From: an uncultured Candidatus Saccharibacteria bacterium | Lineage (GTDB): Bacteria > Patescibacteriota > Minisyncoccia > Phycocordibacterales > UBA918 | Direction: 5' to 3' | NCBI GenBank assembly: GCA_964350735.1 | Contig: CAYGKO010000001.1 | Coordinates: forward strand, 246,578-310,577 | Length of the DNA stretch: 64,000 bases | Shown: piece by piece, positions 1 to 64,000 of the stretch | Layout: each line of letters opens with the position of its first letter | Position numbering within the stretch: the stretch's first letter is position 1 | Position numbers and translations under genes: made by a program | The notes under the pieces: model-generated | Databases searched by the model: none | Seen by the model: the letters and a program-made list of their open reading frames with translations, nothing else | What the model was told of the DNA's origin: nothing

Positions 1-1245
1 GTTGATGATGAACTGTTACTAGTTACGACCGATCGGTACGCTAACTTTTCCTACGGGGATGTGATTGCTATCTCCGGTACACTCACCAAACCGGAAGCGT
101 TTGAAACTGATTTAGGACGAACTTTTAATTATCCAGGCTACTTACAAGCGCAAGGAGTTGAATACTTGATTCGCTATGGCCAGGTGGAGCTGGTGGCATC
201 GGGGCAGGGTAATCCGGTCTTGGCAGGTTTGCTTACCGGGAAGTCGTACTTCCAAGCTTCGCTCGCTGATCTCTTGCCTGAACCCCAACTTGGTCTCGCC
301 GAAGGGCTGCTACTTGGTGAGAAGCGGGCTCTTGGTGATGAGTGGACAGAGATCTTCAGGCGAACGGGGATTATTCATATTGTGGTGCTCTCTGGGTACA
401 ACGTGGCGCTCGTAGTGGCGTTTGTGCTCTACGTACTGTCGGTGTTCTTGCCGCTGCGGGGTCGGTTGTGGTTTGGTATGGCCGCGATTGCAGCGTTTGC
501 CCTGATGGTGGGGCTGTCGGCTACGGTGCTCCGGGCGAGCATTATGGCAGCACTTATTTTGCTCGCCCAAGCGACGGGGCGAATTTATCTTATTACCCGA
601 GCACTGTTATTCACGGCGGTGCTGATGGTACTTTTCAATCCGTATATTTTGATTTATGACCCAGGTTTCCAGCTTTCTTTTTTAGCAACGCTTGGGTTGA
701 TCGTAGGGGCGCCCTGGCTGCAGGCGAAGTTGGGGTTTGTGCCAAGCGCGATTGGGGTGCGTGAGTTTCTGACTGCCACAGTGATCACACAAATTTTTGT
801 ATTGCCGCTCTTGCTGTGGCAGATCGGAGAGTTTTCGGTGGTATCGGTGTTGGTAAATGTATTGGTGTTGCCATTGGTTCCGGTCGCGATGTTGCTGACC
901 TTCATCACTGGTATGACGGCGCTGTTGTCTCCGACGCTAGCGTTACCGTTCGCGCACCTTACTGCTTGGTCACTGACGTATATTTTAGCGGTCGCAGAGT
1001 GGTTCGCTGGCTTACCATTTGCTGCGTTTACGGTACCAGCCTTTCCATTTTGGTTAGTAATAGTGAGTTATCTATTGCTTGGAAGTCTGTGTTATTGGTT
1101 GTGGTGCCGGATGCAAGTTGGACCGACAGCATCAAACTCTGTAGCTGGTTGGACGATTGTGGAGGAGGGGGATATACAGGAAACAAAAGACGGCGAGGAA
1201 GCTGAAGCTTCCTCGCCGTCTGAGGTTCCAATTTTCTTCCGCTGA
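1..1245 (+). CDS. comEC: ComEC/Rec2 competence-domain membrane protein; 5' end lies outside the window (first half of a split ComEC)
   Basis: Frame 1 is open back to nt 1. Motif GLLLGEKRALGDEWTEIFRRTGIIHIVVLSGYNVALV is the ComEC Competence domain, followed by many TM helices. The listed GTG at 61 is probably internal. Confidence 0.85.
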   Translation, partial: VDDELLLVTTDRYANFSYGDVIAISGTLTKPEAFETDLGRTFNYPGYLQAQGVEYLIRYGQVELVASGQGNPVLAGLLTGKSYFQASLADLLPEPQLGLAEGLLLGEKRALGDEWTEIFRRTGIIHIVVLSGYNVALVVAFVLYVLSVFLPLRGRLWFGMAAIAAFALMVGLSATVLRASIMAALILLAQATGRIYLITRALLFTAVLMVLFNPYILIYDPGFQLSFLATLGLIVGAPWLQAKLGFVPSAIGVREFLTATVITQIFVLPLLLWQIGEFSVVSVLVNVLVLPLVPVAMLLTFITGMTALLSPTLALPFAHLTAWSLTYILAVAEWFAGLPFAAFTVPAFPFWLVIVSYLLLGSLCYWLWCRMQVGPTASNSVAGWTIVEEGDIQETKDGEEAEASSPSEVPIFFR

Positions 1246-1809
1246 TTAAACGCGTGCCGCCACCACTTCCCAGTTGAGGTTGTTAAACCAGGCGTCGATG
1301 TAGTCACCTTTGGCTGAGGGCAGGAAGTCACGCATGTATGAGTGCTCCCACATATCAAGCGCAAGAACCATATCGACGTCGCCGAGTTGTCCTTGGTGCT
1401 GCTCATCTACCCATGTCTGCACGAGCTGATTCGTGGTTCGATCGATGTAGAGCATGGCCCAGCCAACCCCTCGCGTTTTGGCAATGGTGGCAAAGCGCTC
1501 CTTCCAGACGTCAAAGCTGCCCCATTGCGTCTCGATCAGGTCTTTCAAAGTTCCATTTGGCAGCGCTTTAGTACCGCCTTCAAACTGAGCAAAGTAGTAC
1601 TCGTGGTTTTTCATACCACCAAACTCAAACCCGAGCCGTCGCTGCATCTCGGCTTGTGCGTAGCTGTTGTCGTCATCAACTGTAAGCATCGTTTCGCGAA
1701 TCAGGTTGACGTGCTTCACGTAGCCAGCGTAGAGGCCGAGGTGTAAGTCGATGCTTTCACGGGAAATGCCGCTAAGTTCAGGAATATCAAAGGTTTTTGC
1801 TTCGTACAT
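1246..1809 (-). CDS. sod: Fe/Mn-family superoxide dismutase
   Basis: DMWEHSYMRDF is the Fe/Mn SOD signature (DxWEHAYY); length 187 aa; metal-ligand His residues are positioned N-terminally. Confidence 0.9.
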   Translation of the reverse strand: MYEAKTFDIPELSGISRESIDLHLGLYAGYVKHVNLIRETMLTVDDDNSYAQAEMQRRLGFEFGGMKNHEYYFAQFEGGTKALPNGTLKDLIETQWGSFDVWKERFATIAKTRGVGWAMLYIDRTTNQLVQTWVDEQHQGQLGDVDMVLALDMWEHSYMRDFLPSAKGDYIDAWFNNLNWEVVAARV

Positions 1810-1830
1810 AGTTACTAGTGGTTATTTCTA

Positions 1831-2730
1831 ATGCCGGCATTGTATCATAAGGACTATATGGATGATGTGGTGATACGAATTCGTTTGTTGGTGCTGTTAG
1901 TTCTACTCAGTGCAGCAGGGTTTATATGGATGGGCGTCTGGGGACAGACAGCTGATGCGACCGAGACTTCATTTCTTCAGGTGCAGTTTTTGGATGTTGG
2001 GCAAGGGGACGCGATTTTAATACAGGCCCCAACGGGAGAAGTGATGCTCGTAGACGGTGGACGTGACGCTGGAGTAGTGCGACAGCTCAGTCAGGAATTA
2101 GGGTGGTTTGATCGTGATATTGATGTGCTCGTGAGTACGCATCCAGACTTAGATCACATCGGTGGGTTGGTTGATGTGCTAGCGCGTTATACAGTCGGCA
2201 CTATTGTTACTACTGAAAACACGGGCGAAAGTTTGGCCGCTGCTGCCTATGCAGACGGGGTGCAAACTGAAGGTGCCGCGATTGTATTTGCCCGAGCGGG
2301 GCAAGTCATTCATTTAGGGGCATCGACGACCGTGCGCGTATTGTCGCCGGCGCAAAACCCAGCTCAACTCGAGAGTAATGCCAGCTCAATTGTGCTGCAG
2401 GTGCAGTACGGTGAGATCGAATTTATGCTCACAGGAGACGCACCGAAAGGGATTGAAGATTATTTGGTGACCCAGCATGGTGCGACACTCGAAAGTGAAG
2501 TGTTGAAGCTCGGACATCATGGTTCAGACACCTCAACCTCAGCCATATTTTTAGAAGCAGTCAGTCCAACCTATGGCGTTGTGTCAGCAGGGAAAGACAA
2601 TCGTTACGGGCATCCTCATCCAGACGTAGTAGCGCGCGCCAGCGCAGCTGGCGCGCGAGTCATCTCAACGGCCGAGTCTGGAACTGTTTCATTTGCAACT
2701 GATGGTACGTCAGTATGGCAACAACATTAA
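1831..2730 (+). CDS. ComEC-type metallo-beta-lactamase domain protein (second half of split ComEC); ATG at 1858 has the better RBS (AAGGA)
   Basis: LDVGQGDAILIQ...VDGG...STHPDLDHIGG...LKLGHHGSDTS...NRYGHPH matches the ComEC C-terminal MBL domain exactly; N-terminal TM helix. Confidence 0.85.
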   Translation: MPALYHKDYMDDVVIRIRLLVLLVLLSAAGFIWMGVWGQTADATETSFLQVQFLDVGQGDAILIQAPTGEVMLVDGGRDAGVVRQLSQELGWFDRDIDVLVSTHPDLDHIGGLVDVLARYTVGTIVTTENTGESLAAAAYADGVQTEGAAIVFARAGQVIHLGASTTVRVLSPAQNPAQLESNASSIVLQVQYGEIEFMLTGDAPKGIEDYLVTQHGATLESEVLKLGHHGSDTSTSAIFLEAVSPTYGVVSAGKDNRYGHPHPDVVARASAAGARVISTAESGTVSFATDGTSVWQQH

Positions 2731-2772
2731 AATCTTGTGATAACCTTAAAGGATTACTCGTAGAAAATTTTT

Positions 2773-4458
2773 ATGTGTACGTACAACCTTAAAAAATCAT
2801 TGTTAGCATTTATCGTCGTTAGTGTTCTTGGGGTTAGCTTCGTTGTTCCATTTCCAGTCCATGCCCAAGCAGAAAACATGGATCGTGAGCAGATCATATC
2901 GCTCATTATGCAATTATTGGCAACGTTACAGACACAGTCGACTACGGCGTCACCAACCTTTGGTACTTCTCCTGAAGGAGGTTTCACATCATCAGGCTTT
3001 AGTGTTGGTGATGAAGTGAAAACTTCCGCTATCTTGCGGGTTCGTTCTGGACCAGGTGTAAATAATAGTTTAGTGAATAACATAGCGGCGTACACCACTG
3101 GCTCAATCGTGAGCGGCCCAAGATACGCCGATGGGTATACGTGGTGGTTAGTCCAATACAATAACGGTACGCGAGGTTGGAGTGCTGAAGGGTGGTTTAC
3201 AAAGCTTTCAAAGAACAATGTAACCCCATTAGTATTGGAAGATGTTTCGGTCACCGTTGCGGATCCCGATTCTGGAGATGTATATGAATATGGGGATCGA
3301 TTGACTGTTACATGGAACCAACAGGGTTCAGTACCAAGAAATAGCGAAGCGTGCGTTACGCTCTATAATGTACGTACAAAAAATTCCTTTGCTTTTCCAC
3401 CTAGTGGTGCAGGTTGTGTAGATATAGCTGGTGAAGAGCCGCAGAGTGGCGTTAGTGCTGAAGTGATTAGAAATTCTGGATACGACCTAGGTCCTGGAAA
3501 CTATCGGGCTGTTGTCACTTTGCGTGGACCAGGAGTGGGATACAAAGACGGAGCTATCATTGCAGAAGCTAAAAGTGGTACGTTTTATATAGAAGACGTA
3601 CTTAAGGAAGAGAAAGACTATGACATTGATATTACTTCACCTCGTCGAGGTGCTGCGTATGAAATTGGCGATAGAATCACAGTGAAATGGGACCATAATG
3701 ATCTGGAAGATGATGTGTTGAACGTCACGCTGCTTGGTCCACTTGATGGATATAAAGCAGAGCGACATATGGTGCAAAGTTATCTAATTGATAAAGGCTC
3801 AGCTTCATTTACAATTCCAGAAGCTGATAGCTTGGGGAGAGTTCGAGAAGGTCGCTACGAACTCTCTGTGTGGGTGACAAATATTAAAGATGGTAGTGCA
3901 AAGTCAGTGTCTGATGATGTGGTAATTGAAATCAATGACAAAAAGGATGTGAGTGCCGTAGATATTGAGTTTATTGATAACGATACGCGGATCAAGACAA
4001 GCTCACCTGCGCTGGGTGAATGGGGTAACTTTACGGTTGAGTTTGAGATTATTGCTGGAGATGAAGATGTATGGATAAAAAATTCACTTTATGGAACCCA
4101 TCAAAATAATTCTAGTTCGCTGTATCAGCCCAAGTATAGCGTTATGAAAGATGGTGAAGTTGTAAGCAACTTCACTGGTAACTTTTCGTCTATGCAGCCT
4201 GGCTTCCTTAGTACCGCTTCCTATGCATACCCAATTGCTGACGAAAAAAATGATAATTATTACGTTGTAAAAGCGGGGGACAGTGAAAAATTTACAGTTG
4301 ATATCACGATGACAGTAAAGGAATCCGCAGATTATCAAGTTCATATAGAGGGTCCACTGTATGTGAAGACTAAGTCTGGAGATACGGTTGTTCTCAATAT
4401 TGATGAAGATGAATTCAGGACGGCTGAGCTTTATATTGAAGGAGAAGACTCACTGTAA
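2773..4458 (+). CDS. secreted protein with bacterial SH3-like domain and repeated Ig-like modules
   Basis: Signal peptide MCTYNLKKSLLAFIVVSVLGVSFVVPFPVHA. SH3b-like segment RVRSGPGVNNS...GYTWWLVQYNNGTRGWSAEGWF. Internal repeats GDRLTVTWNQQG / GDRITVKWDHND. Confidence 0.6.
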   Translation: MCTYNLKKSLLAFIVVSVLGVSFVVPFPVHAQAENMDREQIISLIMQLLATLQTQSTTASPTFGTSPEGGFTSSGFSVGDEVKTSAILRVRSGPGVNNSLVNNIAAYTTGSIVSGPRYADGYTWWLVQYNNGTRGWSAEGWFTKLSKNNVTPLVLEDVSVTVADPDSGDVYEYGDRLTVTWNQQGSVPRNSEACVTLYNVRTKNSFAFPPSGAGCVDIAGEEPQSGVSAEVIRNSGYDLGPGNYRAVVTLRGPGVGYKDGAIIAEAKSGTFYIEDVLKEEKDYDIDITSPRRGAAYEIGDRITVKWDHNDLEDDVLNVTLLGPLDGYKAERHMVQSYLIDKGSASFTIPEADSLGRVREGRYELSVWVTNIKDGSAKSVSDDVVIEINDKKDVSAVDIEFIDNDTRIKTSSPALGEWGNFTVEFEIIAGDEDVWIKNSLYGTHQNNSSSLYQPKYSVMKDGEVVSNFTGNFSSMQPGFLSTASYAYPIADEKNDNYYVVKAGDSEKFTVDITMTVKESADYQVHIEGPLYVKTKSGDTVVLNIDEDEFRTAELYIEGEDSL

Positions 4459-4467
4459 AAGATAACA

Positions 4468-4500
4468 AAAAAGACCGGCGCTGTGCGCCGGTCTTTTTTG
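4468..4500. terminator. bidirectional rho-independent terminator between 2773..4458 (+) and rpmB (-)
   Basis: GACCGGCGC-tgt-GCGCCGGTC stem flanked by A-run and T-run. Confidence 0.8.
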
Positions 4501-4517
4501 TTTTTCTCTGAGAGAGA

Positions 4518-4760
4518 CTAGATGAGCTTTGCTGCTTTGAGGACCTTGTAGGCGCCGTTCTTGGCGATAGTCCGAAGTCCTTTAGTAGAAACGTTTACTA
4601 CCACGTGCTTATCAAGCTCTGGTACGAAGATGCGCTTCTTTTGGAGGTTTGGCTGTCGCTTTACCTTCCCGCATGGGTTAAATTGCGTCGCACGAGTACG
4701 GTTACTGTAGCGTCCGCCGATTTGGGTTTTCTTCCCGGTGATTTCACATTGCTTTGCCAT
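4518..4760 (-). CDS. rpmB: 50S ribosomal protein L28
   Basis: MAKQCEITGKK...NRTRATQFNPCGKVKRQPNLQKKRI matches the L28 pattern CxxTGK...N.S.A.N..KR.F.PNLQ. Confidence 0.85.
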   Translation of the reverse strand: MAKQCEITGKKTQIGGRYSNRTRATQFNPCGKVKRQPNLQKKRIFVPELDKHVVVNVSTKGLRTIAKNGAYKVLKAAKLI

Positions 4761-4868
4761 AAATAGATTTGTTTAGCCCGGGCATAGTACCATACCCCAT
4801 TAAATCTGCAAGGAGATTTACATCAGGTCTAGTGGCTCACAATAACTTCGTGGTATACTCGATCCACT

Positions 4869-5498
4869 ATGGATTCTGCTGCAATGCTCATCGTCCTTAT
4901 ATTGTCTATCGTGCTGCATGAAATTGCACACGGCTATGCGGCGTTCAAGTTAGGTGATCCAACCGCCAAGCTGCAGGGGCGACTATCGCTCAATCCAATC
5001 GTTCATATCGACCCGCTGATGTCGATTATTGTGCCAGGAATGTTGTTCTTGAGTGGTTCATCATTTCTCTTTGGGGCCGCCAAGCCAGTCCCCTACAACC
5101 CCTACAACCTGACTGACCAAAAGTACGGCGAAGCCAAAGTGGCGGCGGCTGGCCCAGCGGCCAATATCCTGATTGCACTTATTTTTGCGATTATCCTGCG
5201 TTTCGCTGATGTACTAGCTCTGCCAGCCGCGTTTATTGAGCTATCGTTTGGGATCATTACCCTTAATATTTTCCTGGCGGTCTTTAACCTGCTTCCGATC
5301 CCACCGCTTGATGGATCAAAGATTCTCCCTGTTTTCTTGCCGTACAATCTCCAAATGAAGTATCGGGACTTAATGCGCAGTATGGAACGCAATATCTTTG
5401 CGTCGTTTGCGATAATTTTCCTAGTAGTTGCACTCTTTCTGGGCGGACCACTCTATGCATTGACTATCAGTATCGCTGGCTTGTTTGTTGGGTTTTAA
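4869..5498 (+). CDS. site-2 protease family (peptidase M50) intramembrane zinc metalloprotease
   Basis: HEIAHGY HExxH motif in the first TM helix; LPIPPLDGSKI (the LDG motif); polytopic membrane protein. Preceded by TGGTATACT extended -10. Confidence 0.8.
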   Translation: MDSAAMLIVLILSIVLHEIAHGYAAFKLGDPTAKLQGRLSLNPIVHIDPLMSIIVPGMLFLSGSSFLFGAAKPVPYNPYNLTDQKYGEAKVAAAGPAANILIALIFAIILRFADVLALPAAFIELSFGIITLNIFLAVFNLLPIPPLDGSKILPVFLPYNLQMKYRDLMRSMERNIFASFAIIFLVVALFLGGPLYALTISIAGLFVGF

Positions 5499-5538
5499 AC
5501 TAAACCGACTAGACTAAGTGAGTATCAAAATTGAAAAA

Positions 5539-5648
5539 CCTGGCGGAAGGCCCGTAGCCGGAGTAAGCTGCTGCGTCAGCGTCCGCCAGGACAGCAGCTT
5601 TCTACGGGCCTGAGCCGAGCGTGTTTCCCGCCGGGGAAACAACGCGTG
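5539..5648 (+). ncRNA. candidate structured RNA element / leader upstream of rpsL (alternative mutually exclusive helices)
   Basis: CCTGGCGGA(5539)...TCCGCCAGG(5582) stem is mutually exclusive with GGCCCGTAG+AAGCTGCTG...CAGCAGCTT+CTACGGGCC long helix. Downstream GTTTCCCgccgGGGAAAC hairpin. Sits in a 220 nt intergenic region. Confidence 0.35.
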
Positions 5649-5718
5649 TTATTCAATTTTCGATACGAGCGTTCACCTTGCAAAACCCCCAGTTTATAGT
5701 ATTCTGCTCTGGCTACTT

Positions 5719-6132
5719 ATGGCAACAATCAATCAATTAACAAAGAAGCGTCGTCGAGATCCGGCAACCAAGAGTAAGCGCGCTGCGCTGCACACTGGGT
5801 TCAATAAGATCAAAAACGAACCAAACAGCTACACCTCTCCATTTAAGCGGGGAGTGTGTACGCGAGTAACTACTAAGACTCCACGTAAGCCGAACTCTGC
5901 GATTCGAAAGATCGCTCGGGTACGACTCACCAACGGTCAGGAAATTACTGCGTATATCCCAGGTATCGGTCACTCACTACAGGAGCACTCAGTGGTTCTA
6001 GTACGAGGAGGACGAGTAAAGGATATTGGTGTGAACTACACTGTAGTTCGAGGTAAGTACGACGCTGGAGGTGTAAGCGACCGACGACGAGGACGTTCTC
6101 GTTACGGAGCTAAGATGCCCAAAGGTGAGTAG
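5719..6132 (+). CDS. rpsL: 30S ribosomal protein S12 (with C-terminal Arg/Gly-rich extension)
   Basis: [10 protein letters not shown]...[45 protein letters not shown] is canonical S12. Confidence 0.95.
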
Positions 6133-6286
6133 GACAGCGATTCCTAACAATTACAAATAGTTTATATTCGCTACAGATTATCGGATGCGATTCAACCCAA
6201 ATGGGTACGGAATCAAATTATGCGAAGAATGCAGAATTGTTTTCATAATTCTCCATTCTTAATTACCCACATTAAGAAATTACGTC

Positions 6287-6760
6287 ATGCGACGACCAAT
6301 CAAAAAACGACCTGAGGTCAAGCCAGATGTTCAATTTGGTTCAATTGAAGTCGAACGACTCATCAACTACGTGATGCTCAACGGTCAAAAAGAAACTGCC
6401 CGCAAGATCGTGTACTCAGCCTTTGCAGAGATCAAAGATACCAAAGACGGTGGTGGTGAACCACTAGAAATCTTTGACACTGCACTGAAAAATGCGGGTC
6501 CTTCGATGGAAGTTCGCTCACGCCGAGTTGGTGGAGCAAACTACCAGGTACCACGTGAAGTTCGACCAGAACGACGCGTTGCGCTCGGCTTGCGCTGGAT
6601 TATTGCAGCTGCTCGGGGACAAAAAGGTATCCCAATGCACAAAGCACTCGCTTCAGAACTTATGCTTGCAGCAAAGGAAGAAGGGAATGCCGTGAAGAAG
6701 AAAGAAGATACACACAAGATGGCAGAAGCTAACCGAGCCTTTGCTCACTTCGCTTTCTAA
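6287..6760 (+). CDS. rpsG: 30S ribosomal protein S7
   Basis: MRRPIKKRPEVKPD...VERLINYVMLNGQKETARKIVY...MEVRSRRVGGANYQVP is canonical S7. Confidence 0.95.
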   Translation: MRRPIKKRPEVKPDVQFGSIEVERLINYVMLNGQKETARKIVYSAFAEIKDTKDGGGEPLEIFDTALKNAGPSMEVRSRRVGGANYQVPREVRPERRVALGLRWIIAAARGQKGIPMHKALASELMLAAKEEGNAVKKKEDTHKMAEANRAFAHFAF

Positions 6761-6790
6761 CAGAGATTTTCTGCACGATGCCGCGTTAAA

Positions 6791-6852
6791 AGGCCTAAAA
6801 ATTTGTGAGCCTTACTTAGCGTAAGGTGAACAAATTTTTAGGCCTTTTGCCT
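6791..6852 (+). terminator. long hairpin terminator after rpsG (fusA does not follow)
   Basis: AGGCCTAAAAATTTGT...ACAAATTTTTAGGCCT perfect 16 bp inverted repeat with an internal CCTTAC/GTAAGG sub-hairpin, then a T-rich tract. Confidence 0.7.
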
Positions 6853-6968
6853 TGCCTCGTTTTGAAAATTTCTGTTACAAAAAGCACCCACGGGGGGGCT
6901 TTTTGTTTGTGTTTTTCTCAGCAGCTGGTATAAAAGTGCAGCCCAATTGAAAAAGAAAGGAGGGTGAG

Positions 6969-7403
6969 ATGGAAGAAATTCGCAAAATATTTAACATTCA
7001 ATTCGCCCTTATCTCTTTGATTGTCAATACAATAGCAATCATCTGGGCAAATTCTGATCAGACTGATCGTTTGTATGATTGGTATGTGCTGGCGCATGTT
7101 TTAGCGTCACCATTTCTTGCTGGGTTCACTATGCGGTATACCCAACGAGTTGCTCGGCGCGAGCGTTGGTTGGGCGCGTATAGCCTAGGTTCTGTATGGG
7201 TGGCACTTATTGCCGCTTCAATCATGGGTTCTGTGCACTGGTTGATTGCTACTCCAGACTTATTTTGGACTGCGGTCACTGTATTTGCCCTGAATATTAT
7301 TGCAGGTGTGGCGCTGGTGTTTATCATTCGAAATAAAGGAAAGGTCAATAAGTTCATTATTGTAATTGCTCGCAAAGCAATTCGGTTTGTAGAAGGGCTC
7401 TAG
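6969..7403 (+). CDS. hypothetical integral membrane protein (4 TM)
   Basis: Long ORF with hydrophobic segments; no recognisable motif. Confidence 0.5.
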   Translation: MEEIRKIFNIQFALISLIVNTIAIIWANSDQTDRLYDWYVLAHVLASPFLAGFTMRYTQRVARRERWLGAYSLGSVWVALIAASIMGSVHWLIATPDLFWTAVTVFALNIIAGVALVFIIRNKGKVNKFIIVIARKAIRFVEGL

Positions 7404-7430
7404 TTCAGCGTATGTATTACGAACTAGAGC
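7397..7430. terminator. bidirectional hairpin between convergent genes
   Basis: GCTCTAGTTC-agcgtatgtattac-GAACTAGAGC perfect 10 bp inverted repeat. Confidence 0.6.
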
Positions 7431-7439
7431 CTTTATTGA

Positions 7440-8432
7440 TTACGAGGGGCGGCTACCGAATTTTTTGGCGGTTTTGTATAGGGCGTAGAGGAGCAGGAGT
7501 AGGAGGAGGAGTTGGACGAGTGAGGGGTGACCGAGGATCCAGGAGAGGCCGGCGAGAATGACGGTATAGATAATCGAAAAGGTGGTAGCGATGAATTGCC
7601 AGATGGTAGCTAGCCAGCCAGTAGAAGCGTCTTCAGTATTTTGGGTACGGGTGATGGTGCCGAAACCTTCGGGGGTAGTGGTGCCGGACGACGAGGCGAA
7701 GGAAACGCCCTGCGTTTCCTTCGCCTCGTCGTCGCTAGATCGTTCCGCTCGATACGAATCAAGTTGCCGTTTTGATTCGGTAATGGTTTCAGTCAGGCTT
7801 GCGAGCGCACCATTTGCTCGACTGGGAGTGAGGAACTGTTCGAGGCCAGCTGATTGGTTATCTGTTTCAGATAGAGATGGGCTACTATCTTCTGTTTCAG
7901 CCTCGTTCTCATTTTTTTCAGTTTCGGCTGGTTTGTTAAATAGTAGTGGTTCAGCGTCATCACCATCTGCAATTCCATCGCCGTCATCATCCTGATCGAC
8001 AAGATCACCTGTACCGTCGCTATCAGTATCACGATCAATAAAAATAGTATCTTTGGCTAAGGCAGAGGTAACGATGATTGGCTGAGTTCCGGAAGCAGTT
8101 GAAGAGATTTCCGTTCGGGATAAAGTAGCACTGATAGTACTGGTGCCGTAGCTCGGCGTCCAGTCTCCCCAGCTCTCAATGATACGGCCATCAAGCGCAT
8201 CAATGTTATTACGTTCCACACGCTCTTCGTTTACAAAAAACTCTACGGTACCAGATAAATCAGCCCCAGTATTGTTTCGCACTGCAACATAGACTCGCAC
8301 CGTGTCGCCCACAAAAAATGTGTCTTTGTCATACCAAAGCCCTTGCACAATACCGGCGTTAGAACCTTGCGCCCCACTGACCAGTGGTGTGAAAAGGATG
8401 ATGAGTGCTAGTAAGTATAGACGTAGCGACAT
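7440..8432 (-). CDS. secreted Asp-rich (calcium-binding-like DxDxDG repeats) protein with C-terminal TM / poly-Leu anchor
   Basis: Likely start MSLRLYLLALIILFTPLVSGAQG (signal peptide) at 8432. Segment DTDSDGTGDLVDQDDDGDGIADGDD. C-terminal hydrophobic helix LLLLLLLL followed by a basic tail. Confidence 0.6.
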   Translation of the reverse strand: MSLRLYLLALIILFTPLVSGAQGSNAGIVQGLWYDKDTFFVGDTVRVYVAVRNNTGADLSGTVEFFVNEERVERNNIDALDGRIIESWGDWTPSYGTSTISATLSRTEISSTASGTQPIIVTSALAKDTIFIDRDTDSDGTGDLVDQDDDGDGIADGDDAEPLLFNKPAETEKNENEAETEDSSPSLSETDNQSAGLEQFLTPSRANGALASLTETITESKRQLDSYRAERSSDDEAKETQGVSFASSSGTTTPEGFGTITRTQNTEDASTGWLATIWQFIATTFSIIYTVILAGLSWILGHPSLVQLLLLLLLLYALYKTAKKFGSRPS

Positions 8433-8481
8433 AGTTATTTCATTATACCGGTCTTTTGTGCAGGAGTGGTATACTCGAGCT

Positions 8482-8958
8482 ATGATTCGAAAGTGGATAG
8501 ATATTTTCTTAACCCTCAACTTAATCGGTATGATTCTGTTACTTGGGTACTGGTGGTATACCGGGGTGCTGGTAATTGAGTTTAGACACAATGCACCAGT
8601 GGTTGAGCGCTTTGCTAGTGAAGAACAAACTATTTTTATCGCTACTCTAAGAGGTGATGTAGATCGTGTACTTGGTATTCCAGATCGTGGGTATGAGCCG
8701 TTTATGTTTCTTGCGGTGTTTCCCGGTTTGGTGGAGACAGACTTTGCTAACGTAGAAGCCAGTACGGGACGGTATGTAATTGCTGATGGACGTCTTATGC
8801 ATAAGATTGGCCCTGATCAATTTAGACACGATGCAGCGACTGCTATTTCAGCCGAAGGTATGAAGACCTTGCTCACAAATGTCTCACTCCGGACAGGGAT
8901 TGATCTTGAAGCCGGCGGTACTATTACTGAGATAATGGCTGCCATTAGTAATGAATAA
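8482..8958 (+). CDS. hypothetical membrane-anchored protein
   Basis: Start MIRKWIDIFLTLNLIGMILLLGYWW (TM) preceded by TGGTATACTCGAGCT; the upstream part of listed ORF 8302.. overlaps the convergent gene and is probably not translated. Confidence 0.5.
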   Translation: MIRKWIDIFLTLNLIGMILLLGYWWYTGVLVIEFRHNAPVVERFASEEQTIFIATLRGDVDRVLGIPDRGYEPFMFLAVFPGLVETDFANVEASTGRYVIADGRLMHKIGPDQFRHDAATAISAEGMKTLLTNVSLRTGIDLEAGGTITEIMAAISNE

Positions 8959-8967
8959 TATTTTTTT

Positions 8968-9561
8968 ATGTATAAATCACTAGGATTAGGAATTTTGATT
9001 GGCGTACTAGGAACATTTGTTGGTCTACACGTTTGTGACCTGTGGCAGTCTGATATTGATATGCAAAACGAGCGTATCGCCACCTACTACGCGACTGAGT
9101 CAGCAACGCTTGTTAGTCCGCATAATATTCGAGAACGGATGAGTCACGGGAAAGAGGATTTTGTATTAGTAGATGTGCGTACGCAGGAAGATTACGAGCG
9201 TGAGCATGTTGTCGGAGCGATTAATATTGATACTGGCCGAGCTCTAGATGTGATCTTGAGTGATTTCCAAAAGCTACTCGCAGAAAACCCAAATAAAGAA
9301 ATCATTATTTATTGTTACAGCGCAGCTTGTATGAATGGACGTAAAGCCGGTAACTTCCTAGCTGAAAATGATATTTACGTGAAAGAAATGACGGTAGGCT
9401 GGAACGAATGGCGTTATGGTTGGGAGATGTGGAACTACGACAACGAATGGGCTATTCATAAGGTAGAAGATTATGTAGTGAGTGGCACCGAGCCAGGTAC
9501 ATTAGATCCAAATCTAGAGTCAATCGCCCCTTGCCCGATTGATGGTGAGTTGAGCTGCTAG
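8968..9561 (+). CDS. rhodanese-domain sulfurtransferase, membrane-anchored
   Basis: N-terminal TM; LVDVRTQEDYEREHVVGAINI and active-site loop IIIYCYSAACMNGRKA (catalytic Cys). Confidence 0.75.
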   Translation: MYKSLGLGILIGVLGTFVGLHVCDLWQSDIDMQNERIATYYATESATLVSPHNIRERMSHGKEDFVLVDVRTQEDYEREHVVGAINIDTGRALDVILSDFQKLLAENPNKEIIIYCYSAACMNGRKAGNFLAENDIYVKEMTVGWNEWRYGWEMWNYDNEWAIHKVEDYVVSGTEPGTLDPNLESIAPCPIDGELSC

Positions 9562-9642
9562 TTCAAAACTGCGCAATCGAACCGAAATAAAAAATCTAAG
9601 CCGGACGTAGTAATCAGTGTTATAAACTAAGACAGAAATACT

Positions 9643-9687
9643 ATGACAAAAAAAGTATATTTAGCTGGTGGCTGTTTCTGGGGCTAA
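9643..9687 (+). pseudogene. remnant of an msrA 5' end ([14 protein letters not shown]-stop)
   Basis: 14 codons nearly identical in protein to msrA residues 5-17 ([13 protein letters not shown]) but about 70% identical in DNA; stops immediately afterwards. Confidence 0.6.
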
Positions 9688-9747
9688 AACTGTCTGGGGG
9701 ACAGTTTTAGAAGGTTGCCTACTATTTTGAAAAAATAGTGACAACCT
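9687..9747 (+). promoter_or_regulatory. two consecutive hairpins upstream of msrA
   Basis: AAAACTGTC-tggggg-GACAGTTTT and GGTTGcCTACTATTTT-gaaa-AAAATAGTgaCAACC. Confidence 0.4.
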
Positions 9748-9779
9748 GAACAGTTCCTGTAAGGAATAAGAAAAACTAT

Positions 9780-10280
9780 ATGATACAACAAACAAAGAAG
9801 GCATATTTGGCGGGAGGATGTTTCTGGGGACTCGAAGACCTAATCCGAAACCTCGATGGTGTGATTGATACTGAGGCTGGCTACACCGGTGGAGAGAATG
9901 ACAATCCGACGTATCGTAATCATCCAGGACATGCTGAGGCGGTAGAGATTGAATATGATCCGAAGCAGATTAGCTATCAGGAGCTGCTTGACTTCTTTTT
10001 CCAGGTTCATAATCCAACGACCTTGAATCAGCAGGGAAATGATCGAGGTACTGCCTACCGTTCAGCTATCTTTTTTGCTGATGAAACAGAAAAGGCGGTA
10101 GCTGAAGAAATGATCTCAGTTGTAAATGAGTCTGGTCGCTGGGAGGATGCAGTGGTGACAACTTTAGAACCACTAGATCGCTTCTGGGCCGCAGAGCTGG
10201 AGCACCAAGATTACTTAGTGAAAAATCCAGGTGGGTATACCTGTCACGCAATTTATTTTGATTCGTACCTCACAAAATAG
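9780..10280 (+). CDS. msrA: peptide methionine sulfoxide reductase MsrA
   Basis: [10 protein letters not shown] active-site motif with Cys; length 166 aa. Confidence 0.9.
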
Positions 10281-10287
10281 TTGCGTG

Positions 10288-10383
10288 AAGGTATACATCA
10301 CGTACTGGGACGGTATACCTTGTCAGTATTTTTTATCCTTCAAAATACTAGGCAAGGTCTTGCGAAAGTGTTTAAACACTTTC
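10288..10383. repeat. cluster of three inverted repeats downstream of msrA
   Basis: AAGGTATAC...GTATACCTT; AGTATTTT...AAAATACT; perfect 20 bp palindrome GAAAGTGTTTAAACACTTTC. Confidence 0.5.
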
Positions 10384-10385
10384 TC

Positions 10386-10424
10386 ACCTGTCATGCAATT
10401 TATTTTGATAGCTATTTAAAGTAG
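10386..10424 (+). pseudogene. remnant of an msrA 3' end ([12 protein letters not shown]-stop)
   Basis: Direct repeat of the last 8 codons of msrA (ACCTGTCAcGCAATTTATTTTGAT, 1 mismatch), then diverges to a stop. Confidence 0.6.
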
Positions 10425-10436
10425 GCAAAGGATAAA

Positions 10437-10476
10437 AAACAAACAAACGACGCTAAAAGCGTCGTTTGTTTGTTTG
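10437..10476. terminator. rho-independent terminator
   Basis: AAACAAACAAACGACGC-taaaa-GCGTCGTTTGTTTGTTT perfect 17 bp stem. Confidence 0.8.
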
Positions 10477-10512
10477 CGTCTTTGGCTACACTCCGGTATG
10501 CTCTGTCTCACT

Positions 10513-11997
10513 ATGTCACGAGCCCAAGGACTTATCTCGTTCAATCAAGTTTCGTTTGAACACGACGCCACTAAACCAATTTTAATTGAGTCTTCTTTTT
10601 CCGTACGTCGTGGAGCGAAGTTTACGCTCATGGGACAAAATGGAGCTGGAAAAAGTACTTTGTTTGGCCTGATCACCGGTGCGCATCAACCCGATGAGGG
10701 GGATGTAAACATCATGCCGCGCACTAGTATTGCCGTTTCTCGACAAGTCATTCCTCGAGCTGAGCTTGAGCTTACCCTGCGGGCGTTTTTTGAGAAGTGC
10801 TTTAACGAAAAAGTATACGATATCGATCCCAAGATTGATGCTATTCTCGAGGTGGTAAATCTAGCACCAAAAAATCCAGATATGGTAGCTAGTTTTAAAG
10901 AACGAATAGTCGGTAGCTTTTCCGGTGGGCAACAGGCTCGATTGCTACTAGCGTCCGCTTTGATTCAAAACCCGGATGTATTGCTGCTGGATGAACCAAC
11001 AAACAACCTCGATGTCGAAGGTATTGAGCACTTAACTCAATTTTTGCGTGAGTACCGTAAGACAGTAATCGTGATTTCACATGATGCAGATTTCTTAAAT
11101 GCATTTACCCATGGCGTCTTGTATCTAAATGTGCAAAATCGTCAAATTGAATTATACGAAGGAAACTATCACGACGTACTAAAAGATATTGCTGCTCAAG
11201 TAGAAAAAGAGAAGCGACAAAATGCTCGTCTTGAAAAAGAGATTCAAGCCAACAAAGATAAAGCAAACTTTTTTGCTAACAAAGGAGGAGGAATGCGTTT
11301 GGTAGCTAAACGGATGCGAGAAAAGGTGGAAGACGATGAGGAAAATAAAGTGGAGGTGCGAAAAGAAGATCGCACGATTCGCGACTTCACTATCCCAGTG
11401 CAGGCAGATATTCCGACTGAAGTACTAAAGCTTACTTCGTATCAAGTGATTAAAAACCATAGTCCAAAGCAGGTGCCTTGTGATATTACCCTGAAGAGAG
11501 GACAGCATCTTCAGATTGTTGGTCCTAACGGGATCGGGAAAACAACGCTCTTAGAGTCACTGGCTTCTGGTCATGCGACGGGAGAGCAAATCTCTCCAGG
11601 AGTAACGATCGGGTATTACCGACAAGATTTTTCAAACTTGGATTTTGATCAAACCGTATTTGATTGCTTGATGGATGTGATGGACAAGAAAATTGAAGAA
11701 GATATGCGTAGTGTGGCAGCCGGATTTTTAATAAACCGCGATATTATTAAGACTAGAATCGGACTTTTGTCGGAGGGACAAAAGGGTCTAGTGGCCTTTG
11801 CCCGCCTAGTTCTACTAAAACCAGGGCTGTTAATTCTTGACGAACCTACTAACCATATTAACTTCCGACATATTCCAGTGATTGCAAAAGCGCTTGATCA
11901 GTATGCTGGAGCCATGATGTTGGTTTCCCACGTTCCGGACTTTGTGGGACAAATTCGCATTGATGATAGGTTAGACTTAGATAAGAAAGCTAAATAA
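10513..11997 (+). CDS. ABC-F family ATPase (tandem ABC domains, no TMD; translation-factor type)
   Basis: GQNGAGKST / LSGGQQARLLLA / LLLDEPTNNLD, then GPNGIGKTT / LSEGQKGLVAFA / ILDEPTNHI; inter-domain linker with coiled-coil KEKRQNARLEKEIQ. The listed 10474 start overlaps the terminator hairpin, so ATG 10513 (MSRAQGLISF) is preferred. Confidence 0.85.
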   Translation: MSRAQGLISFNQVSFEHDATKPILIESSFSVRRGAKFTLMGQNGAGKSTLFGLITGAHQPDEGDVNIMPRTSIAVSRQVIPRAELELTLRAFFEKCFNEKVYDIDPKIDAILEVVNLAPKNPDMVASFKERIVGSFSGGQQARLLLASALIQNPDVLLLDEPTNNLDVEGIEHLTQFLREYRKTVIVISHDADFLNAFTHGVLYLNVQNRQIELYEGNYHDVLKDIAAQVEKEKRQNARLEKEIQANKDKANFFANKGGGMRLVAKRMREKVEDDEENKVEVRKEDRTIRDFTIPVQADIPTEVLKLTSYQVIKNHSPKQVPCDITLKRGQHLQIVGPNGIGKTTLLESLASGHATGEQISPGVTIGYYRQDFSNLDFDQTVFDCLMDVMDKKIEEDMRSVAAGFLINRDIIKTRIGLLSEGQKGLVAFARLVLLKPGLLILDEPTNHINFRHIPVIAKALDQYAGAMMLVSHVPDFVGQIRIDDRLDLDKKAK

Positions 11998-12009
11998 TAA
12001 ATTGTATAT

Positions 12010-12078
12010 ATGGCAAAAGGACAAGATCGAAAAAAAGAAGTGAAGAAACCAAAAAAAGAGAAACCAAAAGTAGACTAA
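12010..12078 (+). CDS. possible tiny lysine-rich ORF (MAKGQDRKKEVKKPKKEKPKVD)
   Basis: 22 codons ending right before a strong terminator; no clear SD; not in the ORF track (below 60 aa). Confidence 0.2.
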   Translation: MAKGQDRKKEVKKPKKEKPKVD

Positions 12079-12084
12079 CAAACA

Positions 12085-12116
12085 AACCGGCCGGCGCTAT
12101 GCGCCAGCCGGTTTGT
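12085..12116. terminator. rho-independent terminator
   Basis: AAACCGGCCGGCGC-tat-GCGCCaGCCGGTTT. Confidence 0.8.
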
Positions 12117-12134
12117 TACTTGAGTTCTGATCAT

Positions 12135-12147
12135 GTGTAGAGTACAC
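12135..12147. promoter_or_regulatory. palindrome GTGTAgagTACAC overlapping the putative -10 of the NrtR gene (candidate autoregulatory operator)
   Basis: TTGAGT-N17-TACACT promoter-like spacing; palindrome lies about 10 nt upstream of the ATG. Confidence 0.3.
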
Positions 12148-12154
12148 TAAGCGA

Positions 12155-12826
12155 ATGAATAAAGCTCCACTTAAAAATCGATTTGCCGCCTTGGCGGCGG
12201 ATGTAGTAGTTTTTGGCTTGGTTGATAAAAAACTCCATGTGCTGATTGATGATATTAATCGACCACCGCATTACTGCAATAAGCTTGGATTTTTAGGCGG
12301 ATTAGTTGAACCATCTGAAACAGCAGAGGATACAGTTGAGCGAATTTTATTTGAGAAAGCTGGTTTAAAAAATATGTATACGGAGCAGCTATATACTTTT
12401 AGCAAGGTAGCTCGAGATTTAAGAAACCGGGTTGTCGCAGTAGCGTACATTGGATTTATGACCCCTGATCAGGTTTTGTCGTACACACATGAGTCGGCCC
12501 GATTTGTGCCAGTGACTTCGCTAAAAAATTTAGCGTATGATCACGACGAGATGTTGAAAGTAGCCATCAAGCGCCTGACAGGAAAGCTGGCGTACACAAC
12601 TATCGCGCAGTATTTATTGCCAAATCACTTTACGCTAAGTGAATTACAGAATGTGTACGAAGTGCTGTTGAAAAAAGAGATCGATAAGCGAAACTTCCGT
12701 AAAAAGATTTTAGCCTTACAGGTCATTGAAGAGACTGGGGCAATGCAAGAAGGGATGCAGAATAGACCAGCCGCTCTATATCGGTTTAAGAACAGTAGGT
12801 TACAACAATTATCTGCAGTACTGTAG
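12155..12826 (+). CDS. nrtR: NrtR-family transcriptional regulator (Nudix-like ADP-ribose-binding domain + C-terminal winged helix)
   Basis: Degenerate Nudix box GFLGGLVEPSETAEDTVERILFEKAGL in the N-terminal half, C-terminal about 90 aa helical domain; adjacent to the nadM-nadV operon. Confidence 0.65.
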   Translation: MNKAPLKNRFAALAADVVVFGLVDKKLHVLIDDINRPPHYCNKLGFLGGLVEPSETAEDTVERILFEKAGLKNMYTEQLYTFSKVARDLRNRVVAVAYIGFMTPDQVLSYTHESARFVPVTSLKNLAYDHDEMLKVAIKRLTGKLAYTTIAQYLLPNHFTLSELQNVYEVLLKKEIDKRNFRKKILALQVIEETGAMQEGMQNRPAALYRFKNSRLQQLSAVL

Positions 12827-12917
12827 CAAAACCCTTTTTGTATGTTTACTTATTGTGTATATAACACTAATAAAAAAGGCGACAAGATTTCTCTTGTCGC
12901 CTGAGTTGATTGGTTCC

Positions 12918-14321
12918 TTACACTTGTGCACGCTTACGCACATCAGCGAAGGTGACATCCTCAAGGAGTACGCCATCTCGATAGACCGTCTGCAACAGAT
13001 TGCGCTTTGGATCTAACAGTTCAGCTTCGGCAACAGTACTCTGCGAGCAGCCGCCGATACCACATGAGTCGATGAGGGCTAGGCGTCCGGCTTTGGAGAC
13101 TTTGCCCTGGTCGGTGATCGGATCTTTTTTGATTGCGATCCTCCGGCCATCTTCAACCACTTCGTTCGCCTTCATGGCGTACTTGTGGTCGTCACGACCG
13201 ACGCCCTGCAATAGAGCGCCACCCATGCCCCACACGAGGTTGTTAACATCGAGGCCACGATCAATCATGGCCGCGATGGTGGTCTGCAGACGAGCTTTGT
13301 CCGTCTGGTCGCCTTGAATGACGCCGACTTGTTTGGGTAGCGTGCGATAGCCTTTCTGGGTTTCGCCGTGTCCAAACTTGTCCATCACCATTTCGATGGT
13401 CTCGATCGGCATTTTGGTCGGGTCGCCCGAGTCAGGACGAATAACCAATTTGCCTTGAAGGGCAAGCACGTCATCTTTCAGCTGATCGCCGATCACGTTC
13501 TTGACGAATGAGAAGATGTCATAACTGTCGCCGACGATCGAGAAGAGCGCATCAGGTGCGTCGAACTCCCTAATCATGTGACGCACGTAGTCGACTTCAC
13601 GGTCTGGTCCCCAGGTCGTCGCAATTGAGTGCTCCGACGCAGGAACCGAGAATCCGGCGCAGTCTTCATGGTAGAACCGACGAGCACCAACAAGCGCCTC
13701 GACGTTGTCTGTGCCCATAAAGTTGACCAAATGTCCCATGCCGCCAAGCATGGCCGACTCGCCCGAAGACGCGCCCCGGCCGCCGAAATCATGCAACTTG
13801 AACCAAATTGCTTCTTCTGGTTCGTCTGCGGTGATCTGAAGACCGGCCATGATGACTTTCTTCGCCTCGCGGGAAAGCGTGGCGACGGTCGATGGGTACC
13901 AGATAGCGCGCAGCATTTGGGTTTCTACCCACGTGGCGAACCACGCGAGCTGCGGGTCGGTGCTGCGAACTTGGACTTGCACATTCCCCGGGAGGATCAG
14001 GCTGCCTTCCGGCGCTGCCTGAATTTCCAAGGGAGCCCGTCCACCGTACTGATCGACGATGTAGCGGAAGCCCGCTTCATTGAAGAAGCCAGGCCGCACG
14101 TGAGCGTCCATAATGGACTTCGCCTCATCAACCATCTCGTGCGTATAAGGACGCATAAGATAGGACTTGATGTAGGCCTGAAGGCCGAAGTTCACGACTT
14201 CAGCAGTCAAACCACCACGCGGTTCGATGTAGCCGGACTTTTCAGTCACGCCAGCTGGATCCATTTTCCAATGGCCGAACTTGTAGGTGTCGGCCGAGGC
14301 CAGTGGGTTGAGAGGAAACAT
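12918..14321 (-). CDS. nadV: nicotinamide phosphoribosyltransferase (NadV/NAMPT family)
   Basis: About 467 aa from MFPLNPLASADTYKFGHW (SD GGAGAAACTC upstream); HDFGGRGASS; PRTase type II fold signature. The longer listed ORF start carries a non-coding-looking N-terminal extension. Confidence 0.8.
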   Translation of the reverse strand: MFPLNPLASADTYKFGHWKMDPAGVTEKSGYIEPRGGLTAEVVNFGLQAYIKSYLMRPYTHEMVDEAKSIMDAHVRPGFFNEAGFRYIVDQYGGRAPLEIQAAPEGSLILPGNVQVQVRSTDPQLAWFATWVETQMLRAIWYPSTVATLSREAKKVIMAGLQITADEPEEAIWFKLHDFGGRGASSGESAMLGGMGHLVNFMGTDNVEALVGARRFYHEDCAGFSVPASEHSIATTWGPDREVDYVRHMIREFDAPDALFSIVGDSYDIFSFVKNVIGDQLKDDVLALQGKLVIRPDSGDPTKMPIETIEMVMDKFGHGETQKGYRTLPKQVGVIQGDQTDKARLQTTIAAMIDRGLDVNNLVWGMGGALLQGVGRDDHKYAMKANEVVEDGRRIAIKKDPITDQGKVSKAGRLALIDSCGIGGCSQSTVAEAELLDPKRNLLQTVYRDGVLLEDVTFADVRKRAQV

Positions 14322-14340
14322 GAGTTTCTCCTTTCTCAGT

Positions 14341-15237
14341 TTAAGATTGGTTGAGATGATCGAGCAATGCAGCCCCGAGTATCTGATGGGCATCGATAAG
14401 GTTGTCTATCAGGTCTTCGATGCGGAAGCATTTGACCGCGCTGATGTCGTCATTTGCGGTCGGTGCTTTCCAGCTGTTGGTGACGAGAAAGAAGTCGGTG
14501 CGAGTGCCATCTGCTTCGTCGCGGTAACGCATATCGTCGATTTTGAAATCGCCGATATGGACTGGGTTGCTTAGATTAAGCTCACCAAACTCTTCTTTGG
14601 TTTCCCGCAGCGCAGCAGCTTTTCGGGTCTCATCGCTTGGGTCAACAAACCCGCCGACGAAACGCCATTTGCCACAGTCTTCAGGTTTTTGACCGAGCCA
14701 GATAAATTCTCTGGCTCCATCCATCACCGCCACATCGACGGTAGACAGATCGACCGGATAGCGGCGGGTCGCGTGAGCGATCCAGCCCCGACGGTAGTCT
14801 GCGTTAGTGGTTTCGACTCCTTCGACTTTGATCCGATGCCGGATCTCAGTTCCTGAAGGAGCAGCGACCGGGTCAATTTCTTTGACCGGAAACGCGCCGC
14901 TGTAGTAGGGAGCGAATCCATCGCGTGAGCAGTAGAGGGTGACCTCGGCATCATGCGCGATCTCGTTCACCGTGCGATCAAGCTCGGCGCTCCAGCGTTC
15001 GTTGCTCGGCGTATCTTTGAGTGTCCCGACCAATATGGAAGGGAAGTGCTCATGGACCATCTGAGCGCGAAGGGGTGCTGGTAGCGGGTGCTTGGCACCG
15101 GGCACTTTGTCGCGTTCGCCGAGTAGTACGAGCACTGCATCATTTTCTGCTGTGACCGACTCGATGAGGTGGATATGGCCAGCGTGCAGGATGTCGACCT
15201 GCATGCGAGCGACGATAACACCAAGTGACTGTTTCAT
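14341..15237 (-). CDS. nadM: bifunctional NMN adenylyltransferase / Nudix ADP-ribose pyrophosphatase (NadM-Nudix)
   Basis: N-terminal VIVARMQVDILHAGHIHLI (HxGH nucleotidyltransferase); C-terminal Nudix box GGFVDPSDETRKAAALRETKEEFG. Confidence 0.8.
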   Translation of the reverse strand: MKQSLGVIVARMQVDILHAGHIHLIESVTAENDAVLVLLGERDKVPGAKHPLPAPLRAQMVHEHFPSILVGTLKDTPSNERWSAELDRTVNEIAHDAEVTLYCSRDGFAPYYSGAFPVKEIDPVAAPSGTEIRHRIKVEGVETTNADYRRGWIAHATRRYPVDLSTVDVAVMDGAREFIWLGQKPEDCGKWRFVGGFVDPSDETRKAAALRETKEEFGELNLSNPVHIGDFKIDDMRYRDEADGTRTDFFLVTNSWKAPTANDDISAVKCFRIEDLIDNLIDAHQILGAALLDHLNQS

Positions 15238-15341
15238 TGTGTAACTCCTATGAGGTTGTCGAAGAACGTAACTCAGGCTTCTGTACTGCTGGAGCGCTCC
15301 CGGCGTTAACCCAGAATGCGCCAGCAGAACAGAAGGTGATT

Positions 15342-15450
15342 GTTAATGTATTAACTACACTAACTAAGAACAATGGTTTGCCGCGCCTGTGCGCAGCTCT
15401 ATCTAATTTCTATACTAGCAGATAGTAATATTAGTGTCAATACTACACTA
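15342..15450. promoter_or_regulatory. candidate operators in the nadM upstream region
   Basis: Palindromes GTTAATgtATTAAC (15342-15355) and TAGTGTcaatactACACTA (15432-15450); the second shares GTGT/ACAC half-sites with the site at the nrtR promoter. Confidence 0.3.
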
Positions 15451-15452
15451 AG

Positions 15453-16307
15453 ATGCCTGGGGATAGAGAAAATAATTTGTTTAAGGTTTTGATTGTTATA
15501 CTAAAAGTAATGGTAAAGATCGGAGACCTAAATATTAAATATAGCCATTTCAATAATGGAATTTACTATTATAGTGTGCATATTGATGTGAATGGTGTGA
15601 AAAGGCAGATTGTCTTACCCAGGTACCATCAAATGGTGGGCTGGATTGAAGTGTTCGGTTTACCCCCACAGTTTGAATGGGTGATTTTGGAAACGATTGG
15701 TGATTTTGATAAAGAGGCCGTACTTACTATTGATGGAGAAGAATTTAGAGAATCTGTTTCATACCGTGCTAATGAAAGTGAAAAGCAGCACGAATTTACC
15801 GTTACTCGTGAGGGTGTTTTTTCTGAACAAGTACACTGTGTTGAATCGTATCGACAGGCTCCACAGCTGGTCAGTCTTAAAACAAATTTTGAGCATCAGG
15901 AGGGTGCGTATGTGTGTGATTACAAAAAGTCACTCATTGATATAGAAGATGTCTTAGATACAGAGCAAAATTTTGTAGATATGATTCTAATCGAAAACAA
16001 AATTCCTGATCATGTTTGGAGGAAACATTTTACTGCTTTTGGAAAAATTCCACCGGTGTATTATCATTTTTTTCCGCTGATATCCGGCTTAGATGTGTCA
16101 CAGTGTTCTGGTTCAGTATTAGAGCTTGGGTATCAGGCTGGTGAGGAAGGGGTAGATGCAGTACATGGAGATTGGCACAAATTATTGCGTATAAATGATC
16201 AGTCTTTTTACATTAAAGAAACTGGATATTCCTCGAGGGAAGTAACAACTCCTAATGGTACTGAGAGAATTAAAGACACCTATCGCAAAGAATTGTTTAA
16301 GCTTTAA
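15453..16307 (+). CDS. hypothetical protein (AT-rich gene, possibly acquired)
   Basis: 855 nt ORF; no recognisable motif; local GC is clearly lower than in the neighbours. Confidence 0.5.
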   Translation: MPGDRENNLFKVLIVILKVMVKIGDLNIKYSHFNNGIYYYSVHIDVNGVKRQIVLPRYHQMVGWIEVFGLPPQFEWVILETIGDFDKEAVLTIDGEEFRESVSYRANESEKQHEFTVTREGVFSEQVHCVESYRQAPQLVSLKTNFEHQEGAYVCDYKKSLIDIEDVLDTEQNFVDMILIENKIPDHVWRKHFTAFGKIPPVYYHFFPLISGLDVSQCSGSVLELGYQAGEEGVDAVHGDWHKLLRINDQSFYIKETGYSSREVTTPNGTERIKDTYRKELFKL

Positions 16308-16309
16308 AC

Positions 16310-16345
16310 AAAAGGGCCGGGAGCTTTGCTCCCGGCCCTTTTGTT
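16310..16345. terminator. bidirectional rho-independent terminator
   Basis: AAAAGGGCCGGGAGC-tttg-CTCCCGGCCCTTTTG. Confidence 0.85.
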
Positions 16346-16357
16346 TCTGTAATTGGT

Positions 16358-18448
16358 TTATACCACTTCCTTCTTCCACTTCTTCAGTACTCGAGAGAGT
16401 ACAATCGAAGCGATGAAGATTCCAACCGACAACGCCAGGAATTTTGGATCAAAGGCGTCGAAGGAGAGCCCAGAAGTACGGAACTCTTCGAGATCGATCG
16501 CGGCTCCGAGGGCAACGAAAGTAGTAAGGCCAGGCATGATACCAATCAAGGTAGCAGTGAAGTATGACTTCCAGTCTACCTTGAGAATCCCTGAGCCGTA
16601 GTTAGTGAGATCAAACGGCACATAGAAGAGACGCATAAAGAGAACTGACTCAAACGGTCGCTTGCGCAGCGCCTCTACCCAGTTGCCAATGATTGAATCT
16701 TCGAGCTTAAGGTCTTTCCCGAAGAAGCGGCCAATCCAGTAGGCGAAGTTAGCTGAGGCGTTTTCACCCAGAACGGTATACAAGATACCCCACCAGAGTC
16801 CAAAGAGCGCACCCGAGAGCGCTGTCAGCAGTGTAGCCGGAAAGAAGATAAGTGGACGAATGGCGTATAAGACCATGTAGACCACCGGCCCCCACATACT
16901 CGTCGTAAAGAAGGTGAGGAGGGTGAGTAAGAACTCGATGTTGCTGAGACCGTTGTCAGTTTTGTAGTTTTGGAATGCAACCAAGAGACCAATCCAGAAG
17001 ATAGCGGCGATTAGTTTCGGTGCGTGCTTTTTGGCGGCAGTGCTGAGGTCTTGTTTTAGGTCAGCAAACTGTTGCGCGAAGAAATAGTCACCGGCTTTCT
17101 TAACGATCAAGCTGTAGGTCGGGTAGGCGTAAATGAGATTACGCAATTTCCACATCGAAATCTTATGGTCAATCGCCAGGGTGAAGACAGAAAGAATTTC
17201 TCCAGCGGCGGGGCCAATAATATTGGCTCCCAGTACTTGGCCATTGAGGCGACGTGCCACTACTACCAATCGTCCGTCGGTCACGTCATCAGTATGAGCT
17301 CGGTCGTTCGCTGAGAAGGGGACTTCGACTTTCATTACCCCGCTTTCCGAGTATTTTGCTACGGCTTCTTTGTATGACAAGCCCACTTGCGCGATCTCAG
17401 GGGTGGTGAAGGTGACTTTCGGAATGGCCTTGTTCTTCTTTACTCGGAAGATGCCTTTACTGACTACTCGAGTAACAATCTGCCGAGCAATGTCGTCAGC
17501 CATGTGGGTAAACTTGAATTTTTGGGTCACATCACCAACCGCGTATACATATTTGTTTGAAGTACGGTGTTGTTTGTCGACGCAGATGCACTGCGGGCAG
17601 TTTTCAATCCCAGCTGCTTCAAGGCCTTTGGGAAAATTTGGGACGCGACCAATAGCAATGAGCGTTTTGTCGTAGGCTACTCGGATGGTTTCGGTAGTGT
17701 CTCCATCACGTCCGTCTGGCTTGATGTTAAATAACGCTTGCTTGTTTTCAACATTCGAAATATGCGCGTTGAGTAAGATCTTAATGTCTAAGTCCTCAAA
17801 CTTCTTCTGAATGATGGGGGAGATAGTCTCGTCTTCAAGTTTGGCGAAACGATTACCAGTGTCAGCGATAGTGACTTGGCTACCAAGCATAGCGAAGGCT
17901 TGGGCCATTTCCATGCCGATTGGCCCACCGCCGATGATGAGCAGTTTTTCCGGCACGTCTGACAGTGCAAAGATATTTTGGTTGGTTAAAATATCATTGG
18001 CGTTCATACCCGGTACATCGATCATCCGTGGGCTCGAGCCAGTGGCGATGATAGCGTTTTTGTAGTGGTAGGTGTCGTCGCCAACGGTGATACTGCACTT
18101 TGATTTGAACACGGCATCACCCATCACCACATCGATCCCAATTTTTTCAAAGGTTTCTGGAGTTTCTTCTTCCAAAATCGCATCAATTTTCGCGCGTACA
18201 TATGAAAAAGCTTCTGAGCGGAAGGTTTCACCAGTAGTAGTTTCTCCCGCGATCGTCTTAGCAAGATGGTAATCCTTAGCGTGGTGCAAGAGGGCTTTAC
18301 TGGGGACACAGCCTGAGTTGGTGCATTCGCCACCCATGTGTTCTTTTTCAACCAGTAGTACTTTCTTACCGACTTTGGAGAAACCAACCGCAGCGGTGAG
18401 TCCGCCTGATCCGGCTCCGATTACAACAACGTCATATGATTTCTCCAT
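16358..18448 (-). CDS. fusion protein: class-I pyridine nucleotide-disulfide oxidoreductase + C-terminal DedA/TVP38 (VTT) membrane domain
   Basis: N-terminal DVVVIGAGSGGLTAA...GGECTNSGCVPSK (FAD site and redox-active CxxxxC), NAD site IIGGGPIGMEMA. C-terminal about 230 aa with 5-6 TM helices and DedA motifs F(x)PATLLTALSGALFG...RLFYVPFDLTNYGSGILKV...GIMPG. Confidence 0.8.
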   Translation of the reverse strand: MEKSYDVVVIGAGSGGLTAAVGFSKVGKKVLLVEKEHMGGECTNSGCVPSKALLHHAKDYHLAKTIAGETTTGETFRSEAFSYVRAKIDAILEEETPETFEKIGIDVVMGDAVFKSKCSITVGDDTYHYKNAIIATGSSPRMIDVPGMNANDILTNQNIFALSDVPEKLLIIGGGPIGMEMAQAFAMLGSQVTIADTGNRFAKLEDETISPIIQKKFEDLDIKILLNAHISNVENKQALFNIKPDGRDGDTTETIRVAYDKTLIAIGRVPNFPKGLEAAGIENCPQCICVDKQHRTSNKYVYAVGDVTQKFKFTHMADDIARQIVTRVVSKGIFRVKKNKAIPKVTFTTPEIAQVGLSYKEAVAKYSESGVMKVEVPFSANDRAHTDDVTDGRLVVVARRLNGQVLGANIIGPAAGEILSVFTLAIDHKISMWKLRNLIYAYPTYSLIVKKAGDYFFAQQFADLKQDLSTAAKKHAPKLIAAIFWIGLLVAFQNYKTDNGLSNIEFLLTLLTFFTTSMWGPVVYMVLYAIRPLIFFPATLLTALSGALFGLWWGILYTVLGENASANFAYWIGRFFGKDLKLEDSIIGNWVEALRKRPFESVLFMRLFYVPFDLTNYGSGILKVDWKSYFTATLIGIMPGLTTFVALGAAIDLEEFRTSGLSFDAFDPKFLALSVGIFIASIVLSRVLKKWKKEVV

Positions 18449-18525
18449 AAATAAAAGTAATTAGTAGTAAGCGCCTATTGATACGACCATACTAGCGTAT
18501 TATTTCACTTTTGGGCACAAGAAAA

Positions 18526-18568
18526 CGCGTGGGGTGGAGGCACGGTTTTCCGTGTTCCACCTGCACGC
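18526..18568. terminator. hairpin downstream of the lipoprotein gene
   Basis: CGCGTG-GGTGGAggCACGG-tttt-CCGTGttCCACC-tgCACGCG. Confidence 0.4.
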
Positions 18569-18605
18569 GGTGAGCGCCATCGGCAGGAAGCTGCTGGCTG
18601 ACGAT

Positions 18606-19136
18606 TTAGGAGTCTGAATCCCTAAACCAGTTTATCGTGATACGGCATTGATCGCCGGCGGTGAAGTTTGTGCCGTCGAAAGCGATATTGCTGGTTTTGC
18701 AGCTTTTGCCCCACCGAACTTCTTCGACTGAGACAATTGACATCTCTTCATCAACGTAGAGCTGCCCCGGCCAGTTGGCATGGAGGTAGATCAGTTGTTC
18801 GACGAAGTCAGGCGCTGAATCCGCAGTTGGCGACTTGATGTATACGACCCCAGCAATGCCAGCGATGTCGATTGATTTATCGCTGATTGTGGTGGCGATT
18901 TGCGCCACCAACGCAGGCTCATCGATTGGTCCACGCAGCTTGTACGAGGTGTATATTTTTGTCGAACTTCCGACGCAGCGATTCTTTGCTGCGTCAGGGC
19001 CTTCGATCGAGAGCGCCATCAGAAACTCGATTTTTTCTGGTTTTTTTGGCGTTCCGGCTTCATTGTTGGCGCAGGCGTATGCTACTGGGCTGGACCCGAG
19101 CACGATCATGATGGAAAGAGCGATGAGACGGGCCAT
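18606..19136 (-). CDS. hypothetical secreted protein / lipoprotein
   Basis: N-terminal MARLIALSIMIVLGSSPVAYAC (signal peptide, possible lipobox Cys). Confidence 0.5.
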   Translation of the reverse strand: MARLIALSIMIVLGSSPVAYACANNEAGTPKKPEKIEFLMALSIEGPDAAKNRCVGSSTKIYTSYKLRGPIDEPALVAQIATTISDKSIDIAGIAGVVYIKSPTADSAPDFVEQLIYLHANWPGQLYVDEEMSIVSVEEVRWGKSCKTSNIAFDGTNFTAGDQCRITINWFRDSDS

Positions 19137-19322
19137 AGTAGCCTCCTTCTAAATGGTGGGTGGAATGTCTTGAACCGTAAACGAGAGCAATAATTCCATT
19201 GCTAAATAATAACATGTTTTATTATAAAGTCAATTTATAGGGATATTTTCTAATCAAAACAAGAAAACACGCAGGGGCCTTCTTGCAACGCGAGCGAGTC
19301 GCGGCAGAAAGTCTTACGTGTG

Positions 19323-19496
19323 TTACCCGCACCCGATGCCGGGGCGAGGGTTGCAGTAGGCAGTTGTTTGCTCCAGCACTTCCTCTGTTGGAGCTTTTGC
19401 TGACGCCGGGCTGAAGAGTGCCCAAGGCCAGAACAAAAAGACAAAGATGATGAATGTAATTATACAAGCGTCAGCGAAGGCTTTAACAATGATCAT
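19323..19496 (-). CDS. unlisted small membrane protein (57 aa) translationally coupled to the upstream gene
   Basis: ATG overlaps the stop of 19496..19807 in a TGATG arrangement. Sequence MIIVKAFADACIITFIIFVFLFWPWALFSPASAKAPTEEVLEQTTAYCNPRPGIGCG (one TM helix, C-terminal Cys pair). Below the 60 aa ORF-track cutoff. Confidence 0.45.
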   Translation of the reverse strand: MIIVKAFADACIITFIIFVFLFWPWALFSPASAKAPTEEVLEQTTAYCNPRPGIGCG

Positions 19497-19807
19497 CAGG
19501 TTCTCCTCTCGCCATTACATATTGTGATGAAGTCTTCGAAGGTGCGAATATCTCCTTTTACAAGAGTGTATCCATTTGAACCTCCAGAATTAGTCTGTGC
19601 AGGCTTTAATACCCAGCTTTCGAGGATGCTGACATGTCCGTACATCACATGAATCTTTTTCACATGCCATCGGAAGTTGAATTTGTTGTAAAGCTGGAAA
19701 CAAACTACGAATGGCTCCACTAATGGAGCGCGTCGCACTTCTGGAGCCGCTTGAGCAATCGAAACAAAGCTAAAGCAGAAGACAAACATTAAAAGAGCTC
19801 TACGCAT
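19496..19807 (-). CDS. small secreted hypothetical protein
   Basis: Signal peptide MRRALLMFVFCFSFVSIAQA. Confidence 0.5.
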   Translation of the reverse strand: MRRALLMFVFCFSFVSIAQAAPEVRRAPLVEPFVVCFQLYNKFNFRWHVKKIHVMYGHVSILESWVLKPAQTNSGGSNGYTLVKGDIRTFEDFITICNGERRT

Positions 19808-19874
19808 TTCGTCCTCCCTAAAAAATTGGTTGCGTTAGTTTCAGCATAAAGCAAAAGCACTGGGTGTCAAAGCA

Positions 19875-19903
19875 TTGCCATTGCGTAGTAAATACCGTAT
19901 GAT
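19875..19903 (+). promoter_or_regulatory. sigma70-like promoter for fusA
   Basis: TTGCCA-N17-TATGAT about 120 nt upstream of the fusA ATG. Confidence 0.4.
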
Positions 19904-20022
19904 AGCGCCGATTAGCCCAGTTTGGGCAATTTTTCTATTGTGGTATAGGGTGACGGCTTCGCCGCCCACGTCCACCAGTAGAGAGAGACATTATTTAATT
20001 TAGATTTTATACATATATAGTT

Positions 20023-22191
20023 ATGGCACGAGCATTTCCAATCAGCCGCATGCGAAACTTTGGTATCGTAGCGCACGTTGACGCTGGTAAAACTACCACG
20101 TCTGAACGAGTACTCTTCTACACGGGTATGAGTCACAAAATTGGTGAAGTACACGACGGGGAAACCGTTACTGACTGGATGGACCAAGAACGAGAACGCG
20201 GTATTACTATTACGGCAGCGGCGATTTCATGTAACTGGGCCAAGACCCTTGAAACAGACCGAACCAATACTGACAAGCAACATACGTTTAACATCATCGA
20301 TACGCCAGGTCACATCGACTTCACCGCTGAAGTAAAACGATCGATGCGGGTACTCGACGGTGCGGTGGTAGTGTTTGACGGTGCCGCTGGTGTAGAACCA
20401 CAAACTGAAACCAACTGGGGCTACGCTGACGAAGCTGGTGTGCCACGAATCTGTTTTGTAAACAAAATGGATAAACTTGGAGCCGACTATGATGCTTCAA
20501 TCAAATCTATCGAAGAACGTCTCTCTCCGAAAGCTTTGCGAATCCAGCTACCAATTGGTTCTGAAGACAATCTCTCTGGTGTAGTTGATTTGGTCACTAT
20601 GAAGGCCTACCGGTTCGCTGGTGAAATGGGAATGGAAGTAACTGAAGAAGAAATTCCAGCTGACCTCGTTGATGAAGCAACTAAGCGACGAGCTGAGATG
20701 GTAGAGCGTGTAGTTGAGCATGACGATACGTTGATGGAAGCTTTTCTAGAAGGCAATGAGCCATCACTTGAAGATCTTAAGAAAACTCTTCGAAAGGCTG
20801 TCCTTGCAAACGAAATTTTCCCGGTAATGACAGGTTCTGCTTTGAAGAACATTGGCGTACAGCTCGTACTTGACGCCGTAGTTGATTACCTACCAGCCCC
20901 AAACGACTTGCCTGATACAGAAGGAATTGATCCAAAAACTGAGGAAGAAATTAAGCGATCACCAACTGACGAAGATCCATTCTCAGCCCTAGTTTTTAAA
21001 CTCCAAGACGATAAATTTGTAGGACAGCTGGCGTTCTTCCGAGTCTATTCTGGTTCAGTAAAATCAGGTTCATACATCATAAACTCATCAACTGGTAACA
21101 AAGAGCGGGTTGGACGGATCGTTCGATTGATGGCTGATAAGCGAGAGGAGATTGATGAAGTATTCGCCGGAGAAATTGCCGCTGCCGTGGGAATCAAAGA
21201 GGTAAAGACCTCGCACACTATTTGTGATCTTGATAAGCCGATTGTATTGGAACAAATTACCTTCCCCGCCCCAGTGGTAGCAGTGCGCGTAGAGCCTAAG
21301 ACAAAGAATGACCAAGAGAAAATGGGTGTTGCGCTCAAGCGATTGTCTGACGAAGACCCAACATTCGTAGTATCAAGTGATGAAGAAACTCTAGAAACTA
21401 TTATTGCTGGTATGGGTGAACTTCACCTCGATATTCTAGTAGACCGAATGAAACGAGAATTCGGCGTAGAAGCAAATATTGGGCAACCACAAGTAGCCTA
21501 CCGAGAAACTATCCGTGGTTCAGCTGAAGCAGACTACAAGTACCAGAAGCAAACCGGTGGACGGGGACAATACGGACATGTGAAGATTCGCATCAAGCCG
21601 CTGGAAGAACTAGCAAAAGATGAAGAAGGAAACGATGTGTCAGTAGCAAAGAATGTAAAACGAGAAGATCACTTCGAGTTTATCGATAGCATCAAGGGAG
21701 GAGTAATTCCAAACGAATTTATCCCCGCGGTAATGAAGGGAGCAAAAGAAGCGATGGGACGAGGATTCGTAGCTGGGTACAAAATGGAAGATGTCTCAGT
21801 TGAACTATTCGACGGGTCATTCCATGATGTAGACTCTTCAGAAATCGCTTTCAAGCTGGCTTCAATCAACGCTTTTAAGGAAGCGGCGGCTCGAGCGAAT
21901 CCAGTAATTCTTGAGCCAATCATGAAAGTTGAAGTCCGGACTCCAGATGAATACATGGGAGACATCCAAGGAAACATCTCATCAAAGCGTGGACAACTAG
22001 AGAGCTCAGAAGAAGTAGGTGGAAAGCTTATCATCAACGCAAAAGTGCCACTATCTGAAATGTTCGGATACACCAACACCCTTCGTTCGATGACTCAAGG
22101 ACGCGCTAGTATGACCATGGAATTTGATCACTACGAAGCGGTACCACCAAACGTAGCCGAAGAAATTAAGAAGGCTCGCGGAATTGCGTAA
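20023..22191 (+). CDS. fusA: elongation factor G
   Basis: AHVDAGKTTTSERVLFYTG...DTPGHIDFTAEV...NKMDK GTPase motifs; 722 aa; no rpsL/rpsG upstream and no tuf downstream. Confidence 0.95.
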   Translation: MARAFPISRMRNFGIVAHVDAGKTTTSERVLFYTGMSHKIGEVHDGETVTDWMDQERERGITITAAAISCNWAKTLETDRTNTDKQHTFNIIDTPGHIDFTAEVKRSMRVLDGAVVVFDGAAGVEPQTETNWGYADEAGVPRICFVNKMDKLGADYDASIKSIEERLSPKALRIQLPIGSEDNLSGVVDLVTMKAYRFAGEMGMEVTEEEIPADLVDEATKRRAEMVERVVEHDDTLMEAFLEGNEPSLEDLKKTLRKAVLANEIFPVMTGSALKNIGVQLVLDAVVDYLPAPNDLPDTEGIDPKTEEEIKRSPTDEDPFSALVFKLQDDKFVGQLAFFRVYSGSVKSGSYIINSSTGNKERVGRIVRLMADKREEIDEVFAGEIAAAVGIKEVKTSHTICDLDKPIVLEQITFPAPVVAVRVEPKTKNDQEKMGVALKRLSDEDPTFVVSSDEETLETIIAGMGELHLDILVDRMKREFGVEANIGQPQVAYRETIRGSAEADYKYQKQTGGRGQYGHVKIRIKPLEELAKDEEGNDVSVAKNVKREDHFEFIDSIKGGVIPNEFIPAVMKGAKEAMGRGFVAGYKMEDVSVELFDGSFHDVDSSEIAFKLASINAFKEAAARANPVILEPIMKVEVRTPDEYMGDIQGNISSKRGQLESSEEVGGKLIINAKVPLSEMFGYTNTLRSMTQGRASMTMEFDHYEAVPPNVAEEIKKARGIA

Positions 22192-22207
22192 GTTGCATAG
22201 TATAAAA

Positions 22208-22240
22208 CAAAAGCGGCGCCCGAGGGCGCCGCTTTTGTTT
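22208..22240. terminator. bidirectional rho-independent terminator
   Basis: AAAAGCGGCGCCC-gag-GGCGCCGCTTTTGTTTT. Confidence 0.85.
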
Positions 22241-22845
22241 TAGTTGAAGACTTGATACAAGACAGGAGTGAAGGTAATGATGCCGTAGAACATAAGCAGC
22301 ATCAATGCAGCAGCCTTTGCTCTTATGTTGGAGCTGTTTCGGTAGATCCAGAGCAAGAGTAGGGCTACGAAGATAGTATCGAGACTACCAACGATGTTCC
22401 CATAGTACGCTGGATTCCAGTACGAGACAGGGCTGTGGAATTTCCAGTCAGTGAGCGGCCAGAAGTGACGATAGGCGTCTTCAGCGTGGAAGAAGAAATC
22501 GAGTGTGATATGAAAGAGGGCGGAGGCTGAGAGCCATTTCAGGAATCTAAGCCCAAGAATATGACTAATTCCAAGTAGTATCGGCCACAAGATAAGTGAA
22601 TGTGACAAGGTGATAAGCGGTGTCCAAGCTGAATCAAAGTAGAGCACGTCCCACAGGTCGCTTTGACTAGCACCAACAACAAAGGTGAAGTAGAAGAAAA
22701 ATAGGTAGGTGGGCAGATCGGGCAGAACTGCACCGAGTATAAAGGCACCGAGACGCTGCTTATTTTTAGTACCTCCTGCTGCTTCAGTTTTCTCGGTCAC
22801 TTTTGCCAAGGCCCAGTTATAGACGAGGTGAGAAGTAGTGATCAT
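22240..22845 (-). CDS. YdjM/DUF457-like membrane-bound metal-dependent hydrolase
   Basis: Probable start MITTSHLVYNWAL...; His-rich TM segments SHSLILWP...LFHITLDFFFH. Confidence 0.45.
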   Translation of the reverse strand: MITTSHLVYNWALAKVTEKTEAAGGTKNKQRLGAFILGAVLPDLPTYLFFFYFTFVVGASQSDLWDVLYFDSAWTPLITLSHSLILWPILLGISHILGLRFLKWLSASALFHITLDFFFHAEDAYRHFWPLTDWKFHSPVSYWNPAYYGNIVGSLDTIFVALLLLWIYRNSSNIRAKAAALMLLMFYGIITFTPVLYQVFN

Positions 22846-22916
22846 GGTTTGAGAGTAGCATGGTAGGGGTATAAATAAAAAAGTCCCGGGCCGTTCTGAT
22901 ACGGCCCGGGTCCAGG

Positions 22917-23237
22917 TCAAGCTGCCATTTTACGTCCTGGACGCTCAGGCGGTTCTTTGTGCAATGCGACGCGATAGAGCAGGTCCCACCAAGCATCGAG
23001 GACATGTTGGTCGTAGATAGTGTTGCGACTAGTGAACGCATCGCGGATCGGATCTGGCAACTCGTCACCTACGCTATCAAGGAAATCATCGTAGCAGCGA
23101 AGGAACAACAATTCTAGGTTGATGCCCCGTTTAACCCAATCTTCTTCCGCTGCCATTTTTGCGAAATCAGAAATCGGGCTGTTTACACAGAGCCAAAGGA
23201 AAGCATCAGCGACTTTCAGACGCACTTCATCGTGCAT
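22917..23237 (-). CDS. hypothetical protein, 4 nt overlap with the downstream gene (operon)
   Basis: ATGA overlap with 22240..22920; SD AGGAG upstream; no recognisable motif. Confidence 0.5.
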   Translation of the reverse strand: MHDEVRLKVADAFLWLCVNSPISDFAKMAAEEDWVKRGINLELLFLRCYDDFLDSVGDELPDPIRDAFTSRNTIYDQHVLDAWWDLLYRVALHKEPPERPGRKMAA

Positions 23238-23253
23238 GTCGATCTCCTCTTGA

Positions 23254-23284
23254 GTCTAGGATAAGAACAGTCTAGGATAAGAAC
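23254..23284. repeat. tandem direct repeat 2 x GTCTAGGATAAGAAC in the 5' region of the minus-strand operon
   Basis: Two identical 15 bp units separated by 1 nt, 17-47 nt upstream of the start codon at 23237. Confidence 0.6.
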
Positions 23285-23598
23285 GGCTTCTCTTGATGGA
23301 GAGAGTAGCACAACCGTTGACTTTTGCCACTAAAAACCGTACTATAGCGCCGTTCCAAACCTCAGAAATATCTGGCCTGGTAGCTAGATATTTCGTAGAT
23401 GAACACCTGAATTTCGGAGCTCGCGAGCCGTTAACTCAAGAGCTACTCAAACGAGATTCTTCATACGCTTATTGATGCTTGCATCAGAGTGTTTTATTCG
23501 TTAATGAGGAACGGGGTGGTAATTGAATGACGTCCAGGAATTTGCCAGCAAATTCGGACATAAGTTCATAATAGTCGCTTCGCTCCTTTATTCACTTA

Positions 23599-23931
23599 AT
23601 GTCACGATCACTATATAAAGGTCCCTACGTCGATGAACGTATTCTTAAGAAAATTGCTGGAAAGAAGCCAGCTGATGTTAAGGATATGATCAAGATTTGG
23701 GCACGCGATTCACTGATTTCACCAGAAATGGTGGGCTTTACCTTTGGAGTACACAACGGTAAGGATCACATCGAAGTAACTCCATCAGAAGAGATGGTAG
23801 GACATCGTTTCGGAGAATTCTCGCCAACGAAGAAATTCTGGCGACATGGAGGTAAAATGCAGAAAGAGCTTGATCAGAAAAAGAAAGAAGCTGAAATCAC
23901 TGCTGCTAAGGCAGCTAAGGCTTCAGCGTAA
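23599..23931 (+). CDS. rpsS: 30S ribosomal protein S19 (C-terminal Lys/Ala-rich extension)
   Basis: MSRSLYKGPYVDERILKKI...GHRFGEFSPTKKFWRHG. Confidence 0.9.
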   Translation: MSRSLYKGPYVDERILKKIAGKKPADVKDMIKIWARDSLISPEMVGFTFGVHNGKDHIEVTPSEEMVGHRFGEFSPTKKFWRHGGKMQKELDQKKKEAEITAAKAAKASA

Positions 23932-23942
23932 TCCGCTCTATT

Positions 23943-24260
23943 ATGAAAGCAGTACTCAAAAATTATCGCCAATCACCACGTAAAGTTCGTCTTTTGGCTG
24001 ACTTGGTGCGAGGTAAGAAAGTAACAGACGCCCTTCGAACACTACAGTTCGTAGATAAGCGTGCGTCTGGTCCATTTGCAAAAGTTATCAACTCAGCCGT
24101 AGCAAATGCGACACAAAAAGGAGCGAATGCAGACCACCTTAAGATTGTTAAGGTAACTGTAGATAAGGCGCCAACCTACAAGCGTTTTATTCCACGAGCT
24201 CGTGGTTCAGCTTCAAAAATTAATAAGCGTAATAGCCATATTACGGTTGAACTTGGCTAA
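23943..24260 (+). CDS. rplV: 50S ribosomal protein L22
   Basis: MKAVLKNYRQSPRKVRLLADLVRGKKV..AL..L.F. Confidence 0.9.
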   Translation: MKAVLKNYRQSPRKVRLLADLVRGKKVTDALRTLQFVDKRASGPFAKVINSAVANATQKGANADHLKIVKVTVDKAPTYKRFIPRARGSASKINKRNSHITVELG

Positions 24261-24269
24261 TCATTAGAT

Positions 24270-24983
24270 ATGACACACGTTGCACACCCATACATTCAGC
24301 GCTTGGGCATCAACCGTGACTGGCGAAGCCGCTGGTTCACTAATGATCCTAAGAAATTCCGTGAATATTTGCGAACTGACGCAGCCATTCGAAAGCTTCT
24401 CAACAAGAAGCTGAAAGGAATGTCTGCTGACGCAGTAGAAATTGAACGAGATGAAAAAGCGCTCCGCATCATCATTAAAACTGCTCGACCTGGTCTCGTT
24501 ATCGGTCGTAGTGGAGAAGGTGCTATCGCTCTGAAAAAAGAAGTAGATTTACTTTTGCGAAAACTTAAGTTGTCTGAAAAACCAGAAATTAAAATTGATA
24601 TCGAAGAAATTCGATCACCAGAAACGAGTGCTAATATCATCGGACAGATGGTATCTGAAGGTCTTGAAAAGCGAATGCCATTCCGTCGTGTGCTTAAGCA
24701 AACAGTGGAAAAGGTAATGGCGAACCGAGACGTGCAGGGAGTTCGTATTATCGTTGCCGGACGACTTGGTGGAGCTGATATGGCTCGTCGAGAAGAATTG
24801 AAAAAAGGTCGAATCCCACTACAAACATTGCGTGCAGACATCGATTTCGCTCGCATTCGAGCGAATCTACCATACGGTGTGATCGGTATTAAAGTATGGA
24901 TCTATCGAGGAGATGTCTTTGCTGATCGAAAAGCTGGCGGAGAGTCAGACAATCGTCGAGGCGCTCGTCATAACAACCGTTAA
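24270..24983 (+). CDS. rpsC: 30S ribosomal protein S3
   Basis: KH domain followed by [17 protein letters not shown]. Confidence 0.95.
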
Positions 24984-24988
24984 GACAT

Positions 24989-25423
24989 ATGTTATTTCCG
25001 AAAAAAGTTAAGCACCGAAAGTGGCAAGTAGGACGAAAGTCTGAAGCAAAGCTACAGCGGTCTGATACACGTGGAGTGACTGTAGCCTTTGGTTCATACG
25101 GACTAAAAGCAACTACACCATCACGAGTACGAAGTAATCAAATTGAGGCAGCTCGTCGAGTTATCTCACGAACACTTGGTAAGACTGGTAAAATCTGGAT
25201 TCGAATTTTCCCAGACAAGCCGATCACCAAGAAGCCAGCTGAAGTAGGTATGGGTAAGGGTAAGGGAGATCCTGATCACTTCGTATTCGAAGTAGCTCCC
25301 GGTCGAATTTTATTTGAAATCGATGGTGTCTCTGAAGAGGTGGCTCGTGAAGCGTTCCGAAAGGCAACAGCTAAGCTACCACTTAAAGGCAAGTTCGTAA
25401 CTCGCGAGGAGACAAGAGTGTAA
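24989..25423 (+). CDS. rplP: 50S ribosomal protein L16
   Basis: [29 protein letters not shown]... Confidence 0.95.
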
Positions 25424-25452
25424 CAACACTTTTGTCTCGTAGACAAATTCTT

Positions 25453-25650
25453 ATGACTACATACAAAGAAATCGAAAAAATGAATGACGCCGACTTGGCT
25501 ACATTTGTTAACGAAAAGCGTGAAGCGATTCGTGCAATCCGATTTGGAAAAGCTGAACGAAACACAAGCACTGCGTCAACTGCTAAGCGAGATATCGCTC
25601 GTGCAATGACTGAGCTTACCAAGCGATCTAAGGCAGAAGCCTCAAAATAG
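25453..25650 (+). CDS. rpmC: 50S ribosomal protein L29 (the listed TTG start at 25432 is less likely)
   Basis: MTTYKEIEKMNDADLATFVNEKREAIRAIRFGKAERNT... Confidence 0.85.
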   Translation: MTTYKEIEKMNDADLATFVNEKREAIRAIRFGKAERNTSTASTAKRDIARAMTELTKRSKAEASK

Positions 25651-25657
25651 GTAATCA

Positions 25658-25924
25658 ATGCATATGACAACAGAAACTAACATACCAACAACAAAAAGCG
25701 GACGCGTACTACGCGGAACCGTTGTTGCAACTAAGATGCTTGATACCTGTACGGTAGCCGTAGAGCGATACGTTAAGCATCCAAAGTACAAAAAATTCCA
25801 AAAGCGAACTAAGAAATTCTTGGTACACGACGCTGGAAATACAGCTAAGGTAGGAGACAAAGTAGAGATCAAAGAAGTAGCGCCGATTAGTAAGCGAAAG
25901 CGATTCGCACTCGTAACTGCATAG
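25658..25924 (+). CDS. rpsQ: 30S ribosomal protein S17
   Basis: ...RVLRGTVVATKMLDTCTVAVERYVKHPKYKKF..KRTKKFLVHD. Confidence 0.9.
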   Translation: MHMTTETNIPTTKSGRVLRGTVVATKMLDTCTVAVERYVKHPKYKKFQKRTKKFLVHDAGNTAKVGDKVEIKEVAPISKRKRFALVTA

Positions 25925-25927
25925 CCT

Positions 25928-26299
25928 ATGATTCAACCACAAACAATTGTGAAGATCACTGACAACTCAGGCGCGAAGGTTGGTCGAGTATTCAAAGTAC
26001 TTGGTGGATCTAAAAAGCGATACGCTGAACTTGGTGAAATGGTGGTGCTTTCAGTCCAAAGTGCTGAGCCACGAAAGCAGGTAAAAAAGAAAGAGGTAGT
26101 GTATGGCGTAGTAGTGCGACAGAAGAAGGCCTACCGTCGAAAGGATGGTTCATACGTTTCATTTGATGACAACGCCGTAGTGCTTGTTGATAAAGAAAAG
26201 CGAGAACCTCGAGCAAACCGTGTGTTTGGCCCGATTCCACGTGAGCTATCCGAAGCTGGTTATCAGAAAATTGTCTCACTCGCCCCAGAGGTTGTTTAG
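25928..26299 (+). CDS. rplN: 50S ribosomal protein L14
   Basis: MIQPQTIVKITDNSGAKVGRVFKVLGGSKKRYA. Confidence 0.95.
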   Translation: MIQPQTIVKITDNSGAKVGRVFKVLGGSKKRYAELGEMVVLSVQSAEPRKQVKKKEVVYGVVVRQKKAYRRKDGSYVSFDDNAVVLVDKEKREPRANRVFGPIPRELSEAGYQKIVSLAPEVV

Positions 26300-26450
26300 G
26301 GAAATAATAATTTTGCGAAGCTGAATTATATATTTCACTTATGCAAACGCTCAGCAGTTTCGACCCCGACCTAGGGGAGAAAATGCGCTAGCGTCTTGCG
26401 AGGTAACACTCTGAGTGTGAAGATAAGAAATTCAAAGCAAACATACAACT

Positions 26451-26762
26451 ATGAAAATCAAAAAAGGAGACAATGTCATCGTGATCGCTGGTAAGGATAA
26501 GGGGAAGAAAGGTGTAATCGAAAAAACTCTGATCGCTACGAATAAAGTAGTAGTTGAAGGAGTAAATATCGTCACTAAACACCAGAAAAACAAACGAACT
26601 CGTTCCCAGGGACAGATTATTGAAAAAGCGATGCCTATCCACGCTTCAAATGTAGCGATCGAAGAAGACGGTAAGCCAGTTCGAATTGGTTACAAAATTG
26701 AAGGTGAGGGTGACAAAGCCAAGAAGGTACGCGTGTCTAAAAAGACCGGCAAAACTTTATAA
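26451..26762 (+). CDS. rplX: 50S ribosomal protein L24
   Basis: MKIKKGDNVIVIAGKDKGKKGVIEK; preceded by an atypically long (150 nt) spacer. Confidence 0.9.
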   Translation: MKIKKGDNVIVIAGKDKGKKGVIEKTLIATNKVVVEGVNIVTKHQKNKRTRSQGQIIEKAMPIHASNVAIEEDGKPVRIGYKIEGEGDKAKKVRVSKKTGKTL

Positions 26763-26783
26763 GAATCATAAACTAGAATTACC

Positions 26784-27338
26784 ATGGAAAACATGAAAAC
26801 ACAGTTGAGCAAGGTTTTTGATTCTTTAAAAGGAACCTTCTCATACACTAATGTGATGCAAGCCCCGCGAATCGACAAGGTTGTCGTTTCAACAGGAACC
26901 GGAAAGATTGACGATAAGAACAAGATTGCTCTGATCGAAGATCGCCTGGCGCAAATCACTGGCCAGAAAGCAGCTCCGAGAGCCGCTCGACAGTCAATCG
27001 CGAGCTTCAAGCTGCGTGAAGGGGATATTGTGGGCTATCAGGTAACGCTTCGCGGCAACCAGATGCACAACTTCCTCGATAAGTTGGTCCACATTGCGTT
27101 ACCTCAGACTCGCGACTTCCGCGGGCTCAAGGTAACGGCGATTGATGAAATGGGTAACTATACGCTTGGCATCAAAGACCATACTATCTTTCCTGAAACT
27201 GCTGATGAAGAACTAAAAGACGTATTTAGTCTCGCGATTACTATCGTGACTACAGCTAGTACAAAGGAAGAGGCAGAAGCCCTGCTACGACATATCGGAC
27301 TTCCACTAGTGAAGCCTGAAGTTGCAGAAGCTGCGTAG
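26784..27338 (+). CDS. rplE: 50S ribosomal protein L5
   Basis: ...APRIDKVVVSTGTGK...QKAAPRAARQSIASFKLREG. Confidence 0.95.
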   Translation: MENMKTQLSKVFDSLKGTFSYTNVMQAPRIDKVVVSTGTGKIDDKNKIALIEDRLAQITGQKAAPRAARQSIASFKLREGDIVGYQVTLRGNQMHNFLDKLVHIALPQTRDFRGLKVTAIDEMGNYTLGIKDHTIFPETADEELKDVFSLAITIVTTASTKEEAEALLRHIGLPLVKPEVAEAA

Positions 27339-27361
27339 TCGATAGACTGTAAACAGCAAGT

Positions 27362-27409
27362 AACAACACAAAAGGCCGGTGCCTGTGGGCGCCGGCCTTT
27401 TGTGTTGTT
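27362..27409 (+). terminator. strong rho-independent terminator inside the spc cluster, followed by TATAAT
   Basis: ACAACACAAAAGGCCGGTGCC-tgt-GGGCGCCGGCCTTTTGTGTTGT, then TATAAT 8 nt before the next ATG. Confidence 0.85.
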
Positions 27410-27421
27410 ATAATAGACTGC

Positions 27422-28513
27422 ATGATTGAAAAACCAGTCTCTCATAGAGAAAATTCCGAGAAAAGAAGAAGGAATATTGCAAAAATATTTGGTGCTTTTT
27501 TAGCTAGTCTGTCTCCGGAGGCAAAAGCTATAGAGATACCAGTCGATGCTAGCTGGTCTGAAGGTGCGGCGTTATTGCGGAATGCAGTTTTCGAGAAAGA
27601 AAATGAGCAGGCTGCCGTATTTGTGATTTCTGGATCGGGAGAAAGTGGTTGGGTATACGGAACCGAAGGAGATGAATACTCAGTGACGCGATTCAATGAT
27701 GAGATTGTAGAAAGCGCAGCGGGTAAAAAGTTACTGGCGGGTGAAGTTAAGCTGTGTCTAATTCACACGCATCCCAGGAGTCTTCCAGAGCCAGATTTCC
27801 AGATGGAGATTGGGCCATCAAGTCAAGATTTATATAACAATAATGACGATCGTCACTATTTTGACCTTGTCGAACTAGGCGCCTTTCCAGAATATGAAGA
27901 TCTTCATGCGCTTGAATCGTTTAACATAACTAAAGCAGTATTTACACCAAATGGAGTGTGGTACCACCAGTCAGCTGATTATAGTGCCCGACAAGCGTTT
28001 CTTCCGGCAGAGTATCCTAATGATGAACAGCATGCTGATTTAGGTAAGAAAGTCCAAGCTATGAGTTCACGTTTATTCAGAGATTTACTGGAGCAAGCAG
28101 AGAATCCGGAGCAAATATTTGAAAGTCTAATGGAAGAGAAGTTAGTTAATGAATTTGAATCTGACGAGGAGAAGAAGCGTTATCTGTTAGCAAGATTGAA
28201 GGGCAGAGTCAACCTTGCGTACCGAGGCGGTATTGCTGTAGCAGCTCAATCGCTCGCATTTTTGCACTTATGGGACAACCATCAAGAATTTAAAGATTTG
28301 ATTAAAACTAGTCGTTTATATATGGGATCACGTGGTTACTGGGAAGGTCAAGGCTGGAATATAGTTGATGATAACGATGGTGTTTTATCAGACGAAGAAA
28401 TTAGAAAAACGACCATGATGATTGCTACCACCGGTCAGCTTGGTCGGTTCGTAACTTACGAAGACTTAGTTAAGGAACCGGCCTGTGCTGGTGCTGAATT
28501 TCAACTGAACTAG
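27422..28513 (+). CDS. hypothetical protein with possible degenerate JAB/MPN-like metal motif (inserted in the spc operon)
   Basis: LCLIHTHPRS...GPSSQD resembles the RadC/JAB HxHPxG...PSxxD motif but with a 9-residue insertion; C-terminal about 200 aa acidic helical domain unknown. Confidence 0.5.
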   Translation: MIEKPVSHRENSEKRRRNIAKIFGAFLASLSPEAKAIEIPVDASWSEGAALLRNAVFEKENEQAAVFVISGSGESGWVYGTEGDEYSVTRFNDEIVESAAGKKLLAGEVKLCLIHTHPRSLPEPDFQMEIGPSSQDLYNNNDDRHYFDLVELGAFPEYEDLHALESFNITKAVFTPNGVWYHQSADYSARQAFLPAEYPNDEQHADLGKKVQAMSSRLFRDLLEQAENPEQIFESLMEEKLVNEFESDEEKKRYLLARLKGRVNLAYRGGIAVAAQSLAFLHLWDNHQEFKDLIKTSRLYMGSRGYWEGQGWNIVDDNDGVLSDEEIRKTTMMIATTGQLGRFVTYEDLVKEPACAGAEFQLN

Positions 28514-28696
28514 TGGCTTAATCACAAAGAGTAGTAATCTGTCAGATTGCATAAACACAAATCGCTGTAGCGGCAGGGAAGATTCGCCCCCTGCATGCAC
28601 GGCGGTTTTCTTTTTTAAATAATGGCTAGAAATATAGGTATTTTAATGGTATACTGCAGATACTAAATCTGACACTCACGAAAGGGAGGTCATCTC

Positions 28697-28942
28697 ATGC
28701 TGAAAATTGGCATTGCTATCGTCTTGATCGGTATGCTCATCTGGCTGCTGCAGTGGTTTGGCTACTTTATGCGGCGCTCATGGTATCGCCATGTGCCGAA
28801 GTTTCTGATCGCGAACGGCGCGTTTTTGCCTGTACCACTGCATCTCTGGGCTGACGGGCTCATCATTTTCATTCTCTGGATTCTTTTTCTGGAGGTTACC
28901 GATTGGTGGCGGGAACGTCGCCAGAAACTCAAGGAGGTCTGA
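28697..28942 (+). CDS. small 2-TM membrane protein
   Basis: SD AAAGGGAGG; two hydrophobic helices, basic C-terminus; own TGGTATACT promoter upstream. Confidence 0.55.
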   Translation: MLKIGIAIVLIGMLIWLLQWFGYFMRRSWYRHVPKFLIANGAFLPVPLHLWADGLIIFILWILFLEVTDWWRERRQKLKEV

Positions 28943-28967
28943 CCATGAACCCTTCAGGTTCTTTCGC

Positions 28968-28995
28968 TGCCGGAGCGTGCTCCGGCGGCTTTTTA
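28968..28995 (+). terminator. rho-independent terminator
   Basis: GCCGGAGCGTGCTCCGGCGGCTTTTT. Confidence 0.7.
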
Positions 28996-29055
28996 TTTGA
29001 GTCTCATGAAAAGTGGTGTTATGGTGGTCTCTATATATCTTAATCCTTATTATTT

Positions 29056-30423
29056 ATGCGCTACGTATCCATTTTCTTACTCTTCATCATGCTGCTTCCA
29101 GCTACTGCTTCAGCGCAGTCTGCTTCAGAAACCATGCTGCGCCAGCAACTGATTGCTTTGATTCAATCACTGCAGATCGAGTTGGCGGCCAGACTAGGGC
29201 AGCAGGGCATGCCAGTAGCAAACATTGACTCAGCTCGTTTACGTAGTCAGGATTTTTCAGAAGGGGTTAACTTTATCTATCCGGCCGATAAAGATTTTTC
29301 TTTCTATATGATTGAGAATGGTACTGAGTTTGGGGAAGATATCGATACGCGCTCGTGGCATATCGTATCCAACAATACATTGGTCGGAAATATCGACTTG
29401 GGCAACGAGTTGGTTAGTGAGGCATTTGAAGCGGCATTGGCAGTGGTGGAACTGGCGGCCATGTTTAGTGGCTTTTCTGACACCTCAATAGATATTGAGG
29501 ATCTGCCAAGGCAAAATGGGTACGACATCAAACATTTGGTAATTGAGGATGCTGGTGAAGTGGCCGGAACTTACATTGCTCAAAAAGAGCTTACCTACCG
29601 AGGGGAGTCATACATTGTTTTACTACGAATCGTGTACGGTAATTTAGAGAGCACACTTGAATCGGTAGCAGCACAATACGATACGGACTTTGATGATTTC
29701 TATTTCCCCACTAAGGCAGAAGCTCGCAACTTCTTCAACACAGTAGTGCGTGAAACAGAGTTTGATGTACGAGCAATCAGTCGGGTGATTGAAAATACTG
29801 ATGCTGAGTTGCGTGATTTGATTGAAGACGCGCGCGATGAAGGGCCAGAAGATGAAGAAGAATTTTCCGTTCGACCAGTAAGTAGAGCAGATCATTATCA
29901 AGGTAGTCTGAATGCAGAAGTGCAGTTGATTTCGTATATCGGCTTTGACGATCCATTTTCACGAAACTTGCACGAAACCCGGAGTCGAATTATGGATGAA
30001 TACGACGCACGTGAAGTGGTTTGGGTATATCGAAATTTTCCGATTGCTCAGTTACATCCAAATGGTCCAGCATTGGCAGCAGCAGCAGAGTGTGTGGCGA
30101 CTGAAGGAGGAAACACAGCGTACTGGAAGTTCGTTGATAAGATCTTCTCAGATCGCACTGCGTCAGCAAAAACGGACATGGACGACCTCCCGTCCTACGC
30201 CCGCAGTGCGGGAGTCTCCACCAGTCGATTTAATACGTGTGTTGAAGAAGGGGAAACTGAAGCTGTGGTCACTGCAGACTTTGAAGAAGGGGTAGCAGCT
30301 GGAGTAGTTGGGACACCGCATACCGTGGTGATTGTTGGTGATAAAAAAGGTGTTATTAACGGTGCTCAGCCGTATGCAGTTGTGAAGCAGACAATTGATA
30401 ACTTGCTTATGCAGTTAGACTAG
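29056..30423 (+). CDS. secreted DsbA-like thioredoxin-fold protein with degenerate active site (DPFS instead of CxxC), long N-terminal unknown domain
   Basis: Signal peptide MRYVSIFLLFIMLLPATASA. C-terminal about 170 aa match the DsbA/BdbD layout (EVQLISYIGFDDPFSRNLHET...VVGTPHTVVIVGDKKGVINGAQP) with the catalytic CPxC replaced by DPFS. Confidence 0.6.
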   Translation: MRYVSIFLLFIMLLPATASAQSASETMLRQQLIALIQSLQIELAARLGQQGMPVANIDSARLRSQDFSEGVNFIYPADKDFSFYMIENGTEFGEDIDTRSWHIVSNNTLVGNIDLGNELVSEAFEAALAVVELAAMFSGFSDTSIDIEDLPRQNGYDIKHLVIEDAGEVAGTYIAQKELTYRGESYIVLLRIVYGNLESTLESVAAQYDTDFDDFYFPTKAEARNFFNTVVRETEFDVRAISRVIENTDAELRDLIEDARDEGPEDEEEFSVRPVSRADHYQGSLNAEVQLISYIGFDDPFSRNLHETRSRIMDEYDAREVVWVYRNFPIAQLHPNGPALAAAAECVATEGGNTAYWKFVDKIFSDRTASAKTDMDDLPSYARSAGVSTSRFNTCVEEGETEAVVTADFEEGVAAGVVGTPHTVVIVGDKKGVINGAQPYAVVKQTIDNLLMQLD

Positions 30424-30452
30424 GGAGGTACAGAGTAGATGCTATAAAACGC

Positions 30453-30480
30453 TTGAATTTCTATGAAAAACCCGTATAGT
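30453..30480 (+). promoter_or_regulatory. promoter for the rpsN-secY block
   Basis: TTGAAT-N16-TATAGT, followed by two small leader hairpins (CTGACTgtcgAGTCAG; TCGGCgattactaGCCGA). Confidence 0.45.
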
Positions 30481-30579
30481 AGGGCCACTTCGCGCTGACT
30501 GTCGAGTCAGACGAGTAATTAAAAGCGTTGTGAGTCGGCGATTACTAGCCGATACCACAGCACCATAAGATCAACCTAA

Positions 30580-30765
30580 ATGGCACGAAAAGCAATTGAG
30601 GTGCGCGCTAGCCGTGTACCAAAATACAAGTGTCGGGTAGTCCGTCGATGTTCTCTCTGTAGCCGTAAGCGCGGGTACATGCGAGATTTCGACATGTGTC
30701 GTATTTGCTTTAGAGAGCAAGCACACGAAGGGCATATCCCGGGTGTTACAAAATCATCATGGTAA
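30580..30765 (+). CDS. rpsN: 30S ribosomal protein S14 type Z (zinc-binding)
   Basis: 61 aa, [29 protein letters not shown] with two CxxC pairs. Confidence 0.9.
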
Positions 30766-31157
30766 GCGATACAGTTGGAGACTTCATCATTCAGTTGAAG
30801 AATGCCGGCGCTGTCAATAAGACAGAAGTGACGCTACCGTATTCGAAACTGAAACACGCAATCGCAACGAAGCTTAGCGAAGCTGGCTACGTAGCAGATG
30901 TAAAAACAGCAGGGAAGGACGTAGTGAGCAAAAAGCTCGCTGTCACATTAAAGTACGACGCAGGAGGCCGTCATCACATCAATGGTGTGAAGCGTGTTTC
31001 TAAACCTGGTCGACGTTTGTACATGGGCGTATCGGAAATTCATCCGATTAAATTTGGTAAAGGGAATCTCATCCTTTCAACCCCAGCGGGTATTTTGACT
31101 GAGCAAGAAGCTCGGGAAAAGAATGTGGGTGGTGAGCAACTCTTTATAATCTGGTAA
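30759..31157 (+). CDS. rpsH: 30S ribosomal protein S8
   Basis: [14 protein letters not shown]...[28 protein letters not shown]. Confidence 0.9.
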
Positions 31158-31159
31158 GT

Positions 31160-31693
31160 ATGAGTCGACTTGGAAAACTCCCTATAGCCATCCCGGCTGG
31201 AGTAGAAATCAATAACACTGACGCTGTCCTGACAGTAAAAGGTCCAAAAGGAACTTTGACTCGGCCAGTACATGCTGATGTATCAGTTACCGTGGGAGAA
31301 GAGGGTGTCACCGTGGCACCGCTAAAAGAAACGAAGCTATCAAAGTCACTCTGGGGTACATTTGCTGCTCACGTTATCAATATGATGACTGGTGTGACTG
31401 AAGGTTTTGAAAAGAAGCTAGAAATTGAAGGAGTGGGATACCGAGCTGAGATGAAGGGACGAACCTTGGTCTTAAGTGTTGGATTTTCACACCCCGTAGA
31501 ACTTGAAGTACCAGAAGGTCTTGAAGCTGTCGTTGAAAAGAGCGTGATCACGATCACTGGTTCTGACAAAGACGTACTCGGACAATTTGCGGCGAATGTT
31601 CGCAAAGTGAAGAAGCCTGAACCATACAAAGGAAAGGGTATTCGCTATCAAGGTGAATATATTATTCGTAAGCAAGGTAAGAAGGCTGTCTAG
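31160..31693 (+). CDS. rplF: 50S ribosomal protein L6
   Basis: MSRLGKLPIAIPAGVEIN...two L6 alpha/beta repeats. Confidence 0.9.
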   Translation: MSRLGKLPIAIPAGVEINNTDAVLTVKGPKGTLTRPVHADVSVTVGEEGVTVAPLKETKLSKSLWGTFAAHVINMMTGVTEGFEKKLEIEGVGYRAEMKGRTLVLSVGFSHPVELEVPEGLEAVVEKSVITITGSDKDVLGQFAANVRKVKKPEPYKGKGIRYQGEYIIRKQGKKAV

Positions 31694-31720
31694 TCACTTC
31701 TTCAATAAGTTGAAATTCAT

Positions 31721-32071
31721 ATGAACAAAACCCAACAAAAAGTGGCCAAGCGAACCTCACGACACGCTCGCATTCGAGCTAAAGTGATTGGTTCTGCCGC
31801 GCGACCGCGACTTGCCGTGTTTCGAAGTAATAAATTTCTTTACGCACAACTCATCGATGATGAGTCTGCAAAAACTATTGGCTCAGCTGATACACGCTCA
31901 TCAAAGGCTAAGACAGCCGCTGAACGAGCAGCTGAAATCGCCAAGAGTATTGCAGAGCAAGCTAAAAAAGCTGGAGCAGAAAGCGTAGTGTTTGACCGAG
32001 GCGGCTTCCCGTACAAGGGTACTATCGCTATCTTTGCTGACGCTGCACGAGAGGCTGGACTTACATTCTAG
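31721..32071 (+). CDS. rplR: 50S ribosomal protein L18
   Basis: RHARIRAKVIGSAARPRLAVFRSNKFLYAQLIDD...VFDRGGFPYKGTIAIFADAAREAGL. Confidence 0.9.
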   Translation: MNKTQQKVAKRTSRHARIRAKVIGSAARPRLAVFRSNKFLYAQLIDDESAKTIGSADTRSSKAKTAAERAAEIAKSIAEQAKKAGAESVVFDRGGFPYKGTIAIFADAAREAGLTF

Positions 32072-32106
32072 TCACTACCATTTATTAATTTCTAAGAAAC
32101 AATATT

Positions 32107-32778
32107 GTGTCTGAAGAAAAAAAGCAGGAAGCTACAACTGAAGCTGCAGTGAAAGCCGCAGCTCCCGAAGCAACTGACGCTGCACCCGCAGCGGCCGCTT
32201 CAACTGATGCACCTGCCGCAACCGCCACAAAAGCTGCTGAGACAACTGAACGTCCAGCGCGCCGAGGCGGACGTGGTGGTGATCGAAATGACAAGCGCAA
32301 CCCTCGCCGACCACGACGTGGTGGCCGACGTGAAGAACGAGCTCGTCCAGAGTACGACCAGAAGATCGTGAGTATCCGACGTGTTACTCGTGTGATGGCT
32401 GGAGGACGACGATTCTCATTCTCGGTATCTATGGTGATTGGAGATAAGAAAGGAAAGGTGGGAGTTGGAGTAGGAAAGGCTGGTGATACGCAACTAGCGA
32501 TTGAAAAAGCCATGCGTGCCGCTAAGAAAAACCTGATCCAAGTACCAATGAACAAAGATCATCACATCCCACATGATGTGCAGGTGAAGTATGCTTCAAG
32601 TGAAGTAATGATCATGCCAGCACCAGGTCGCGGACTCGTGGCTGGTAGCTCAGTACGTACCGTACTTGAGTTGGCTGGAGTAACAGATGTTACAGCGAAG
32701 ATCTTCTCTCGAAGTAAGAACAAGCTTAACAATGCGAAGGCTGCTGTCGAGGCCTTGAAGCAACTAAAGAACTCATAA
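32107..32778 (+). CDS. rpsE: 30S ribosomal protein S5 with about 80 aa Ala/Pro/Thr/Arg-rich N-terminal extension (GTG start)
   Basis: Core VSIRRVTRVMAGGRRFSFSVSMVIGDKKGKVGVGVGKAGD...; extension MSEEKKQEATTEAAVKAAAPEATDAAPAAAAS...RRGGRGGDRNDKRNPRRPRRGGRRE. Confidence 0.9.
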   Translation: MSEEKKQEATTEAAVKAAAPEATDAAPAAAASTDAPAATATKAAETTERPARRGGRGGDRNDKRNPRRPRRGGRREERARPEYDQKIVSIRRVTRVMAGGRRFSFSVSMVIGDKKGKVGVGVGKAGDTQLAIEKAMRAAKKNLIQVPMNKDHHIPHDVQVKYASSEVMIMPAPGRGLVAGSSVRTVLELAGVTDVTAKIFSRSKNKLNNAKAAVEALKQLKNS

Positions 32779-32779
32779 T

Positions 32780-33223
32780 ATGCAACTACACGAACTAAAA
32801 CCAACCTCTCCTCGAAAGAGCGCAAAGCGGGTTGGACGTGGAGGTAAGCGGGGAAAAACTTCAGGTAAGGGTCACAAAGGACAGAATGCTCGAGCTGGTA
32901 ACAGTGGGCGGCCTGAAATGCGTGAGCAGATCAAGAAGATTCCTAAGCTGCGTGGACACGGTGTAAACCGAGCGAAGACAGTGAACAGTGAACGAGAATT
33001 ACCGATGGTACTGAACGTGTCAGCTCTCGAAGCTTTCGAAGGTACTGACGTTAGTCCAAAGACACTCGTTGCTGCCGGTCTTATCGCTACTAAGCGAAAG
33101 CGAGTACCAGCAGTTAAAATCTTAGGTTCTGGTGATCTCACCAAGAAGCTTAGTGTGACTGGCTGTACTGTATCTAAGACAGCAAAAGAGAAGATTGAAA
33201 AGGCTGGCGGATCAGTAGCATAA
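32780..33223 (+). CDS. rplO: 50S ribosomal protein L15 (no L30 gene between S5 and L15)
   Basis: MQLHELKPTSPRKSAKRVGRGGKRGKTSGKGHKGQ. Confidence 0.9.
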   Translation: MQLHELKPTSPRKSAKRVGRGGKRGKTSGKGHKGQNARAGNSGRPEMREQIKKIPKLRGHGVNRAKTVNSERELPMVLNVSALEAFEGTDVSPKTLVAAGLIATKRKRVPAVKILGSGDLTKKLSVTGCTVSKTAKEKIEKAGGSVA

Positions 33224-33238
33224 GGTATACTACTGCTT

Positions 33239-34510
33239 ATGCAAACATTTTTCCGAAAGTTAAAAATCGTTGTCACAGACAGCACGATTCGTAATCGAGT
33301 ACTCTTTGTACTCGGTGCGCTGGTGATCTTCCGAGCACTGGCAGCGATCCCGATTCCAGGTGTTGATGCTATCGTACTGGAGCAGTTTTTCTCAAATAAC
33401 CAATTCCTTGGTTTGCTGAACATCTTCTCCGGTGGTGGATTGGCTAACCTTTCATTGGTAATGATTGGTGTTGGTCCGTTTATTACCGCTTCAATCATCA
33501 TGCAATTGATGACAGTAATGAGTCCTCGTCTGAAGAGTATTCATACTGAAGAAGGGGAGGCGGGTCGAGCAAAGTTCACCCAATACGTGCGTATGCTCAC
33601 ACTGCCACTGGCTATCCTACAAGCGTTTGGTTTCCTTACGCTCTTGCAAAGTCAGGGAGTAATCGCTGGATTGTCGCAGTTCCAGTTCATTGTGAACGTG
33701 GTGCTGATCGTATCTGGTTCGATTCTGTTGATGTGGATCGGTGAATTGGTGACGGAGTATGGTATCGGAAATGGTGTCTCTATCATCATCTTTGCTGGTA
33801 TTGTGGCTACTTTGCCAGCGACAGCTAGTCAGCTCGCGTTCGGATTTACTTCGACACAGCTGCCAATCTACGTTGGATTTGGACTGATGACTCTCGCGGT
33901 TATCTACGCAGTAGTCTTTATGACTGAAGCGGAACGTCCGGTACCCATCACGTACGCCAAGCAGAGTCGAGGTGGGAAGACCTATGGTGGTACGCAATCA
34001 TACTTGCCGCTACGTCTGAATCAGGCTGGAGTGATCCCAATCATTTTTGCCCTCTCGATTCTATTGTTCCCACAAATGCTATTGAACATCTTGGCTAGCT
34101 TCGATGTGCCAGGAGTGGCAAATTGGAGTAATCAAATTCTTGGTTTCTTCAATAATATCCCACTCTACGCCGCAGTTTATTTCCTTCTGGTATTCCTCTT
34201 CACTTTCTTCTACACAGCAGTGACGTTTGACCCAGAAGCGATCTCAAAGAATTTGCAGCGAAATGGTGCGTTTGTACCGGGAGTTCGACCAGGTGGCGCA
34301 ACAGCCGAATACCTCGGTAACGTGATCACACGACTTACCTTGGTTGGAGCATCGTTCCTCGGACTCGTCGCGGTGTTACCGCTTGGTATGCAGATTGCAA
34401 CTGGTGTGGCCGCACTCGCGATTGGAGGAACGGCACTCTTGATTGCAGTATCGGTAGTGCTTGACCTCGTTCGTCGTATTGACGCACAGGTTTCACTCCG
34501 AGAGTACTAA
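33239..34510 (+). CDS. secY: preprotein translocase SecY
   Basis: 423 aa, 10 TM, IRNRVLFVLGALVIFRALAAIPIPGVD... Confidence 0.95.
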   Translation: MQTFFRKLKIVVTDSTIRNRVLFVLGALVIFRALAAIPIPGVDAIVLEQFFSNNQFLGLLNIFSGGGLANLSLVMIGVGPFITASIIMQLMTVMSPRLKSIHTEEGEAGRAKFTQYVRMLTLPLAILQAFGFLTLLQSQGVIAGLSQFQFIVNVVLIVSGSILLMWIGELVTEYGIGNGVSIIIFAGIVATLPATASQLAFGFTSTQLPIYVGFGLMTLAVIYAVVFMTEAERPVPITYAKQSRGGKTYGGTQSYLPLRLNQAGVIPIIFALSILLFPQMLLNILASFDVPGVANWSNQILGFFNNIPLYAAVYFLLVFLFTFFYTAVTFDPEAISKNLQRNGAFVPGVRPGGATAEYLGNVITRLTLVGASFLGLVAVLPLGMQIATGVAALAIGGTALLIAVSVVLDLVRRIDAQVSLREY

Positions 34511-34549
34511 TCAAAGTCGCAAAATCACTACGCCTACTTCGTTAGGCTA

Positions 34550-34596
34550 CGAAAAAATCTCCTCACTGGGCATCTGCCCCATTCGGGGATTTTTTC
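34550..34596 (+). terminator. secY terminator hairpin
   Basis: GAAAAAATC...(inner CCCCattcGGGG)...GATTTTTTC. Confidence 0.55.
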
Positions 34597-34767
34597 TTGC
34601 CCGCCTCGTATCCGCAGCAATTTTGTGACTTTGAACATCACTTCATTTGCTTTGTTACCCTTCGTGAAATAGTCCTCACCGTACTCTTGTACCACTCGAA
34701 TTATTTCACTCGTGCTTCGCGCCACTAAAGCAATTTTCTATTCACTCCTAAATCTAGAAAACTCTAC

Positions 34768-34802
34768 ACAAAAGAGTGACGCCCGGGGCGCCACTCTTTT
34801 GT
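34768..34802. terminator. long hairpin
   Basis: ACAAAAGAGTG-acgccccggggcgc-CACTCTTTTGT. Confidence 0.5.
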
Positions 34803-34862
34803 GTTTGCTTAAATTAAGCTGGTCTTGTATGGTTCATAAAGATTATTGAAAGGAGCTGTACG

Positions 34863-35321
34863 ATGGACTCAGTTGAAACTAAGTTTGGAGTAGTTAATTT
34901 ATTGGAAAGCATAGACTGTAGTTTGCTTAGAGGCACTTGGATTCAGCTGAAAGAACATTCTGGTAAGGTTGCTTTAGAAGTACCAATCGATCGTGTACTT
35001 TCAGCATCAGATCGATTCATCTGCGTTTCGTTAGATTGTGTAGATAACTTATTTTTTCAACCGTTGGCAATTCTTTTTGTTGCAGGCCCAACTGAGTTGA
35101 GGGTTCCGTATGCAGTTGATGATGGTCTTGGGAAAGCGCTTATGTCTGCCTCAGTCATCTCAAGTGTTAGCTTAGGACAAAGTTACTGCGAAGGTATGGC
35201 TGCATTCACGATTGATGGGACCGAAAGTTTTTTACTAGATCATCGTCAGTTCAGCAAAACGGGTGTAGTCACTACAACCCCGATAGTTAGTTCATCAAGT
35301 CGAAGATGGTGGTCATCATGA
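34863..35321 (+). CDS. hypothetical protein
   Basis: Good SD GAAAGGAG; 152 aa; no recognisable motif; Ser-rich C-terminus. Confidence 0.45.
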   Translation: MDSVETKFGVVNLLESIDCSLLRGTWIQLKEHSGKVALEVPIDRVLSASDRFICVSLDCVDNLFFQPLAILFVAGPTELRVPYAVDDGLGKALMSASVISSVSLGQSYCEGMAAFTIDGTESFLLDHRQFSKTGVVTTTPIVSSSSRRWWSS

Positions 35322-35355
35322 GGGTGTGTGCAGGCAATTGTGCCAGCACACACCC
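35322..35355. terminator. bidirectional hairpin between convergent genes
   Basis: GGGTGTGTGC-aggcaattgtgccA-GCACACACCC. Confidence 0.6.
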
Positions 35356-35356
35356 A

Positions 35357-35989
35357 TTAATAACTATTCTTATGTGAATACCCAAGCGGTACTTCCGAAT
35401 GCACCGGTTCCCAAGTTTCACTGGTGAGCCATTTTTTATAAAAATCAAAGACGGTGAGGGCGACGGTCTGAGGGCTGTGGCGTGAGGTGTTGATCACTAA
35501 GTCGAAGTGCTGGGTGTTGTAAGGATCAACGCCGTACATCGAACGATAACGCCGTTGTTCGTTCGCTACCCGTTCTTGCACTTGCTTGGCCACCTCACCA
35601 ATAGTGCTTGCTCTACCAGCGCCACTTGCTCGACTAGCGTTTTCAGTGGAGTCACTAAAAATACGGGCCGTAGCGACGTCCATATCGAGATCCAAGAAAA
35701 CTTTAAATGATTCAGGGATCCAATAAAAACCTAGCCGAGAGTCAACAATAATATCGTTCTTTTTACGGAGCTCACGAAGCTGCTCGTCAATCTCATGGTC
35801 CAGAGCATGATCATCGGCTGCTTGTTTGTTAAATTCTGCCAGCGTCATATTCTTCTGGTCCAACATTTTTCGCACCATATTCCCCGATGAAAAGCGGGTA
35901 TAACCCAACAGCTCAGCTACTTTGTCAGCGGTAGATGATTTCCCGCTACCAGGACGACCAGAGAGCGTGATGAGGTGTTTCTTTTCCAT
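35357..35989 (-). CDS. cmk: cytidylate kinase-like P-loop NMP kinase
   Basis: ITLSGRPGSGKSS...LGY...SSGNMVR (CMP kinase NMP-binding), DSRLGFYW, RYRSMYGVDP. Confidence 0.65.
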   Translation of the reverse strand: MEKKHLITLSGRPGSGKSSTADKVAELLGYTRFSSGNMVRKMLDQKNMTLAEFNKQAADDHALDHEIDEQLRELRKKNDIIVDSRLGFYWIPESFKVFLDLDMDVATARIFSDSTENASRASGAGRASTIGEVAKQVQERVANEQRRYRSMYGVDPYNTQHFDLVINTSRHSPQTVALTVFDFYKKWLTSETWEPVHSEVPLGYSHKNSY

Positions 35990-36058
35990 AATTTGCTACA
36001 GCATACCATTCTCCAGACCTTCTTGCAGAAGCTGTAAAAATTGCTACTCTAGAGGCTC

Positions 36059-36646
36059 ATGGAAAACGTACAAGGTCACCTCGTGCTACTGATGGCACCA
36101 TCAGGTAGTGGGAAAAAGATGATGGTTGATGGTCTCGGAGAGACTGCAGATGAATTGCTTTTTATTAAAACCTATACCAGTCGCGCCAAACGCGAAGGTA
36201 CAGATGAGAATCCTAAGTACGAGTTTGTCTCACTGGCAGAGTTCGAACAAATGATTGAGGACGATACGTTTGTTGAGTGGGCAAATTTTAGCGGAAATCT
36301 GTATGGTACTTCAAAGTTAGAAATTGCCGAATATTTGAAAGAAAAGAAAGTGGCATTTAAAGAGATGGAGCTGCAAGGAGTGAATCAGATAAAAAATCTC
36401 TTTCCCAAAGAGAATATCTCAGTGATCTATATTGATGCGGGAGATTGGTCACAGCTTGAAACGCGCATTTTAGCTCGGGCAGCGATTTCTGATGAAGAGC
36501 TTGAATTACGTCGACTGCGCTATGAAGAAGAGGCGAAGTTTAAAGACCAAGCAGACATCATCATTAGTAATAAAAATGGTGAAGGAGAAAAGGCACAAGC
36601 AGAATTTAGAAAAGTTATTAAAGAAATTGTAGACTCACTTAAGTAA
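36059..36646 (+). CDS. gmk: guanylate kinase
   Basis: LMAPSGSGKKMM...TYTSRAKREGTDENPKYEFVSLAEFEQMIEDDTFVEWANFSGNLYGT. Confidence 0.75.
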   Translation: MENVQGHLVLLMAPSGSGKKMMVDGLGETADELLFIKTYTSRAKREGTDENPKYEFVSLAEFEQMIEDDTFVEWANFSGNLYGTSKLEIAEYLKEKKVAFKEMELQGVNQIKNLFPKENISVIYIDAGDWSQLETRILARAAISDEELELRRLRYEEEAKFKDQADIIISNKNGEGEKAQAEFRKVIKEIVDSLK

Positions 36647-36650
36647 ATCC

Positions 36651-37235
36651 ATGCAAACACAAACCGTTATATTTTTTGGCCCCCAGGGGAGTGGAAAGGG
36701 CACGCAAGCGCGTAATCTACTAAAGTATCTTCGTGAGAACGACGAGTCTCCAGTGGTAGATCTTGAGACTGGTCGCGGGTTTCGTACTATGGCCCAATCT
36801 GAAAGCTATACTGGAGAGCGAGTCCGGCAAATTCTTGCTGATGGTGAGCTGGTACCAAATTTCTTAACTTCGAGTATTGTCATGACTGAGGTGGCCGAGC
36901 GATTGACTGAAGACAGTCACTTAGTGATCGATGGTTTTCCGCGCAACTTAGATCAAGCGCGCGTGTTGGAACAGATGTTGGCATTTTATAAGCGTACAAA
37001 TTTGACTGTCATATGCCTTGATGTAGCCAATGAGATAGTGGTTGAACGTATGCAAAGTCGGGGTCGGGCTGATGATACGCCGGAGTTAATTGCGGAACGA
37101 TTGCGCTTGTATCATGACCAGACCAAGCCACTCACAGACCACTATGAAGGACGTCCCGAGACTAACTTTATTCACGTTGACGGCGGTCAATCGATCGACG
37201 CAGTGTGGGAGGAAATTAGATCTCGATTAGTATAA
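36651..37235 (+). CDS. adk: adenylate kinase (short form)
   Basis: IFFGPQGSGKGTQA...IDGFPRNLDQA...RADDTPE. Confidence 0.85.
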   Translation: MQTQTVIFFGPQGSGKGTQARNLLKYLRENDESPVVDLETGRGFRTMAQSESYTGERVRQILADGELVPNFLTSSIVMTEVAERLTEDSHLVIDGFPRNLDQARVLEQMLAFYKRTNLTVICLDVANEIVVERMQSRGRADDTPELIAERLRLYHDQTKPLTDHYEGRPETNFIHVDGGQSIDAVWEEIRSRLV

Positions 37236-37244
37236 AGTACCCCT

Positions 37245-38018
37245 ATGACTATTACACTAAAATCTGATGAAGATATTAAATTACTCCGAAAAGGTGGAAA
37301 GATTTTAGCGACTATTCTAGATGAGCTTGAAAAAGAAGCAGTGCCCGGCAATACCACACTTGATATTGATGATCGGGCAATGGAGCTGATCGAAGAGTAT
37401 GGTGTCCAGCCAATGATCCTCGGGTATGCAGCTCATTTTGCACCGCGGCCATACCCAGCAGCGACGTGTGTGTCACTCAATGACGTGGTGGTGCACGGGA
37501 TCCCAAATGAAGATCCGGAAGAGATTCAAGCAGGCGATGTCGTATCAATCGACCTGGTGATTGGCTACCAGGGGATTATTGTCGACTCAGCGCGGACGGT
37601 GATAGCCGGTGAAGGGAGCGCTGAAGACGTGGAGCTACTTGAAGTCACTAAGGCAGCTCTGAAAGCCGGGATTAAGGCAGCCGTCCCGGGGGCGTATATC
37701 AATGACATCGGCAAAGCAATTGAAGCGGTGGTACCAAAGAAGTTTGGGATCGTCACTGACTTTTGCGGGCACGGCGTTGGTTATGAACTGCACGAAGAAC
37801 CACAAATTCCGAATTTTTCTATGAAAGGCGAATCACCGATGATTGAGCCCGGTATGGTGCTCGCCATCGAGCCGATGATCACTGCCGGCAAGAAAGACGT
37901 GTTTATTGATAGTGCTGATGGGTACACAGTATTTACCCGCGATGGCTCAGCGTCTGCTCATATGGAGCACACCGTTTTAATAACGAAAAAAGGACCAGAG
38001 GTATTGACTATTAAGTAG
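37245..38018 (+). CDS. map: methionine aminopeptidase type I
   Basis: VVHGIPNED...GDVVSIDLVIGYQGIIVDSARTV...FCGHGVGYELHEEPQIPNF...EPMIT. Confidence 0.9.
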   Translation: MTITLKSDEDIKLLRKGGKILATILDELEKEAVPGNTTLDIDDRAMELIEEYGVQPMILGYAAHFAPRPYPAATCVSLNDVVVHGIPNEDPEEIQAGDVVSIDLVIGYQGIIVDSARTVIAGEGSAEDVELLEVTKAALKAGIKAAVPGAYINDIGKAIEAVVPKKFGIVTDFCGHGVGYELHEEPQIPNFSMKGESPMIEPGMVLAIEPMITAGKKDVFIDSADGYTVFTRDGSASAHMEHTVLITKKGPEVLTIK

Positions 38019-38066
38019 TTTTGTGGTTAAATTGTTAAGATTCGGTCTTTATAAAGGGAGGTGACC

Positions 38067-38084
38067 ATGAAATTAAGAGCCTGA
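38067..38084 (+). CDS. tiny upstream ORF MKLRA with strong SD, stop overlapping the next start (TGATG)
   Basis: AAAGGGAGGTGACC-ATG AAA TTA AGA GCC TGA-TG. Confidence 0.3.
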   Translation: MKLRA

Positions 38085-38461
38085 TGTTCTGTACAAAACA
38101 GCGACATCTATCTAAAGTTCGACTTCGTCGAGACGATAGGGGTGTCGCAAGACACAACTATTTTCAAAGACACGGAGAAGAATCAATGACTTATCACACC
38201 GACTATCTCGCTATCAGCGCGATCCACAAGCCTGAAATTACTGAAGAAGGCAATATCCAACTCTGGATGTCGCCTGGTCATTTCGGTGAGACGGGTTGTG
38301 GTATCAGCGTCACGAGCACCTCGTTGCAGCTGCTCTATCGCGCATTGCCACGCTGGATTACATGCCTGGCTTCGATCGAATCTGGTGAGCTGGTGATTCG
38401 CCTGAAATACTTCGGAGTGTGTGTTCTGCGCATTTCTCCGTTGCAGATTCAGCGGATCTAG
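38084..38461 (+). CDS. hypothetical protein (alternative start ATG 38186 with SD GGAGAAG)
   Basis: 125 aa ORF coupled to the uORF; no recognisable motif. Confidence 0.4.
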   Translation: MFCTKQRHLSKVRLRRDDRGVARHNYFQRHGEESMTYHTDYLAISAIHKPEITEEGNIQLWMSPGHFGETGCGISVTSTSLQLLYRALPRWITCLASIESGELVIRLKYFGVCVLRISPLQIQRI

Positions 38462-38554
38462 TGAAGTAGGTTCTCTTCGTCATCCGACGGAGAGCATGCT
38501 TGAATTAGGAGGAATTTTTGGATGGGAATCCATCTGCACGCTGCCTGGCGGTGT

Positions 38555-38626
38555 GGCGACCCTATTCGTGGGTCGCCGGGGAAAGGAGCTTTCGAGCTCC
38601 ACCTAGGCGGCTCTTTTTCTTTTTGA
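38555..38626 (+). terminator. tandem hairpins plus T-run
   Basis: GGCGACCCtattcgtGGGTCGCC and GGAGCTttcgAGCTCC followed by CTCTTTTTCTTTTT. Confidence 0.5.
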
Positions 38627-38696
38627 ATACATCTAATATTGGACGTACGCTCTAACAATTTTATAAATTAGTAGCGTCGGCTGCTATACTTTTAGT

Positions 38697-40406
38697 ATGC
38701 AGAAAAGTGTACTGGTACTAGGTGGTGGGGTGGCTGGACTCACAGCTGCTCATGAACTCATTGAACGAGGCTTTTCGGTGACGGTTATTGAGCCACATGC
38801 ACTAGCTGGGGGTAAAGCTAAGAGTGTTGGGGTGGCTGGTACTGGTACGAAAGGTCGTAAAGACCTGCCTGGTGAACATGGCTTCCGATTTTTCCCCGGC
38901 TTTTACCAGCACCTCCCCGAGACGATGCAACGTATTCCCTATGGCAAAGGAGTAGTGCTTGATAATTTAGTGAACGCAACTGAAACATTTGTGGCTGATG
39001 CGGAGCATGGATCGTTTAAAACCTCGACTACCTACTGGGGTAATTTGCGCAACTCTATTTCTGTGATGCGTGGCACTAATCGTCTCAATCAGCTTGGTAT
39101 TCCGGAAGAAGATCTTGAGCACTTTGGAAAAGCTCTTTGGCAGGTATTTTCGATGTGTCAGGAGCGCCGAGATACTGAACTTGACGCGGTCAGTTGGTGG
39201 GAGTTTATGGATGCTGATAATCGCTCGCAGGTCTATCAAGACCAGATGGTTATTAATACCACCAAGACTTTGGTCGCGAGTGATCCGTGGCGGGCTACGG
39301 CGCGGACGGTGGGTACCATTGCGATTCAGATGTTTCAAGACATGCAAAAGCTAAAAGGTAATTCTGACCGAGTGTTATGTGGTCCAACCAATGAAGTCTG
39401 GATTGAGCCTTGGTATTGGCATTTACATCATCTCGGAGTCACTTTTGTACACGGGGAGTCAGTGACGGCTATCACCGAGAGTGAGGGGGCGGTCGTGAGT
39501 ATTCAGACTCGAGATGATGCTAATGAATTGCACACACATGCCGCCGATGAGTATGTGTTAGCGGTACCAGTTGAGGTAGCGGCTCCGTTATTGAAGCCAC
39601 TACAGAAACTGGATGATCAATTCAAAGACCTGCAAGAATTGGCTACTATGATCAATTGGATGAATGGGATTCAGTATTACTTATATGAAGATGTGCCGAT
39701 CGTGCATGGACACGAAATGTTGCCGCAGACAAAGTGGGCTTTAACGGCCATCTCGCAAGCCCAATTCTGGCCTGATTTTGACTTAACTGGGTATGGAGAC
39801 GGAAAGGTACAGGGAGTGCTGTCCGTAGATATTTCAGATTGGCACGTTCCTGGATTGCTTCATAAAAAGCCGGCGATTAACTGCACGCCCGAAGAAATTG
39901 CAGAGGAGACCTGGTATCAACTAAAACGAGCTATCAATGTTGATGAAGAATTGCTGACAGATGAAAATAAACATTCGTGGTTTTTAGATCCTGACATTCA
40001 GCGCTCACCGCAGAACCCACACGAAAACATTAATCTTGAGCCTTTGCTGGTAAATTTGATTAACAGTTGGGAGTTGCGGCCGAATGTCGCCACTAAACTA
40101 GCAAATCTATTCTTAGCCTCAGATTATGTCAAAAATAATACTGACCTGGCTACCATGGAAGGAGCGAATGAATCTGCTCGTCGAGCAGTGAATTACATTC
40201 TTGATAAAGATCAGACTGAACATTCGCATAAGCCTTGTAAAGTATTTCCACTGCGCGAGCCAATGTATGCCCGTTTATTACAACGCTACGATAAAAAACG
40301 CTTTGATCGGGGACTACCCTGGCGAGCCCGTCCACCGATGTGGTTGTTTTGGCCGGTAGCGCTGTTTATGGTGTTGTATCGTCTGGGAACTGGTTTGAAA
40401 AAGTAG
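38697..40406 (+). CDS. FAD-dependent oxidoreductase (amine-oxidase / phytoene-desaturase-like fold) with C-terminal TM helix
   Basis: VLVLGGGVAGLTAAHELIERGFSVTVIE (dinucleotide-binding GxGxxG); 569 aa; C-terminal hydrophobic PMWLFWPVALFMVLY. Confidence 0.65.
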   Translation: MQKSVLVLGGGVAGLTAAHELIERGFSVTVIEPHALAGGKAKSVGVAGTGTKGRKDLPGEHGFRFFPGFYQHLPETMQRIPYGKGVVLDNLVNATETFVADAEHGSFKTSTTYWGNLRNSISVMRGTNRLNQLGIPEEDLEHFGKALWQVFSMCQERRDTELDAVSWWEFMDADNRSQVYQDQMVINTTKTLVASDPWRATARTVGTIAIQMFQDMQKLKGNSDRVLCGPTNEVWIEPWYWHLHHLGVTFVHGESVTAITESEGAVVSIQTRDDANELHTHAADEYVLAVPVEVAAPLLKPLQKLDDQFKDLQELATMINWMNGIQYYLYEDVPIVHGHEMLPQTKWALTAISQAQFWPDFDLTGYGDGKVQGVLSVDISDWHVPGLLHKKPAINCTPEEIAEETWYQLKRAINVDEELLTDENKHSWFLDPDIQRSPQNPHENINLEPLLVNLINSWELRPNVATKLANLFLASDYVKNNTDLATMEGANESARRAVNYILDKDQTEHSHKPCKVFPLREPMYARLLQRYDKKRFDRGLPWRARPPMWLFWPVALFMVLYRLGTGLKK

Positions 40407-40429
40407 GGGTTGGGTGCGGCCAGATAGGA

Positions 40430-40468
40430 TGCATGCGGGGCAAAATGCATTGCATTTTGCCCCGCATG
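40430..40468. terminator. perfect 19 bp inverted repeat
   Basis: GCATGCGGGGCAAAATGCA-t-TGCATTTTGCCCCGCATGC. Confidence 0.7.
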
Positions 40469-40513
40469 CGCTATACTCACTGCGTTAAATAACTATATAT
40501 TTATTACTATTTT

Positions 40514-41128
40514 ATGGATAATCACCCACACCAAGAGCGAACTTTTGTCATGCTAAAGCCCGATGCGGTACAGCGTGGTTTGATCGGAGAAATAATCAAG
40601 CGATTTGAAGCGACAGGCTTAAAGTGCGCGGCTCTTAAGATGTTTATGGCAGATGAGGAAACACTTTTCGCTCACTACAACAAAGACGAAGCTTGGTTCA
40701 TGAAAAAAGGGAACGGTATCGTTGCAAACCTTACCGAGCAAGGGAAGCCGGTAGAAAAAGAAGCTATCGAATACGGGAAAGATATTATTCGCCAGAATGC
40801 GGTATTCATGATGCAGTCACCACTGGTGGCGATGGTGTGGGAAGGAAACCAGGCCGGAGCTGTAATCAAGAAGTTGGTTGGTACTACTGAACCATCTACA
40901 TCTGATGTAGGTACTATTCGAGGTGATTACACGGTTGATTCATATGCTCACGCCGCGTACGAAGATCGAGCGGTACGAAACCTGATCCACTGTACTGATC
41001 CAGAAGATGGTCCTGAAGAGGCGAGCCGAGAAATTAATCTTTGGTTCAAGCCAGAGGAGTTCATGGATTATATGACAGCGCAGGAGCGCATCATGTACGA
41101 TGTAAACCTTGATGGTGAAAAAGACTAA
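40514..41128 (+). CDS. ndk: nucleoside diphosphate kinase (with internal insertion)
   Basis: ERTFVMLKPDAVQRGLIGEIIKRFE...NLIHCTD (catalytic His). Confidence 0.85.
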   Translation: MDNHPHQERTFVMLKPDAVQRGLIGEIIKRFEATGLKCAALKMFMADEETLFAHYNKDEAWFMKKGNGIVANLTEQGKPVEKEAIEYGKDIIRQNAVFMMQSPLVAMVWEGNQAGAVIKKLVGTTEPSTSDVGTIRGDYTVDSYAHAAYEDRAVRNLIHCTDPEDGPEEASREINLWFKPEEFMDYMTAQERIMYDVNLDGEKD

Positions 41129-41134
41129 CTCCTA

Positions 41135-41174
41135 AAAAACCGGCCGGTATGCAAAAGCGTACCGGCCGGTTTTC
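41135..41174. terminator. rho-independent terminator
   Basis: AAAAAACCGGCCGGTATGC-aaaa-GCGTACCGGCCGGTTTT. Confidence 0.85.
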
Positions 41175-41190
41175 GTTCATGATATACTTT

Positions 41191-41355
41191 GAGTGGAACC
41201 ACCATAACGTATGTTCCGATTAAACATATATGCAGGGCTGCGTGTAGACGCGAGGCGGACTGAGGACCGATTTTATTATAAGGCCGGACTTCAAACACAA
41301 ATCGGTAAGCGTGCCCACCTGGTTTTACCCAGGAGCATACGAGTGTGGTTCCATG
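41191..41355. ncRNA. candidate structured RNA (long-range closing stem plus three internal hairpins); strand unknown
   Basis: TGGAACCAC(41194)...GTGGTTCCA(41345) enclose ACCGATTT...AAATCGGT, CCTGGttttaCCCAGG and GCGTgtagACGC hairpins in a 200 nt intergenic gap. Confidence 0.25.
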
Positions 41356-41386
41356 AAAATGCGTCAGCATAAGCTGGCGTTTTTTC

Positions 41387-41779
41387 GTGGTAAAATTGAT
41401 CTATATGTTGCAGATCACTACTATTTTGTTTCTTATTTCACTATCGGTATTAGCGGGTATCCACGTGATTGCCGAATATTTGTTCTTATACTGGAAGTTT
41501 TCTTGGTTCGATATTCCGATGCATGCGTTTGGTGGAATCATCATCACGCTTGGGGTGTTTACACTCTATGATTTTAAAGTTATTCCCAAGCTACTGCTCC
41601 AGCTACTGCCGGTCTGGCTGATAGCGTTAGTGATTATTCTTGGCTGGGAGGTTTTTAAGCTGTTTATGGGGAAGGTTATTGATGACACGTTTATCGTCGA
41701 TACAGTTATGGACATCACGATTGGCAGTACTGGAAGTGTTGTGGGGTATTATATTGCTAATAACATTCGACATCTATGA
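41387..41779 (+). CDS. hypothetical membrane protein (3-4 TM)
   Basis: Hydrophobic ORF; start could be ATG 41405. Confidence 0.45.
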   Translation: MVKLIYMLQITTILFLISLSVLAGIHVIAEYLFLYWKFSWFDIPMHAFGGIIITLGVFTLYDFKVIPKLLLQLLPVWLIALVIILGWEVFKLFMGKVIDDTFIVDTVMDITIGSTGSVVGYYIANNIRHL

Positions 41780-43137
41780 GCAGTACTTTAGGTTTTTATG
41801 GCGGGGTAGGTAATGTAACGGGATCTAACTTTATGCTTGATACAGGCAAAGTAGCTCTCTTGGTAGATTGTGGTTTAGTGCAGGGAGACAAATACGCCCG
41901 CGAAGCCAATGCTGAAGATTTTGCCTACAATCCAGCTGATGTAGATGTCCTGTTTGTGACTCACGCCCACGCTGATCATATTGGGCGCATCCCCAAGTTG
42001 GTGCGCGATGGTTTCCGCGGGAAGATTTATTCCACGCATCCTACGTTGGAGCTCGCTCGGATTATGTTTGATGATGCAGTGAATATTATGGAGCAGGAAG
42101 CTCGTCGGTTTAATACCACACCCATCTACGATGAAGGCAATATCAATCAAGCACTCGATTTGTGGCACGGAGTCGAATATAAAGAGCATATAGAGGTAGG
42201 AGATGGTATTACGGCGTATTTTACCGATGCGGGGCATATTTTGGGCTCTGGGATGGTGAATCTAGAGCGAGAGGGTAAGAAAATGGTCTTTACCGGTGAC
42301 ATTGGTAATGTACCGCAACCACTGCTTAATGCCCCAGAAATCCCAACGGACTACGACTATCTCCTGATGGAAAGTGTCTATGGTGATCGCAAGCACGAAG
42401 AAGTGGCTGAACGTTCAAAACTACTACAAGGGTATATCGAAGACACCATCCAAAAGCGGGGGACACTGATCATTCCAGCCTTTAGTCTGGAACGAACGCA
42501 GGGTATGTTGTTTGAAATAAATAACTTAGTGGAGTCAGGCAAGATCCCACCGATTGCTACTTATTTAGATTCGCCGCTTGCGATCCGCGTGACTGATGTC
42601 TATCGGCATTACGTGCATTATCTTAAAGAAGACGTCCGTAATCAGATTGATGGTGGTGATGATATTTTTGCGTTCGAAGGCCTTTCGTTTACCGAGTCAG
42701 TAAAAGAGTCGCGCGCCATTATGAGTAGTGGTGGACCGAAGATTATCATTGCTGGATCAGGGATGAGTCATGGTGGACGGATCTTAGCTCATGAGAAGCG
42801 TTTCTTAGGGGAGGCCACGACCACGGTACTCTTAGTGGGGTATCAAACTGTCGGAAGTGTGGGACGTCTACTGCAAGACGGAGCTAAGAAAGTAAACATC
42901 AATGGGGAAGATGTGAAAGTAAAAGCCCGAGTAGCCAGGATTCGAGGGTATTCAGGACACGCTGACCGCGATCAATTAATTGATTTGGTTTATCGCAGCC
43001 AAGCCAATCCAAAACAAGTTTTTGTGGCCATGGGAGAGGAACGAGCATCGCTCTTTTTAGTACAACGCTTACGTGATTACCTTGGTCTAAATGCTGTGGC
43101 TCCAGGAGAGAATGAAGAAATAGAAATAGATTTTTAA
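41776..43137 (+). CDS. beta-CASP family MBL-fold ribonuclease (RNase J/CPSF-like)
   Basis: VDCGLVQGD...FVTHAHADHIG (HxHxDH); about 450 aa with a C-terminal beta-CASP region and conserved His near the C-terminus (GYSGHAD). Confidence 0.75.
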   Translation: MSSTLGFYGGVGNVTGSNFMLDTGKVALLVDCGLVQGDKYAREANAEDFAYNPADVDVLFVTHAHADHIGRIPKLVRDGFRGKIYSTHPTLELARIMFDDAVNIMEQEARRFNTTPIYDEGNINQALDLWHGVEYKEHIEVGDGITAYFTDAGHILGSGMVNLEREGKKMVFTGDIGNVPQPLLNAPEIPTDYDYLLMESVYGDRKHEEVAERSKLLQGYIEDTIQKRGTLIIPAFSLERTQGMLFEINNLVESGKIPPIATYLDSPLAIRVTDVYRHYVHYLKEDVRNQIDGGDDIFAFEGLSFTESVKESRAIMSSGGPKIIIAGSGMSHGGRILAHEKRFLGEATTTVLLVGYQTVGSVGRLLQDGAKKVNINGEDVKVKARVARIRGYSGHADRDQLIDLVYRSQANPKQVFVAMGEERASLFLVQRLRDYLGLNAVAPGENEEIEIDF

Positions 43138-43140
43138 GAC

Positions 43141-43815
43141 ATGGATTATTTGCTTGAGATTGGCTTAGCGTTACTGATGTTTTTAATATTCATGGGAGCG
43201 CCTTTCTTACCGCTACTCCATAATGTGTTGGATTATTGTCGATCTAGTCTAGTGTCTTCTGTATGGTATATCTTTGGCACTCTGGTTCTGTATTACCATA
43301 CTAGTGTTTCTGAAGTATTTTCTATTCAGGATATGTCTCTCGCCGCTATCGCTGGAATACTCGTTGTCATGTTGACGTTTTATTTTTCAAAGCAATGGCA
43401 AAGTATCGGAAGACCTCTGATGCCACACACACCGTATAGTGAGGGGTCGACTACTTTCTATGATTACACGCATCGCTATGCGTTCGTTAAAGCACTTGAA
43501 ATATATTTTCAGAACGTGGCCGCAGCAGCCATTATTGTGGCCATTTATGCGATGACAGATTCTGTGCTCGTAACAGGAGTAGTGTTTGGCGGATTATTCT
43601 TCGCCGCTCACACACCGTCCTTTTTCTTTTTTGGAAAGGAGTGGATTTTTTTCATAACAGTTGCTGCTCTGGTGGCAGGAGCATTCCCAGCTGTCGCTAT
43701 ACTACTGGTGCCAGGAGGAATTCTCTATTTATTTTCATTCCACAGTTTGATGTATTTGCTGTTTTTGTTTTTTATGCGAAGGAAGAGACTTAGTGAGGGA
43801 TATGCGCTACCTTAA
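43141..43815 (+). CDS. hypothetical polytopic membrane protein
   Basis: 6-7 hydrophobic helices; no confident motif. Confidence 0.45.
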   Translation: MDYLLEIGLALLMFLIFMGAPFLPLLHNVLDYCRSSLVSSVWYIFGTLVLYYHTSVSEVFSIQDMSLAAIAGILVVMLTFYFSKQWQSIGRPLMPHTPYSEGSTTFYDYTHRYAFVKALEIYFQNVAAAAIIVAIYAMTDSVLVTGVVFGGLFFAAHTPSFFFFGKEWIFFITVAALVAGAFPAVAILLVPGGILYLFSFHSLMYLLFLFFMRRKRLSEGYALP

Positions 43816-44212
43816 AGTTGTATACAAGGTTAATTAAAAAGTTACATAAACCGGTTGGAGCTGCCATCAAAAACCTTGCTAAGAGAGGTGCTAATTCAAA
43901 TTGTGTCATAAGGAAGTTACTGCCAAAAATACTGATGAGTAAGCCACTTGCGGCAATAATAGAGAAGTATATAAAACCTGCTGCCACGCCTCGTTTGGTG
44001 CCTCTAAAGGTGTATTTTCGAAAAATGAAATAACTGATTGACAGTGATACGAAGAACCCAGTTCCGATTGCGGTTAGTGTTGGGATCGAGAAAACGTAGA
44101 GTAACATTGCTGTTAACGATAATTCTCCAGCAAGGGTCGCGAGTCCCACAAAGAAGAACGAAACAAATCGTTTGTAGACATTTTCTTTATTGGAAATAAT
44201 CGTTTGTAACAT
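43790..44212 (-). CDS. GtrA-family membrane protein
   Basis: 140 aa, 4 TM, RFVSFFFVGLATLAGELSLTAMLLYVF (typical GtrA N-terminal pattern). Confidence 0.55.
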   Translation of the reverse strand: MLQTIISNKENVYKRFVSFFFVGLATLAGELSLTAMLLYVFSIPTLTAIGTGFFVSLSISYFIFRKYTFRGTKRGVAAGFIYFSIIAASGLLISIFGSNFLMTQFELAPLLARFLMAAPTGLCNFLINLVYNFKVAHIPH

Positions 44213-44287
44213 TTGTGTATCAGCTTAGCATGAGAATTCTCATTGTTTTGATTTGGCACTTGGAGGTAAGTGAATTATTATTGAGCA

Positions 44288-44950
44288 GTGAAAAATAAAA
44301 CAGCATTATACGGAGGCTTAGTTTGGTTGTTAGCTGGAATTGGTTTAACCACGTACGGCATCGTTGGTTTATCTGGATTAGCCGTTCCAGGCGTAGAGCA
44401 ATTAGTTGGTTTTATCAGTGGGATTGAGGGGAGGTATATTTACGCAGCGGCGTTTCTGGCAATCTTAATTGAGGGATTATATTTTATTGGTAGCTTTTTC
44501 CCTGGTACTACGCTTATTATTGTGGTTGCAGTTTTATCACAAGCGCAAAGCTGGTTTACGTTTGCGCTGACCATTCTGTCTATTTTCTTAGGGTGGTGTG
44601 TGGCTGGGATTATTAATATTACGATGGCGAGCAAACTCGCTTCACACCAAGCTCCTGAGCCAGTTGAGGTGAAGGATCGATTGTTTATAACGTGGTTTCC
44701 CGCGTTCCGGGCTAACTATGAGGTTTCCCAGGTGGTAGCCGGGGCAGATCCGTATAAAGTGTTTTTATCATCAGTTCGAGTGCGGGCCTGGGCTAGTTTG
44801 GCAGCAGCAGTTGGGGTGGCGATCCTGCCGCTCATTGTGGACGTGACAGAAATGAAAAACGAAGAAGGTTTTGCCTCCCTATTTGTCATTGCTGCGATAA
44901 TGCTGGGAACGGGAACGTGGCAAATTCGTTCATATCGACGGAATAGATAG
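44288..44950 (+). CDS. membrane protein, possibly DedA/VTT-like
   Basis: LIEGLYFIGSFFPGTTLIIVVAVL resembles the VTT E...PG motif; weak. Confidence 0.35.
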   Translation: MKNKTALYGGLVWLLAGIGLTTYGIVGLSGLAVPGVEQLVGFISGIEGRYIYAAAFLAILIEGLYFIGSFFPGTTLIIVVAVLSQAQSWFTFALTILSIFLGWCVAGIINITMASKLASHQAPEPVEVKDRLFITWFPAFRANYEVSQVVAGADPYKVFLSSVRVRAWASLAAAVGVAILPLIVDVTEMKNEEGFASLFVIAAIMLGTGTWQIRSYRRNR

Positions 44951-44964
44951 GGGACAGCATTATA

Positions 44965-44992
44965 AAACCCGCTCATGAGTGAGCGGGTTTTA
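44965..44992. terminator. rho-independent terminator
   Basis: AAAACCCGCTCA-tgag-TGAGCGGGTTTT. Confidence 0.85.
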
Positions 44993-45011
44993 TGTGTCGT
45001 TAGGCGAGTGA

Positions 45012-45359
45012 CTATTTTGTCACGGTATCAACAACTCGTTGGAATACTTCTGGTCGGTCTTTTGCTAGTGTGGCTAGGACTTTTCGGTTTACACCGATGT
45101 TTTTGTCAGACATAGCTTTCATGAAGCGACTGTACTGCATACCCTGGGCTTTAAGGGCAGCATTGATGCGAGTGATCCAGAGTGATCGGAAATCACCTTT
45201 TTTGTCCTTACGGTGATCAAACGCGTATAGTTGTGCGTGATAGATTGCTTCTCGGGCATTTTTTACCTTAGTCGAACGACCAAATCGGTACCCCTTTACT
45301 TGTGCGAGGATATTGCGACGGCGCTTTTGGGCCATCAAACCTCCTTTTACTCGTGCCAT
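45012..45359 (-). CDS. rplT: 50S ribosomal protein L20
   Basis: MARVKGGLMAQKRRRNILAQVKGYRFGRSTKVKNAREA. Confidence 0.95.
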   Translation of the reverse strand: MARVKGGLMAQKRRRNILAQVKGYRFGRSTKVKNAREAIYHAQLYAFDHRKDKKGDFRSLWITRINAALKAQGMQYSRFMKAMSDKNIGVNRKVLATLAKDRPEVFQRVVDTVTK

Positions 45360-45383
45360 AGTTGGTTATTTAAAGATTAGTAA

Positions 45384-45575
45384 TTACGCACCTGTTTTAG
45401 GTAGGAATTGTCGGGTAATGCGCTTGCTCAGGGTAAGCAGCTGGGTTCGCTTGCGTCGTAGTCGCTGTCGACCAGTTTGACGAGCGTTGAAGTGGTTTTG
45501 GCCAGGCTTACGGGCAACCAGCTTACCGTTTTTGGTCACTTTGATTCGTTTGCTGTATGACTTGTTTGTTTTCAT
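45384..45575 (-). CDS. rpmI: 50S ribosomal protein L35 (63 aa; the listed longer ORF is an upstream read-through)
   Basis: MKTNKSYSKRIKVTKNGKLVARKPGQNHFNARQTGRQRLRRKRTQ. Confidence 0.8.
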   Translation of the reverse strand: MKTNKSYSKRIKVTKNGKLVARKPGQNHFNARQTGRQRLRRKRTQLLTLSKRITRQFLPKTGA

Positions 45576-45694
45576 AAATAATCTATTTAGTTCGGGGTAT
45601 TTCACTGTGAGAAGCAGTAAAAAGTGGGCCAAATATACCTTATTTAGCACAGAAAGTCCACTCTTTTTAAAGAACCTCATGGTACTATTTTTAT

Positions 45695-46294
45695 ATGAAT
45701 TACAATGAATTAGTGCTGGCCTCCACGTCACCGCGTCGAATTGAGATTTTAGGTAATACAGGTATTGCGTTTCGAACAGAGGCAAGTACTTACGAAGAGG
45801 ACATGACACTGCCTATGCAGGCTCATGAGCTTGTACGGTATCTGGCGACTGGTAAAGCCTCCGAAGTATCAGGTCGATTTCCTGAAGATTTAGTAATTGG
45901 CGGTGATACATTTATTGTGCACGAAGGGAATTTTTTAGGGAAGCCTAAGTCTGACGCTGAAGCGAAGCGAACACTGCTTGCAATTAGTGATGAAACGGTA
46001 GAAGTCATCTCGGGCATTGCTTTGTTACACGGTGCGTCTGGATTTGAGAAAACTTTCCATGAAGTCACAACGGTCGAGTTTCGCCAGATTCCGGAAGCGG
46101 CGATTGATATGTACATCAAAACTGGCATCCCATTTGATAGAGCGGGAGCGTTTGGTGTCCAAGATATCGGTGGACGTTTTATAAACGAAATCCGAGGAGA
46201 CCATTTCAATTTAATGGGCTTACCGCTATTTCGACTCTTGGATGAGCTGTATGAAATAGACAAGACTCTACTAGTTCAGCCAGTTACGATCTAG
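45695..46294 (+). CDS. maf: Maf-like nucleotide pyrophosphatase
   Basis: LVLASTSPRRIEIL...GGDTFIV...EAKRTL...AGAFGVQ. Confidence 0.85.
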   Translation: MNYNELVLASTSPRRIEILGNTGIAFRTEASTYEEDMTLPMQAHELVRYLATGKASEVSGRFPEDLVIGGDTFIVHEGNFLGKPKSDAEAKRTLLAISDETVEVISGIALLHGASGFEKTFHEVTTVEFRQIPEAAIDMYIKTGIPFDRAGAFGVQDIGGRFINEIRGDHFNLMGLPLFRLLDELYEIDKTLLVQPVTI

Positions 46295-47421
46295 AGATGC
46301 GACCTCTCCCGCAACTCTTTTCTGTAGAGTACAGATACTAGTACAAAGCTTATAATCATGAGTAAGAACCACGCGATACATTTTTGTGGTGACACCAGTG
46401 TCCAGACAATTTCTTGGTTAGGATAGAACCAGGTCCCGGTAAATGTACCGATGTTTTCTGCTATCCAAATAAAAAATGATATTAATATAAAACCTAGTAA
46501 CAAAGGCATAGAATATTCTTTAGTAAGCCGGAAATAGACTTTTGTATTCCAGAACAAGACAAAAGCAAAGCAAATTAAAAGGTATCTAAAGTCAAAGATA
46601 AAATGGTGTGTGAAGAAGTTGATATAGATTCCGGCAGCTAGGATATAGGTATATCCAAATTTCGGATAGTTGCTAAAGGAAAGTGAAAGAAGTTTCCACG
46701 CTCGGGCGATATAGCTACCAACAGCTGAATACAGAAAGCCGGTAAATAAAGGAACGGTGGCAACGATAAAAATTGCGTCCTCTGGATAATTCCAAGATTG
46801 GATTGTACTTGAAGTTTTGAATAATTCCATGACAGTGGCCACAATATGAAAACTAAAAATAGCCACAAGCTCTTTAGTTGTCTCTAATTTAAATACTATA
46901 AGTAATATCTGGACAGTAATTGCAAATAGAAAAATATAATCATACCTATACAGACCAGGCAGATCTACATACGTAGTAAATAGTATGAAAAATAATAATA
47001 AAGCGCCAAAAATTGATGCTGCAGCTTGTAGCTTCGCAAACACAACAAGCTCCCGCATTAGGGTGCGAGTGAGTTCCGGGCTTGAGACCACCACATGAAC
47101 ACAGCCAAACACAATAATCCCTAAAATACTAAAAACTATATCGCTGAATGAGAAAGTTCGCTCCAGGCTTAATAATTGAAGTGATTCATCTAACAATTGG
47201 AATAGGATGACTATCGGATAAGCTACCAGCCATAACTTGGTCCACTGCTTACAAAAAAGAGCTAAGGTAAAAGCTAATACGCCAAAGATGAAAAAGTGGC
47301 CCACCTCATCAAACCACACATGATCAATCAGCCAGAGTGGAAACAATCCCTGGTTCGCCATGAAGGTGCCAATTGAATACAGGCATAAAGAAAACAGCAG
47401 TAATAACAAAGATAATTTCAT
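46291..47421 (-). CDS. AT-rich polytopic membrane protein (VanZ-like N-terminal region?)
   Basis: About 11 TM; HVWFDEVGHFFIFGVLAF...LLDESLQ weakly VanZ-like; low GC. Confidence 0.45.
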   Translation of the reverse strand: MKLSLLLLLFSLCLYSIGTFMANQGLFPLWLIDHVWFDEVGHFFIFGVLAFTLALFCKQWTKLWLVAYPIVILFQLLDESLQLLSLERTFSFSDIVFSILGIIVFGCVHVVVSSPELTRTLMRELVVFAKLQAAASIFGALLLFFILFTTYVDLPGLYRYDYIFLFAITVQILLIVFKLETTKELVAIFSFHIVATVMELFKTSSTIQSWNYPEDAIFIVATVPLFTGFLYSAVGSYIARAWKLLSLSFSNYPKFGYTYILAAGIYINFFTHHFIFDFRYLLICFAFVLFWNTKVYFRLTKEYSMPLLLGFILISFFIWIAENIGTFTGTWFYPNQEIVWTLVSPQKCIAWFLLMIISFVLVSVLYRKELRERSHL

Positions 47422-47469
47422 ACTTTGTTATTACTGCCTGTTAACTATATTGGTTGCGAGGTATGTACC

Positions 47470-48144
47470 CTAAATCATTCCTCCCTCAAGTAGTTCATCA
47501 AGGCTCTTTTTCTTTGATTTTTTAGTTTCTGCACCAGCTTTCTTTTCTACGTTCTCTTCTTTCGGCTTAGCTTCTTCTTCGATCACTTTACCTTTTTGGT
47601 ACTTGGCTTTCCCGTCTCGTTCGAGGGTAGTGGTCCAACCTTTAGGGCTTTTCTTCATTTCATCAGCCACCTTGTATTCGATTGGAATAATCTTGAGGAA
47701 TCGCTCGAGCCGCTCTTTTAGAAAAGTGGGCTCCATGTACTTGTAGCGCCCCCACAGAAAGAGGTCTACCTTGACGCGGTGACCTTCAGACAGCCATTCA
47801 GCTGCTCGACGAGCCTTGAGGGCTTGGTCAGCGTCACCAGTTCCGATCTTTACCTGGACACTTTTAGTTTCAGTAACGTGGGACTTGGATTTAACTTCGC
47901 TGGCTTTTCGCTTGGTTTCGTAGCGGTACTGGCCGAAGTCCATGATCTTCGCAACGGGTGGCTTGGCCTTAGGGGAGATCTCAATTAGGTCGAGGTTTAC
48001 CTTGTCAGCAGCGGCGAGGGCTTCTTCGGTGGTCAGGACACCGAGGTTTTCACCTTCACTACCAATCACCCGCAGCTCTTTAGCTCGGATAGCGTTATTG
48101 ATTCGGGTACGGTCTTTTTGTTGGTATCGTGGTTTTTGCTTCAA
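47470..48144 (-). CDS. infC: translation initiation factor IF-3 with Lys/Glu-rich C-terminal extension
   Basis: INNAIRAKELRVIGSEGENLGVLTTEEALAAADKVNLDLIEISPKAKPPVAKIMDFGQYRYE. Confidence 0.9.
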   Translation of the reverse strand: MKQKPRYQQKDRTRINNAIRAKELRVIGSEGENLGVLTTEEALAAADKVNLDLIEISPKAKPPVAKIMDFGQYRYETKRKASEVKSKSHVTETKSVQVKIGTGDADQALKARRAAEWLSEGHRVKVDLFLWGRYKYMEPTFLKERLERFLKIIPIEYKVADEMKKSPKGWTTTLERDGKAKYQKGKVIEEEAKPKEENVEKKAGAETKKSKKKSLDELLEGGMI

Positions 48145-48279
48145 ATGATTTGGTCTTAAGTTATAAGTCTTCAGTGATCGCTGGGCAACGATCGAAGGTG
48201 CTACACGTAGATAGCGCTCCAGTAGTGGTTACTATTGGTGGGCAAAATATAGCACGGTATATCTTTGTATTCAATACTT

Positions 48280-49155
48280 TTAGAGTGGTCGCAATCCAAA
48301 GTTGTTTTGCTGAACGATAGTACTTTCAGTATTTATGATTAGACAGTCGCTGTGTGTCGCAAGCCTAGCCTTAGGTTGAATGGAAAGGGTCGTAGCAAGC
48401 ATGTCTGCTTCTGCGGCTAGGTTGTTGCAAAGAAAGGCAGCGTGCTCTTGTGTAGTTTCTCCAGTTTGTACATGTATAAAGTGAGAGTATTGTTTTCCAG
48501 TGCTTTGATCATTCCATGTTCGCAAGGCTGGACTCGAGGACGCTAGAGCCTGGTGCTCAAGGGTGATTGACCCAATATAAGTTCCCGGTTTAAAGGGGTG
48601 TTCGAGAGTGACGGCAATCGGTTTGCCCTGCTCGGTAGTGCCATACATATCACCACCGCCATTAATTAGAAATTCTTCGATGTGATGAGCTTTTAGCATT
48701 GTAGTAATATCGTCAATCAACCAACCTTTACCAAAGCCACCAAGATCTATTTTCCCCGTAGTTAAAATAATTTCACTCGCAGAAACCCTCAGATCATTAA
48801 GCGGATTTGCGATCGCTACTGGCTTTTGAGCCGAAAAAGAACATGATGCGTCGTAGCCATTAGCTTCCTGGTTTGCTCCGGTCAGGAAATTAAAAATACC
48901 GTCTGTTTGGGTATAGTACTGTTGGCCCAACGTCAGTAACGTAACGAATTCGCTGGAAGGGTTTTGCAGTCGACCAGTAGTATTTAGCTGTGTTAGTAGT
49001 GAGTCGGGCTGAAAACGGGAATAGGTAGCTTCGAATATACGTAAACGGCGACTGATGAGATCAGAGATCTCATCAGTCGCCGTTTCGCTCAGGCTTTCAA
49101 ACAGCTCAATCCACCAGACTGTCCCTAGTGCTTTGATTGGGCCAATTTTTTTCAT
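48280..49155 (-). CDS. apbE: FAD:protein FMN transferase (ApbE family)
   Basis: TGKIDLGGFGKGWLIDDIT...LINGGGDMY...IAV matches the ApbE core motifs. Confidence 0.8.
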   Translation of the reverse strand: MKKIGPIKALGTVWWIELFESLSETATDEISDLISRRLRIFEATYSRFQPDSLLTQLNTTGRLQNPSSEFVTLLTLGQQYYTQTDGIFNFLTGANQEANGYDASCSFSAQKPVAIANPLNDLRVSASEIILTTGKIDLGGFGKGWLIDDITTMLKAHHIEEFLINGGGDMYGTTEQGKPIAVTLEHPFKPGTYIGSITLEHQALASSSPALRTWNDQSTGKQYSHFIHVQTGETTQEHAAFLCNNLAAEADMLATTLSIQPKARLATHSDCLIINTESTIVQQNNFGLRPL

Positions 49156-49157
49156 CT

Positions 49158-49760
49158 CTAACTTCGAGCTTCAACTTCGATAGTGGTAACCGCCTCGTTA
49201 AAAGATTCTGTTGTCAGTGAAGCTCCAGCCACGCGACTTAGTGCCACTTCATCTAGCTGCATTCCAATCACCTCTGTTTTATAGGCTGCATCGAATCGCC
49301 GCTGGTGACTATTACTTGGACCATCACCGTTATCGTACACAATGCTTGAATTTGAGATTACATCGTTCTCAATCGTGACTGTAATATCCATTGAGTGAGA
49401 GCTTCGTGATGGTGTGAGGTAGGACACACTAGTGGTGTAATTACCGTTCACAAAGTTTGTGACTGGGGTAGCTGGGGGAGGGGTAGTAGAGACTGGGTCT
49501 GCTTCTACCACCGGCTCTTCTGATGCTGCCGTATCGATGCTGGTTTCTACAGCCGCCTCAATGACAGCATCCTCACTTGGTTCCGGTGCTGGAACGGGAT
49601 CTGATTGAGTGGCAATTTCTTCAGTTCCAATCTCTTGTTCGGTCCGATTCATTTCCACCGTTGTTTCAACTGAAGTGGGGGCTTCTGGTTCTGAAGTAAA
49701 GAAATAAGCACCAGCTCCAACGGCGAGTACTACGATGACGGCAATGGCTAAAATAGGCAT
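49158..49760 (-). CDS. membrane-anchored FMN-binding domain protein (RnfG/NqrC-like, probable ApbE substrate)
   Basis: N-terminal TM, Pro/Glu/Thr-rich linker, C-terminal FMN_bind-like domain with flavinylation-type motif ...ALSRVAGASLTTESFNEAV. Confidence 0.65.
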   Translation of the reverse strand: MPILAIAVIVVLAVGAGAYFFTSEPEAPTSVETTVEMNRTEQEIGTEEIATQSDPVPAPEPSEDAVIEAAVETSIDTAASEEPVVEADPVSTTPPPATPVTNFVNGNYTTSVSYLTPSRSSHSMDITVTIENDVISNSSIVYDNGDGPSNSHQRRFDAAYKTEVIGMQLDEVALSRVAGASLTTESFNEAVTTIEVEARS

Positions 49761-49835
49761 AATGAATTTAAGTAACTTATGTGAATCAATTTTCTCAGGT
49801 ATTATACGTTTGATTAATTACATTAACAATTAGCT

Positions 49836-51350
49836 ATGTTTCTAGTTACGGGAATAGAACGATTTTTAGATGGAGTCACCATGTACCGGGCGGTATTGTA
49901 CGCACTACTGGTGCTGATTGGGGCGGCTTTGATTTTAGGCTTGATGGATATAGTGGTGTACAGCCCGCTTGAGCAAATAGTCTCGCTAGCTGTCGCAGTC
50001 GGAACCGCTCTTTTGGTAAATTTTGTCTGTGCGAAATTGTGGAAAGTACCAGCAAATCACGAGTCAGTTCTTATCACGGCTGGGATTATTTATTTCTTAT
50101 TCCTACCAACTCTGTTGTGGTCTGAACTGGTCGTTATCGCACTAGCAGTAGTAATTGCTATGGTGTCAAAATATCTCATTGCGTGGCGGAAACAGCATAT
50201 TGTAAATCCAGCCGCTATTGGTGCAGTGGGAGTTGCTTTGCTTGGGTTTGATCCGGCTCTTTGGTGGGTGGGTACTCCGGAGATGTTTTTGCCGATGCTG
50301 GTTGTGGGAGTGTTGGTAGTAATGAAGGTACGAAAATGGACACCGGTGCTAAGTTTCATCAGTGTTGGATTTTTGGTGTACAGCTTAGAGGCACTGCGGT
50401 TTGGGCTCAGCCCAATAACGGAAGCTCCAGCCTACTTCTTATCGTGGCCGACGTTGTTCTTGGCCACCATTATGCTCACGGAGCCATTCACCATGCCGCC
50501 GACTAAGAAATTACAGATGGTCTACGGGGGTTTGGTTGGAGTACTCTCGAGCACGACACTTCTCAGTGGGTTGGTAGCAATGACACCAGAACTGGCGTTG
50601 GTGGTTGGTAATATAGCGATGTATTCGTTTACCTTGCGACAAAAACTGATACTGACCCTGATCGAAACCAGGACTATTGCTACTGACACACTAGAGTTTG
50701 TCTTTAAGAAACCAGCAGGCCTACATTTTAAAGCGGGACAATACTTAGAGTGGACCGTTGGACATGAAGGGGCTGACAAGCGAGGGATTCGTCGTTACTT
50801 TACGATTGCTTCCAGTCCAACTGAATCTACCGTTCACTTGGCCGCTCGTTTTGTGCCTGAAGGTAGTACGTACAAAAAAGCCCTCAAGACGCTACAGCCC
50901 GGAGACACAATCGTCGCCAGTCAGTTGGCCGGAGATTTTGTATTACCAACAGACCAATCAGTAAAATGCGCATTGGTAGCTGGAGGGATTGGAGTAACGC
51001 CGTTTCGTAGTCATATAAAAGAGTGGCTCGATACTAATTCACAGCGCGATATCACTCTGTACTACTGCAATAACACTGAAGCAGATATTGCGTATACCGA
51101 TATTCTCACCGCTGCACATGAGCGGGAGAACTTTGCGTTGGTGCAGGTACTGGGTAAGGAAGAACGAGCTGGCATGGAGCATGGCTATATCACCTCAGAG
51201 ATGATTGTCCGGCGCACACCAGACTGGAATGAACGCACGTGGTACCTGTCGGGGCCGCCGCCAATGGTGCATGCGTACTCTAAGCTTTTACTTGATATGG
51301 GTCTTAGTCGACATCAAGTAGTCAAAGACTTTTTCCCTGGACTGGCATAA
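49836..51350 (+). CDS. polytopic membrane domain fused to a ferredoxin-NADP reductase-type FAD/NAD(P)-binding module
   Basis: About 270 aa N-terminal with 6-8 TM, then RRYFTIASSP (RxYS FAD motif) and VAGGIGVTPF (NAD(P) motif), C-terminal GPPPMV. Confidence 0.7.
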   Translation: MFLVTGIERFLDGVTMYRAVLYALLVLIGAALILGLMDIVVYSPLEQIVSLAVAVGTALLVNFVCAKLWKVPANHESVLITAGIIYFLFLPTLLWSELVVIALAVVIAMVSKYLIAWRKQHIVNPAAIGAVGVALLGFDPALWWVGTPEMFLPMLVVGVLVVMKVRKWTPVLSFISVGFLVYSLEALRFGLSPITEAPAYFLSWPTLFLATIMLTEPFTMPPTKKLQMVYGGLVGVLSSTTLLSGLVAMTPELALVVGNIAMYSFTLRQKLILTLIETRTIATDTLEFVFKKPAGLHFKAGQYLEWTVGHEGADKRGIRRYFTIASSPTESTVHLAARFVPEGSTYKKALKTLQPGDTIVASQLAGDFVLPTDQSVKCALVAGGIGVTPFRSHIKEWLDTNSQRDITLYYCNNTEADIAYTDILTAAHERENFALVQVLGKEERAGMEHGYITSEMIVRRTPDWNERTWYLSGPPPMVHAYSKLLLDMGLSRHQVVKDFFPGLA

Positions 51351-51363
51351 CTAATGTAGTAAA

Positions 51364-51398
51364 AGAACGACAGAAGCTGGGCTTCTGTCGGTCTTTTT
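51364..51398 (+). terminator. rho-independent terminator
   Basis: AGAACGACAGAAGC-tggg-CTTCTGTCGGTCTTTTT. Confidence 0.8.
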
Positions 51399-51415
51399 AC
51401 GTTATACTATTTAGT

Positions 51416-51982
51416 ATGATTTGGCTCAAAAACCTCGTACTCGAATTAGGCCCGCTCGTACTCTTTTTTGTTGCAGACGCCTACATTGGGTTTTTCCCGG
51501 CGGTTGCAGTGTTGATTGTGAGTACGCTCCTTACACTTCTGTATACCTGGTATGGAGAAGGGAGACTCCCGTACTTCGCTTTATTCACGGCTGTAACGGT
51601 CGGGGTGTTTGGCGGACTCAGTATTGCATTCGGCGACGCTGATTGGTTTATCATTTCCGACACTTTTTTGGATATTGGGTTCGCATTGGCGTTGTACGCT
51701 AGTCTTTGGTTTAAAAAACCACTGTTACAAATACTATTTGAATCTTCGTTTGCTATTACTGACCGGGCTTGGCGTATCCTCACCATTCGCTGGACGATAC
51801 TTTTCTTAGGTTTGGCGATTGCTAGTGAGGCTATTCGACAACTGTACTCAGTTGATACGTGGGTACAATTTAAAGCCTTGTCAGTCTTTGTTATTCTCGC
51901 ATTTGGTTGTTATCAATTCACCTTGTCACGAAAAGAGCGTTTACCAGAAGTTTCAAATGACTGGGGTTTACGAGTCAGATAG
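51416..51982 (+). CDS. YciB/IspZ-family inner membrane protein
   Basis: Pattern GPLVLFFVADAYIG...LIVSTLLTLLYTW...VGVFGGLSIAF...WFKKPLL parallels E. coli YciB throughout; TTATACT 8 nt upstream of the ATG. Confidence 0.55.
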   Translation: MIWLKNLVLELGPLVLFFVADAYIGFFPAVAVLIVSTLLTLLYTWYGEGRLPYFALFTAVTVGVFGGLSIAFGDADWFIISDTFLDIGFALALYASLWFKKPLLQILFESSFAITDRAWRILTIRWTILFLGLAIASEAIRQLYSVDTWVQFKALSVFVILAFGCYQFTLSRKERLPEVSNDWGLRVR

Positions 51983-52834
51983 TTTTTTTGGTAGCCAGGG
52001 AATGAAGTAGTTGGTAGTCGCCATGTACTTTTTATATTCCTCTGGATATTTCTCTAAGAAAATATCTTCGAGCATTGGTCCAGTTACTTTGGTCAAAATA
52101 AAAGTGATCAAGAGTGGTGAGAGGAGCGCCAAAAAGCCGTACTGAAAAGGGAAGGCAATGATTGCCAAGCCCCACCAGATGAGTGATTCACCAAAGTAGT
52201 TTGGCCGTCGGGAGTAGCGAAACAAACCAGCTGTCATTAGGGTCTTTTCTTCAGTGCCAGCGATCTTACGTTTAATAAACTGATCGAGTTGCCAGTCGGC
52301 TGTTGTTTCAAGTAGGAGGCCCAGTAGCCAAATGCCAATCCCGGCATACATCAGTATAGAGATGCTAGTCGCTGGACCAGCTATCTCCGCTGCGATCACG
52401 AGTATCATTGGTAGTGACACCAGCACAATGATAATGCCTTGCAGAATATTGATCTGTAAGTAGCTGCGCAATAAAAAGTACAACCACCCTCGTTGCATCC
52501 ACTTAGTGCGCCAATTTTTGTACCGCTGATCCTCAGGTTTCCCCCAATTTTTTCGTCCGATTCGAATCCCAAGGCGTAGCGCCCAGACGGTTACTAAAAT
52601 AGCGACAATTATTGTGATCGGAGTCAGGGTGTTGGTTAATAAAATTGTGGCCCAGGTACTGACTGCAAAAGCCGGTCCGTATGATATGTCCATAACACTG
52701 TTGTCTTGGCGGGCTTGAGCTATCAAGAACACCCCCGTTACATATATAAGTGTACAGAGCGCAAAAATCCCTAACGTCAGTAAAAAGAACACATCAATGC
52801 CGAATAACGAAAGATCTGGAGAAGTAAGAATCAT
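51968..52834 (-). CDS. DUF1295 / steroid-5-alpha-reductase-like membrane protein (ICMT/PEMT superfamily)
   Basis: GLFRYSRRPNYFGESLIWWGLAI carries the RHPxYxG-type motif of this superfamily; polytopic. Confidence 0.6.
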   Translation of the reverse strand: MILTSPDLSLFGIDVFFLLTLGIFALCTLIYVTGVFLIAQARQDNSVMDISYGPAFAVSTWATILLTNTLTPITIIVAILVTVWALRLGIRIGRKNWGKPEDQRYKNWRTKWMQRGWLYFLLRSYLQINILQGIIIVLVSLPMILVIAAEIAGPATSISILMYAGIGIWLLGLLLETTADWQLDQFIKRKIAGTEEKTLMTAGLFRYSRRPNYFGESLIWWGLAIIAFPFQYGFLALLSPLLITFILTKVTGPMLEDIFLEKYPEEYKKYMATTNYFIPWLPKKLSDS

Positions 52835-52891
52835 CTTATTTGTGGTTAGCTGCTATAGATTCATTCTAGCAGATGCTACAATAGCTGACAT

Positions 52892-53599
52892 ATGCCCCGG
52901 GCACAGGCACGTTCTACAGAGAATGAAACCACAGTAAATACAGTGGCGGCTAAAAGACGTGCGCCCCGGAAGACTGCAGCCAAAAAAGCGGTAGTAAAAA
53001 AGACGACCAAGAAAGTGGCTGCCAAAAAAGTAGTCCGAAAAAAAGTAGTTAAGAAAGTAGTAAAGCGTTCTGTTGAACGTAAGGCGCCGACCGACGGTTT
53101 AGTTAGTAAAAAACGAGTGGCTATTAATTGGCTGTATATTATTCCAACAGTAGCGGTAGTTTTAGTGATTGCTGCCTCAGTTGCGATCGGATCAACGGAT
53201 GATGGAGTAATAAATGTTGATACTGTAGTGGCAGAAAAAATTGCGCAACGAGAAGCACGACAAGAAGCATTGGAGGCTGAAGGTAAGTCGGAAGAATTTG
53301 CGGAGGAAGAAATCGCACCAGTCGCCACTGGACGTCCAGATGTGCCCGATGGTGGTCTACGGGGACTGGGACAGAGTGCTGCCAAGCCAAAACCACCGAC
53401 GCCAACAGCAAGTACAACAGAAGCCGCAAGCACTACTGCATCGAGTGCAACCGCAAGCTCAACTGATGCTGGAGGAGAGGATATAGAAACCGAAGTTCAA
53501 AACGATGAAGTGACAGAGGAAGGTTCTGACGCTGAAGAGCAAGTAATACCAGAGGAGTCTGAGTCAGGGGTGGCAACGAGCAGTGATCCTACGATTTAG
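52892..53599 (+). CDS. membrane-anchored histone H1-like lysine-rich protein
   Basis: N-terminal AAKRRAPRKTAAKKAVVKKTTKKVAAKKVVRKKVVKKVVKR (H1/Hc1/AlgP-like KKxx repeats), one TM helix, acidic Ser/Thr-rich C-terminal tail; TACAAT -10 upstream. Confidence 0.6.
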   Translation: MPRAQARSTENETTVNTVAAKRRAPRKTAAKKAVVKKTTKKVAAKKVVRKKVVKKVVKRSVERKAPTDGLVSKKRVAINWLYIIPTVAVVLVIAASVAIGSTDDGVINVDTVVAEKIAQREARQEALEAEGKSEEFAEEEIAPVATGRPDVPDGGLRGLGQSAAKPKPPTPTASTTEAASTTASSATASSTDAGGEDIETEVQNDEVTEEGSDAEEQVIPEESESGVATSSDPTI

Positions 53600-54000
53600 T
53601 TTTTTTGGCATTTAGCACACCGACACCCCTCGGGTCCGATGATGTCACGAACATACATTTTGCCGTAGCTGTAGGTAATTTCATCTCCAGCCTTTATGTT
53701 TTTACAGGCTCGTATATAAATTCTATTTTCCTCTTCATCGTGTTCGGCTTCGGCGTTGGGGATACATGAGTGGTTGGCGTAACGGGCAATATTCTCGCGC
53801 CCTTTACCATCGATAACCAGATCGTCAGTCACTTCAAATAGATAGCGTCCACCGCGTTTATTGGCTTCTGCTTCCGTGATTCGTTCACCGGTGTACTCAA
53901 TAATCAGCTGCTCTTTTGGTATAGCTTCAGCCGCAAAAAGTCCTAGTCCAGCACTAGATCGCTTCACTGCAACTTTTGGTCGGTATGAATCATCTGACAT
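53596..54000 (-). CDS. SET-domain protein lysine methyltransferase
   Basis: GRYLFEV...IDG...GNIARYANHSCIPN...ITYSYG and post-SET CRCAKC. Confidence 0.85.
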   Translation of the reverse strand: MSDDSYRPKVAVKRSSAGLGLFAAEAIPKEQLIIEYTGERITEAEANKRGGRYLFEVTDDLVIDGKGRENIARYANHSCIPNAEAEHDEEENRIYIRACKNIKAGDEITYSYGKMYVRDIIGPEGCRCAKCQKN

Positions 54001-54023
54001 AGTGACGGCCAGTATAACAAAAT

Positions 54024-54557
54024 TTATTGTTGCTCAATAATTAAAGACAAGAGCTCAATTAGCTTAATTAATAAAGCTCGCTTCTGGTTCATTTCTGTAT
54101 CTGGAACTCTGAACAATAGATCTATCTCAGAGAGTGGTGTTGCGTATTGGGTAGAATCATCCAAGTTGTTGATAGAACGTATTGGGGCGCTTTCAGTTTG
54201 GGGGTTAGTAGTTAGAGTGCTCACACTGTTAATTTCTTTTTCTAATTGGGTCAAAATTTGCTCAACTGTACTAATGTCCGTAAAGGCACGTTGGTAGGAT
54301 TCTGTAGCAAATGATTCCTGAGCTTCGCTGAGAGCCGCCTCAGCGTCAGCAAGAGTATCTTCAAAATTAGTTATAGAGACGTCGTCATCTGCAAGTGCGG
54401 TGAGTAGGTCATCATAGTTAGCAATTTCTTGAGTTACTTCTATGAGTGATTCACGTACAGTTTCGAGTGCTGTTTGAGCTTGTGTATATAAAGGTGTAGC
54501 GAGAGCTACTAAGCAAAATAAAAGAAACGGTTGTAAACAAATTTGGTTTTTTGGCAT
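54024..54557 (-). CDS. secreted acidic alpha-helical protein
   Basis: Signal peptide MPKNQICLQPFLLFCLVALATPLYTQA; Asp/Glu/Thr-rich. Confidence 0.5.
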   Translation of the reverse strand: MPKNQICLQPFLLFCLVALATPLYTQAQTALETVRESLIEVTQEIANYDDLLTALADDDVSITNFEDTLADAEAALSEAQESFATESYQRAFTDISTVEQILTQLEKEINSVSTLTTNPQTESAPIRSINNLDDSTQYATPLSEIDLLFRVPDTEMNQKRALLIKLIELLSLIIEQQ

Positions 54558-54605
54558 AGGTCGGTACTATAGTAGGTACGTAATACTAACAGACGAAACA
54601 TATCT

Positions 54606-54980
54606 ATGGCTATCTTTGGATCTAAAAAAATTTTAATTGTTGAGGATGAAGCTGAACTTAGGGAGGCAATGACAATGGTGCTTAAAAAAGAGGGGTATGA
54701 AGCTGAGAGTATTTCAATTGGTACCCAGTTCCCGGGGGCGGTGGTGAATTTTAAGCCAGATTTGATTATTCTCGATATTTCGCTACCAGGATTAAATGGA
54801 GTAGATGCGCTGCGGCTTCTACGGACAGAGATGGACCAGACAGTGCCGGTGTTTGTGTTTACCAACATGAAATTAGATGCAGAACGGGCGGCATTAATCG
54901 AACAATTACAGGGTGTGTATTTGGATAAGTCTGGCACCAGTCTGGCTGAGTTACTTGAGAAAGTAAAAGAAGTTATATAA
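54606..54980 (+). CDS. stand-alone response-regulator receiver (CheY-like) domain
   Basis: KKILIVEDEAELRE...DLIILDISLPGLNG...VFVFTN. Confidence 0.8.
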   Translation: MAIFGSKKILIVEDEAELREAMTMVLKKEGYEAESISIGTQFPGAVVNFKPDLIILDISLPGLNGVDALRLLRTEMDQTVPVFVFTNMKLDAERAALIEQLQGVYLDKSGTSLAELLEKVKEVI

Positions 54981-54981
54981 A

Positions 54982-55018
54982 TAAAAAAACCGCACGCCGA
55001 TATGGCGCGCGGTTTTTT
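54982..55018. terminator. bidirectional rho-independent terminator
   Basis: AAAAAAACCGCaCGCC-gatat-GGCGCGCGGTTTTTT. Confidence 0.8.
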
Positions 55019-55029
55019 ATACTTACAAT

Positions 55030-56319
55030 TTATCGATTAGATAGAATCAATAGAAGTAGGTTGCGCACGAGCGTTACCAATTCTTCACGAATCTTTTCTT
55101 CATCTGCGTCAGCTAGATCGGCATCTCCATTTAAGATGTCTTGCAAGCTAATGTCAGAATTCGAATCATTCATTTCGTTCTCTTCGGTAGTGTCTTCCAT
55201 CTGAATGTCTACCAGTTCAGTCGCTTCTTCGACAAGTTCTTTAGCTTCTTCAAGAGCGTCTTCGGCCTCTTCGTCGTCACCAGATTTGATTGCCTCTTCT
55301 GCATCGTCAAGCAATTCTTCGGTGTCTTCAATCAGTTCTTCTACCTTTCTTGATTCGGTAGCGAGCATTTCGTCCTCATCGTCTTCAAAGGCGTCTTTGA
55401 CAACATCAAGCATGTCTTCAATTTCTTTCAGTTCTGCTTCCAGGTCTTCATTTTTGCTGACTTCGTTCGCATCGTTTTCTTCTGCTGCGTCTAAAGCAGC
55501 TTCAGCTTCGTTAAGAAGTTCTAAAGCTTCGTTAGCTAGTTTTTTAGATTCAATATAATCTTCATCATCAAACTCGTCTTCTGCTTCTTCGTACAGATCG
55601 CGAGCTTCGTCGTAGAGTTCCTCAGCGTCTTCTGTGTCGACACCATCTACTTCTGCTTCATTGATTTCATCTTTTACATCTTCTAGTTCTTCTTCAACCT
55701 CCTCCAAAAGTTCTTCAGCCGCTTCTTCACGATCAGATTCCGTCATCGAGACGAAGTCATCTGCATCAGCATTTAGGACATCAAAGATTTCCTCAGCAAA
55801 TTCTTCAGCGGTTTCCGCTTCGGTAACTGCAGTTTCGTAGTCCTCTCCATCAAAAGCATCTTCTGCATCATCAATCGCTCGGTCTGCTTTGGTCATCAAA
55901 GCCAGTGCTTCGTCGATTTGTGTTTCTGGGATATCGTCATCGTCTTTAGCGATGTCGATTGCTTCTTCAGCTCCCTCGATGATGTCTTCTACATCATCAA
56001 TCTTTTCTCGAGCTCCGCCTTTTTCAAAACTATCATCAGCATCAACGGTAAGTACCTCTTCTACCTCATCTTCATCAATATCCAATTCGTTAGCAATTTT
56101 CTTAACAAGTTCGTCGAGGGTACCAACGTTATTGTACGAATACTCTTCTTTAACGTTATCTCCGTCATCATCGTATGAGACCTCCACTTCTGCCTCACTG
56201 TCTTCTACGGTAGCTTCGATTTCCAGATCATCATAAGCAAACGCCTGAAACGTGAGCCCGAAAAATAATAGTAGTGCGATTAGAGTGCTGTAGGCACTAT
56301 TTCTAATAGTAGTAATCAT
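55030..56319 (-). CDS. very acidic (about 40% Asp+Glu) coiled-coil protein with N-terminal signal/anchor
   Basis: MITTIRNSAYSTLIALLLFFGLTFQAFA then repeats EEAEDxFDDEDYE..A; antisense Ser-rich ORFs are low-complexity artefacts. Confidence 0.55.
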   Translation of the reverse strand: MITTIRNSAYSTLIALLLFFGLTFQAFAYDDLEIEATVEDSEAEVEVSYDDDGDNVKEEYSYNNVGTLDELVKKIANELDIDEDEVEEVLTVDADDSFEKGGAREKIDDVEDIIEGAEEAIDIAKDDDDIPETQIDEALALMTKADRAIDDAEDAFDGEDYETAVTEAETAEEFAEEIFDVLNADADDFVSMTESDREEAAEELLEEVEEELEDVKDEINEAEVDGVDTEDAEELYDEARDLYEEAEDEFDDEDYIESKKLANEALELLNEAEAALDAAEENDANEVSKNEDLEAELKEIEDMLDVVKDAFEDDEDEMLATESRKVEELIEDTEELLDDAEEAIKSGDDEEAEDALEEAKELVEEATELVDIQMEDTTEENEMNDSNSDISLQDILNGDADLADADEEKIREELVTLVRNLLLLILSNR

Positions 56320-56436
56320 AAATATTAATCTAAATTGTTGTAATCATTCAGCTAGGTAAATCCCGCTCGTTCTATTGTACAAGATGAATAATCGTTTGGT
56401 TGTAGTACAGGTGAATTGTTGTGCCATAATTAGGCT

Positions 56437-56931
56437 ATGGAACAAATACTCAGTTGGTTATTTTCTATAGTACTGATTCTTTTCCCTCAGGGAGCTGTTG
56501 AAACTAGTGGCGTAGAACCAATATCTGACTCAGATGTTGCTGCTGTTATAAAAGTTGTTGATGGTGATACGATCGATGTTCGCTATACGAACGGGGAAGA
56601 GCAGCGGGTAAGATACATCGGTATTGATACTCCTGAGCCCTATGCGAACAGTGAACTAGAATGTTATGCGCTCGAAGCGACTGAGGCTAATAAAATTTTG
56701 GTAGAGAATCAAGAGGTGCGCCTAGTGAAAGATGTAGAAAATACTGATCGCTACGGTCGATTACTCCGGTATGTATACATAGACGATGTTTTTGTGAATG
56801 CTGCCTTAGTACAAGATGGGTATGCTACTGCACTGCGTATAAAGCCAAATGTTGCTCAGTATGACTTTTTAAAATCATTGGAACGAGAGGCAGAAAATAG
56901 CGCTATTGGAATGTGGGCGAACTGTCTTTAG
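56437..56931 (+). CDS. secreted thermonuclease (staphylococcal nuclease homologue)
   Basis: VVDGDTIDVRY...QRVRYIGIDTPE...DRYGRLLRYVYIDDVFVNAALVQDGYA...GMW. Confidence 0.85.
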   Translation: MEQILSWLFSIVLILFPQGAVETSGVEPISDSDVAAVIKVVDGDTIDVRYTNGEEQRVRYIGIDTPEPYANSELECYALEATEANKILVENQEVRLVKDVENTDRYGRLLRYVYIDDVFVNAALVQDGYATALRIKPNVAQYDFLKSLEREAENSAIGMWANCL

Positions 56932-56986
56932 ACAAGCGTGAAAACGTGTGTTTAGATAGTAGTAGTGTTACTAAATAATCATCACT

Positions 56987-57625
56987 ATGAAATTTAACCA
57001 AGGACTAGGAGTGGCAGCAATTATTGTGATTATTGCAATTTTAGCTATTGGTGGTGCAGGAGCATATCAGTATAGCCAACAGAGTAAAGTGGCAGCTGAC
57101 GTTAGTGTTGAAATGCAAGAAGAGATGGAGATGGTTGAAGCAACTAAGGTTGAGGTTACAAAAGAGCTGGCAAAACTACAGGCAGACCTTCGAGCGTCTG
57201 CTGGAGTCAACGTAGCTGCGGCATTGGAGACGGTGGCGAAGATCAAGGCAATTCTAGTCACTGCGCAGGCTTCAGTTAGTGCCGAGGCGCAAGCTGAGTT
57301 TGATGACATTGCAGCCCAGGTTACAGAGTTGGAAACAGCTATTACAGGCGGGTCTGAAGCAGCGATTGAAAGTTCAGTCGGCGCACTACTTGGTGAGCTT
57401 GACTCAGCTAGTGCAGATGAAGTAGAAGCCCAAGCTGAGGAAGAGATGGATGCAGAAATGGAGTCTAGTGATACGGATGAAGAAGTGGAAGCAGAAGGTG
57501 AAATGGAGGCCACATCTACTAATACTTCTATAGAATCTGATGCAGCATTAGAAGCAGATATGGATTTGCTGGAAACTGATATGGAAGCATCTATGTCAGC
57601 CGAGTCTGCTGTAATGGCAAACTAA
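56987..57625 (+). CDS. membrane-anchored Ala/Glu-rich acidic protein
   Basis: TM LGVAAIIVIIAILAIGGAGAY then a low-complexity acidic helix. Confidence 0.5.
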   Translation: MKFNQGLGVAAIIVIIAILAIGGAGAYQYSQQSKVAADVSVEMQEEMEMVEATKVEVTKELAKLQADLRASAGVNVAAALETVAKIKAILVTAQASVSAEAQAEFDDIAAQVTELETAITGGSEAAIESSVGALLGELDSASADEVEAQAEEEMDAEMESSDTDEEVEAEGEMEATSTNTSIESDAALEADMDLLETDMEASMSAESAVMAN

Positions 57626-57640
57626 CAATCAAAGTAAAAC

Positions 57641-57670
57641 AAAGAACCGCCCTAATAGGGCGGTTTTTGT
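57641..57670. terminator. rho-independent terminator
   Basis: AAAGAACCGCCCTA-ata-GGGCGGTTTTTGT. Confidence 0.85.
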
Positions 57671-57693
57671 ATGTGGAGCAGTTTACTAGAGGT

Positions 57694-57750
57694 AAAACCT
57701 CTTTGATAGAAATGTAATGTTCAAATTTCTTAAAGATCGTTGATTTGTGG
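57694..57750. repeat. 57 bp repeat, copy 1
   Basis: AAAACCTCTTTGATaGAAATGtAaTGTTCAAATTTCtTAAAGATcGTTGATTTGTGG. Confidence 0.8.
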
Positions 57751-57800
57751 TAAAAGACTTAACACTTTACATATGTTTATACAAAGTATATACTTTGTAC

Positions 57801-58040
57801 ATGAAAACTAAAATCCAAAAATGGGGTAACAGCTTAGGGGTACGCTTGCCCAAAAGTATTACTGAACAAAAATCATTGCGAGCAGGCCTTGGTGTGTCTG
57901 TGGTGATTAAGAATGGTCAAATTGTTATTGAGCCAGCTGAAGAAGATGTTACATTAGAGGCTCTTCTGTCTGATGTCTTAGCAGATAATTTGCACAATGA
58001 AACTGAATGGTCCGATGTACGTGGTAATGAGATATGGTAA
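57801..58040 (+). CDS. mazE: MazE/AbrB-family antitoxin
   Basis: MKTKIQKWGNSLGVRLPKSI; overlaps the toxin gene by 7 nt; the listed 57747 start is probably too long. Confidence 0.8.
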   Translation: MKTKIQKWGNSLGVRLPKSITEQKSLRAGLGVSVVIKNGQIVIEPAEEDVTLEALLSDVLADNLHNETEWSDVRGNEIW

Positions 58041-58378
58041 ATAAACAATATGTTCCAGATACAGGCGACTTAGTATGGGTTGATTTCAATCCAGCTAAGG
58101 GTAGAGAACAGGCAAAAGTGCGACCTGCTATTGTGATTTCTCCCAAAAATTACAATCAAAAGACCAATCTAGCTATTATGTGCCCAATCACTTCAGTACA
58201 AAAAGGATATCCGTTTGAGGTTGAGGTTAAAGATAAAAAAGTGGCTGGTGTTATTTTATCTGACCACGTTAGATCACTAGACTGGAAAGCGAGAAATGTA
58301 AAACATATTGCCAAAGCAAAACCATCTGTGCTTTCTGAAGTGCAAACAAAACTTCTTTTGTTACTGAAAGCTAAATAA
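58034..58378 (+). CDS. mazF: MazF/PemK-family toxin endoribonuclease
   Basis: YVPDTGDLVWVDFNPAKGREQAKVRPAIVISP...AIMCPITS...SDHVRSLDWKAR. Confidence 0.85.
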   Translation: MVNKQYVPDTGDLVWVDFNPAKGREQAKVRPAIVISPKNYNQKTNLAIMCPITSVQKGYPFEVEVKDKKVAGVILSDHVRSLDWKARNVKHIAKAKPSVLSEVQTKLLLLLKAK

Positions 58379-58396
58379 AAAGACTTACCCGAAAGT

Positions 58397-58427
58397 AAGT
58401 TTTCTATTCTTCCATGTCTGGTGGAAG
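58397..58427. repeat. att-like partial copy of the tmRNA 3' end plus flank (copy C)
   Basis: AAGTTTTCTATTCTTC-CATGTCTGGTGGAA. Confidence 0.6.
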
Positions 58428-58496
58428 ACTTTGCACCAAGTTGACCAAGTTTTTAATGACCTAAGGGAATATAAAAACGGAAATACCCTGGTGGTG

Positions 58497-58553
58497 AAAA
58501 CCTCTTTGATTGAAATGGAGTGCCCCAGTTTTCTGAAGATTGTTGATTTGTGG
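58497..58553. repeat. 57 bp repeat, copy 2
   Basis: AAAACCTCTTTGATTGAAATGGAGTGccCcAgTTTtCTgAAGATTGTTGATTTGTGG. Confidence 0.8.
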
Positions 58554-58613
58554 TGAATAAAAATAATCCCCGACGCAGAACGCCGAGGATTAAGGTTGAT
58601 GTCGCCTGTCCGT

Positions 58614-59807
58614 TTAGTGCGGATTCAGTGACGAAAGGTGTGCTCCGCCCAGAAACTTGGACTGAACCGTCACCTCGTTTTCGGGAGATGCGGTGGTCCG
58701 TCCAATCACATGTGGATCATGTCCGTCTGCTCTTGCTTCACTCACCACTCGCTCAACGTCACTTTCGGAACAGATGATCATCAGACCACAACCGCCGTGG
58801 AAGGTGCCATGACATTCGAAGTCGGTCATCGGACTACCCGTCTTGCTGGCGAGTTGCTGAGCTTCCAGGAGTAATGGCGCCGGTTCAGGCATTGAGTCAA
58901 GGATAGCACCAACACCTTCAGGCAAGATCTCCACGAGTTTGCTCCAGATGCCGCCACCTGTGATGTGGGCGACGCCGCGAAGTTCAGCCAGTGGGGTGTT
59001 GAGTGTGCCATCAAGTTGCCAGCCGTTGAGGCGGGCGATTGTACCAGCGTAGCTCTGCGAGGGAATCACCAGTTTCTCGATAAAGGCCCGTGCATCAGGA
59101 TTGCCCATGATGGTGTTCACATCGGATCCCCAAGTATCGAGAATGATGTTGGTGAACTTGGTTCCACCATTGCAGCGGTACCCCTTGTCCCTGAACCCAA
59201 CAATCACCATGCCTGGTGTGACGGTTGCGCCACTCGGCTCCTTGCTCTTTGACGCCAAGCCAAGACAGGTCGCGCCCCACGTCAAGATCAGCTGGCTTGG
59301 GTCACCAGTATCACAAAACGCGGTGATGCTGTGTTTCATGACTGCGGTTTCGCCGGTCATCAGGACAAGGTTGGACGAACCAAGAGCGTCGCTAAATCCT
59401 GTGATGAGTGCTTCGCACAGCGGCCAGTTCTCGTTGGTAATGCCTTTCATGTCGATGTTACTCGACAGCATCAGTACAGGGAGTCCACCACGACACGCCA
59501 GATCGTCGGCATTCATGGTAATGACCTCCCAGCCAATACCACGAAATGCCTCTGGTGTATTGGCGAGCGTGAAGAACTGTGGCTTTCCGCCAGCTCCGTC
59601 GCTTTGCGCCACTTCGTATATTTCGCCACGAAGCATTGCTTCAAGTACCAGACGGTTCCAGGTAAACCCGTCCATGGCACGCATGCCACCACCACCACGT
59701 TCGATGGTGATGGCGGTTGAGTTTTTGAAACTGCCGACGCAGATTTTGCGGGCAAGTTCGGAGAACCGGTCGCCCGGTGCAACGATTTGAGTATGATAGT
59801 CGTCCAT
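58614..59807 (-). CDS. PurM-like (AIR synthase-related: PurM/ThiL/HypE/SelD superfamily) ATP-dependent enzyme, islet cargo
   Basis: N-terminal domain ...EVITMNADDLACRGGLPVLM; C-terminal AIRS_C-type HITGGGIWSKLVEILPEG; 397 aa. Confidence 0.6.
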   Translation of the reverse strand: MDDYHTQIVAPGDRFSELARKICVGSFKNSTAITIERGGGGMRAMDGFTWNRLVLEAMLRGEIYEVAQSDGAGGKPQFFTLANTPEAFRGIGWEVITMNADDLACRGGLPVLMLSSNIDMKGITNENWPLCEALITGFSDALGSSNLVLMTGETAVMKHSITAFCDTGDPSQLILTWGATCLGLASKSKEPSGATVTPGMVIVGFRDKGYRCNGGTKFTNIILDTWGSDVNTIMGNPDARAFIEKLVIPSQSYAGTIARLNGWQLDGTLNTPLAELRGVAHITGGGIWSKLVEILPEGVGAILDSMPEPAPLLLEAQQLASKTGSPMTDFECHGTFHGGCGLMIICSESDVERVVSEARADGHDPHVIGRTTASPENEVTVQSKFLGGAHLSSLNPH

Positions 59808-59904
59808 CGGGACACCTCTCTGTAAAGATCAAAAGATCTGGTTAATATCAGTCGATACTATGCTGTTTAAACCGAAATAATGCAAGAGAAAACTAGGTTT
59901 CTTC

Positions 59905-59946
59905 AAACTTCCATATTCTTCTATATATTTCCATGTCTGGTGGAAA
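59905..59946. repeat. att-like partial copy of the tmRNA 3' end plus flank (copy B)
   Basis: AAACTTCCATATTCTTCTATATATTTC-CATGTCTGGTGGAA aligns with AAACTTTCATATATTTCTACATACTTC-TATGTCGGTGGAG at 61001-61040. Confidence 0.6.
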
Positions 59947-59961
59947 TCTTTGAACCAAGTT

Positions 59962-60017
59962 AAAACCTCTTTGATTGAAATGGAGTGTTCAAATTTCCTT
60001 AAAATTGTTGATTGGTG
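59962..60017. repeat. 57 bp repeat, copy 3
   Basis: AAAACCTCTTTGATTGAAATGGAGTGTTCAAATTTCCTTAAAATTGTTGATTGGTG. Confidence 0.8.
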
Positions 60018-60042
60018 TAATTAGTCTACTATAGTTTTTCTG

Positions 60043-60459
60043 CTATTTAATTTTTCCTCCCTGCCACTCAGCCACAGTAGGAGCCTTGTCATATTTCATT
60101 TGGTTCAAAACAATCACATTCATCTTATCTTCCATGAACTGGCAAAGCGGAATGAGTCTCTCAACACATTCGTTACCTAGCTTGGTTAAAGAGTATTCTA
60201 CTTTCGGTGGAATTAATTTATAATCCCGTCTTTGTAGCAAGCCGTCTCGCTCTAGATTACGCAGAGTTTGCGAAAGCATTCTATCTGATACACCTTGTAT
60301 GGATTTCTTTATGTTTCCAAAACGCATGGTTGGGTTATTTTTGAGCAGTCTCAAAACAGTTAATCCCCAAAGACTTGAAATACTTTTACTGATATCCCTG
60401 CTGGGACAACGTTGGTTATAGAGGTCGCCTTGACGAGGTAGTTCCTTAGGTAATTGCAT
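60043..60459 (-). CDS. HxlR-family winged-helix transcriptional regulator
   Basis: CPSRDISKSISSLWGLTVLRLL...RFGNIKKSIQGVSDRMLSQTLRNLERDGLLQRR...PPKVEYSLTKLG. Confidence 0.8.
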   Translation of the reverse strand: MQLPKELPRQGDLYNQRCPSRDISKSISSLWGLTVLRLLKNNPTMRFGNIKKSIQGVSDRMLSQTLRNLERDGLLQRRDYKLIPPKVEYSLTKLGNECVERLIPLCQFMEDKMNVIVLNQMKYDKAPTVAEWQGGKIK

Positions 60460-60548
60460 AATCCGATACTTACTTTTTTGTTAGTACTTGTTAAATATGA
60501 TTCACTAATTTAAAGTTAGTGTATATCAAATAAACACAAAAGGAAACT

Positions 60549-60932
60549 ATGAAAATCTACGATTCAACATATTACAGTTTTGAACTGGACAATAACTATA
60601 TGATTTTTCACTGGAAAGACAGTACCGACCAGATGAGCTTACAGGATTTTAAAGATGCATTGATGAATTTTGGTGGATTTGTAATTGAGCACCAGACACC
60701 AAAGCTTCTCGTTTTTACGGAAAACTTTAAGTTCAAGACACCAGAAGAAGGACACGAATGGCGTAAAAATGAATATAACCAACGAATCAAAAAAGTTGGA
60801 AATGTGAAGCAAGCTCTCATCATGAAGGAAGAATTTTTACAATATGTTGAGGACGAAATTGATAGTGTGGTACCAGTTAGATATTTCTCGAGCGAAAGCG
60901 AAGCAAGAGCTTGGTTAGATAGTTCTGAGTAG
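60549..60932 (+). CDS. hypothetical protein divergent from the HxlR gene
   Basis: 127 aa ORF; no motif; AT-rich. Confidence 0.45.
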   Translation: MKIYDSTYYSFELDNNYMIFHWKDSTDQMSLQDFKDALMNFGGFVIEHQTPKLLVFTENFKFKTPEEGHEWRKNEYNQRIKKVGNVKQALIMKEEFLQYVEDEIDSVVPVRYFSSESEARAWLDSSE

Positions 60933-61033
60933 TATACAGATCACATACGCACGTTATGTCTCAGTAGATTTTAAAAAAGCACCCAATTGGGAGCTTTTTT
61001 AAACTTTCATATATTTCTACATACTTCTATGTC

Positions 61034-61439
61034 GGTGGAGATGGCGGGAGTTGAACCCGCGTCCGAATCAGGATTCCAAATGTGAGTCTACAGTGCGTAG
61101 ACGCTTCTTTGATTTAAAACTAGTAGCTATAGAAGTGACAAAACACTACTGGTTCGAGTTCGTACAATCTCGATCTGCTACGTGAACGGCGTAATAGTAT
61201 CCAGTCTCGTGTTTATTCTACCCAATCAGCCGTATGAGACGTTTAACTGATGAGCATCGCATCGGCGAGCGGATGGTTACGCTACAGCGGGTGCGAATCC
61301 GAACGCGTTAGCGTACGGACTTGGTATTGCTTTGTTTGCAAATACGGGTGGAACCTTTTAACGAATTGATTCCAATTTCGACACTGCACACAATGGGCAC
61401 GCTAACCGTCGATGCCTGGCATCCCCGGAAAGTTTTTAA
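61034..61439 (-). ncRNA. ssrA: tmRNA (transfer-messenger RNA)
   Basis: Minus-strand 5' end GGGGATGCCAGGCATCGACGG and 3' end GGACGCGGGTTCAACTCCCGCCATCTCCACC match the tmRNA tRNA-like domain (E. coli: GGACGCGGGUUCAACUCCCGCCAGCUCCACCA). Putative resume codon GCA about nt 88 in ...GUAUUUGCAAAC..., reading ANKAIPSPYANAFGFAPAVA-stop. smpB lies 570 nt upstream. Confidence 0.85.
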
Positions 61440-61472
61440 AGTATTTAAAAACTTTCCGGGAAGGGTGTGATT
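61438..61472 (-). promoter_or_regulatory. perfect 16 bp hairpin abutting the tmRNA 5' end (terminator of the upstream small gene / processing-site structure)
   Basis: CCGGAAAGTTTTTAAA-gta-TTTAAAAACTTTCCGG overlapping the first two G of tmRNA. Confidence 0.5.
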
Positions 61473-61523
61473 TTTCTGTTAAAGAATAAAAGGGTGAGTG
61501 GGGTGGTGGTTAGGCCGCCCCAC

Positions 61524-61730
61524 TTATTTTCGCCTCTTTGTTTCTGATTTCAGAAACTCCGCGCCACGGATGCTGTCTTCATGTTTTTGGCAGCAATATA
61601 TTTTCCGTGCAAGAGTAGCCATTTTAAGAACGCTGCGGGCGAGGACGTTTCGCTTCTCTTTTTGCTGTCGCACGAAGTCTGCTTCGCACATGAGGCAAAT
61701 ACAGTCAGGCTCGCAAGTTTCTACTTTCAT
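61524..61730 (-). CDS. small Cys-rich protein (possible zinc ribbon) between smpB and ssrA
   Basis: Strong SD GGGGAAAGAATA-ATG and TACAAT -10; MKVETCEPDCICLMCEADF...YCCQKH. Confidence 0.5.
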   Translation of the reverse strand: MKVETCEPDCICLMCEADFVRQQKEKRNVLARSVLKMATLARKIYCCQKHEDSIRGAEFLKSETKRRK

Positions 61731-61856
61731 TATTCTTTCCCCTTAGAGCTGAGCAAATTGTAATATATCACACCTGTGATTTTTATAGAAAATAATAAGT
61801 AACTCAAAGCTGGTGCGGAATTCTTTTGAAAGGCTGTTCCGCTTCAGCCTGAAAGA

Positions 61857-61973
61857 TCAGTCGCCTATTGGGGCCTGTTGATTGGAGCCGTGCTGTCCAG
61901 TGTAATCTGGAGGAGTTCCTCTTGGACGCTTGCCGTCACCATCATCGGCTGGCAGTTTCTGCTGTTCAGACAT
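61857..61973 (-). CDS. unlisted small hydrophilic ORF (38 aa) downstream of smpB
   Basis: AAAGGGAGGACAAA-ATG; MSEQQKLPADDGDGKRPRGTPPDYTGQHGSNQQAPIGD; below the ORF-track cutoff. Confidence 0.35.
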   Translation of the reverse strand: MSEQQKLPADDGDGKRPRGTPPDYTGQHGSNQQAPIGD

Positions 61974-62009
61974 TTTGTCCTCCCTTTGTGACCAGCTTTG
62001 AGTTACTTA

Positions 62010-62456
62010 TTATTGATTTTTCAAGATACGGTCGATGTCGCGTTTGGTGTCGCGCTCTTTGAGGGTTTCGCGCTTGTCAGTCTTTTTCTTTCCGCGCGCC
62101 ACGGCTATTTCTAGCTTGATATTTCTGCCCGCATTATACAATCGAATTGGGACTATTGTCAAACCAGCTTGGTGTGACTGCACGTCGAGCTCGGACAGCT
62201 CTTTTTTTGACAAGAGGAGCTTGCGCGGCTGCAGGACATCGTGACCTTTGGGGGTGTTGGCTTCTTGGTAGTGCGTGATGGTGGCACCTTTCAGCCATGC
62301 TTCGCCGTTTAGGATAGAGATGTATGAGCCGATGAGTGAACCATGACCTTGGCGCACGGCTTTCACCTCATGGCCCGCGAGCACGATGCCAGCCTCATAT
62401 TTTTCAATGAGTTCAAAGTCAAAACGAACGCGTTTGTTGTTGATGTAGGTAGTCAT
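62010..62456 (-). CDS. smpB: SsrA-binding protein SmpB
   Basis: NKRVRFDFELIEKYEAGIVLAGHEVKAVRQGHGSLIGSYISILNGEAWL...PRKLLLSKKELSEL...GLTIVPIRLY...IAVARGKKKTDKR. Confidence 0.9.
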   Translation of the reverse strand: MTTYINNKRVRFDFELIEKYEAGIVLAGHEVKAVRQGHGSLIGSYISILNGEAWLKGATITHYQEANTPKGHDVLQPRKLLLSKKELSELDVQSHQAGLTIVPIRLYNAGRNIKLEIAVARGKKKTDKRETLKERDTKRDIDRILKNQ

Positions 62457-62458
62457 AT

Positions 62459-62893
62459 TTAATCAATCCAACCGTAGCCCCAGTGTGAACCAACTGTACG
62501 GCTGACACCATTGTTACCTAGGTATTCTACGCCAAGATACATAATGTATCCAAGGGCTGGGCCGAGTGGGCCAGTCTCACCAATGTCAGCTCGGAAGGCA
62601 GCGTTCACGTCGTGCTGACGCTCGAGGCTCCCTCCCGCCCAGTAGGCGATATCGTGGGTGCGACACGCGGCTTCAAAGTCATGGAAGAACAAGGCGTCGG
62701 GCCAGAGGGTGCAGCCGTCGCGGGTGAACGCCAGGTCGGGAGTCGGTAGGTTTTCTTCGTCGAGGTACTGGGCAGCTGCTTCGATGTCGGCCGGGGTCGT
62801 GACTGTCGGGATGAATAAGTCCACCGCAAAATGCGCTACATATATAGTAACAATCAGGAGTGGCGGGTATACATACCAACGGAGCTTGAGCAT
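62459..62893 (-). CDS. membrane-anchored protein with prokaryotic phospholipase A2-like His-Asp motif (co-operonic with smpB)
   Basis: Preferred start MLKLRW... (the TTG at 62929 is unlikely); DGCTLWPDALFFHDFEAACRTHDIAYW resembles the secreted PLA2 C..HD..Y catalytic motif; TATAGTAT -10 immediately upstream. Confidence 0.4.
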   Translation of the reverse strand: MLKLRWYVYPPLLIVTIYVAHFAVDLFIPTVTTPADIEAAAQYLDEENLPTPDLAFTRDGCTLWPDALFFHDFEAACRTHDIAYWAGGSLERQHDVNAAFRADIGETGPLGPALGYIMYLGVEYLGNNGVSRTVGSHWGYGWID

Positions 62894-62928
62894 AGCAAAT
62901 ACTATAAGTGGTGCGGTATGATAACGCA

Positions 62929-63834
62929 ATGATTTTAGAAGGAAACACGAGCGTCGTCGACGCCATTAAAGAAAAGAAGCGTCTGATGGAGGCGGGGGAG
63001 GCTCATGAACACATCAAACCGCTTTTGATTGTGGACGGTGGATTAATGAAGGGCGCTTATGGTGTGGGTGCCGGATTGGTGTTTGAGGAAGAGGGTTACA
63101 CAAAGACGTTCTCAAATGTAGTTGGTGTTTCTTCTGGTGCAGCGTCGGGCGCTTACTTTGTCGGAGGTAATGTATCGGTTGGTGCGACATTGATTTATGA
63201 AGAATGCTGCAGTTCAGACTTTATGAACCTGCGTACTTTTTCTGCTAATACCGAATTTGTCACAGACGTTTTAAAAGGTAAGACTGGAAAAGCAGTACTG
63301 CCTGAAAAAATATTTGCTTCAGATACTAATTTTTATGTTGGTGTATCTGAATACGAGACTGCTATTCCAAAACTAATTCAGCCACAAACTGAAGCGGATT
63401 TGTTTGACTCGCTACATGCTTCAATCTTAATGCCAACAATGTCGACGTATAGGTTGTGTATGAAGGGGGTCCGTTATGTAGACGGAGGTTTTTCAGCACC
63501 TCATATTATTGAACTTGCAGTGGAGAGTATTCCAGCAACTCATGTTTTAATTCTGACTAATCAAAATCATTTTGATAAAGGAGTGTCAATTTTGGAACAT
63601 ATCATGATTGAAACTTTTATGCGGTTTCGTATGAATAAACGTTTACGCTATGTTGCCCACAGAAGGAAAGGTGAGAGATTTAAGGCGTTGAATAAAATAG
63701 GAAAGATGACGAATGCTGCAGTGGCAACAGTGTGGGGAGACGGATCGATTGAAGGCTTAGAAAGAGATTCAAAGAAAGTGAAATCTGTAGTAGATAGGTC
63801 AAAAGTGTGGTGGCAGGAATTACTCGCAAAATAA
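62929..63834 (+). CDS. patatin-like phospholipase
   Basis: VDGGLMKGAYGVG (oxyanion DGGGxxG-like), GVSSG (GxSxG nucleophile), YVDGGFSAPH (catalytic DGG Asp); ATG 62929 preferred over the listed GTG 62908. Confidence 0.75.
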   Translation: MILEGNTSVVDAIKEKKRLMEAGEAHEHIKPLLIVDGGLMKGAYGVGAGLVFEEEGYTKTFSNVVGVSSGAASGAYFVGGNVSVGATLIYEECCSSDFMNLRTFSANTEFVTDVLKGKTGKAVLPEKIFASDTNFYVGVSEYETAIPKLIQPQTEADLFDSLHASILMPTMSTYRLCMKGVRYVDGGFSAPHIIELAVESIPATHVLILTNQNHFDKGVSILEHIMIETFMRFRMNKRLRYVAHRRKGERFKALNKIGKMTNAAVATVWGDGSIEGLERDSKKVKSVVDRSKVWWQELLAK

Positions 63835-63860
63835 GGCTAGTTCTGTATAATGGCGCCACT

Positions 63861-64000
63861 ATGAATGACAGCCAAAAACCAAAAGAAACTGAAACTATTA
63901 CAAATGAAGCGGATGTAAAAGTTGCTGAAAAAGAAATCAAGACTGAAAAGCCAGATTCGGCCAAAAAAGACGATAAAAAAGGGGTTAAAATGCCGAAGAT
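63861..64000 (+). CDS. 5' part of an ORF running off the window (MNDSQKPKETETITNEADVKV...)
   Basis: Open frame from ATG 63861 to the window end; Lys/Glu-rich. Confidence 0.25.
   Translation, partial: MNDSQKPKETETITNEADVKVAEKEIKTEKPDSAKKDDKKGVKMPK

Follow-up and report, generated by a model that had tools for sequence, protein, structure and literature searches.

The closest described relative of the locus analysed here is the NQR/RNF-like system, defined by Méheust et al. (2021, eLife; PMC8238504), modelled in 2024 by the same group (preprint; PMC10979944) and reported mainly in Actinobacteria and CPR bacteria (PMC8238504, PMC10979944). In the operational definition of 2021, PF03116 and a C-terminal PF00175 occur in one protein, encoded at most five genes from a gene for ApbE and/or an FMN-binding domain. 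No experimentally characterised member of this class was found in the literature. In the NQR and RNF complexes themselves, RnfD/NqrB acts as a wire of two flavins, the riboflavin lying close to the cytoplasmic face and the FMN close to the outer one (PMC12174285). Since both the architecture of the NQR/RNF-like system and a model for it have been published (PMC8238504, PMC10979944), the module described below is not new.

Organization of the locus and proposed electron path

The window (the whole 64,000-nucleotide stretch of DNA analysed) contains three ORFs which the sequence-only reading had identified as apbE, a gene for an anchored FMN_bind protein and a gene for a membrane-FNR protein. 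An ORF check found all three exactly at the positions given there, with the motifs as described. The locus comprises the following elements:

48280..49155, minus strand: apbE, encoding a leaderless FAD:protein FMN transferase of 291 aa (Pfam ApbE)
49158..49760, minus strand: gene for the anchored FMN_bind subunit of 200 aa, NqrC/RnfG-like by architecture (ORF and family profile)
49761..49835, no strand: AT-rich divergent intergenic region of 75 bp
49829..49801, minus strand: promoter-like TTGTTA-17-TATAAT (10/12) facing the FMN_bind-apbE operon, by consensus match only
49836..51350, plus strand: gene for the fused reductase of 504 aa, divergent from the FMN_bind gene
51368..51390, plus strand: terminator-like hairpin with a 10-bp stem followed by a T-run, by pattern match only

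The FMN_bind gene lies 75 bp from the divergent reductase gene, with apbE as the next gene along, and the hairpin is located 18 nt past the reductase stop codon. The number of promoter-like sites in the 75-bp intergenic region does not exceed the shuffle expectation. The neighbours of the trio within the window, as identified with Pfam, are IF3, DUF817, IspA and DUF1295.

We interpret the trio as an NQR/RNF-like module in which three genes of a Patescibacteria (CPR) bacterium provide for electron transfer across the membrane, along a predicted path to surface FMN, and put the probability of this reading at roughly 65%. PF03116 and PF00175 are fused in one protein and the ApbE and FMN-binding genes lie close by, which is the combination used by Méheust et al. 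in 2021. A single module leading from NAD(P)H through a membrane protein to an FMN protein modified by ApbE had also been proposed in the sequence-only reading, and it is supported by the domains, the acceptor residue and the co-conservation of the genes.

The predicted path would have four steps: (i) NAD(P)H would be oxidised on the FAD of the cytoplasmic FNR/NqrF-like domain; (ii) electrons would pass into the fused NqrB/RnfD-like 10-TM domain; (iii) the outer flavin would be supplied in trans, as FMN phosphoester-linked to Ser181 by the adjacent ApbE; and (iv) the tethered FMN domain, on its acidic linker of ~78 residues, would hand the electrons to an extracytoplasmic acceptor, for which Fe(III), free flavins or quinones, O2 and a host-derived oxidant are candidates. 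NAD(P)+ would thereby be regenerated in an organism that lacks a conventional respiratory chain, and we speculate that the role of the module is redox balancing.

The fused reductase

The 504-aa protein is composed of two parts:

49836..50645, plus strand: NqrB/RnfD-like membrane domain, residues 1-270 (PF03116, fold model and hhalign)
within the membrane domain, plus strand: motifs ANHES (73-77), RKQHIVNPAA (118-127), invariant W143-W144 and MLTEPFTMPPTK (213-224), from column statistics
50646..51350, plus strand: cytoplasmic FNR/NqrF-type FAD- and NAD(P)H-binding domain, residues 271-504 and stop codon (Pfam)

The FNR half carries FAD_binding_6 (PF00970) and NAD_binding_1 (PF00175; E=1e-14, residues 380-482), so that PF03116, PF00970 and PF00175 all occur in one protein. 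Its motifs RRYFTIASSP (residues 319-328) and GGIGVTPF (383-390) include segments that are invariant or near-invariant in the family, RRYFT (319-323) and GGIGVTP (383-389), in 81-83 of 83 members. NCBIfam matches of this half are of the BenC/NqrF type, and those obtained with Foldseek include NqrF FAD domains, flavohemoglobin and BenC at E ~1e-14 to 1e-17. The model of the full protein has a pTM of 0.62, with uncertain inter-domain geometry.

The membrane domain has about 10 TM segments (predicted N-in/C-in) and matches PF03116 with 29.1 bits (cut-off 27.7). In a Foldseek search with its AF2 model (pLDDT 85, pTM 0.83), the top 15 PDB matches are all RnfD/NqrB chains (TM 0.57-0.73, E 2.5e-6 to 8.5e-4); the next match has E 0.1, and the folds found after the RnfD/NqrB chains are those of urea and Rh/Amt transporters. 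Comparison with E. coli RsxD by hhalign gave a probability of 86%, with NPA(A/M) and LT(E/D)P motifs in common. The RnfD/NqrB link comes from this fold, Pfam and hhalign evidence only, and the domain profile had no match among PDB sequences at E<=1. The polytopic domain fused to FNR described in the sequence-only reading is therefore present, whereas its suggestion of a heme-bearing Ferric_reduct/MsrQ-like domain was rejected: there is no PF01794 match, and by its fold the domain is an NqrB/RnfD homologue, presumably flavin-based. Nor was a siderophore-interacting or ferric reductase found, the outcome which that reading had named as counting against it; the NqrB/RnfD-like domain is fused to an NqrF-like FNR instead.

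The RsxD loop bearing S-Q-A-T187-P-L is collapsed in the window domain, where ~20 residues are left. The column aligned with the flavinylated Thr of RsxD is occupied by T28/N21/S20/Q7/R3 and others, and an SGAT-type motif occurs within the membrane domain of 1 of 83 members. As the domain has lost its own covalent-FMN loop, we propose that the outer flavin is supplied in trans by the FMN_bind subunit. Positive-inside analysis places the FNR domain and 13 of 15 K/R on one side of the membrane, and the remnant of the former FMN loop (136-147, with W143-W144) on the opposite side.

Four polar residues inside the membrane domain are (near-)invariant, namely E216 (83/83), H121 (82/83), E252 (81/83) and E76 (75/83), and hhalign pairs E216 with the Asp of LTDP in RsxD. 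With RnfD/NqrB being a candidate ion pathway in NQR/RNF (PMC12174285), these residues could belong to a minimal ion-motive device that has kept the NqrB/RnfD cation pathway and couples NAD(P)H oxidation to Na+/H+ export or, running backwards, lets an ion gradient power the electron flow. The ATP-synthase genes that adjoin the trio in about 18 of the 80 loci sampled (see below) point the same way, but only part of the family shows this adjacency, which resembles clade synteny. RnfA/E (NqrD/E), the ion-translocating unit in alternative models, is absent, as is the site for the RnfG switching partner, and little driving force is available between NAD(P)H and a flavin at ~-200 mV (-184 mV in SaFMN3; PMC10339131). 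We consider ion coupling unlikely, while noting that such a role could add to simple electron export rather than replace it.

The FMN_bind subunit and its ApbE

The following features were distinguished in the FMN_bind subunit:

49695-49754, minus strand: TM anchor, residues 3-22 (hydrophobic anchor analysis)
49461-49694, minus strand: acidic Pro/Glu/Thr linker, residues 23-100 (composition)
49161-49460, minus strand: FMN_bind domain, residues 101-200, containing VAGASLT (family profile)
49218..49220, minus strand: TCA codon of Ser181, the predicted ApbE flavinylation acceptor in S-R-V-A-G-A-S181-L-T (conserved column)

The succession of N-terminal TM, linker (78 aa; E 15, P 12, T 11) and FMN_bind domain is the same as in NqrC/RnfG. 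The window subunit is divergent, scoring below the Pfam threshold for FMN_bind (PF04205; 14.9 bits, cut-off 22, E=0.04), and its full-length sequence has no PF04205 match at E<=0.01. The profile of 71 orthologues matches 8P2A (SaFMN3-D2) at E=4e-8, with G-A-S placed opposite S-G-A-T, and 50 of the 71 orthologues match PF04205 (best 1.5e-9); judged from these profiles, the predicted FMN_bind assignment holds at the family level. The domain in 8P2A is a crystallographically confirmed ApbE-flavinylated one, and Ser181 aligns with its FMN-bearing Thr (PMC10339131). Comparison of the family with E. coli RsxG by hhalign gave a probability of 2%, and no NqrC/RnfG chain is among the PDB matches of the family profile at E<=1.

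The flavinylation-type motif had led the sequence-only reading to regard the subunit as a likely ApbE substrate. The alignment agrees with this prediction, as the putative acceptor column contains Ser or Thr in all 82 orthologues (Ser in 73, Thr in 9). The family motif, [S/D]-[R/K]-V-[G/S]-G-[A/S]-[S/T]-L-T, was compared with the D-x-x-[ST]-G-A-[TS] type; in the window motif (S-R-V-A-G-A-S181) the first position is Ser, not Asp.

The window subunit begins with a hydrophobic segment without a positive n-region. Among its orthologues, lipobox-like motifs are found at loci L043 (...MVGC) and L051 (...LAAC), and MKK-type signal peptides at L061-L083. Such signals support export and an outside location of the subunit.

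The window ApbE matches Pfam ApbE (PF02424) at E=2e-37 (129.5 bits), with the domain beginning at about residue 2-10. Its motifs, ALGT (9-12), DLGGFGKGW (137-145), GGGD (166-169), YSHFIH (223-228) and AEADMLATT (248-256), are kept in comparison with the E. coli, S. enterica and V. cholerae ApbE structures; in the alignment to 2O18/4XGV, 3PND and 6NXI, DLGGFGKGW, GGD, S-H and EAD are retained. No signal peptide, lipobox or anchor was found at its N-terminus, and the apbE start codon lies 2 nt past the stop codon of the upstream gene, which leaves no room for a leader. Export signals are likewise absent from ~70 of the 72 ApbEs linked to orthologous reductase loci. FmnB is instead an exported lipoprotein, with FAD supplied by an ECF exporter (PMC9973259). 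Without an export signal, an extracytoplasmic flavinylation modelled simply on FmnB becomes harder to assume. The pairing of a leaderless ApbE with an FMN_bind subunit that looks exported is an oddity of these loci.

The characterised leaderless ApbEs act on cytoplasmic targets (PMC12052999), which, together with the nearly general lack of an ApbE export signal, would suit a relay facing the cytoplasm. The FMN_bind domain would then be flavinylated and kept inside on an N-out/C-in anchor, either between the FNR and RnfD-like domains or as a cytoplasmic redox partner, and the membrane domain would pass electrons outward by itself or have another role. The anchor of the window clade, which starts at residue 2-3 without an N-terminal positive charge, is compatible with this, since its orientation is not set by the positive-inside rule. 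Such a topology is nevertheless improbable: the lipoprotein-type (L043, L051) or MKK-type signals of orthologues imply export, the vacated RnfD FMN-site loop with its invariant WW faces away from the FNR side, in the published AlphaFold-multimer prediction for a homologous complex the subunit is docked at the extracytosolic side (PMC10979944), and a long, acidic, Pro/Thr-rich linker would be typical of surface tethers.

We tentatively suggest, at well under even odds, that the Patescibacteria NQR/RNF-like module combines a leaderless, apparently cytoplasmic ApbE with an exported FMN_bind substrate, and is perhaps a principal membrane redox device of many CPR lineages. If both predictions were true, (i) the Ser could receive its FMN on the cytoplasmic side, either ahead of Sec translocation or in the course of it, sparing the need for an FAD exporter, (ii) ApbE could reach the outside by an unrecognised route, or (iii) the real substrate or topology could depart from the published model. 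It would follow, too, that extracytosolic flavinylation is reported as under-represented in CPR partly because a divergent subunit and an ApbE without a signal escape detection.

Co-conservation and distribution

Gene neighbourhoods were compared in 80 species-representative reference-genome loci, using a linkage distance of 3 kb. ApbE was found in 72 of them, the FMN_bind gene also in 72 and both genes together in 67. Contig ends truncate roughly half of the 13 loci in which the set is incomplete. The trio occurs in at least four gene orders, with FMN_bind and apbE adjacent and co-oriented in 58 loci. The association of the three genes is far beyond chance, and this co-conservation through rearrangements answers the neighbourhood check that the sequence-only reading had proposed. 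No other gene family is consistently linked in the 80 loci, and the trio is thus self-contained. Other NQR/RNF subunits (NqrD/E or RnfA/E, NqrA/RnfC, and the RnfB/NqrF ferredoxin domain) are not conserved around it in these loci, nor was a linked electron-acceptor or donor-side gene found there. The module is present in at least 582 species-representative genomes (513 clusters at 50% identity).

CPR bacteria are often host-dependent episymbionts, and electrons could in principle flow inward, from an external reductant (reduced flavins, host-derived hydroquinones or H2-derived carriers) through the surface FMN to cytoplasmic NAD(P)+. The potentials of flavin and NAD(P) lie close together, and RNF is reversible (PMC12174285), but transfer from a flavin near -200 mV to NAD(P)+ at -320 mV would be uphill without ion coupling, no linked donor-side gene was found in the 80 loci, and flow is outward in the published proposal (PMC8238504), which makes this direction very improbable. 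A stand-alone SIP/Fre-like ferric or flavin reductase beside an unrelated ApbE and a hypothetical protein, as the resemblance of the FNR half to generic flavin and ferredoxin reductases and the lack of a Pfam match above threshold in the middle protein might suggest, is effectively refuted by the retention of the trio through at least four rearrangements in 67 of 80 species-level loci and many Patescibacteria lineages, and by a membrane domain that belongs with RnfD/NqrB, a family dependent on ApbE-installed FMN.

CPR bacteria (Patescibacteria) have tiny genomes, mostly without respiratory chains. Under the reading of outward transfer, this widespread three-gene module would offer them a simple route for NAD(P)H reoxidation and for redox exchange with hosts or minerals. 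In addition, no natural form of the RnfD/NqrB flavin wire would be smaller, which would make the module a useful system in which to study how electrons, and possibly ions, are carried through membranes by NQR/RNF.

Comparison with known systems

Enzymes of the NOX/FRE/MsrQ type (S. pneumoniae NOX, 8QT6) share the design principle for transmembrane electron transfer, a polytopic membrane domain joined to a cytoplasmic FAD/NAD(P)H domain at the C-terminus. Their dehydrogenase domains are homologous to the FNR half, which has 8QT6 among its Foldseek matches, but the window membrane domain is not the 6-TM bis-heme ferric-reductase domain.

The flavin-based EET of Firmicutes/Listeria (Ndh2, EetA/B, DMK, FmnB, PplA) leads from cytoplasmic NADH through a membrane step and a surface FMN_bind protein flavinylated by an ApbE (FmnB) to an external acceptor, a logic that the module would share. 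In the window, neither Ndh2 nor a quinone intermediate is evident and the membrane step is assigned to an RnfD-like flavin domain; the lipoprotein PplA carries two FMN_bind domains, the window subunit a single one on a TM anchor. The likeness to the Ndh2/FmnB/PplA chain, with a different, fused reductase, was recognised in the sequence-only reading, and that reductase proved to be a fusion of RnfD/NqrB-like and FNR domains.

With Na+-NQR (NqrABCDEF) and RNF (RnfABCDGE) the module shares the RnfD/NqrB fold, an NqrF-like FAD/NADH domain, the NqrC/RnfG architecture and an implied ApbE-dependent FMN. It differs in having no NqrA/RnfC, NqrD/E (RnfA/E), RnfB, Fe-S ferredoxin domain or evidence of a quinone site, in the deletion of the covalent-FMN loop of RnfD/NqrB, and in the direct fusion of the NAD(P)H module to the RnfD-like domain. 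With this fusion only the RnfD 'half-path' is left, and electron flow is presumably one-way.

The architecture is identical to that of the NQR/RNF-like system: a protein with N-terminal PF03116 and C-terminal PF00175, an anchored FMN_bind subunit and ApbE in the cluster. In the 2024 description the RnfD-like subunit does not conserve the flavinylation Thr of NqrB/RnfD, and the same holds for the window family. Because the class has already been described bioinformatically, what the locus contributes is one more member and some detail, not a new concept. The differences concern details only: in the CPR family, ApbE is leaderless, a long acidic linker is present, Ser is more frequent than Thr as the acceptor, and the window FMN_bind copy falls below the Pfam threshold. 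As the published census required PF04205 and a predicted signal peptide or lipobox, loci like the one in the window may be under-counted.

Genes and layout of the flavin locus

The locus consists of three ORFs, lying exactly where a sequence-only reading of this DNA had placed them; none of the three products carries a name on the public record.

Features of the locus
48280..49155, minus strand: apbE, 291 aa (Pfam ApbE, E=2e-37)
49158..49760, minus strand: 200-aa ORF (FMN_bind subunit), directly upstream of apbE
49836..51350, plus strand: 504-aa ORF (fused reductase), divergent from the 200-aa ORF

The divergent ORFs are separated by 75 AT-rich bases. The junction between the 200-aa ORF and apbE reads TAG-ag-ATG, which rules out an ApbE-FMN_bind frameshift fusion or a missed upstream start. 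The corresponding junctions in the family vary (overlaps of 4 nt and 1 nt, gaps of 2 to ~8 nt), and thus there is no conserved frame relation.

Elsewhere, the window encodes housekeeping functions (IF3, L35, L20, SecY, EF-G, tmRNA), NAD salvage and a few further flavoenzymes. The window ORFs scanned include no respiratory complexes, and a redox-balancing role of the trio is consistent with this, though unproven. The tmRNA gene (61033-61426, minus strand) is full length (109.8 bits), and the apparent NAD-salvage genes are a NAMPT/NAPRTase-family phosphoribosyltransferase adjoining a NUDIX protein (12918-15237, minus strand). Besides the fused reductase, the window encodes another membrane-tethered NAD(P)H flavoenzyme, a 696-aa protein (16358-18448, minus strand) in which a pyridine-nucleotide-disulfide oxidoreductase (Pyr_redox_2 plus dimerisation domain) is fused to a C-terminal VTT/DedA membrane domain, and a flavin amine-oxidase/phytoene-desaturase-like protein is encoded at 38697-40406. 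A 455-aa protein (29056-30423, plus strand) with a C-terminal Thioredoxin_4/DsbA-like domain and ~270 N-terminal residues without a Pfam match may be an extracytoplasmic thiol-disulfide protein. Downstream of the reductase gene (51416-52834) lie genes for an IspA/YciB-like septation protein and a DUF1295 (steroid-reductase/ICMT-like) membrane protein, a pair kept in the 76%-identical relative (L002) and absent from more distant loci. Further along, all on the minus strand, are (i) a 134-aa SET-domain protein (53596-54000), also conserved in the closest relative, (ii) a 177-aa ORF with a signal-like N-terminus (54024-54557) and (iii) its neighbour, a hyper-acidic protein of 429 aa, rich in Asp and Glu, whose N-terminal segment is hydrophobic and which has no Pfam match (55030-56319).

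An RnfD/NqrB-like membrane domain fused to an FNR module

The N-terminal half of the 504-aa protein matches Pfam NQR2_RnfD_RnfE (PF03116) with 29.1 bits against a cut-off of 27.7. Since fold searches with a full-length model were dominated by FNR-domain matches, the membrane domain was modelled separately (AlphaFold2, residues 1-272; pLDDT 85, pTM 0.83). The top 15 PDB matches of this model are exclusively RnfD chains of RNF complexes (9eri_D, 8rbq_D, 8ahx_D and 7zc6_D) and NqrB chains of Na+-NQR, with query-normalised TM-scores of 0.57-0.73 and E-values of 2.5e-6 to 8.5e-4; the next match, at E=0.1, precedes urea and Rh transporters, which are known distant relatives of the RnfD/NqrB fold. 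In hhalign, the domain was aligned with Escherichia coli RsxD at a probability of 86%, with the signature motifs in register (RKQHIVNPAA with GQNPFNPAM, and MLTEPFTMPPT with ILTDPVTASTT). When a profile of the membrane domain was run against PDB sequences, nothing matched at E<=1, and the RnfD/NqrB link therefore rests on Pfam, hhalign and fold. From this evidence the membrane domain is judged to be RnfD/NqrB-like. The ferric-reductase/MsrQ-like heme domain suggested earlier for this region is ruled out by the fold and by the absence of a Pfam match to PF01794.

In the C-terminal half, Pfam recognised NAD_binding_1 (E=1e-14) and FAD_binding_6, and the fold search matched FNR-type domains, including the FAD/NADH domain of NqrF, at E of about 1e-14 to 1e-17. 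Its RxYT and GGxGxTP motifs are invariant or close to it, being kept in 81-83 of 83 relatives.

The hhalign alignment also indicates the loss of the RnfD flavinylation site: the periplasmic RsxD segment of ~80 residues that carries the S-Q-A-T187-P-L motif corresponds to ~20 residues (LGFDPALWWVGTPEMF). In 83 relatives, the column on Thr187 is occupied by T (28), N (21), S (20), Q (7), R (3) and others, next to an invariant W143-W144 pair, and just one of the 83 has a [ST]-G-[AS]-[ST] motif inside the membrane domain. By the positive-inside rule, with 13 of the 15 Lys/Arg of the membrane domain on loops sharing the side of the FNR domain, the loop 136-147 is placed on the opposite, outer side.

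The FMN_bind subunit and its predicted acceptor serine

The full 200-aa protein has no Pfam match at E<=0.01, and its isolated C-terminal ~100 residues reach FMN_bind at E=0.04, which is below threshold. A word-indexed homologue search returned only 12 matches, none of them annotated. Orthologues were gathered by iterated HMMs from the 80 reference-genome loci, and a profile of 71 C-terminal domains matches PDB 8P2A (E=4e-8), i.e., SaFMN3-D2, an FMN-binding domain whose flavinylation by ApbE is confirmed by crystallography (PMC10339131). In the profile alignment, V-G-G-A-S-L-T of the family falls exactly on V-S-G-A-T-Y-T of 8P2A. Individually, 50 of the 71 members match PF04205 (best 1.5e-9). 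At the acceptor position, 73 of 82 sequences have Ser and the other 9 have Thr, and the predicted acceptor in the window is Ser181 (codon 49218-49220). The Pro/Glu-rich linker described earlier is indeed present, residues 23-100 being rich in E, P and T. Neither the PDB profile search nor hhalign detected similarity specific to NqrC/RnfG beyond the generic domain; the 2% probability against E. coli RsxG is uninformative, as the template was a single sequence. The label "NqrC/RnfG-like" thus rests on architecture.

The window ApbE domain starts within ~10 residues of the start codon, with no coding room upstream, and its alignment to the E. coli ApbE crystal construct, itself truncated at the N-terminus, begins by pairing residue 8 with residue 21 of that construct. 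A signal peptide, lipobox or anchor is missing from essentially all of the 72 linked ApbEs, in which the nearest Met lies a median of 8 residues from the (A/M)LGT motif. Apparent N-terminal extensions are artefacts of longest-ORF calls running into the upstream gene; the single hydrophobic one (locus L059) overlaps the reductase gene. Among the FMN_bind orthologues, lipobox-like motifs (...MVGC in L043, ...LAAC in L051) and MKK-type signal sequences (L061-L083) point to export of the subunit. A predicted leaderless ApbE does not fit with export of its presumed substrate, and its conservation is the main remaining curiosity of the locus.

Distribution and co-conservation of the trio

The 504-aa family has more than 5,000 database matches and occurs in at least 582 species-representative genomes. 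The membrane domain alone (E<=1e-30) yielded 513 clusters at 50% identity, most with members of about 480-530 aa, which indicates that the fused form is the norm. The best 80 genome loci are nearly all titled as Patescibacteria lineages (Paceibacteria, Kaiser-, Nomura-, Levyi-, Davies-, Uhr-, Magasanik-, Peribacteria and others). Counting genes up to 3 kb from the reductase gene, 72 of the 80 loci encode ApbE, 72 encode FMN_bind and 67 encode both; roughly half of the 13 incomplete loci run into a contig end. One genome carries two fused-reductase copies ~30 kb apart on contig JABAZV010000018.1, of which L040 is a complete trio with adjacent ApbE and L036 has the FMN_bind gene only.

Gene order is divergent, as in the window, at 34 loci, co-directional (FMN_bind, apbE, reductase) at 21, reductase-apbE with a convergent FMN_bind gene at six, and reductase-FMN_bind-apbE at three. 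At six loci (L016, L018, L022, L023, L024 and L032), apbE and the reductase gene are separated by two tandem FMN_bind paralogues. No conserved acceptor or partner gene, and no other consistently linked family, was found near the trio in the 80 loci. Genes for uracil-DNA glycosylase, Fpg and ATP synthase recur at only 18-23 of them, which looks like synteny, and a neighbour "family" at 49 loci proved to be an antisense ORF within the reductase gene. Relevant to an ion-coupling alternative is the presence of ATP-synthase subunit genes within 5 kb of the trio at about 18 of the 80 loci (e.g., L009, L013, L015 and L040); this adjacency is probably clade synteny.

Proposed electron path and relation to known systems

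RnfD/NqrB, a protein of 10 TM helices, carries riboflavin close to its cytoplasmic face and, about 8 Å from it, a covalent FMN towards the outer face; RnfG/NqrC is a mobile FMN domain with an N-terminal anchor (PMC12174285). Ordering the steps by homology, we infer that NAD(P)H would give electrons to the FAD in the FNR domain on the cytoplasmic side, from which they would move to a flavin bound non-covalently by the RnfD-like domain and then to the FMN attached at Ser181 in the anchored subunit. This FMN, presumably installed by ApbE, would occupy or approach the vacated outer flavin site and deliver electrons to an external acceptor. The earlier functional reading, an NAD(P)H-to-membrane-to-flavinylated-protein chain, is supported overall, with its membrane domain corrected to RnfD/NqrB-like.

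The 2024 follow-up to Méheust et al. (2021) modelled the Ktedonobacter complex, pointed out that the flavinylation site known from NqrB/RnfD lacks conservation there, and suggested that the NqrC/RnfG-like subunit brings its covalent FMN to sample the RnfD-like subunit's flavin site (PMC10979944). The searchable literature yielded neither an experimental characterisation nor a CPR-specific treatment of this class. CPR loci may have been under-counted in the 2021 census because it required a PF04205 match and a predicted signal peptide or lipobox (PMC8238504). By the 2021 definition, a flavinylation-associated cluster counts as an "NQR/RNF-like" system when it encodes a fusion of PF03116 and PF00175 (Méheust et al., 2021; PMC8238504). 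Each testable element of that definition is present in the window, and the locus, judged by sequence and modelled fold, belongs to this published, bioinformatically defined class.

What the first reader, a model, noticed from the sequence alone, without database searches (positions are those of the whole stretch)
52835..54023. Membrane-anchored histone-H1-like lysine-rich protein convergently paired with a SET-domain lysine methyltransferase
52892..53599 encodes a polybasic N-terminal domain (AAKKAVVKKTTKKVAAKKVVRKKVVKKVVKR) like Hc1/AlgP/H1 tails, followed by a single TM helix and an acidic Ser/Thr tail. Its stop overlaps by 4 nt the stop of a canonical SET-domain protein (NHSCIPN, post-SET CRCAKC) on the other strand. 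In Chlamydia a SET protein methylates the H1-like nucleoid proteins Hc1/Hc2, and archaeal SET proteins methylate chromatin protein MC1. This looks like an analogous enzyme-substrate pair, here with a DNA-binding tail apparently tethered to the membrane.
Basis: partly seen in the sequence, partly recalled or inferred. Interest (0 to 1): 0.75.

Follow-up and report, generated by a model that had tools for sequence, protein, structure and literature searches.

The report
SET methyltransferase beside basic-tailed membrane protein
A small SET-type lysine methyltransferase gene in a Patescibacteria genome lies tail-to-tail with a gene from a large, unannotated family of disordered single-pass membrane proteins; their basic cytoplasmic tail carries an invariant RKAPT motif, which makes it a plausible but unproven natural substrate of the enzyme.

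Summary
52892..53599 (+) encodes a 235-aa protein with a polybasic N-tail, one TM helix and an acidic Ser/Thr tail. 53596..54000 (-) encodes an intact 134-aa SET enzyme, and the two stop codons overlap by 4 nt. The lysine-rich ORF is real: it belongs to an unannotated family of 674 clusters at 50% identity. Of 154 members examined, 153 have one TM helix and 150 carry an R-K-[A/S/V]-P motif (RKAPT in 120) about 17 residues before it. AlphaFold places only the TM helix and one further helix with confidence; the rest looks disordered.

The pair is tail-to-tail adjacent in 13 of 16 assessable loci, even where the basic protein is only 25-35% identical. However, it sits in a conserved backbone (SNase-SET-K-DUF1295-infC-rpmI-rplT) and the genes are convergent. 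The SET gene also persists at 62-77% identity without this neighbour, in six Patescibacteria arrangements and three other-phylum loci.

The "H1-like" character is compositional only (Pfam HC2 14 bits against a cut-off of 40). K and R are interchangeable in the tail, and tail length varies widely.

Verdict: a genuine, conserved gene pair and a reasonable enzyme-substrate candidate (about 0.4). It is not shown, and DNA binding is not supported beyond composition. Interest is moderate.

The parts
52892..53599 (+). Gene for a 235-aa single-pass (N-in) membrane protein of an unannotated Patescibacteria family ('RKAPT-tail protein')
   Evidence: ORF. Family of 674 representatives at E<=1e-3. 153 of 154 members have one TM helix. 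No Pfam, NCBIfam or PDB match. The forward frame has the best synonymous/non-synonymous ratio.
52946..53092 (+). Polybasic cytoplasmic tract (res 19-67), K-rich with V/A/T spacers; includes the family-conserved APRKTAAKK (res 24-32)
   Evidence: Sequence. Highest net charge in the window. Length and K/R ratio vary widely across the family.
53038..53065 (+). 12-nt tandem repeat (2.3 copies, encoding KKVV units) inside the polybasic tract
   Evidence: Tandem Repeats Finder. Consistent with tail-length change by repeat expansion or contraction.
53078..53092 (+). RKAPT motif (res 63-67); candidate recognition or methyl-acceptor site
   Evidence: R, K, A and P are at least 90% conserved in 141 sequences. 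RKAPT is in 120 of 154 members and R-K-[ASV]-P in 146 more broadly; the median distance to the TM helix is 17 aa.
53129..53197 (+). Transmembrane helix (res 80-102)
   Evidence: AlphaFold helix 80-102, block pLDDT 93-95. Hydropathy scan.
53177..53278 (+). Conserved membrane-exit motif S-x-x-I-G-x-[ST]-D-x-G-x-I-[ND]-V, followed by the extracytoplasmic helix (res 109-129)
   Evidence: Alignments A1-A6, with G100, D103, G105 and I107 at least 90% conserved. Helix pLDDT about 92.
53345..53359 (+). PDGGL motif (res 152-156), extracytoplasmic
   Evidence: G154, G155 and L156 are at least 90% conserved.
53399..53596 (+). Ser/Thr-rich then acidic disordered tail (family consensus TASSTDxxASST...)
   Evidence: Alignments. 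pLDDT below about 50. Composition.
53596..54000 (-). Gene for a 134-aa minimal SET-domain protein-lysine methyltransferase with no signal peptide or TM helix
   Evidence: Pfam SET at E 2.8e-25. PDB sequence hits to KMT2D/SET1/MLL at E 1e-14. Invariant GLGLF, EYTG, RGGxYLF, NHxCxP, GxE..YxYG and CxCxxC motifs. Foldseek hit to the MLL1 SET domain at E 9e-9, TM 0.64.
53596..53599 (.). 4-nt overlap of the two convergent stop codons, leaving no intergenic space and no room for a terminator
   Evidence: Sequence. The same 4-nt overlap occurs in L022 and L023, an 11-nt overlap in L021 and L031, and the genes abut in L025 and L015. No terminator-like site lies between the genes.
51968..52834 (-). DUF1295 (PEMT/ICMT/steroid-reductase-like) polytopic membrane protein, divergent from the basic-tail gene across a 57-nt spacer; a frequent third member of the cluster
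   Evidence: Pfam DUF1295 at E 3.4e-55. The same position is occupied in L025, L011, L018, L021, L022, L029 and L030.

Best explanation
Shown by computation here. The locus holds two real genes. One encodes a cytoplasmic, catalytically intact minimal SET-domain lysine methyltransferase. The other encodes a member of a large, previously unannotated family seen so far only in Patescibacteria. Its members are single-pass membrane proteins that are predicted to be disordered apart from the TM helix and one juxtamembrane helix. The N-terminal polybasic tail faces the cytoplasm, by the positive-inside rule. It has two conserved R-K elements: VRK/PRK near the N-terminus, and an almost invariant RKAPT about 17 residues before the membrane. 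The C-terminal part lies outside the cell and carries short conserved motifs (GxSDxGxIxV, PVQ, PDGGL) and a Ser/Thr-rich acidic tail.

Inferred. The SET enzyme methylates lysine(s) of this cytoplasmic tail. The best candidate is the invariant Lys of RKAPT, which resembles the ARKS/RKSAP contexts of histone H3 K9/K27; lysines in the polybasic repeats are also possible. Methylation would tune how the tail binds a cytoplasmic polyanion or partner (DNA, RNA/ribosome or acidic lipid), or would protect it from proteolysis. The membrane protein would be one of several SET substrates, not the only one.
For: The SET gene is intact. The basic-tail family is real and large, with an invariant RK(A/S)P motif, a single TM helix and a variable polybasic tail, and is disordered outside two helices. 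The genes are tail-to-tail adjacent in 13 of 16 assessable loci. These are the window, L025, L001 (a divergent K-rich TM protein in the same slot), L002, L011, L015, L028, L018, L021, L022, L023, L029 and L031. Six of the seven loci found through the basic protein alone show the adjacency. Adjacency persists at 25-35% identity of the basic protein, while the genes on both outer sides change (coiled-coil gene, SNase or ack beyond SET; DUF1295, infC or another gene beyond K). No assessable locus with the basic protein lacked SET within 5 kb; L030 and L024 end too early to judge. The SET family has a conserved acidic hairpin (AEAEHDEEEDR) next to the NHxCxPN motif, which would suit basic substrates. 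Precedents are cpnSET, which binds and methylates Hc1, and Go1-SET, which methylates MC1-alpha (PMC3980110).
Against: The genes are convergent and cannot share a transcript. The pair lies in a conserved backbone, SNase-SET-K-DUF1295-infC-rpmI-rplT, so adjacency may simply be inherited. Overlapping 3' ends also leave no neutral breakpoint, which would preserve adjacency without selection. SET is retained at 62-77% identity with no family member within 6 kb in six Patescibacteria arrangements (L003/L026, L004, L009, L012, L013, L027). It is also present at 63-67% in Hyphomicrobiaceae (on a 4.9-Mb contig) and Chitinophagales. In L005 and L008 other genes separate the pair by 3.7-4.2 kb. K and R are interchangeable in the tail, with a median K fraction of 0.52. 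Four of 154 members have RRAPT; L022 also has RRAPT and keeps an intact adjacent SET.
Confidence: 0.4

Rival explanations
1. Inherited synteny with no functional link. The basic-tail protein is an envelope or surface protein. Its conserved, functional parts are the TM helix and the extracytoplasmic motifs, and the S/T-acidic tail may be glycosylated or cation-binding. The polybasic N-tail would be mainly a topology determinant or lipid-binding anchor. SET would act on other substrates, for example ribosomal proteins or IF3, whose operon infC-rpmI-rplT is the other recurrent neighbour.
For: The backbone SNase-SET-K-DUF1295-infC-rpmI-rplT recurs. In L026 and L027 SET lies directly upstream of infC-rpmI-rplT on the same strand, with no K gene. 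SET occurs without K in several Patescibacteria and in other phyla. The pair is convergent, and the overlapping 3' ends resist separation. The most conserved stretches of the family include the extracytoplasmic GxSDxGxIxV and PDGGL motifs. K and R are interchangeable in the tail. From general knowledge, eukaryotic SET enzymes (yeast Rkm1-4) methylate ribosomal proteins.
Against: The K-SET junction is kept in 13 of 16 loci, while the outer neighbours on both sides change and the cluster moves relative to infC (window, L011, L021, L022). A topology anchor does not explain an invariant cytoplasmic RKAPT motif at a fixed distance from the membrane. No assessable locus has K without SET nearby.
Confidence: 0.35
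2. The basic-tail protein is a membrane adaptor or regulator of the SET enzyme rather than, or as well as, its substrate. The RKAPT motif would dock SET at the membrane as a pseudo-substrate, localising or inhibiting it. Overlapping convergent transcription might additionally couple the expression of the two genes through antisense RNA.
For: The motif is invariant at a fixed distance from the membrane. The RRAPT variant in L022 still has an intact adjacent SET, which fits binding without methyl transfer. The 3' ends overlap by 4-11 nt or abut in seven loci, and the scan finds no intervening terminator.
Against: This is pure inference, with no interaction data. SET is retained without this partner in many genomes. 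The terminator scan is a crude consensus search.
Confidence: 0.12
3. One reading: a membrane-tethered histone-H1-like nucleoid protein that anchors DNA to the membrane and is regulated by SET methylation.
For: The composition of res 19-67 resembles Hc2, with a weak Pfam HC2 hit at E 0.044 here and 1e-4 in P0170. A membrane-anchored nucleoid protein is known in mycobacteria (Rv3852; PMC8233713). Repeat-number variation resembles that of Hc2 (PMC2848022).
Against: The HC2 score is far below the family cut-off (14 against 40 bits). Many family members have short tails (the minimum TM start is about residue 30) or R-dominated tails. No DNA-binding fold is predicted. The conserved features are RKAPT and the extracellular motifs, not the KK repeats.
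Confidence: 0.1
4. The lysine-rich ORF is not translated and the antisense ORF 52876..53433 is the real gene.
For: The antisense ORF is 185 aa long, and its wobble positions coincide with those of the + frame. Third-position excess therefore does not separate the two frames.
Against: The + ORF matches a 674-cluster family with a conserved TM helix and motifs. It has the better synonymous/non-synonymous ratio (93/80 against 77/91). The antisense frame is interrupted in L025, L028 and L008. The antisense product is a low-complexity mirror of K/V/A codons.
Confidence: 0.01

Closest known systems
Chlamydia pneumoniae cpnSET with histone-H1-like Hc1/Hc2 (Murata et al. 2007, as reviewed in PMC3980110)
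   Same: A bacterial SET-domain enzyme paired with an endogenous lysine-rich basic protein. The basic tract has Hc2-like composition and variable repeat number.
   Different: Hc1 and Hc2 are soluble nucleoid proteins with no TM helix, and they are not encoded next to the SET gene as far as I know. Here the basic tract is the cytoplasmic tail of a membrane protein. It fails the Pfam HC2 threshold, and methylation is untested. C. trachomatis NUE does not methylate Hc1 (PMC3980110).
Methanosarcina mazei Go1-SET methylating chromatin protein MC1-alpha (Manzur & Zhou 2005, via PMC3980110)
   Same: A minimal prokaryotic SET enzyme acting on an endogenous basic protein at a specific lysine.
   Different: MC1 is a folded, soluble DNA-binding protein. 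The candidate substrate here is a disordered membrane-protein tail with a short linear motif.
Eukaryotic KMT2/MLL-SET1, EZH and G9a SET domains acting on histone H3 tails
   Same: These are the closest sequence and fold relatives of the enzyme. They recognise disordered basic tails through short R-K-containing motifs (ARTK, ARKS). RKAPT resembles H3 R26-K27-S-A-P; this comparison is from my own knowledge and was not tested.
   Different: The enzyme is 134 aa with no accessory domains or complex partners. The tail belongs to a membrane protein, not a nucleosome.
Mycobacterium tuberculosis Rv3852, a membrane-anchored nucleoid-associated protein (PMC8233713)
   Same: A lysine-rich region tethered to the membrane by a single TM helix.
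   Different: In Rv3852 the TM helix is C-terminal and there is no large extracytoplasmic segment. It is restricted to mycobacteria, has no SET partner, and homology to it was not tested here.
Mycobacterial HBHA and HupB/MDP1 methyl-lysine proteins (PMC8467707, PMC10665949)
   Same: Lysine-rich repeat domains of envelope- or nucleoid-associated bacterial proteins that are lysine-methylated in vivo.
   Different: The K-rich domain is C-terminal and the architecture is different. To my knowledge, no SET-domain enzyme has been implicated in their methylation.

Membership tests
SET-domain protein-lysine methyltransferases (Pfam PF00856) | Match to the SET profile above the curated threshold | tested here: met
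   E 2.8e-25, 89.2 bits against a cut-off of 22.4, covering profile positions 1-105 of 105.
SET-domain protein-lysine methyltransferases (Pfam PF00856) | Catalytic and SAM-binding motifs: GxG, NHSCxPN, and the Tyr of ELxYDY | tested here: met
   GLGLF (18-22), NHSCIPN (76-82) and EITYSY (107-112) are present. They align to the KMT2D motifs and are invariant across 39-46 orthologues.
SET-domain protein-lysine methyltransferases (Pfam PF00856) | Post-SET cysteine cluster | tested here: met
   C126-x-C128-x-x-C131 is invariant, together with C79 of the NHSC motif. Zinc binding itself is not testable here.
SET-domain protein-lysine methyltransferases (Pfam PF00856) | SET fold | tested here: met
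   The AlphaFold model has moderate confidence (pLDDT 67.5, pTM 0.61). Foldseek top hits are MLL1, EZH1, MLL3, NSD1 and G9a SET domains, at E 9e-9 to 4e-7 and TMq 0.57-0.70.
SET-domain protein-lysine methyltransferases (Pfam PF00856) | Lysine methyltransferase activity and substrate identity | not testable with these tools
   Needs an in-vitro assay or mass spectrometry.
Histone H1-like nucleoproteins (Hc1/Hc2, Pfam PF07382; eukaryotic linker histone) | Profile match above threshold, or a linker-histone globular domain | tested here: not met
   HC2 scores 14.3 bits (E 0.044) against a cut-off of 40. There is no other Pfam or NCBIfam hit. Only one of 63 family members reaches E 1e-4.
Histone H1-like nucleoproteins (Hc1/Hc2, Pfam PF07382; eukaryotic linker histone) | Lys/Ala/Val-rich low-complexity repeat tract | tested here: met
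   Res 19-67 carry 17 K + 7 R, with a 12-nt repeat. The tract is not conserved across the family in length or in K content.
Histone H1-like nucleoproteins (Hc1/Hc2, Pfam PF07382; eukaryotic linker histone) | DNA binding and nucleoid compaction | not testable with these tools
   Needs EMSA or in-vivo localisation.
SET / basic-protein enzyme-substrate pair (cpnSET-Hc1 type) | Co-occurrence of the two genes across genomes | tested here: inconclusive
   From K to SET: adjacent in 13 of 16 loci, and within 5 kb in 15 of 16. From SET to K: present in about 8 of 14 Patescibacteria loci and in none of three loci from other phyla. Only flanks of 6 kb or less could be examined, not whole genomes, and the region is generally syntenic.
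SET / basic-protein enzyme-substrate pair (cpnSET-Hc1 type) | Physical interaction and methyl transfer | not testable with these tools
New 'RKAPT-tail' single-pass membrane protein family (defined here) | Basic N-tail, R-K-[AS]-P-T motif 10-20 aa before a single TM helix, GxSDxGxIxV at the membrane exit, PDGGL, and an S/T-acidic tail | tested here: met
   The window protein has all of these features. It scores 218.9 bits (E 6.7e-60) against the family profile, which includes its own sequence.
Membrane-anchored nucleoid-associated protein (Rv3852 type) | Sequence homology to Rv3852 | not tested
The architecture differs, with an internal rather than a C-terminal TM helix.

The most novel reading that the evidence does not exclude
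Patescibacteria carry a dedicated writer-and-tail module. A minimal SET methyltransferase methylates a histone-tail-like short linear motif (RKAPT) on the cytoplasmic tail of a disordered, surface-exposed single-pass membrane protein. Lysine methylation would then switch the tail's binding to nucleoid, ribosome or lipid, coupling the cell envelope or epibiotic interface to the cytoplasm. This would be the first native, non-effector SET substrate defined in a free-living or episymbiotic bacterium, and a prokaryotic analogue of histone-tail signalling on a membrane protein.
Probability: 0.3. Interest if true: 0.75.

Novelty: new variant of a known kind. Interest (0 to 1): 0.55.

Why it matters
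The native role of SET-domain methyltransferases in non-pathogenic bacteria is essentially unknown. Characterised examples are mostly secreted effectors that target host histones, plus two endogenous cases (cpnSET-Hc1 and Go1-SET-MC1-alpha). No paper in the searched library links SET domains with Patescibacteria.

This locus offers a concrete, testable candidate substrate with a defined motif. It also brings to light a large, unannotated family of at least 670 clusters of disordered membrane proteins, in a phylum where most envelope biology is still unknown. If the link is real, it gives a tractable minimal system for studying how SET enzymes recognise short basic motifs: a 134-aa enzyme and a peptide. 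If it is not real, the family still merits annotation.

Tried and rejected
1. The word-indexed homologue search found only 4-6 relatives of the lysine-rich protein, because low complexity swamped the candidate list. The exhaustive profile search was needed to reveal the family.
The subfamily alignment A5 returned only two metagenome loci, so the K-to-SET sample had to be built from encoding-contig look-ups. Two of those contigs were too short to judge (L024, and L030 in part).
4. Third-codon-position excess (56/45/150) turned out not to discriminate the + ORF from the antisense ORF, because their wobble positions coincide. I replaced it with synonymous/non-synonymous counts per frame and with stop-codon checks in relatives.
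5. The Pfam, NCBIfam and PDB profile searches of the basic-tail family gave nothing.
6. The promoter and terminator scan of 52500-54700 was no better than shuffled sequence.
7. I considered and rejected the antisense ORF as the real gene, and membership in H1/Hc2. A secreted effector role for SET is unlikely, since it has no signal peptide or TM helix, although secretion systems were not examined.
Full report
**Observation.** The window is a bacterial chromosome segment: it carries a tmRNA at 61033-61426 and ordinary gene density. The nearest named relatives of this locus are Patescibacteria (CPR) MAGs labelled Kaiserbacteria, Paceibacteria, Parcubacteria or 'Saccharibacteria'.

ORF 52892..53599 (+) is 235 aa and ORF 53596..54000 (-) is 134 aa. 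The + stop TAG (53597-53599) and the - stop TAA (53596-53598) overlap, so the ORFs share 4 nt.

The + product has three parts:
- a 79-residue N-tail with 18 K, 9 R and only 4 D/E;
- one TM helix at residues 80-102, with AlphaFold pLDDT of about 95;
- a 133-residue remainder with 32 D/E and 27 S/T.

It is the most polybasic ORF in the whole window. By the positive-inside rule the tail is cytoplasmic and the acidic part lies outside the cell.

**The SET gene.** This is a canonical SET domain:
- Pfam SET at E 2.8e-25, above the curated threshold.
- The best solved-structure relatives by sequence are KMT2D, SET1 and MLL at E of about 1e-14, with GLGLF, NHSCIPN and EITYSY aligned to the catalytic motifs.
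- The AlphaFold model has moderate confidence (pLDDT 67.5), and Foldseek matches it to the MLL1, EZH1, NSD1 and G9a SET domains.
- The orthologue family is unusually conserved, at 69-89% identity over more than 120 clusters. Invariant features are GLGLF, EYTG, RGGxYLF, NHxCxP, GxE..YxYG, a CxCxxC post-SET cluster and an acidic hairpin AEAEHDEEEDR.
- It has no signal peptide or TM helix, so it is probably an active cytoplasmic lysine methyltransferase.

**The lysine-rich gene is real and belongs to a large unannotated family.**
- It has no Pfam or NCBIfam hit.
- Word-indexed searches found only a handful of relatives.
- An exhaustive profile search of 1.84 billion representatives found 674 clusters at E<=1e-3 and 493 at E<=1e-10. 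The 150 best-scoring hits, which are the ones listed, are 142-270 aa and mostly match over most of their length.
- Among 154 members, 153 have exactly one TM helix. 150 have an R-[KR]-[ASV]-P motif just before it: RKAPT in 120, with RKAPA, RKAPS, RKSPT and RRAPT as minor forms. The median distance to the TM helix is 17 residues.
- Further conserved elements are an N-terminal MxEKxVRK, S-x-x-I-G-x-[ST]-D-x-G-x-I-[ND]-V at the membrane exit, PVQ, PDGGL, and a TASSTDxxASST Ser/Thr tract followed by an acidic tail.
- AlphaFold with 141 sequences places only the TM helix and one following helix (109-129) with confidence. Everything else looks disordered.
- No PDB sequence matches the family profile.

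**Coding strand.** Against the closest relative (L025, 65% amino-acid identity), codon-position differences are 56/45/150. The antisense ORF 52876..53433 shares its wobble positions with the + frame, so this count does not discriminate between them. Three other lines of evidence do:
- the forward frame has the best synonymous/non-synonymous ratio, 93/80 against 77/91;
- the antisense frame is interrupted in L025, L028 and L008;
- family conservation of a TM helix and motifs only makes sense for the + frame.

**Is it histone-H1-like?** Only in composition.
- The window protein scores 14.3 bits (E 0.044) on Pfam HC2 against a cut-off of 40. One of 63 relatives reaches E 1e-4.
- Across the family the N-tail varies greatly in length, with a median of 69 residues before the TM helix.
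- The lysine fraction of the basic residues ranges from 0.12 to 0.88, with a median of 0.52.
- The window's tract contains a 12-nt tandem repeat encoding KKVV units.

The long KK-repeat tract is therefore a lineage-specific expansion of a generic polybasic tail. What selection keeps in the cytoplasmic part is the R-K motifs, above all RKAPT.

**Gene neighbourhood.** I assembled 31 related loci from four sources:
- 17 from genome contigs found through SET;
- 4 from SET homologues on long contigs;
- 8 found through the basic protein itself;
- 2 from a metagenome scan with a subfamily alignment.

HMMs for both families were run on all ORFs of these loci.

Of 16 distinct loci that contain a family member and enough flank to judge:
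- 13 have the SET gene as the immediate tail-to-tail neighbour: the window, L025, L001 (a divergent K-rich TM protein in the same slot), L002, L011, L015, L028, L018, L021, L022, L023, L029 and L031;
- the two genes overlap by 4 nt (L022, L023) or 11 nt (L021, L031), abut (L025, L015), or are separated by 8-119 nt;
- in L005 acetate kinase and phosphoketolase lie between them (3.7 kb);
- in L008 a PfkB kinase, S-adenosylhomocysteine hydrolase, a response regulator and a PAS histidine kinase lie between them (4.2 kb);
- in L030 a PAS protein follows the gene and the contig then ends.

Among loci found only through the basic protein, 6 of 7 assessable ones show the adjacency. These relatives are only 25-35% identical to the window protein.

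**The caveat.** The pair sits in a recurrent backbone: SNase< SET> K< DUF1295> infC> rpmI> rplT>. K and DUF1295 are variably present in it. The whole SET-K-DUF1295 trio is sometimes displaced from infC, as in the window, L011, L021 and L022.

SET is also found without any family member within 6 kb:
- in L003/L026, L004, L009, L012, L013 and L027;
- in L026 and L027 it lies directly upstream of infC-rpmI-rplT on the same strand;
- orthologues at 63-67% identity occur in Hyphomicrobiaceae (a 4.9-Mb contig) and Chitinophagales with unrelated neighbours.

The pattern is asymmetric: K is nearly always found with SET, but SET is often found without K.

**Interpretation.** The asymmetric pattern is what one expects if the basic-tail protein is one clade-specific substrate, or partner, of an older enzyme with other targets. 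It is equally what one expects if a younger gene was inserted next to a conserved gene and has been held there by overlapping 3' ends.

In favour of a functional link:
- the junction persists while both outer flanks turn over;
- the invariant cytoplasmic RKAPT motif sits at a fixed distance from the membrane, a typical short linear recognition motif, and resembles the R-K-S/A-(A)-P context of histone H3 K27/K9 (my own knowledge, not tested);
- both proteins share the cytoplasmic compartment;
- the enzyme has a conserved acidic hairpin;
- there are precedents in cpnSET-Hc1 and Go1-SET-MC1-alpha (PMC3980110).

Against it:
- the genes are convergent;
- K and R are interchangeable in the tail;
- RRAPT variants exist with an intact neighbouring SET (L022);
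- SET is retained without the partner.

I put the enzyme-substrate reading at about 0.4 and incidental synteny at about 0.35. The adaptor or pseudo-substrate reading gets about 0.12. It is an elaboration of the enzyme-substrate idea, so the 0.4 refers to the reading without the nucleoid-tether claim.

**Comparison with known systems.**
- The enzyme is a new member of the SET family.
- The candidate substrate belongs to none of the known H1-like families.
- The nearest functional analogies are cpnSET-Hc1, Go1-SET-MC1-alpha and the membrane-anchored mycobacterial nucleoid protein Rv3852 (PMC8233713).
- The methyl-lysine-bearing K-rich mycobacterial proteins HBHA and HupB are also comparable (PMC8467707, PMC10665949).
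- No paper in the library combines 'SET domain' with Patescibacteria.

**Verdict.** The result is a conserved gene pair and a newly recognised protein family, with a specific and testable, but unproven, enzyme-substrate hypothesis.

Noticed in passing
window 51968..52834 (-): A DUF1295 membrane protein (with weaker matches to the PEMT, ICMT and steroid 5-alpha-reductase families) is transcribed divergently from the basic-tail gene across a 57-nt spacer. It holds the same position in L025, L011, L018, L021, L022, L029 and L030. The conserved unit may therefore be a trio, DUF1295-K-SET, in which the basic-tail gene is flanked by two methyltransferase-like genes.
   Followed up: partly
window 54024..54557 (-): A 177-aa protein with an N-terminal signal-like hydrophobic segment and a coiled-coil region is encoded 23 nt upstream of the SET gene on the same strand. 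It is probably co-transcribed with SET. A counterpart is seen only in the close relative L025 (162 aa).
   Followed up: partly
window 55030..56319 (-): A 429-aa, extremely acidic (D/E-rich) repetitive protein with an N-terminal hydrophobic segment. It has only weak hits to DUF1771 and to the SbsC spectrin-like repeat.
   Followed up: no
L006, L007 (Hyphomicrobiaceae, 4.9-Mb contig), L016 (Chitinophagales): Orthologues of this small SET protein at 63-67% identity occur in Pseudomonadota and Bacteroidota with unrelated neighbours. This points to cross-phylum transfer of a very constrained enzyme, or to an unusually conserved substrate.
   Followed up: partly
L008 6395..8802: In one relative, S-adenosylhomocysteine hydrolase (Pfam E 4e-146) and a PfkB (adenosine-kinase-like) kinase lie immediately convergent to SET. 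This methyl-cycle salvage pair sits next to a SAM-dependent enzyme and between SET and the basic-tail gene.
   Followed up: partly
It is a by-product of K/V/A codon usage and is interrupted in relatives.
   Followed up: yes
L009, L012, L013, L016 (N-termini of the SET proteins): Several SET orthologues that lack the basic-tail neighbour begin with lysine-rich N-termini (MARKKKVRKK, MSKKDIAKK, MNKKNTSKK, MPKKYPKVKVKK). Most of those with the neighbour begin with an acidic MxDDxYRP. This may be only a clade effect, but it could hint at self-methylation or an in-cis tail.
   Followed up: no
window 44000..48200 and 56437..56931: The infC-rpmI-rplT genes and a secreted SNase-family nuclease flank the SET/K pair directly in relatives. 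In this window they are displaced by a few kb, with insertions of IspA, an RnfD-like/FAD-NAD reductase, a response regulator and the acidic protein.
   Followed up: partly
window 61033..61426 (-): tmRNA gene with tag peptide ANKAIPSPYANAFGFAPAVA; Rfam RF00023 at 109.8 bits.
   Followed up: no
L018 12484..16708: Downstream of the conserved cluster in one relative there are DUF3800, DUF5681 and a large serine recombinase, probably an integrated mobile element.
   Followed up: no

What the first reader, a model, noticed from the sequence alone, without database searches (positions are those of the whole stretch)
57670..61472. tmRNA gene followed by three tandem integrase-less islets bounded by att-like copies of the tmRNA 3' end and a 57 bp repeat
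Unannotated tmRNA found on the minus strand (61034..61439) with smpB upstream. Downstream of its 3' end, the terminal sequence TATGTCGGTGGAG plus about 27 nt of AT-rich flank recurs as CATGTCTGGTGGAA plus a homologous flank at 59905-59946 and 58397-58427, and degenerately at about 57670. Each copy is preceded by a conserved 57 bp repeat (57694, 58497, 59962). This is the footprint expected for serial site-specific integration at the ssrA 3' end, yet no integrase is present. The units are only 0.8-1.5 kb and carry mazEF, a PurM-like enzyme, and an HxlR regulator plus an unknown gene. They may be decayed islands or miniature elements mobilised in trans.
Basis: seen in the sequence. Interest (0 to 1): 0.7.

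Follow-up and report, generated by a model that had tools for sequence, protein, structure and literature searches.

The report
Cassette array anchored at tmRNA gene
Right after the tmRNA gene of this ultra-small (Patescibacteria-type) bacterium sit three tiny recombinase-less gene cassettes of a previously undescribed, widely shared family; the same cassettes turn up in unrelated genomes, so they appear to be how these minimal genomes trade accessory genes.

Summary
tmRNA (61033-61426, minus strand) and smpB are confirmed. The three "57 bp" repeats and the att-like flanks are non-random and occur nowhere else in the 64 kb window.

Anatomy: three cassettes, each running from one GTGGA pentamer to the next. 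GTGGA is the complement of the last tmRNA bases, TCCAC.
- mazEF, 748 bp
- PurM-like, 1519 bp
- HxlR plus SpoIIAA-like, 1095 bp

Each cassette starts with a conserved translated micro-ORF (the "57 bp repeat"). Each ends with an AT-rich tmRNA 3' trailer, usually followed by a terminator hairpin.

The same junction element forms same-orientation arrays of up to six copies next to tmRNA in at least 17 Patescibacteria genomes and 23 metagenome contigs. The window's HxlR cassette recurs at 90% nucleotide identity in a genome whose only alignable flanking gene is 65% identical, and the similarity stops exactly at the GTGGAs.

No recombinase is present in any cassette. Two large-serine-recombinase families integrate at the identical GTGGA in related genomes and interleave with these cassettes. 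They are therefore the leading candidates to act in trans, but this is unproven.

Best reading: serial site-specific insertion of miniature, trans-mobilised cassettes. It is a new variant of tandem ssrA islands, SCC-like arrays and cis-mobilisable elements (CIMEs).

The parts
61033..61426 (-). tmRNA (ssrA) gene. Its 3' end ...CCATCTCCACC is the docking point.
   Evidence: ARAGORN; Rfam RF00023, 109.8 bits
62010..62456 (-). smpB, the partner of tmRNA and part of the conserved chromosomal flank
   Evidence: Pfam SmpB, E 4e-49. The same smpB-tmRNA arrangement is seen in related loci.
61035..61039 (.). GTGGA pentamer at the tmRNA junction (attL-like). It is the complement of the tmRNA-terminal TCCAC and is the inferred crossover block.
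   Evidence: It is the only sequence common to all four junctions. Similarity to L061 stops here.
59940..61034 (.). Cassette A (1095 bp). It contains micro-ORF copy 1 (59938-60024), HxlR regulator 60043-60459(-), SpoIIAA-like ORF 60549-60932(+), terminator hairpin 60970-61003 and trailer repeats 61004-61034.
   Evidence: Pfam; inverted repeat I4. It is 90.3% identical over 1083 nt to L061 and 86.6% to L043, each with different neighbours.
58421..59939 (.). Cassette B (1519 bp). It contains the long-form micro-ORF copy 2 (58419-58556, with the optional 54-nt module at 58443-58496), the PurM-like AIRS-domain gene 58614-59807(-) with its own terminator at 58564-58592, and trailer repeats 59905-59939.
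   Evidence: Pfam AIRS/AIRS_C. GC is 54-56% against 35-40% in the neighbouring cassettes. Terminator scan. The in-frame module is also present in L004, L009, L018 and L020.
57673..58420 (.). Cassette C (748 bp), the oldest and most distal. It contains a degenerate micro-ORF copy 3 (57678-57753, with a frameshift and a stop at 57715), mazE 57798-58040(+), mazF 58034-58378(+), a hairpin at about 58382-58401 and trailer repeats 58400-58420.
   Evidence: Pfam MazE/PemK; frame analysis. A homologous mazEF cassette occurs in L012/L047 (73% over 700 nt), L028 and L063.
57645..57665 (.). Bidirectional terminator of the chromosomal flank (B'). It is the inferred original sequence downstream of tmRNA, now 3.36 kb away from it.
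   Evidence: Terminator scan. The flank left of the GTGGA at 57673 is unrelated to the cassette trailers. The analogous flank-to-cassette joints are seen in L011, L013 and L015.

Best explanation
The 3.36 kb between the tmRNA gene and its former terminator is an array of three miniature, recombinase-less gene cassettes. They belong to a family that is widespread in Patescibacteria.

Each cassette is a discrete unit that runs from one GTGGA to the next. GTGGA is the complement of the last tmRNA bases, TCCAC. At the end far from tmRNA a cassette carries a conserved small coding sequence: W-x-x-L-x-x-V, then 0 to 4 copies of an 18-aa module, then KTSLIEMECANFLKIVDLW and a stop. At the end near tmRNA it carries a roughly 35-nt AT-rich trailer made of 10-nt repeats, usually followed by a terminator hairpin. 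This gives the tmRNA gene a new 3' trailer and terminator after each insertion.

New cassettes enter by site-specific recombination at the very end of tmRNA and push older ones away from it. The recombinase is supplied in trans.

Shown: the anatomy, the family, the array architecture, the exact unit boundaries and the transfer of a whole cassette between distant genomes.

Inferred: the order of insertion and the role of the trailer and terminator.

Most speculative (about 0.4): that the enzyme is a large serine recombinase like those that integrate at the same GTGGA in related genomes.
For: 1. The family exists and is linked to tmRNA. A 20-nt core search gave 17 Patescibacteria genomes from Saccharibacteria, Nomurabacteria, Paceibacterota, Kaiserbacteria and Minisyncoccia and 23 metagenome contigs. 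A profile search finds 2-6 same-orientation copies per locus. Wherever a tmRNA is in reach (window, L004, L009-L013, L015, L018, L021, L028, L029-31, L042, L047, L051, L054, L062) it lies at the same end on the opposite strand.

2. The unit is discrete and mobile. Cassette A is 90.3% identical over 1083 nt to L061, while the only other alignable gene (SET) is 65% identical. Identity is 14/40 just outside the left GTGGA and 22/27 inside it; it is 39/45 up to the right GTGGA and 9/40 beyond it. The same cassette has three different sets of neighbours in the window, L043 and L061. Other cargos recur across lineages, including mazEF, a putative HigBA-like toxin-antitoxin pair (the antitoxin shows only a sub-threshold HTH_3 match) and a 281-aa acyltransferase.

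3. Insertion is at the tmRNA end. A terminator plus inverted tmRNA-end fragment abuts tmRNA in L010, L018 and L021. A similar flank abuts the cassette micro-ORF at GTGGA in L011, L013 and L015, near-identical between L013 and L021. Layered junctions in L011 and L029 show older material displaced away from tmRNA. The window and L012/L047 share the distal mazEF cassette but differ in the proximal ones.

4. The micro-ORF is translated. Over 50 unique copies the synonymous:nonsynonymous ratio is 0.88 in its own frame against 0.07-0.49 in the other five frames. A stop falls at codon 19 in 37 of 50 copies. Diverged copies show Ser TCT<->AGT and Leu CTG/TTG/CTT/CTA switches.

5. Trailer and terminator. 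In 21 of 32 distinct trailers a hairpin with z <= -2.4 follows TCCAC by about 35 nt, and the hairpins have several unrelated sequences.

6. The recombinase type. The identity block shared by all junction classes is only 5 nt. Two serine-recombinase families that are 20% identical to each other integrate at exactly this GTGGA (L031 against the empty L029; L028; L061; L066). They stack in tandem and interleave with these cassettes, giving joints of recombinase arm|GTGGA|micro-ORF and trailer|GTGGA|recombinase-element arm.

7. Precedent. Dehalococcoides has tandem ssrA islands driven by a serine recombinase, and 15 of them lack an integration module (PMC3146451).
Against: - No recombinase was found in the array, or among the window ORFs checked for one. 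The rest of the genome is unseen.
- The cassette arms are not significantly similar to the attP arms of either serine-recombinase family (shuffle p 0.1-0.9). Canonical recognition by those particular enzymes is therefore unsupported.
- The junction contains a 7-7-7 palindrome, ATTTCCA TGTCTGG TGGAAAT, which becomes TCTTCCA TGTCTGG TGGAAGA in the second copy. This looks more like a tyrosine-recombinase core.
- No circular form, empty site or within-population polymorphism was seen for these cassettes.
- The micro-ORF has no conserved start codon and no homologue of known function.
- Cassette B lacks a convincing terminator hairpin.
- Repeats of 26-33 nt that are conserved between species could let a metagenome assembler join cassettes from different genomes. 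The independent Logan unitigs break at the repeats, so they do not confirm the cassette order.
Confidence: 0.65

Rival explanations
1. The mechanism is integron-like, driven by a tyrosine recombinase. A dedicated or housekeeping (Xer-type) tyrosine recombinase encoded elsewhere cuts on either side of the 7-nt spacer of the junction palindrome and inserts cassette circles at the tmRNA end, as IntI does at attI.
For: The core is TTCCA-N7-TGGAA, with 7-nt arms that change together between the two window copies. Three direct 10-nt repeats abut it and could be accessory binding sites. The array architecture and the cargo (toxin-antitoxin pairs, small enzymes, unknown ORFs) resemble chromosomal integrons.
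Against: The inferred exchange point is GTGGA, which lies in one arm of the palindrome rather than at a spacer border. All junction classes share only 5 nt. The palindrome is perfect in only some copies. The single strands do not fold better than shuffles (z about -1), so there is no attC-like hairpin. No tyrosine recombinase was seen in any of about 45 loci.
Confidence: 0.2
2. Exchange is by homologous recombination. The cassettes are not actively excised or integrated. The conserved 110-165 nt junctions act as portable homology, so DNA taken up by natural transformation swaps, adds or deletes cassettes, as with Neisseria minimal mobile elements.
For: The junctions are 77-90% identical within and between genomes and long enough for RecA. 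Patescibacteria are reported to be naturally competent (own knowledge; Wang et al. 2023 Cell, not checked here). No cognate recombinase has been found.
Against: Similarity between the window and L061 ends at the GTGGA pentamers on both sides, not somewhere inside the junction. The trailers just outside belong to different cassettes (14/40 identity). The joints of chromosomal flank to cassette and of recombinase element to cassette share only GTGGA, too little for homologous exchange. This mechanism does not explain how the first cassette arrived.
Confidence: 0.12
3. The cassettes are decayed islands. Each was once a full-size integrase-bearing island at ssrA that lost its integrase and most of its genes, and the array is now fixed.
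For: Tandem islands at tmRNA are common, and integrase loss is known (PMC3146451). Copy 3 of the micro-ORF is degenerate. A serine-recombinase remnant lies next to tmRNA in L004.
Against: Dozens of cassettes with unrelated cargo have the same two ends and no recombinase fragments. The micro-ORF is under purifying selection. A whole 1.1-kb cassette is shared at 90% identity between genomes whose flanks are at most 65% identical. Real recombinase elements at the same site have different ends.
Confidence: 0.08
4. The array is an assembly artefact. The three cassettes come from different co-occurring Patescibacteria and were joined through the conserved junction repeats.
For: Cassette B has 54-56% GC against 35-40% for its neighbours. 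The independent Logan unitigs of the same run end at the repeats. The junctions are conserved across species.
Against: Multi-cassette arrays with the same layout occur in many independent assemblies, including a complete chromosome (CP060229, L015) and contigs of 100 kb or more. The exact repeats are only 26-33 nt long, shorter than typical reads. A foreign GC content is expected for acquired cargo.
Confidence: 0.05

Closest known systems
Dehalococcoides ssrA-specific genomic islands (PMC3146451)
   Same: Both are tandem units immediately downstream of the single tmRNA gene. [quoted passage not shown] The integrase family at the site is a large serine recombinase. About half of those islands lack an integration module and were proposed to be cis-mobilisable.
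   Different: Those islands are roughly an order of magnitude larger (own recollection, not checked here). Their repeat is 20 bp of ssrA with insertion in the T-loop. Here units are 0.6-6 kb, mostly one or two genes. Only 5-7 nt of tmRNA are repeated, at its extreme 3' end. Each unit also carries a conserved micro-ORF and a replacement tmRNA trailer and terminator. No autonomous member with these ends was found.
SCCmec and pseudo-SCC composite arrays at rlmH (orfX) in staphylococci (own knowledge)
   Same: Cassettes stack in tandem at the 3' end of one conserved gene. The CcrAB large serine recombinases mobilise them. Elements without ccr are thought to be moved in trans.
   Different: The target is a protein-coding gene and the elements are 3-60 kb. 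The short direct repeats restore the last rlmH codons. There is no micro-ORF or terminator module, and the host phylum is different.
Integron gene cassettes and integrase-less attC clusters (CALINs)
   Same: Both are arrays of 0.5-2 kb promoter-poor cassettes separated by a family of similar 60-150 nt sites in one orientation. Toxin-antitoxin cassettes are common. New cassettes are thought to enter at one end.
   Different: There is no IntI and no attI next to an integrase gene. The junction does not fold into an attC-type hairpin. The junction is partly protein-coding. The docking site is an RNA gene.
Cis-mobilisable elements (CIMEs) of Streptococcus thermophilus at fda (own knowledge)
   Same: They are recombinase-less segments flanked by att sites, accreted in tandem with an integrase-bearing element, and potentially mobilised by it.
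   Different: CIMEs derive from integrative conjugative elements and share that element's att sequence. Here the cassette arms differ from the arms of the neighbouring serine-recombinase elements.
Xer-dependent elements (IMEX, pdif modules) (own knowledge)
   Same: They are small integrase-less modules, often carrying toxin-antitoxin pairs, that use a host recombinase.
   Different: By eye the junction contains no 28-nt dif-like site (11-6-11 with ATAA/TTAT inner arms). Sites are in direct rather than alternating orientation.

Membership tests
Tandem tmRNA-gene islands / CIME-type recombinase-less islands | Located immediately 3' of the ssrA gene, in tandem | tested here: met
   Three units lie between 57673 and 61039 and abut tmRNA. 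The same layout is seen in at least 15 other loci.
Tandem tmRNA-gene islands / CIME-type recombinase-less islands | [quoted passage not shown] | tested here: not met
   Only GTGGA(G), 5-7 nt, is shared with tmRNA. Rfam does not score the internal junctions as tmRNA fragments. The longer repeat is trailer sequence outside the gene.
Tandem tmRNA-gene islands / CIME-type recombinase-less islands | att sites match those of a co-resident integrase-bearing element that could act in trans | tested here: inconclusive
   The crossover pentamer is the same as for two serine-recombinase families, but the arms are not significantly similar.
Tandem tmRNA-gene islands / CIME-type recombinase-less islands | Excision or integration demonstrated | not testable with these tools
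   This needs read-level or experimental data.
Integron / CALIN | attC site: an imperfect hairpin with R''/L''-L'/R' pairing and a GTTRRRY core | tested here: not met
   Single-strand DNA folds of all three junctions, on both strands, give z -0.9 to -1.4, and only an 8-bp local palindrome forms. No GTTRRRY/RYYYAAC pair was found by eye.
Integron / CALIN | IntI tyrosine integrase adjacent to the array (integron), or absent (CALIN) | tested here: not met
   No tyrosine recombinase is next to any array examined.
SCC-like cassette chromosome (large-serine-recombinase driven) | Integration at the 3' end of one conserved gene, with short direct repeats and tandem stacking | tested here: met
   Tandem recombinase elements are seen in L066.
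SCC-like cassette chromosome (large-serine-recombinase driven) | A cognate large serine recombinase is on the element or on a neighbouring element | tested here: inconclusive
   Absent from the window. Present beside arrays in L004, L028, L061, L063 and L031. Whether it is cognate is not shown.
Transposon / miniature inverted-repeat element | Terminal inverted repeats and a target-site duplication | tested here: not met
   The unit ends share only the 5-7 nt palindrome arms. There is no duplicated target beyond GTGGA.
Xer-dependent element (IMEX / pdif module) | A 28-nt dif-like XerC/XerD site at the boundaries | not tested
   Only inspected by eye, and no ATAA-N6-TTAT core was seen. The dif site of this organism is unknown.

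The most novel reading that the evidence does not exclude
Patescibacteria have a dedicated, integron-like gene-capture platform that has not been described. The last bases of the tmRNA gene serve as the single docking site. Cassettes of one or a few genes are captured one after another. Each cassette brings its own replacement tmRNA trailer and terminator, so the essential RNA stays functional. Each also encodes a conserved 23-64 aa peptide that takes part in, or regulates, recombination. The reaction is carried out by a recombinase acting in trans, either a t(m)RNA-end-specific large serine recombinase whose own reading frame crosses attP, or an unknown enzyme.
Probability: 0.35. Interest if true: 0.85.

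Novelty: new variant of a known kind. Interest (0 to 1): 0.72.

Why it matters
Patescibacteria (the Candidate Phyla Radiation, CPR) have genomes of roughly 1 Mb or less and few recognised mobile elements. How they gain and shuffle accessory genes is therefore poorly understood.

A conserved cassette array at the one tmRNA gene, shared across several class-level lineages, would be a main route of gene flow for these organisms. Its cargo includes toxin-antitoxin pairs, regulators, small enzymes and, in larger units, restriction and Shedu defence genes. It would also be a ready-made neutral insertion site for the newly tractable Saccharibacteria.

The finding also shows three things of wider interest:
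- A mobile unit can be reduced to cargo plus about 150 nt of ends.
- Such a unit must repair the 3' end of the RNA gene it lands on.
- Serine-recombinase genes in this phylum are routinely split from their own C-terminal tails by integration.

Tried and rejected
1. The micro-ORF as the detached C-terminal tail of a recombinase gene that crosses attP, as the serine-recombinase genes here do. Rejected for now. None of 5.8 billion proteins longer than 64 aa carries this tail. None reads into antisense tmRNA in that frame. A full profile search of 1.84 billion representatives gave only 40-143 aa ORFs plus one presumably spurious 3869-aa hit.

2. Homology between cassette arms and serine-recombinase attP arms, seen by eye (shared ACTTTGAAC, TCTT..ATGAAAT). 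Not significant by shuffling, p 0.1-0.9. A resemblance between the start of the 54-nt module and the left end of the L031-type element (18/27) is kept only as a lead.

3. An attC-like or other extended hairpin. The folds are no better than shuffles.

4. A known RNA family at the junctions. Nothing approached any family's gathering score.

5. The junction as a promoter element. Promoter-like hits were no more frequent than in shuffles, 7 against 7.2.

6. Carriage on phages or plasmids. There were no matches in IMG/VR, INPHARED or PLSDB.

7. Hits of the 20-nt core in Alphaproteobacteria and Rhodoferax. These are chance matches inside an oxidoreductase gene and lack the rest of the element.

8. 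Pfam on the micro-ORF peptides gave nothing. Pfam on large cargo ORFs found no recombinase.

9. Literature searches for a prior description returned only the Dehalococcoides islands as relevant.

10. Structure prediction of the peptide was not attempted.

Full report
CHECK OF THE OBSERVATION

The tmRNA call is solid. ARAGORN finds it at 61034-61426 on the minus strand with a normal tag peptide. Rfam's tmRNA model scores 109.8 bits against a gathering score of 47. smpB lies upstream on the same strand at 62010-62456.

The repeat finder returns three copies of a 60-nt repeat at 57690, 58493 and 59958, 77-85% identical. It also returns two copies of a 43-nt block at 58400 and 59919, 84% identical. 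Pattern and BLAST searches find no further copy in the 64 kb window, against 0.00 expected by chance.

The 40 nt that end in GTGGA beside tmRNA match the copy at 59905-59944 at 33 of 40 positions, and no shuffle out of 5000 reached that score. The flank of the distal copy near 57670 is unrelated, with only GTGGAG shared.

The PurM-like unit has 54-56% GC against 35-40% around it.

No recombinase domain is present in the array. None appeared in 20 window ORFs scanned, in the precomputed annotation of 46.9-58.5 kb, or by tblastn with two serine-recombinase families.

WHAT THE REPEATS ARE

Searching one representative genome per species for a 20-nt core of the repeat returned 25 loci. Eight are chance hits inside an oxidoreductase gene of Alphaproteobacteria and Rhodoferax. 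Seventeen are Patescibacteria from Saccharibacteria, Nomurabacteria, Paceibacterota, Kaiserbacteria and Minisyncoccia, and they share the whole element of about 110-165 nt. A metagenome scan added 23 contigs.

A profile of the repeat shows that most loci hold arrays of two to six copies in one orientation, spaced 0.6-2 kb apart and occasionally up to 6 kb. Where a tmRNA gene is within reach it is always at the same end of the array on the opposite strand, as in the window.

The '57 bp repeat' always ends in TGA, TAA or TAG in one frame. Across 50 unique copies, codon differences in that frame are 3574 synonymous to 4058 non-synonymous. The other five frames give ratios of 0.07-0.49. The stop falls at codon 19 in 37 of 50 copies, and diverged copies switch Ser TCT to AGT and use all Leu codon families.

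The repeat is therefore the end of a translated small ORF: W-x-x-L-x-x-V-KTSLIEMECANFLKIVDLW. The 54 extra bases in the window's middle copy are an in-frame 18-codon module that occurs 0 to 4 times in other copies.

The ORF has no conserved start codon apart from a frequent TTG. It has no Pfam match. No protein longer than 143 aa shares it in 5.8 billion or 1.84 billion sequences, apart from one presumably spurious 3869-aa hit. Window copy 3 has a frameshift and a premature stop.

THE OTHER END OF EACH CASSETTE

Read on the tmRNA strand, every junction is TCCAC(C)(A), then about 35 nt of AT-rich sequence built from 10-nt repeats (CATGGAAAT / ATATAGAAGA / ATATGGAAGT). Usually a hairpin followed by a T-run comes next. 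In 21 of 32 distinct examples the hairpin is much more stable than shuffles (z <= -2.4), and several unrelated hairpin sequences occupy the same position.

The same arrangement follows the real tmRNA gene in the window (hairpin at 60970-61003). I infer that each cassette carries a replacement 3' trailer and terminator for the tmRNA gene it lands on. Window cassette B lacks a convincing hairpin.

UNIT BOUNDARIES AND MOBILITY

The only sequence common to the tmRNA junction, the internal junctions and the distal junction is GTGGA, at 61035, 59940, 58421 and 57673.

The window's HxlR/SpoIIAA-like cassette recurs in L061, from the assembly GCA_041736805.1, at 90.3% identity over 1083 nt. The only other nucleotide match between the two regions, outside junction repeats, is a SET-domain gene at 65%.

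Identity is 14/40 just left of the left GTGGA and 22/27 just right of it. It is 39/45 up to the right GTGGA and 9/40 beyond it. In L061 the cassette sits between a GDSL-lipase cassette and a serine-recombinase element. In contig L043 (86.6% identical) it sits between a terminator and a pseudo-tmRNA end. In the window it sits between the PurM-like cassette and tmRNA.

A mazEF cassette like the window's occurs in L012/L047 (73% over 700 nt, while smpB is not alignable at the nucleotide level), in L028 and in L063. A putative HigBA-like pair and a 281-aa acyltransferase also recur across lineages; the HigBA label is my own, and the antitoxin shows only a sub-threshold HTH_3 match.

None of the larger cargo ORFs tested is a recombinase.

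WHERE CASSETTES ENTER

In L010, L018/L029 and L021 the tmRNA 3' end is followed by a terminator that is preceded by an inverted tmRNA-end fragment. In L011, L013 and L015 a similar flank (near-identical between L013 and L021) is joined at GTGGA to the micro-ORF of a cassette instead. Layered loci such as L011 and L029 show earlier junctions displaced away from tmRNA by later insertions.

In the window the distal GTGGA is preceded by the bidirectional terminator 57645-57665 of the neighbouring gene. This is plausibly the original tmRNA terminator.

These facts fit serial insertion at the very end of tmRNA, with the oldest cassette furthest away. That order is an inference.

WHICH ENZYME

Comparing two samples of one Saccharibacteria species shows a 7-kb element inserted exactly at this GTGGA. 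It carries a 554-aa large serine recombinase with Resolvase, Recombinase and Zn-ribbon domains.

A second family, only 20% identical, does the same in L028, L061 and L004, where it is a remnant. It has more than 400 homologues across Patescibacteria, and most of their C-termini read into antisense tmRNA or tRNA.

In both families the recombinase ORF crosses attP. Integration therefore replaces its natural 33-45 aa tail, which stays at the other end of the element.

These elements stack in tandem (L066) and interleave with the cassettes. They produce joints of recombinase arm|GTGGA|micro-ORF and trailer|GTGGA|recombinase-element arm. One recombinase, P0013, even ends in micro-ORF DNA read in another frame.

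A 5-nt identity block, the identical crossover, and the Dehalococcoides precedent (tandem ssrA islands driven by a serine recombinase, half of them without an integration module; PMC3146451) make a serine recombinase acting in trans my leading candidate.

Against this, the cassette arms are not significantly similar to either family's attP arms. The junction also contains a TTCCA-N7-TGGAA palindrome whose arms co-vary between the two window copies, as a tyrosine-recombinase core would. I put the serine-recombinase assignment at about 0.4.

COMPARISON WITH KNOWN SYSTEMS

The array works like tandem ssrA islands, cis-mobilisable elements (CIMEs) and SCC/pseudo-SCC arrays. In its cassette size and cargo it resembles a chromosomal integron.

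It fails the defining tests for an integron: there is no attC hairpin and no IntI. It also fails the test for a classical tRNA/tmRNA island, because only 5-7 nt of the gene are repeated and Rfam sees no tmRNA fragment at internal junctions. It has no transposon ends.

Three features are not part of any described system I could find in the literature searches or recall:
- the micro-ORF
- the cassette-borne tmRNA trailer and terminator
- the reduction of a mobile unit to one or two genes

I rate it a new variant of a known kind.

CAVEATS

- The window comes from a metagenome. Independent Logan unitigs of the same run reproduce the pieces but break at the repeats, so cassette order is not independently confirmed.
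- The searches required an exact 20-24 nt core. The family's spread is therefore a lower bound, and the apparent invariance of that core is partly an ascertainment effect.
- No excision product, empty site for this genome or cognate recombinase was observed.

Noticed in passing
L031 9651-11315 with its tail at about 4262-4360; L028 5235-6887 with its tail at about 826-965; L061 10001-11644 with its tail at about 7897-8040; L066 8001-9659: In two large-serine-recombinase families of Patescibacteria the recombinase ORF runs across attP. Integration at a tmRNA or tRNA 3' end swaps the natural, conserved 33-45 aa C-terminal tail for residues read from the antisense RNA gene (for example ...CGDGGNRTPV). 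Most of the 120 homologues listed end this way. This may control the direction of recombination.
   Followed up: partly
L010 about 6040-6250; L018 6388-6790 (same as L029 10817-11215); L021 2242-2470; L011 6358-6550: A 130-220 nt segment lies between a pseudo-tmRNA 3' end (22-27 nt, broken in the T-loop: GGAGTTG|GTCACG..ACTAAG) and the real tmRNA. It contains an inverted tmRNA-end fragment (CGCTCCGCC.GTTCAA..CC-hairpin-CCATCTCCAC) and a terminator, and together with the real 3' end these form a palindrome of about 30 bp. It may be the footprint of a third kind of element that uses the T-loop.
   Followed up: partly
window 58443-58496; proteins P0002, P0127, P0129, P0131: The optional 54-nt (18-codon) module of the micro-ORF is tandemly repeated 0 to 4 times in different copies. 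Each unit ends in CTGGTGGTG, which resembles the junction core CTGGTGGAA. Its start resembles the left end of L031-type recombinase elements (18 of 27 nt). Significance was not established.
   Followed up: partly
window 61424-61460: A perfect 17-nt inverted repeat, CCCGGAAAGTTTTTAAA / TTTAAAAACTTTCCGGG, overlaps the first bases of the tmRNA gene and its upstream region.
   Followed up: no
window 55030-56319(-) and 56987-57625(+): Two extremely acidic predicted proteins (long runs of D/E, with a signal-peptide-like or transmembrane start) and no Pfam match flank a secreted-nuclease-like gene (SNase, 56437-56931).
   Followed up: no
window 27422-30423, inside the ribosomal-protein gene cluster at 23.6-34.5 kb: The ribosomal-protein operon is interrupted by three non-ribosomal ORFs: a 363-aa protein with no Pfam match, an 81-aa membrane protein and a 455-aa DsbA/thioredoxin-like protein.
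   Followed up: no
L063 4680-5108 and 15333-15761; L064 9026-9454; L065 338-766: IS200/IS605-type Y1 transposase genes (142 aa) lie inside or beside the cassette array of one lineage, together with an IS3 element. They were not seen in other arrays, so they are probably secondary insertions.
   Followed up: no
L009, L012, L022, L028, L041, L054, L057, L060 (trailers listed): In many cassettes the terminator hairpin is followed on the tmRNA strand by a conserved TTTTGGTATACT, about 10-20 nt before the start of a cargo gene on that strand. This looks like a junction-borne -10 box that drives the cargo gene.
   Followed up: no
window 61524-61730(-): A 68-aa Cys-rich ORF with no Pfam match lies between tmRNA and smpB. 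Small unrelated ORFs occupy the same position in related loci.
   Followed up: no
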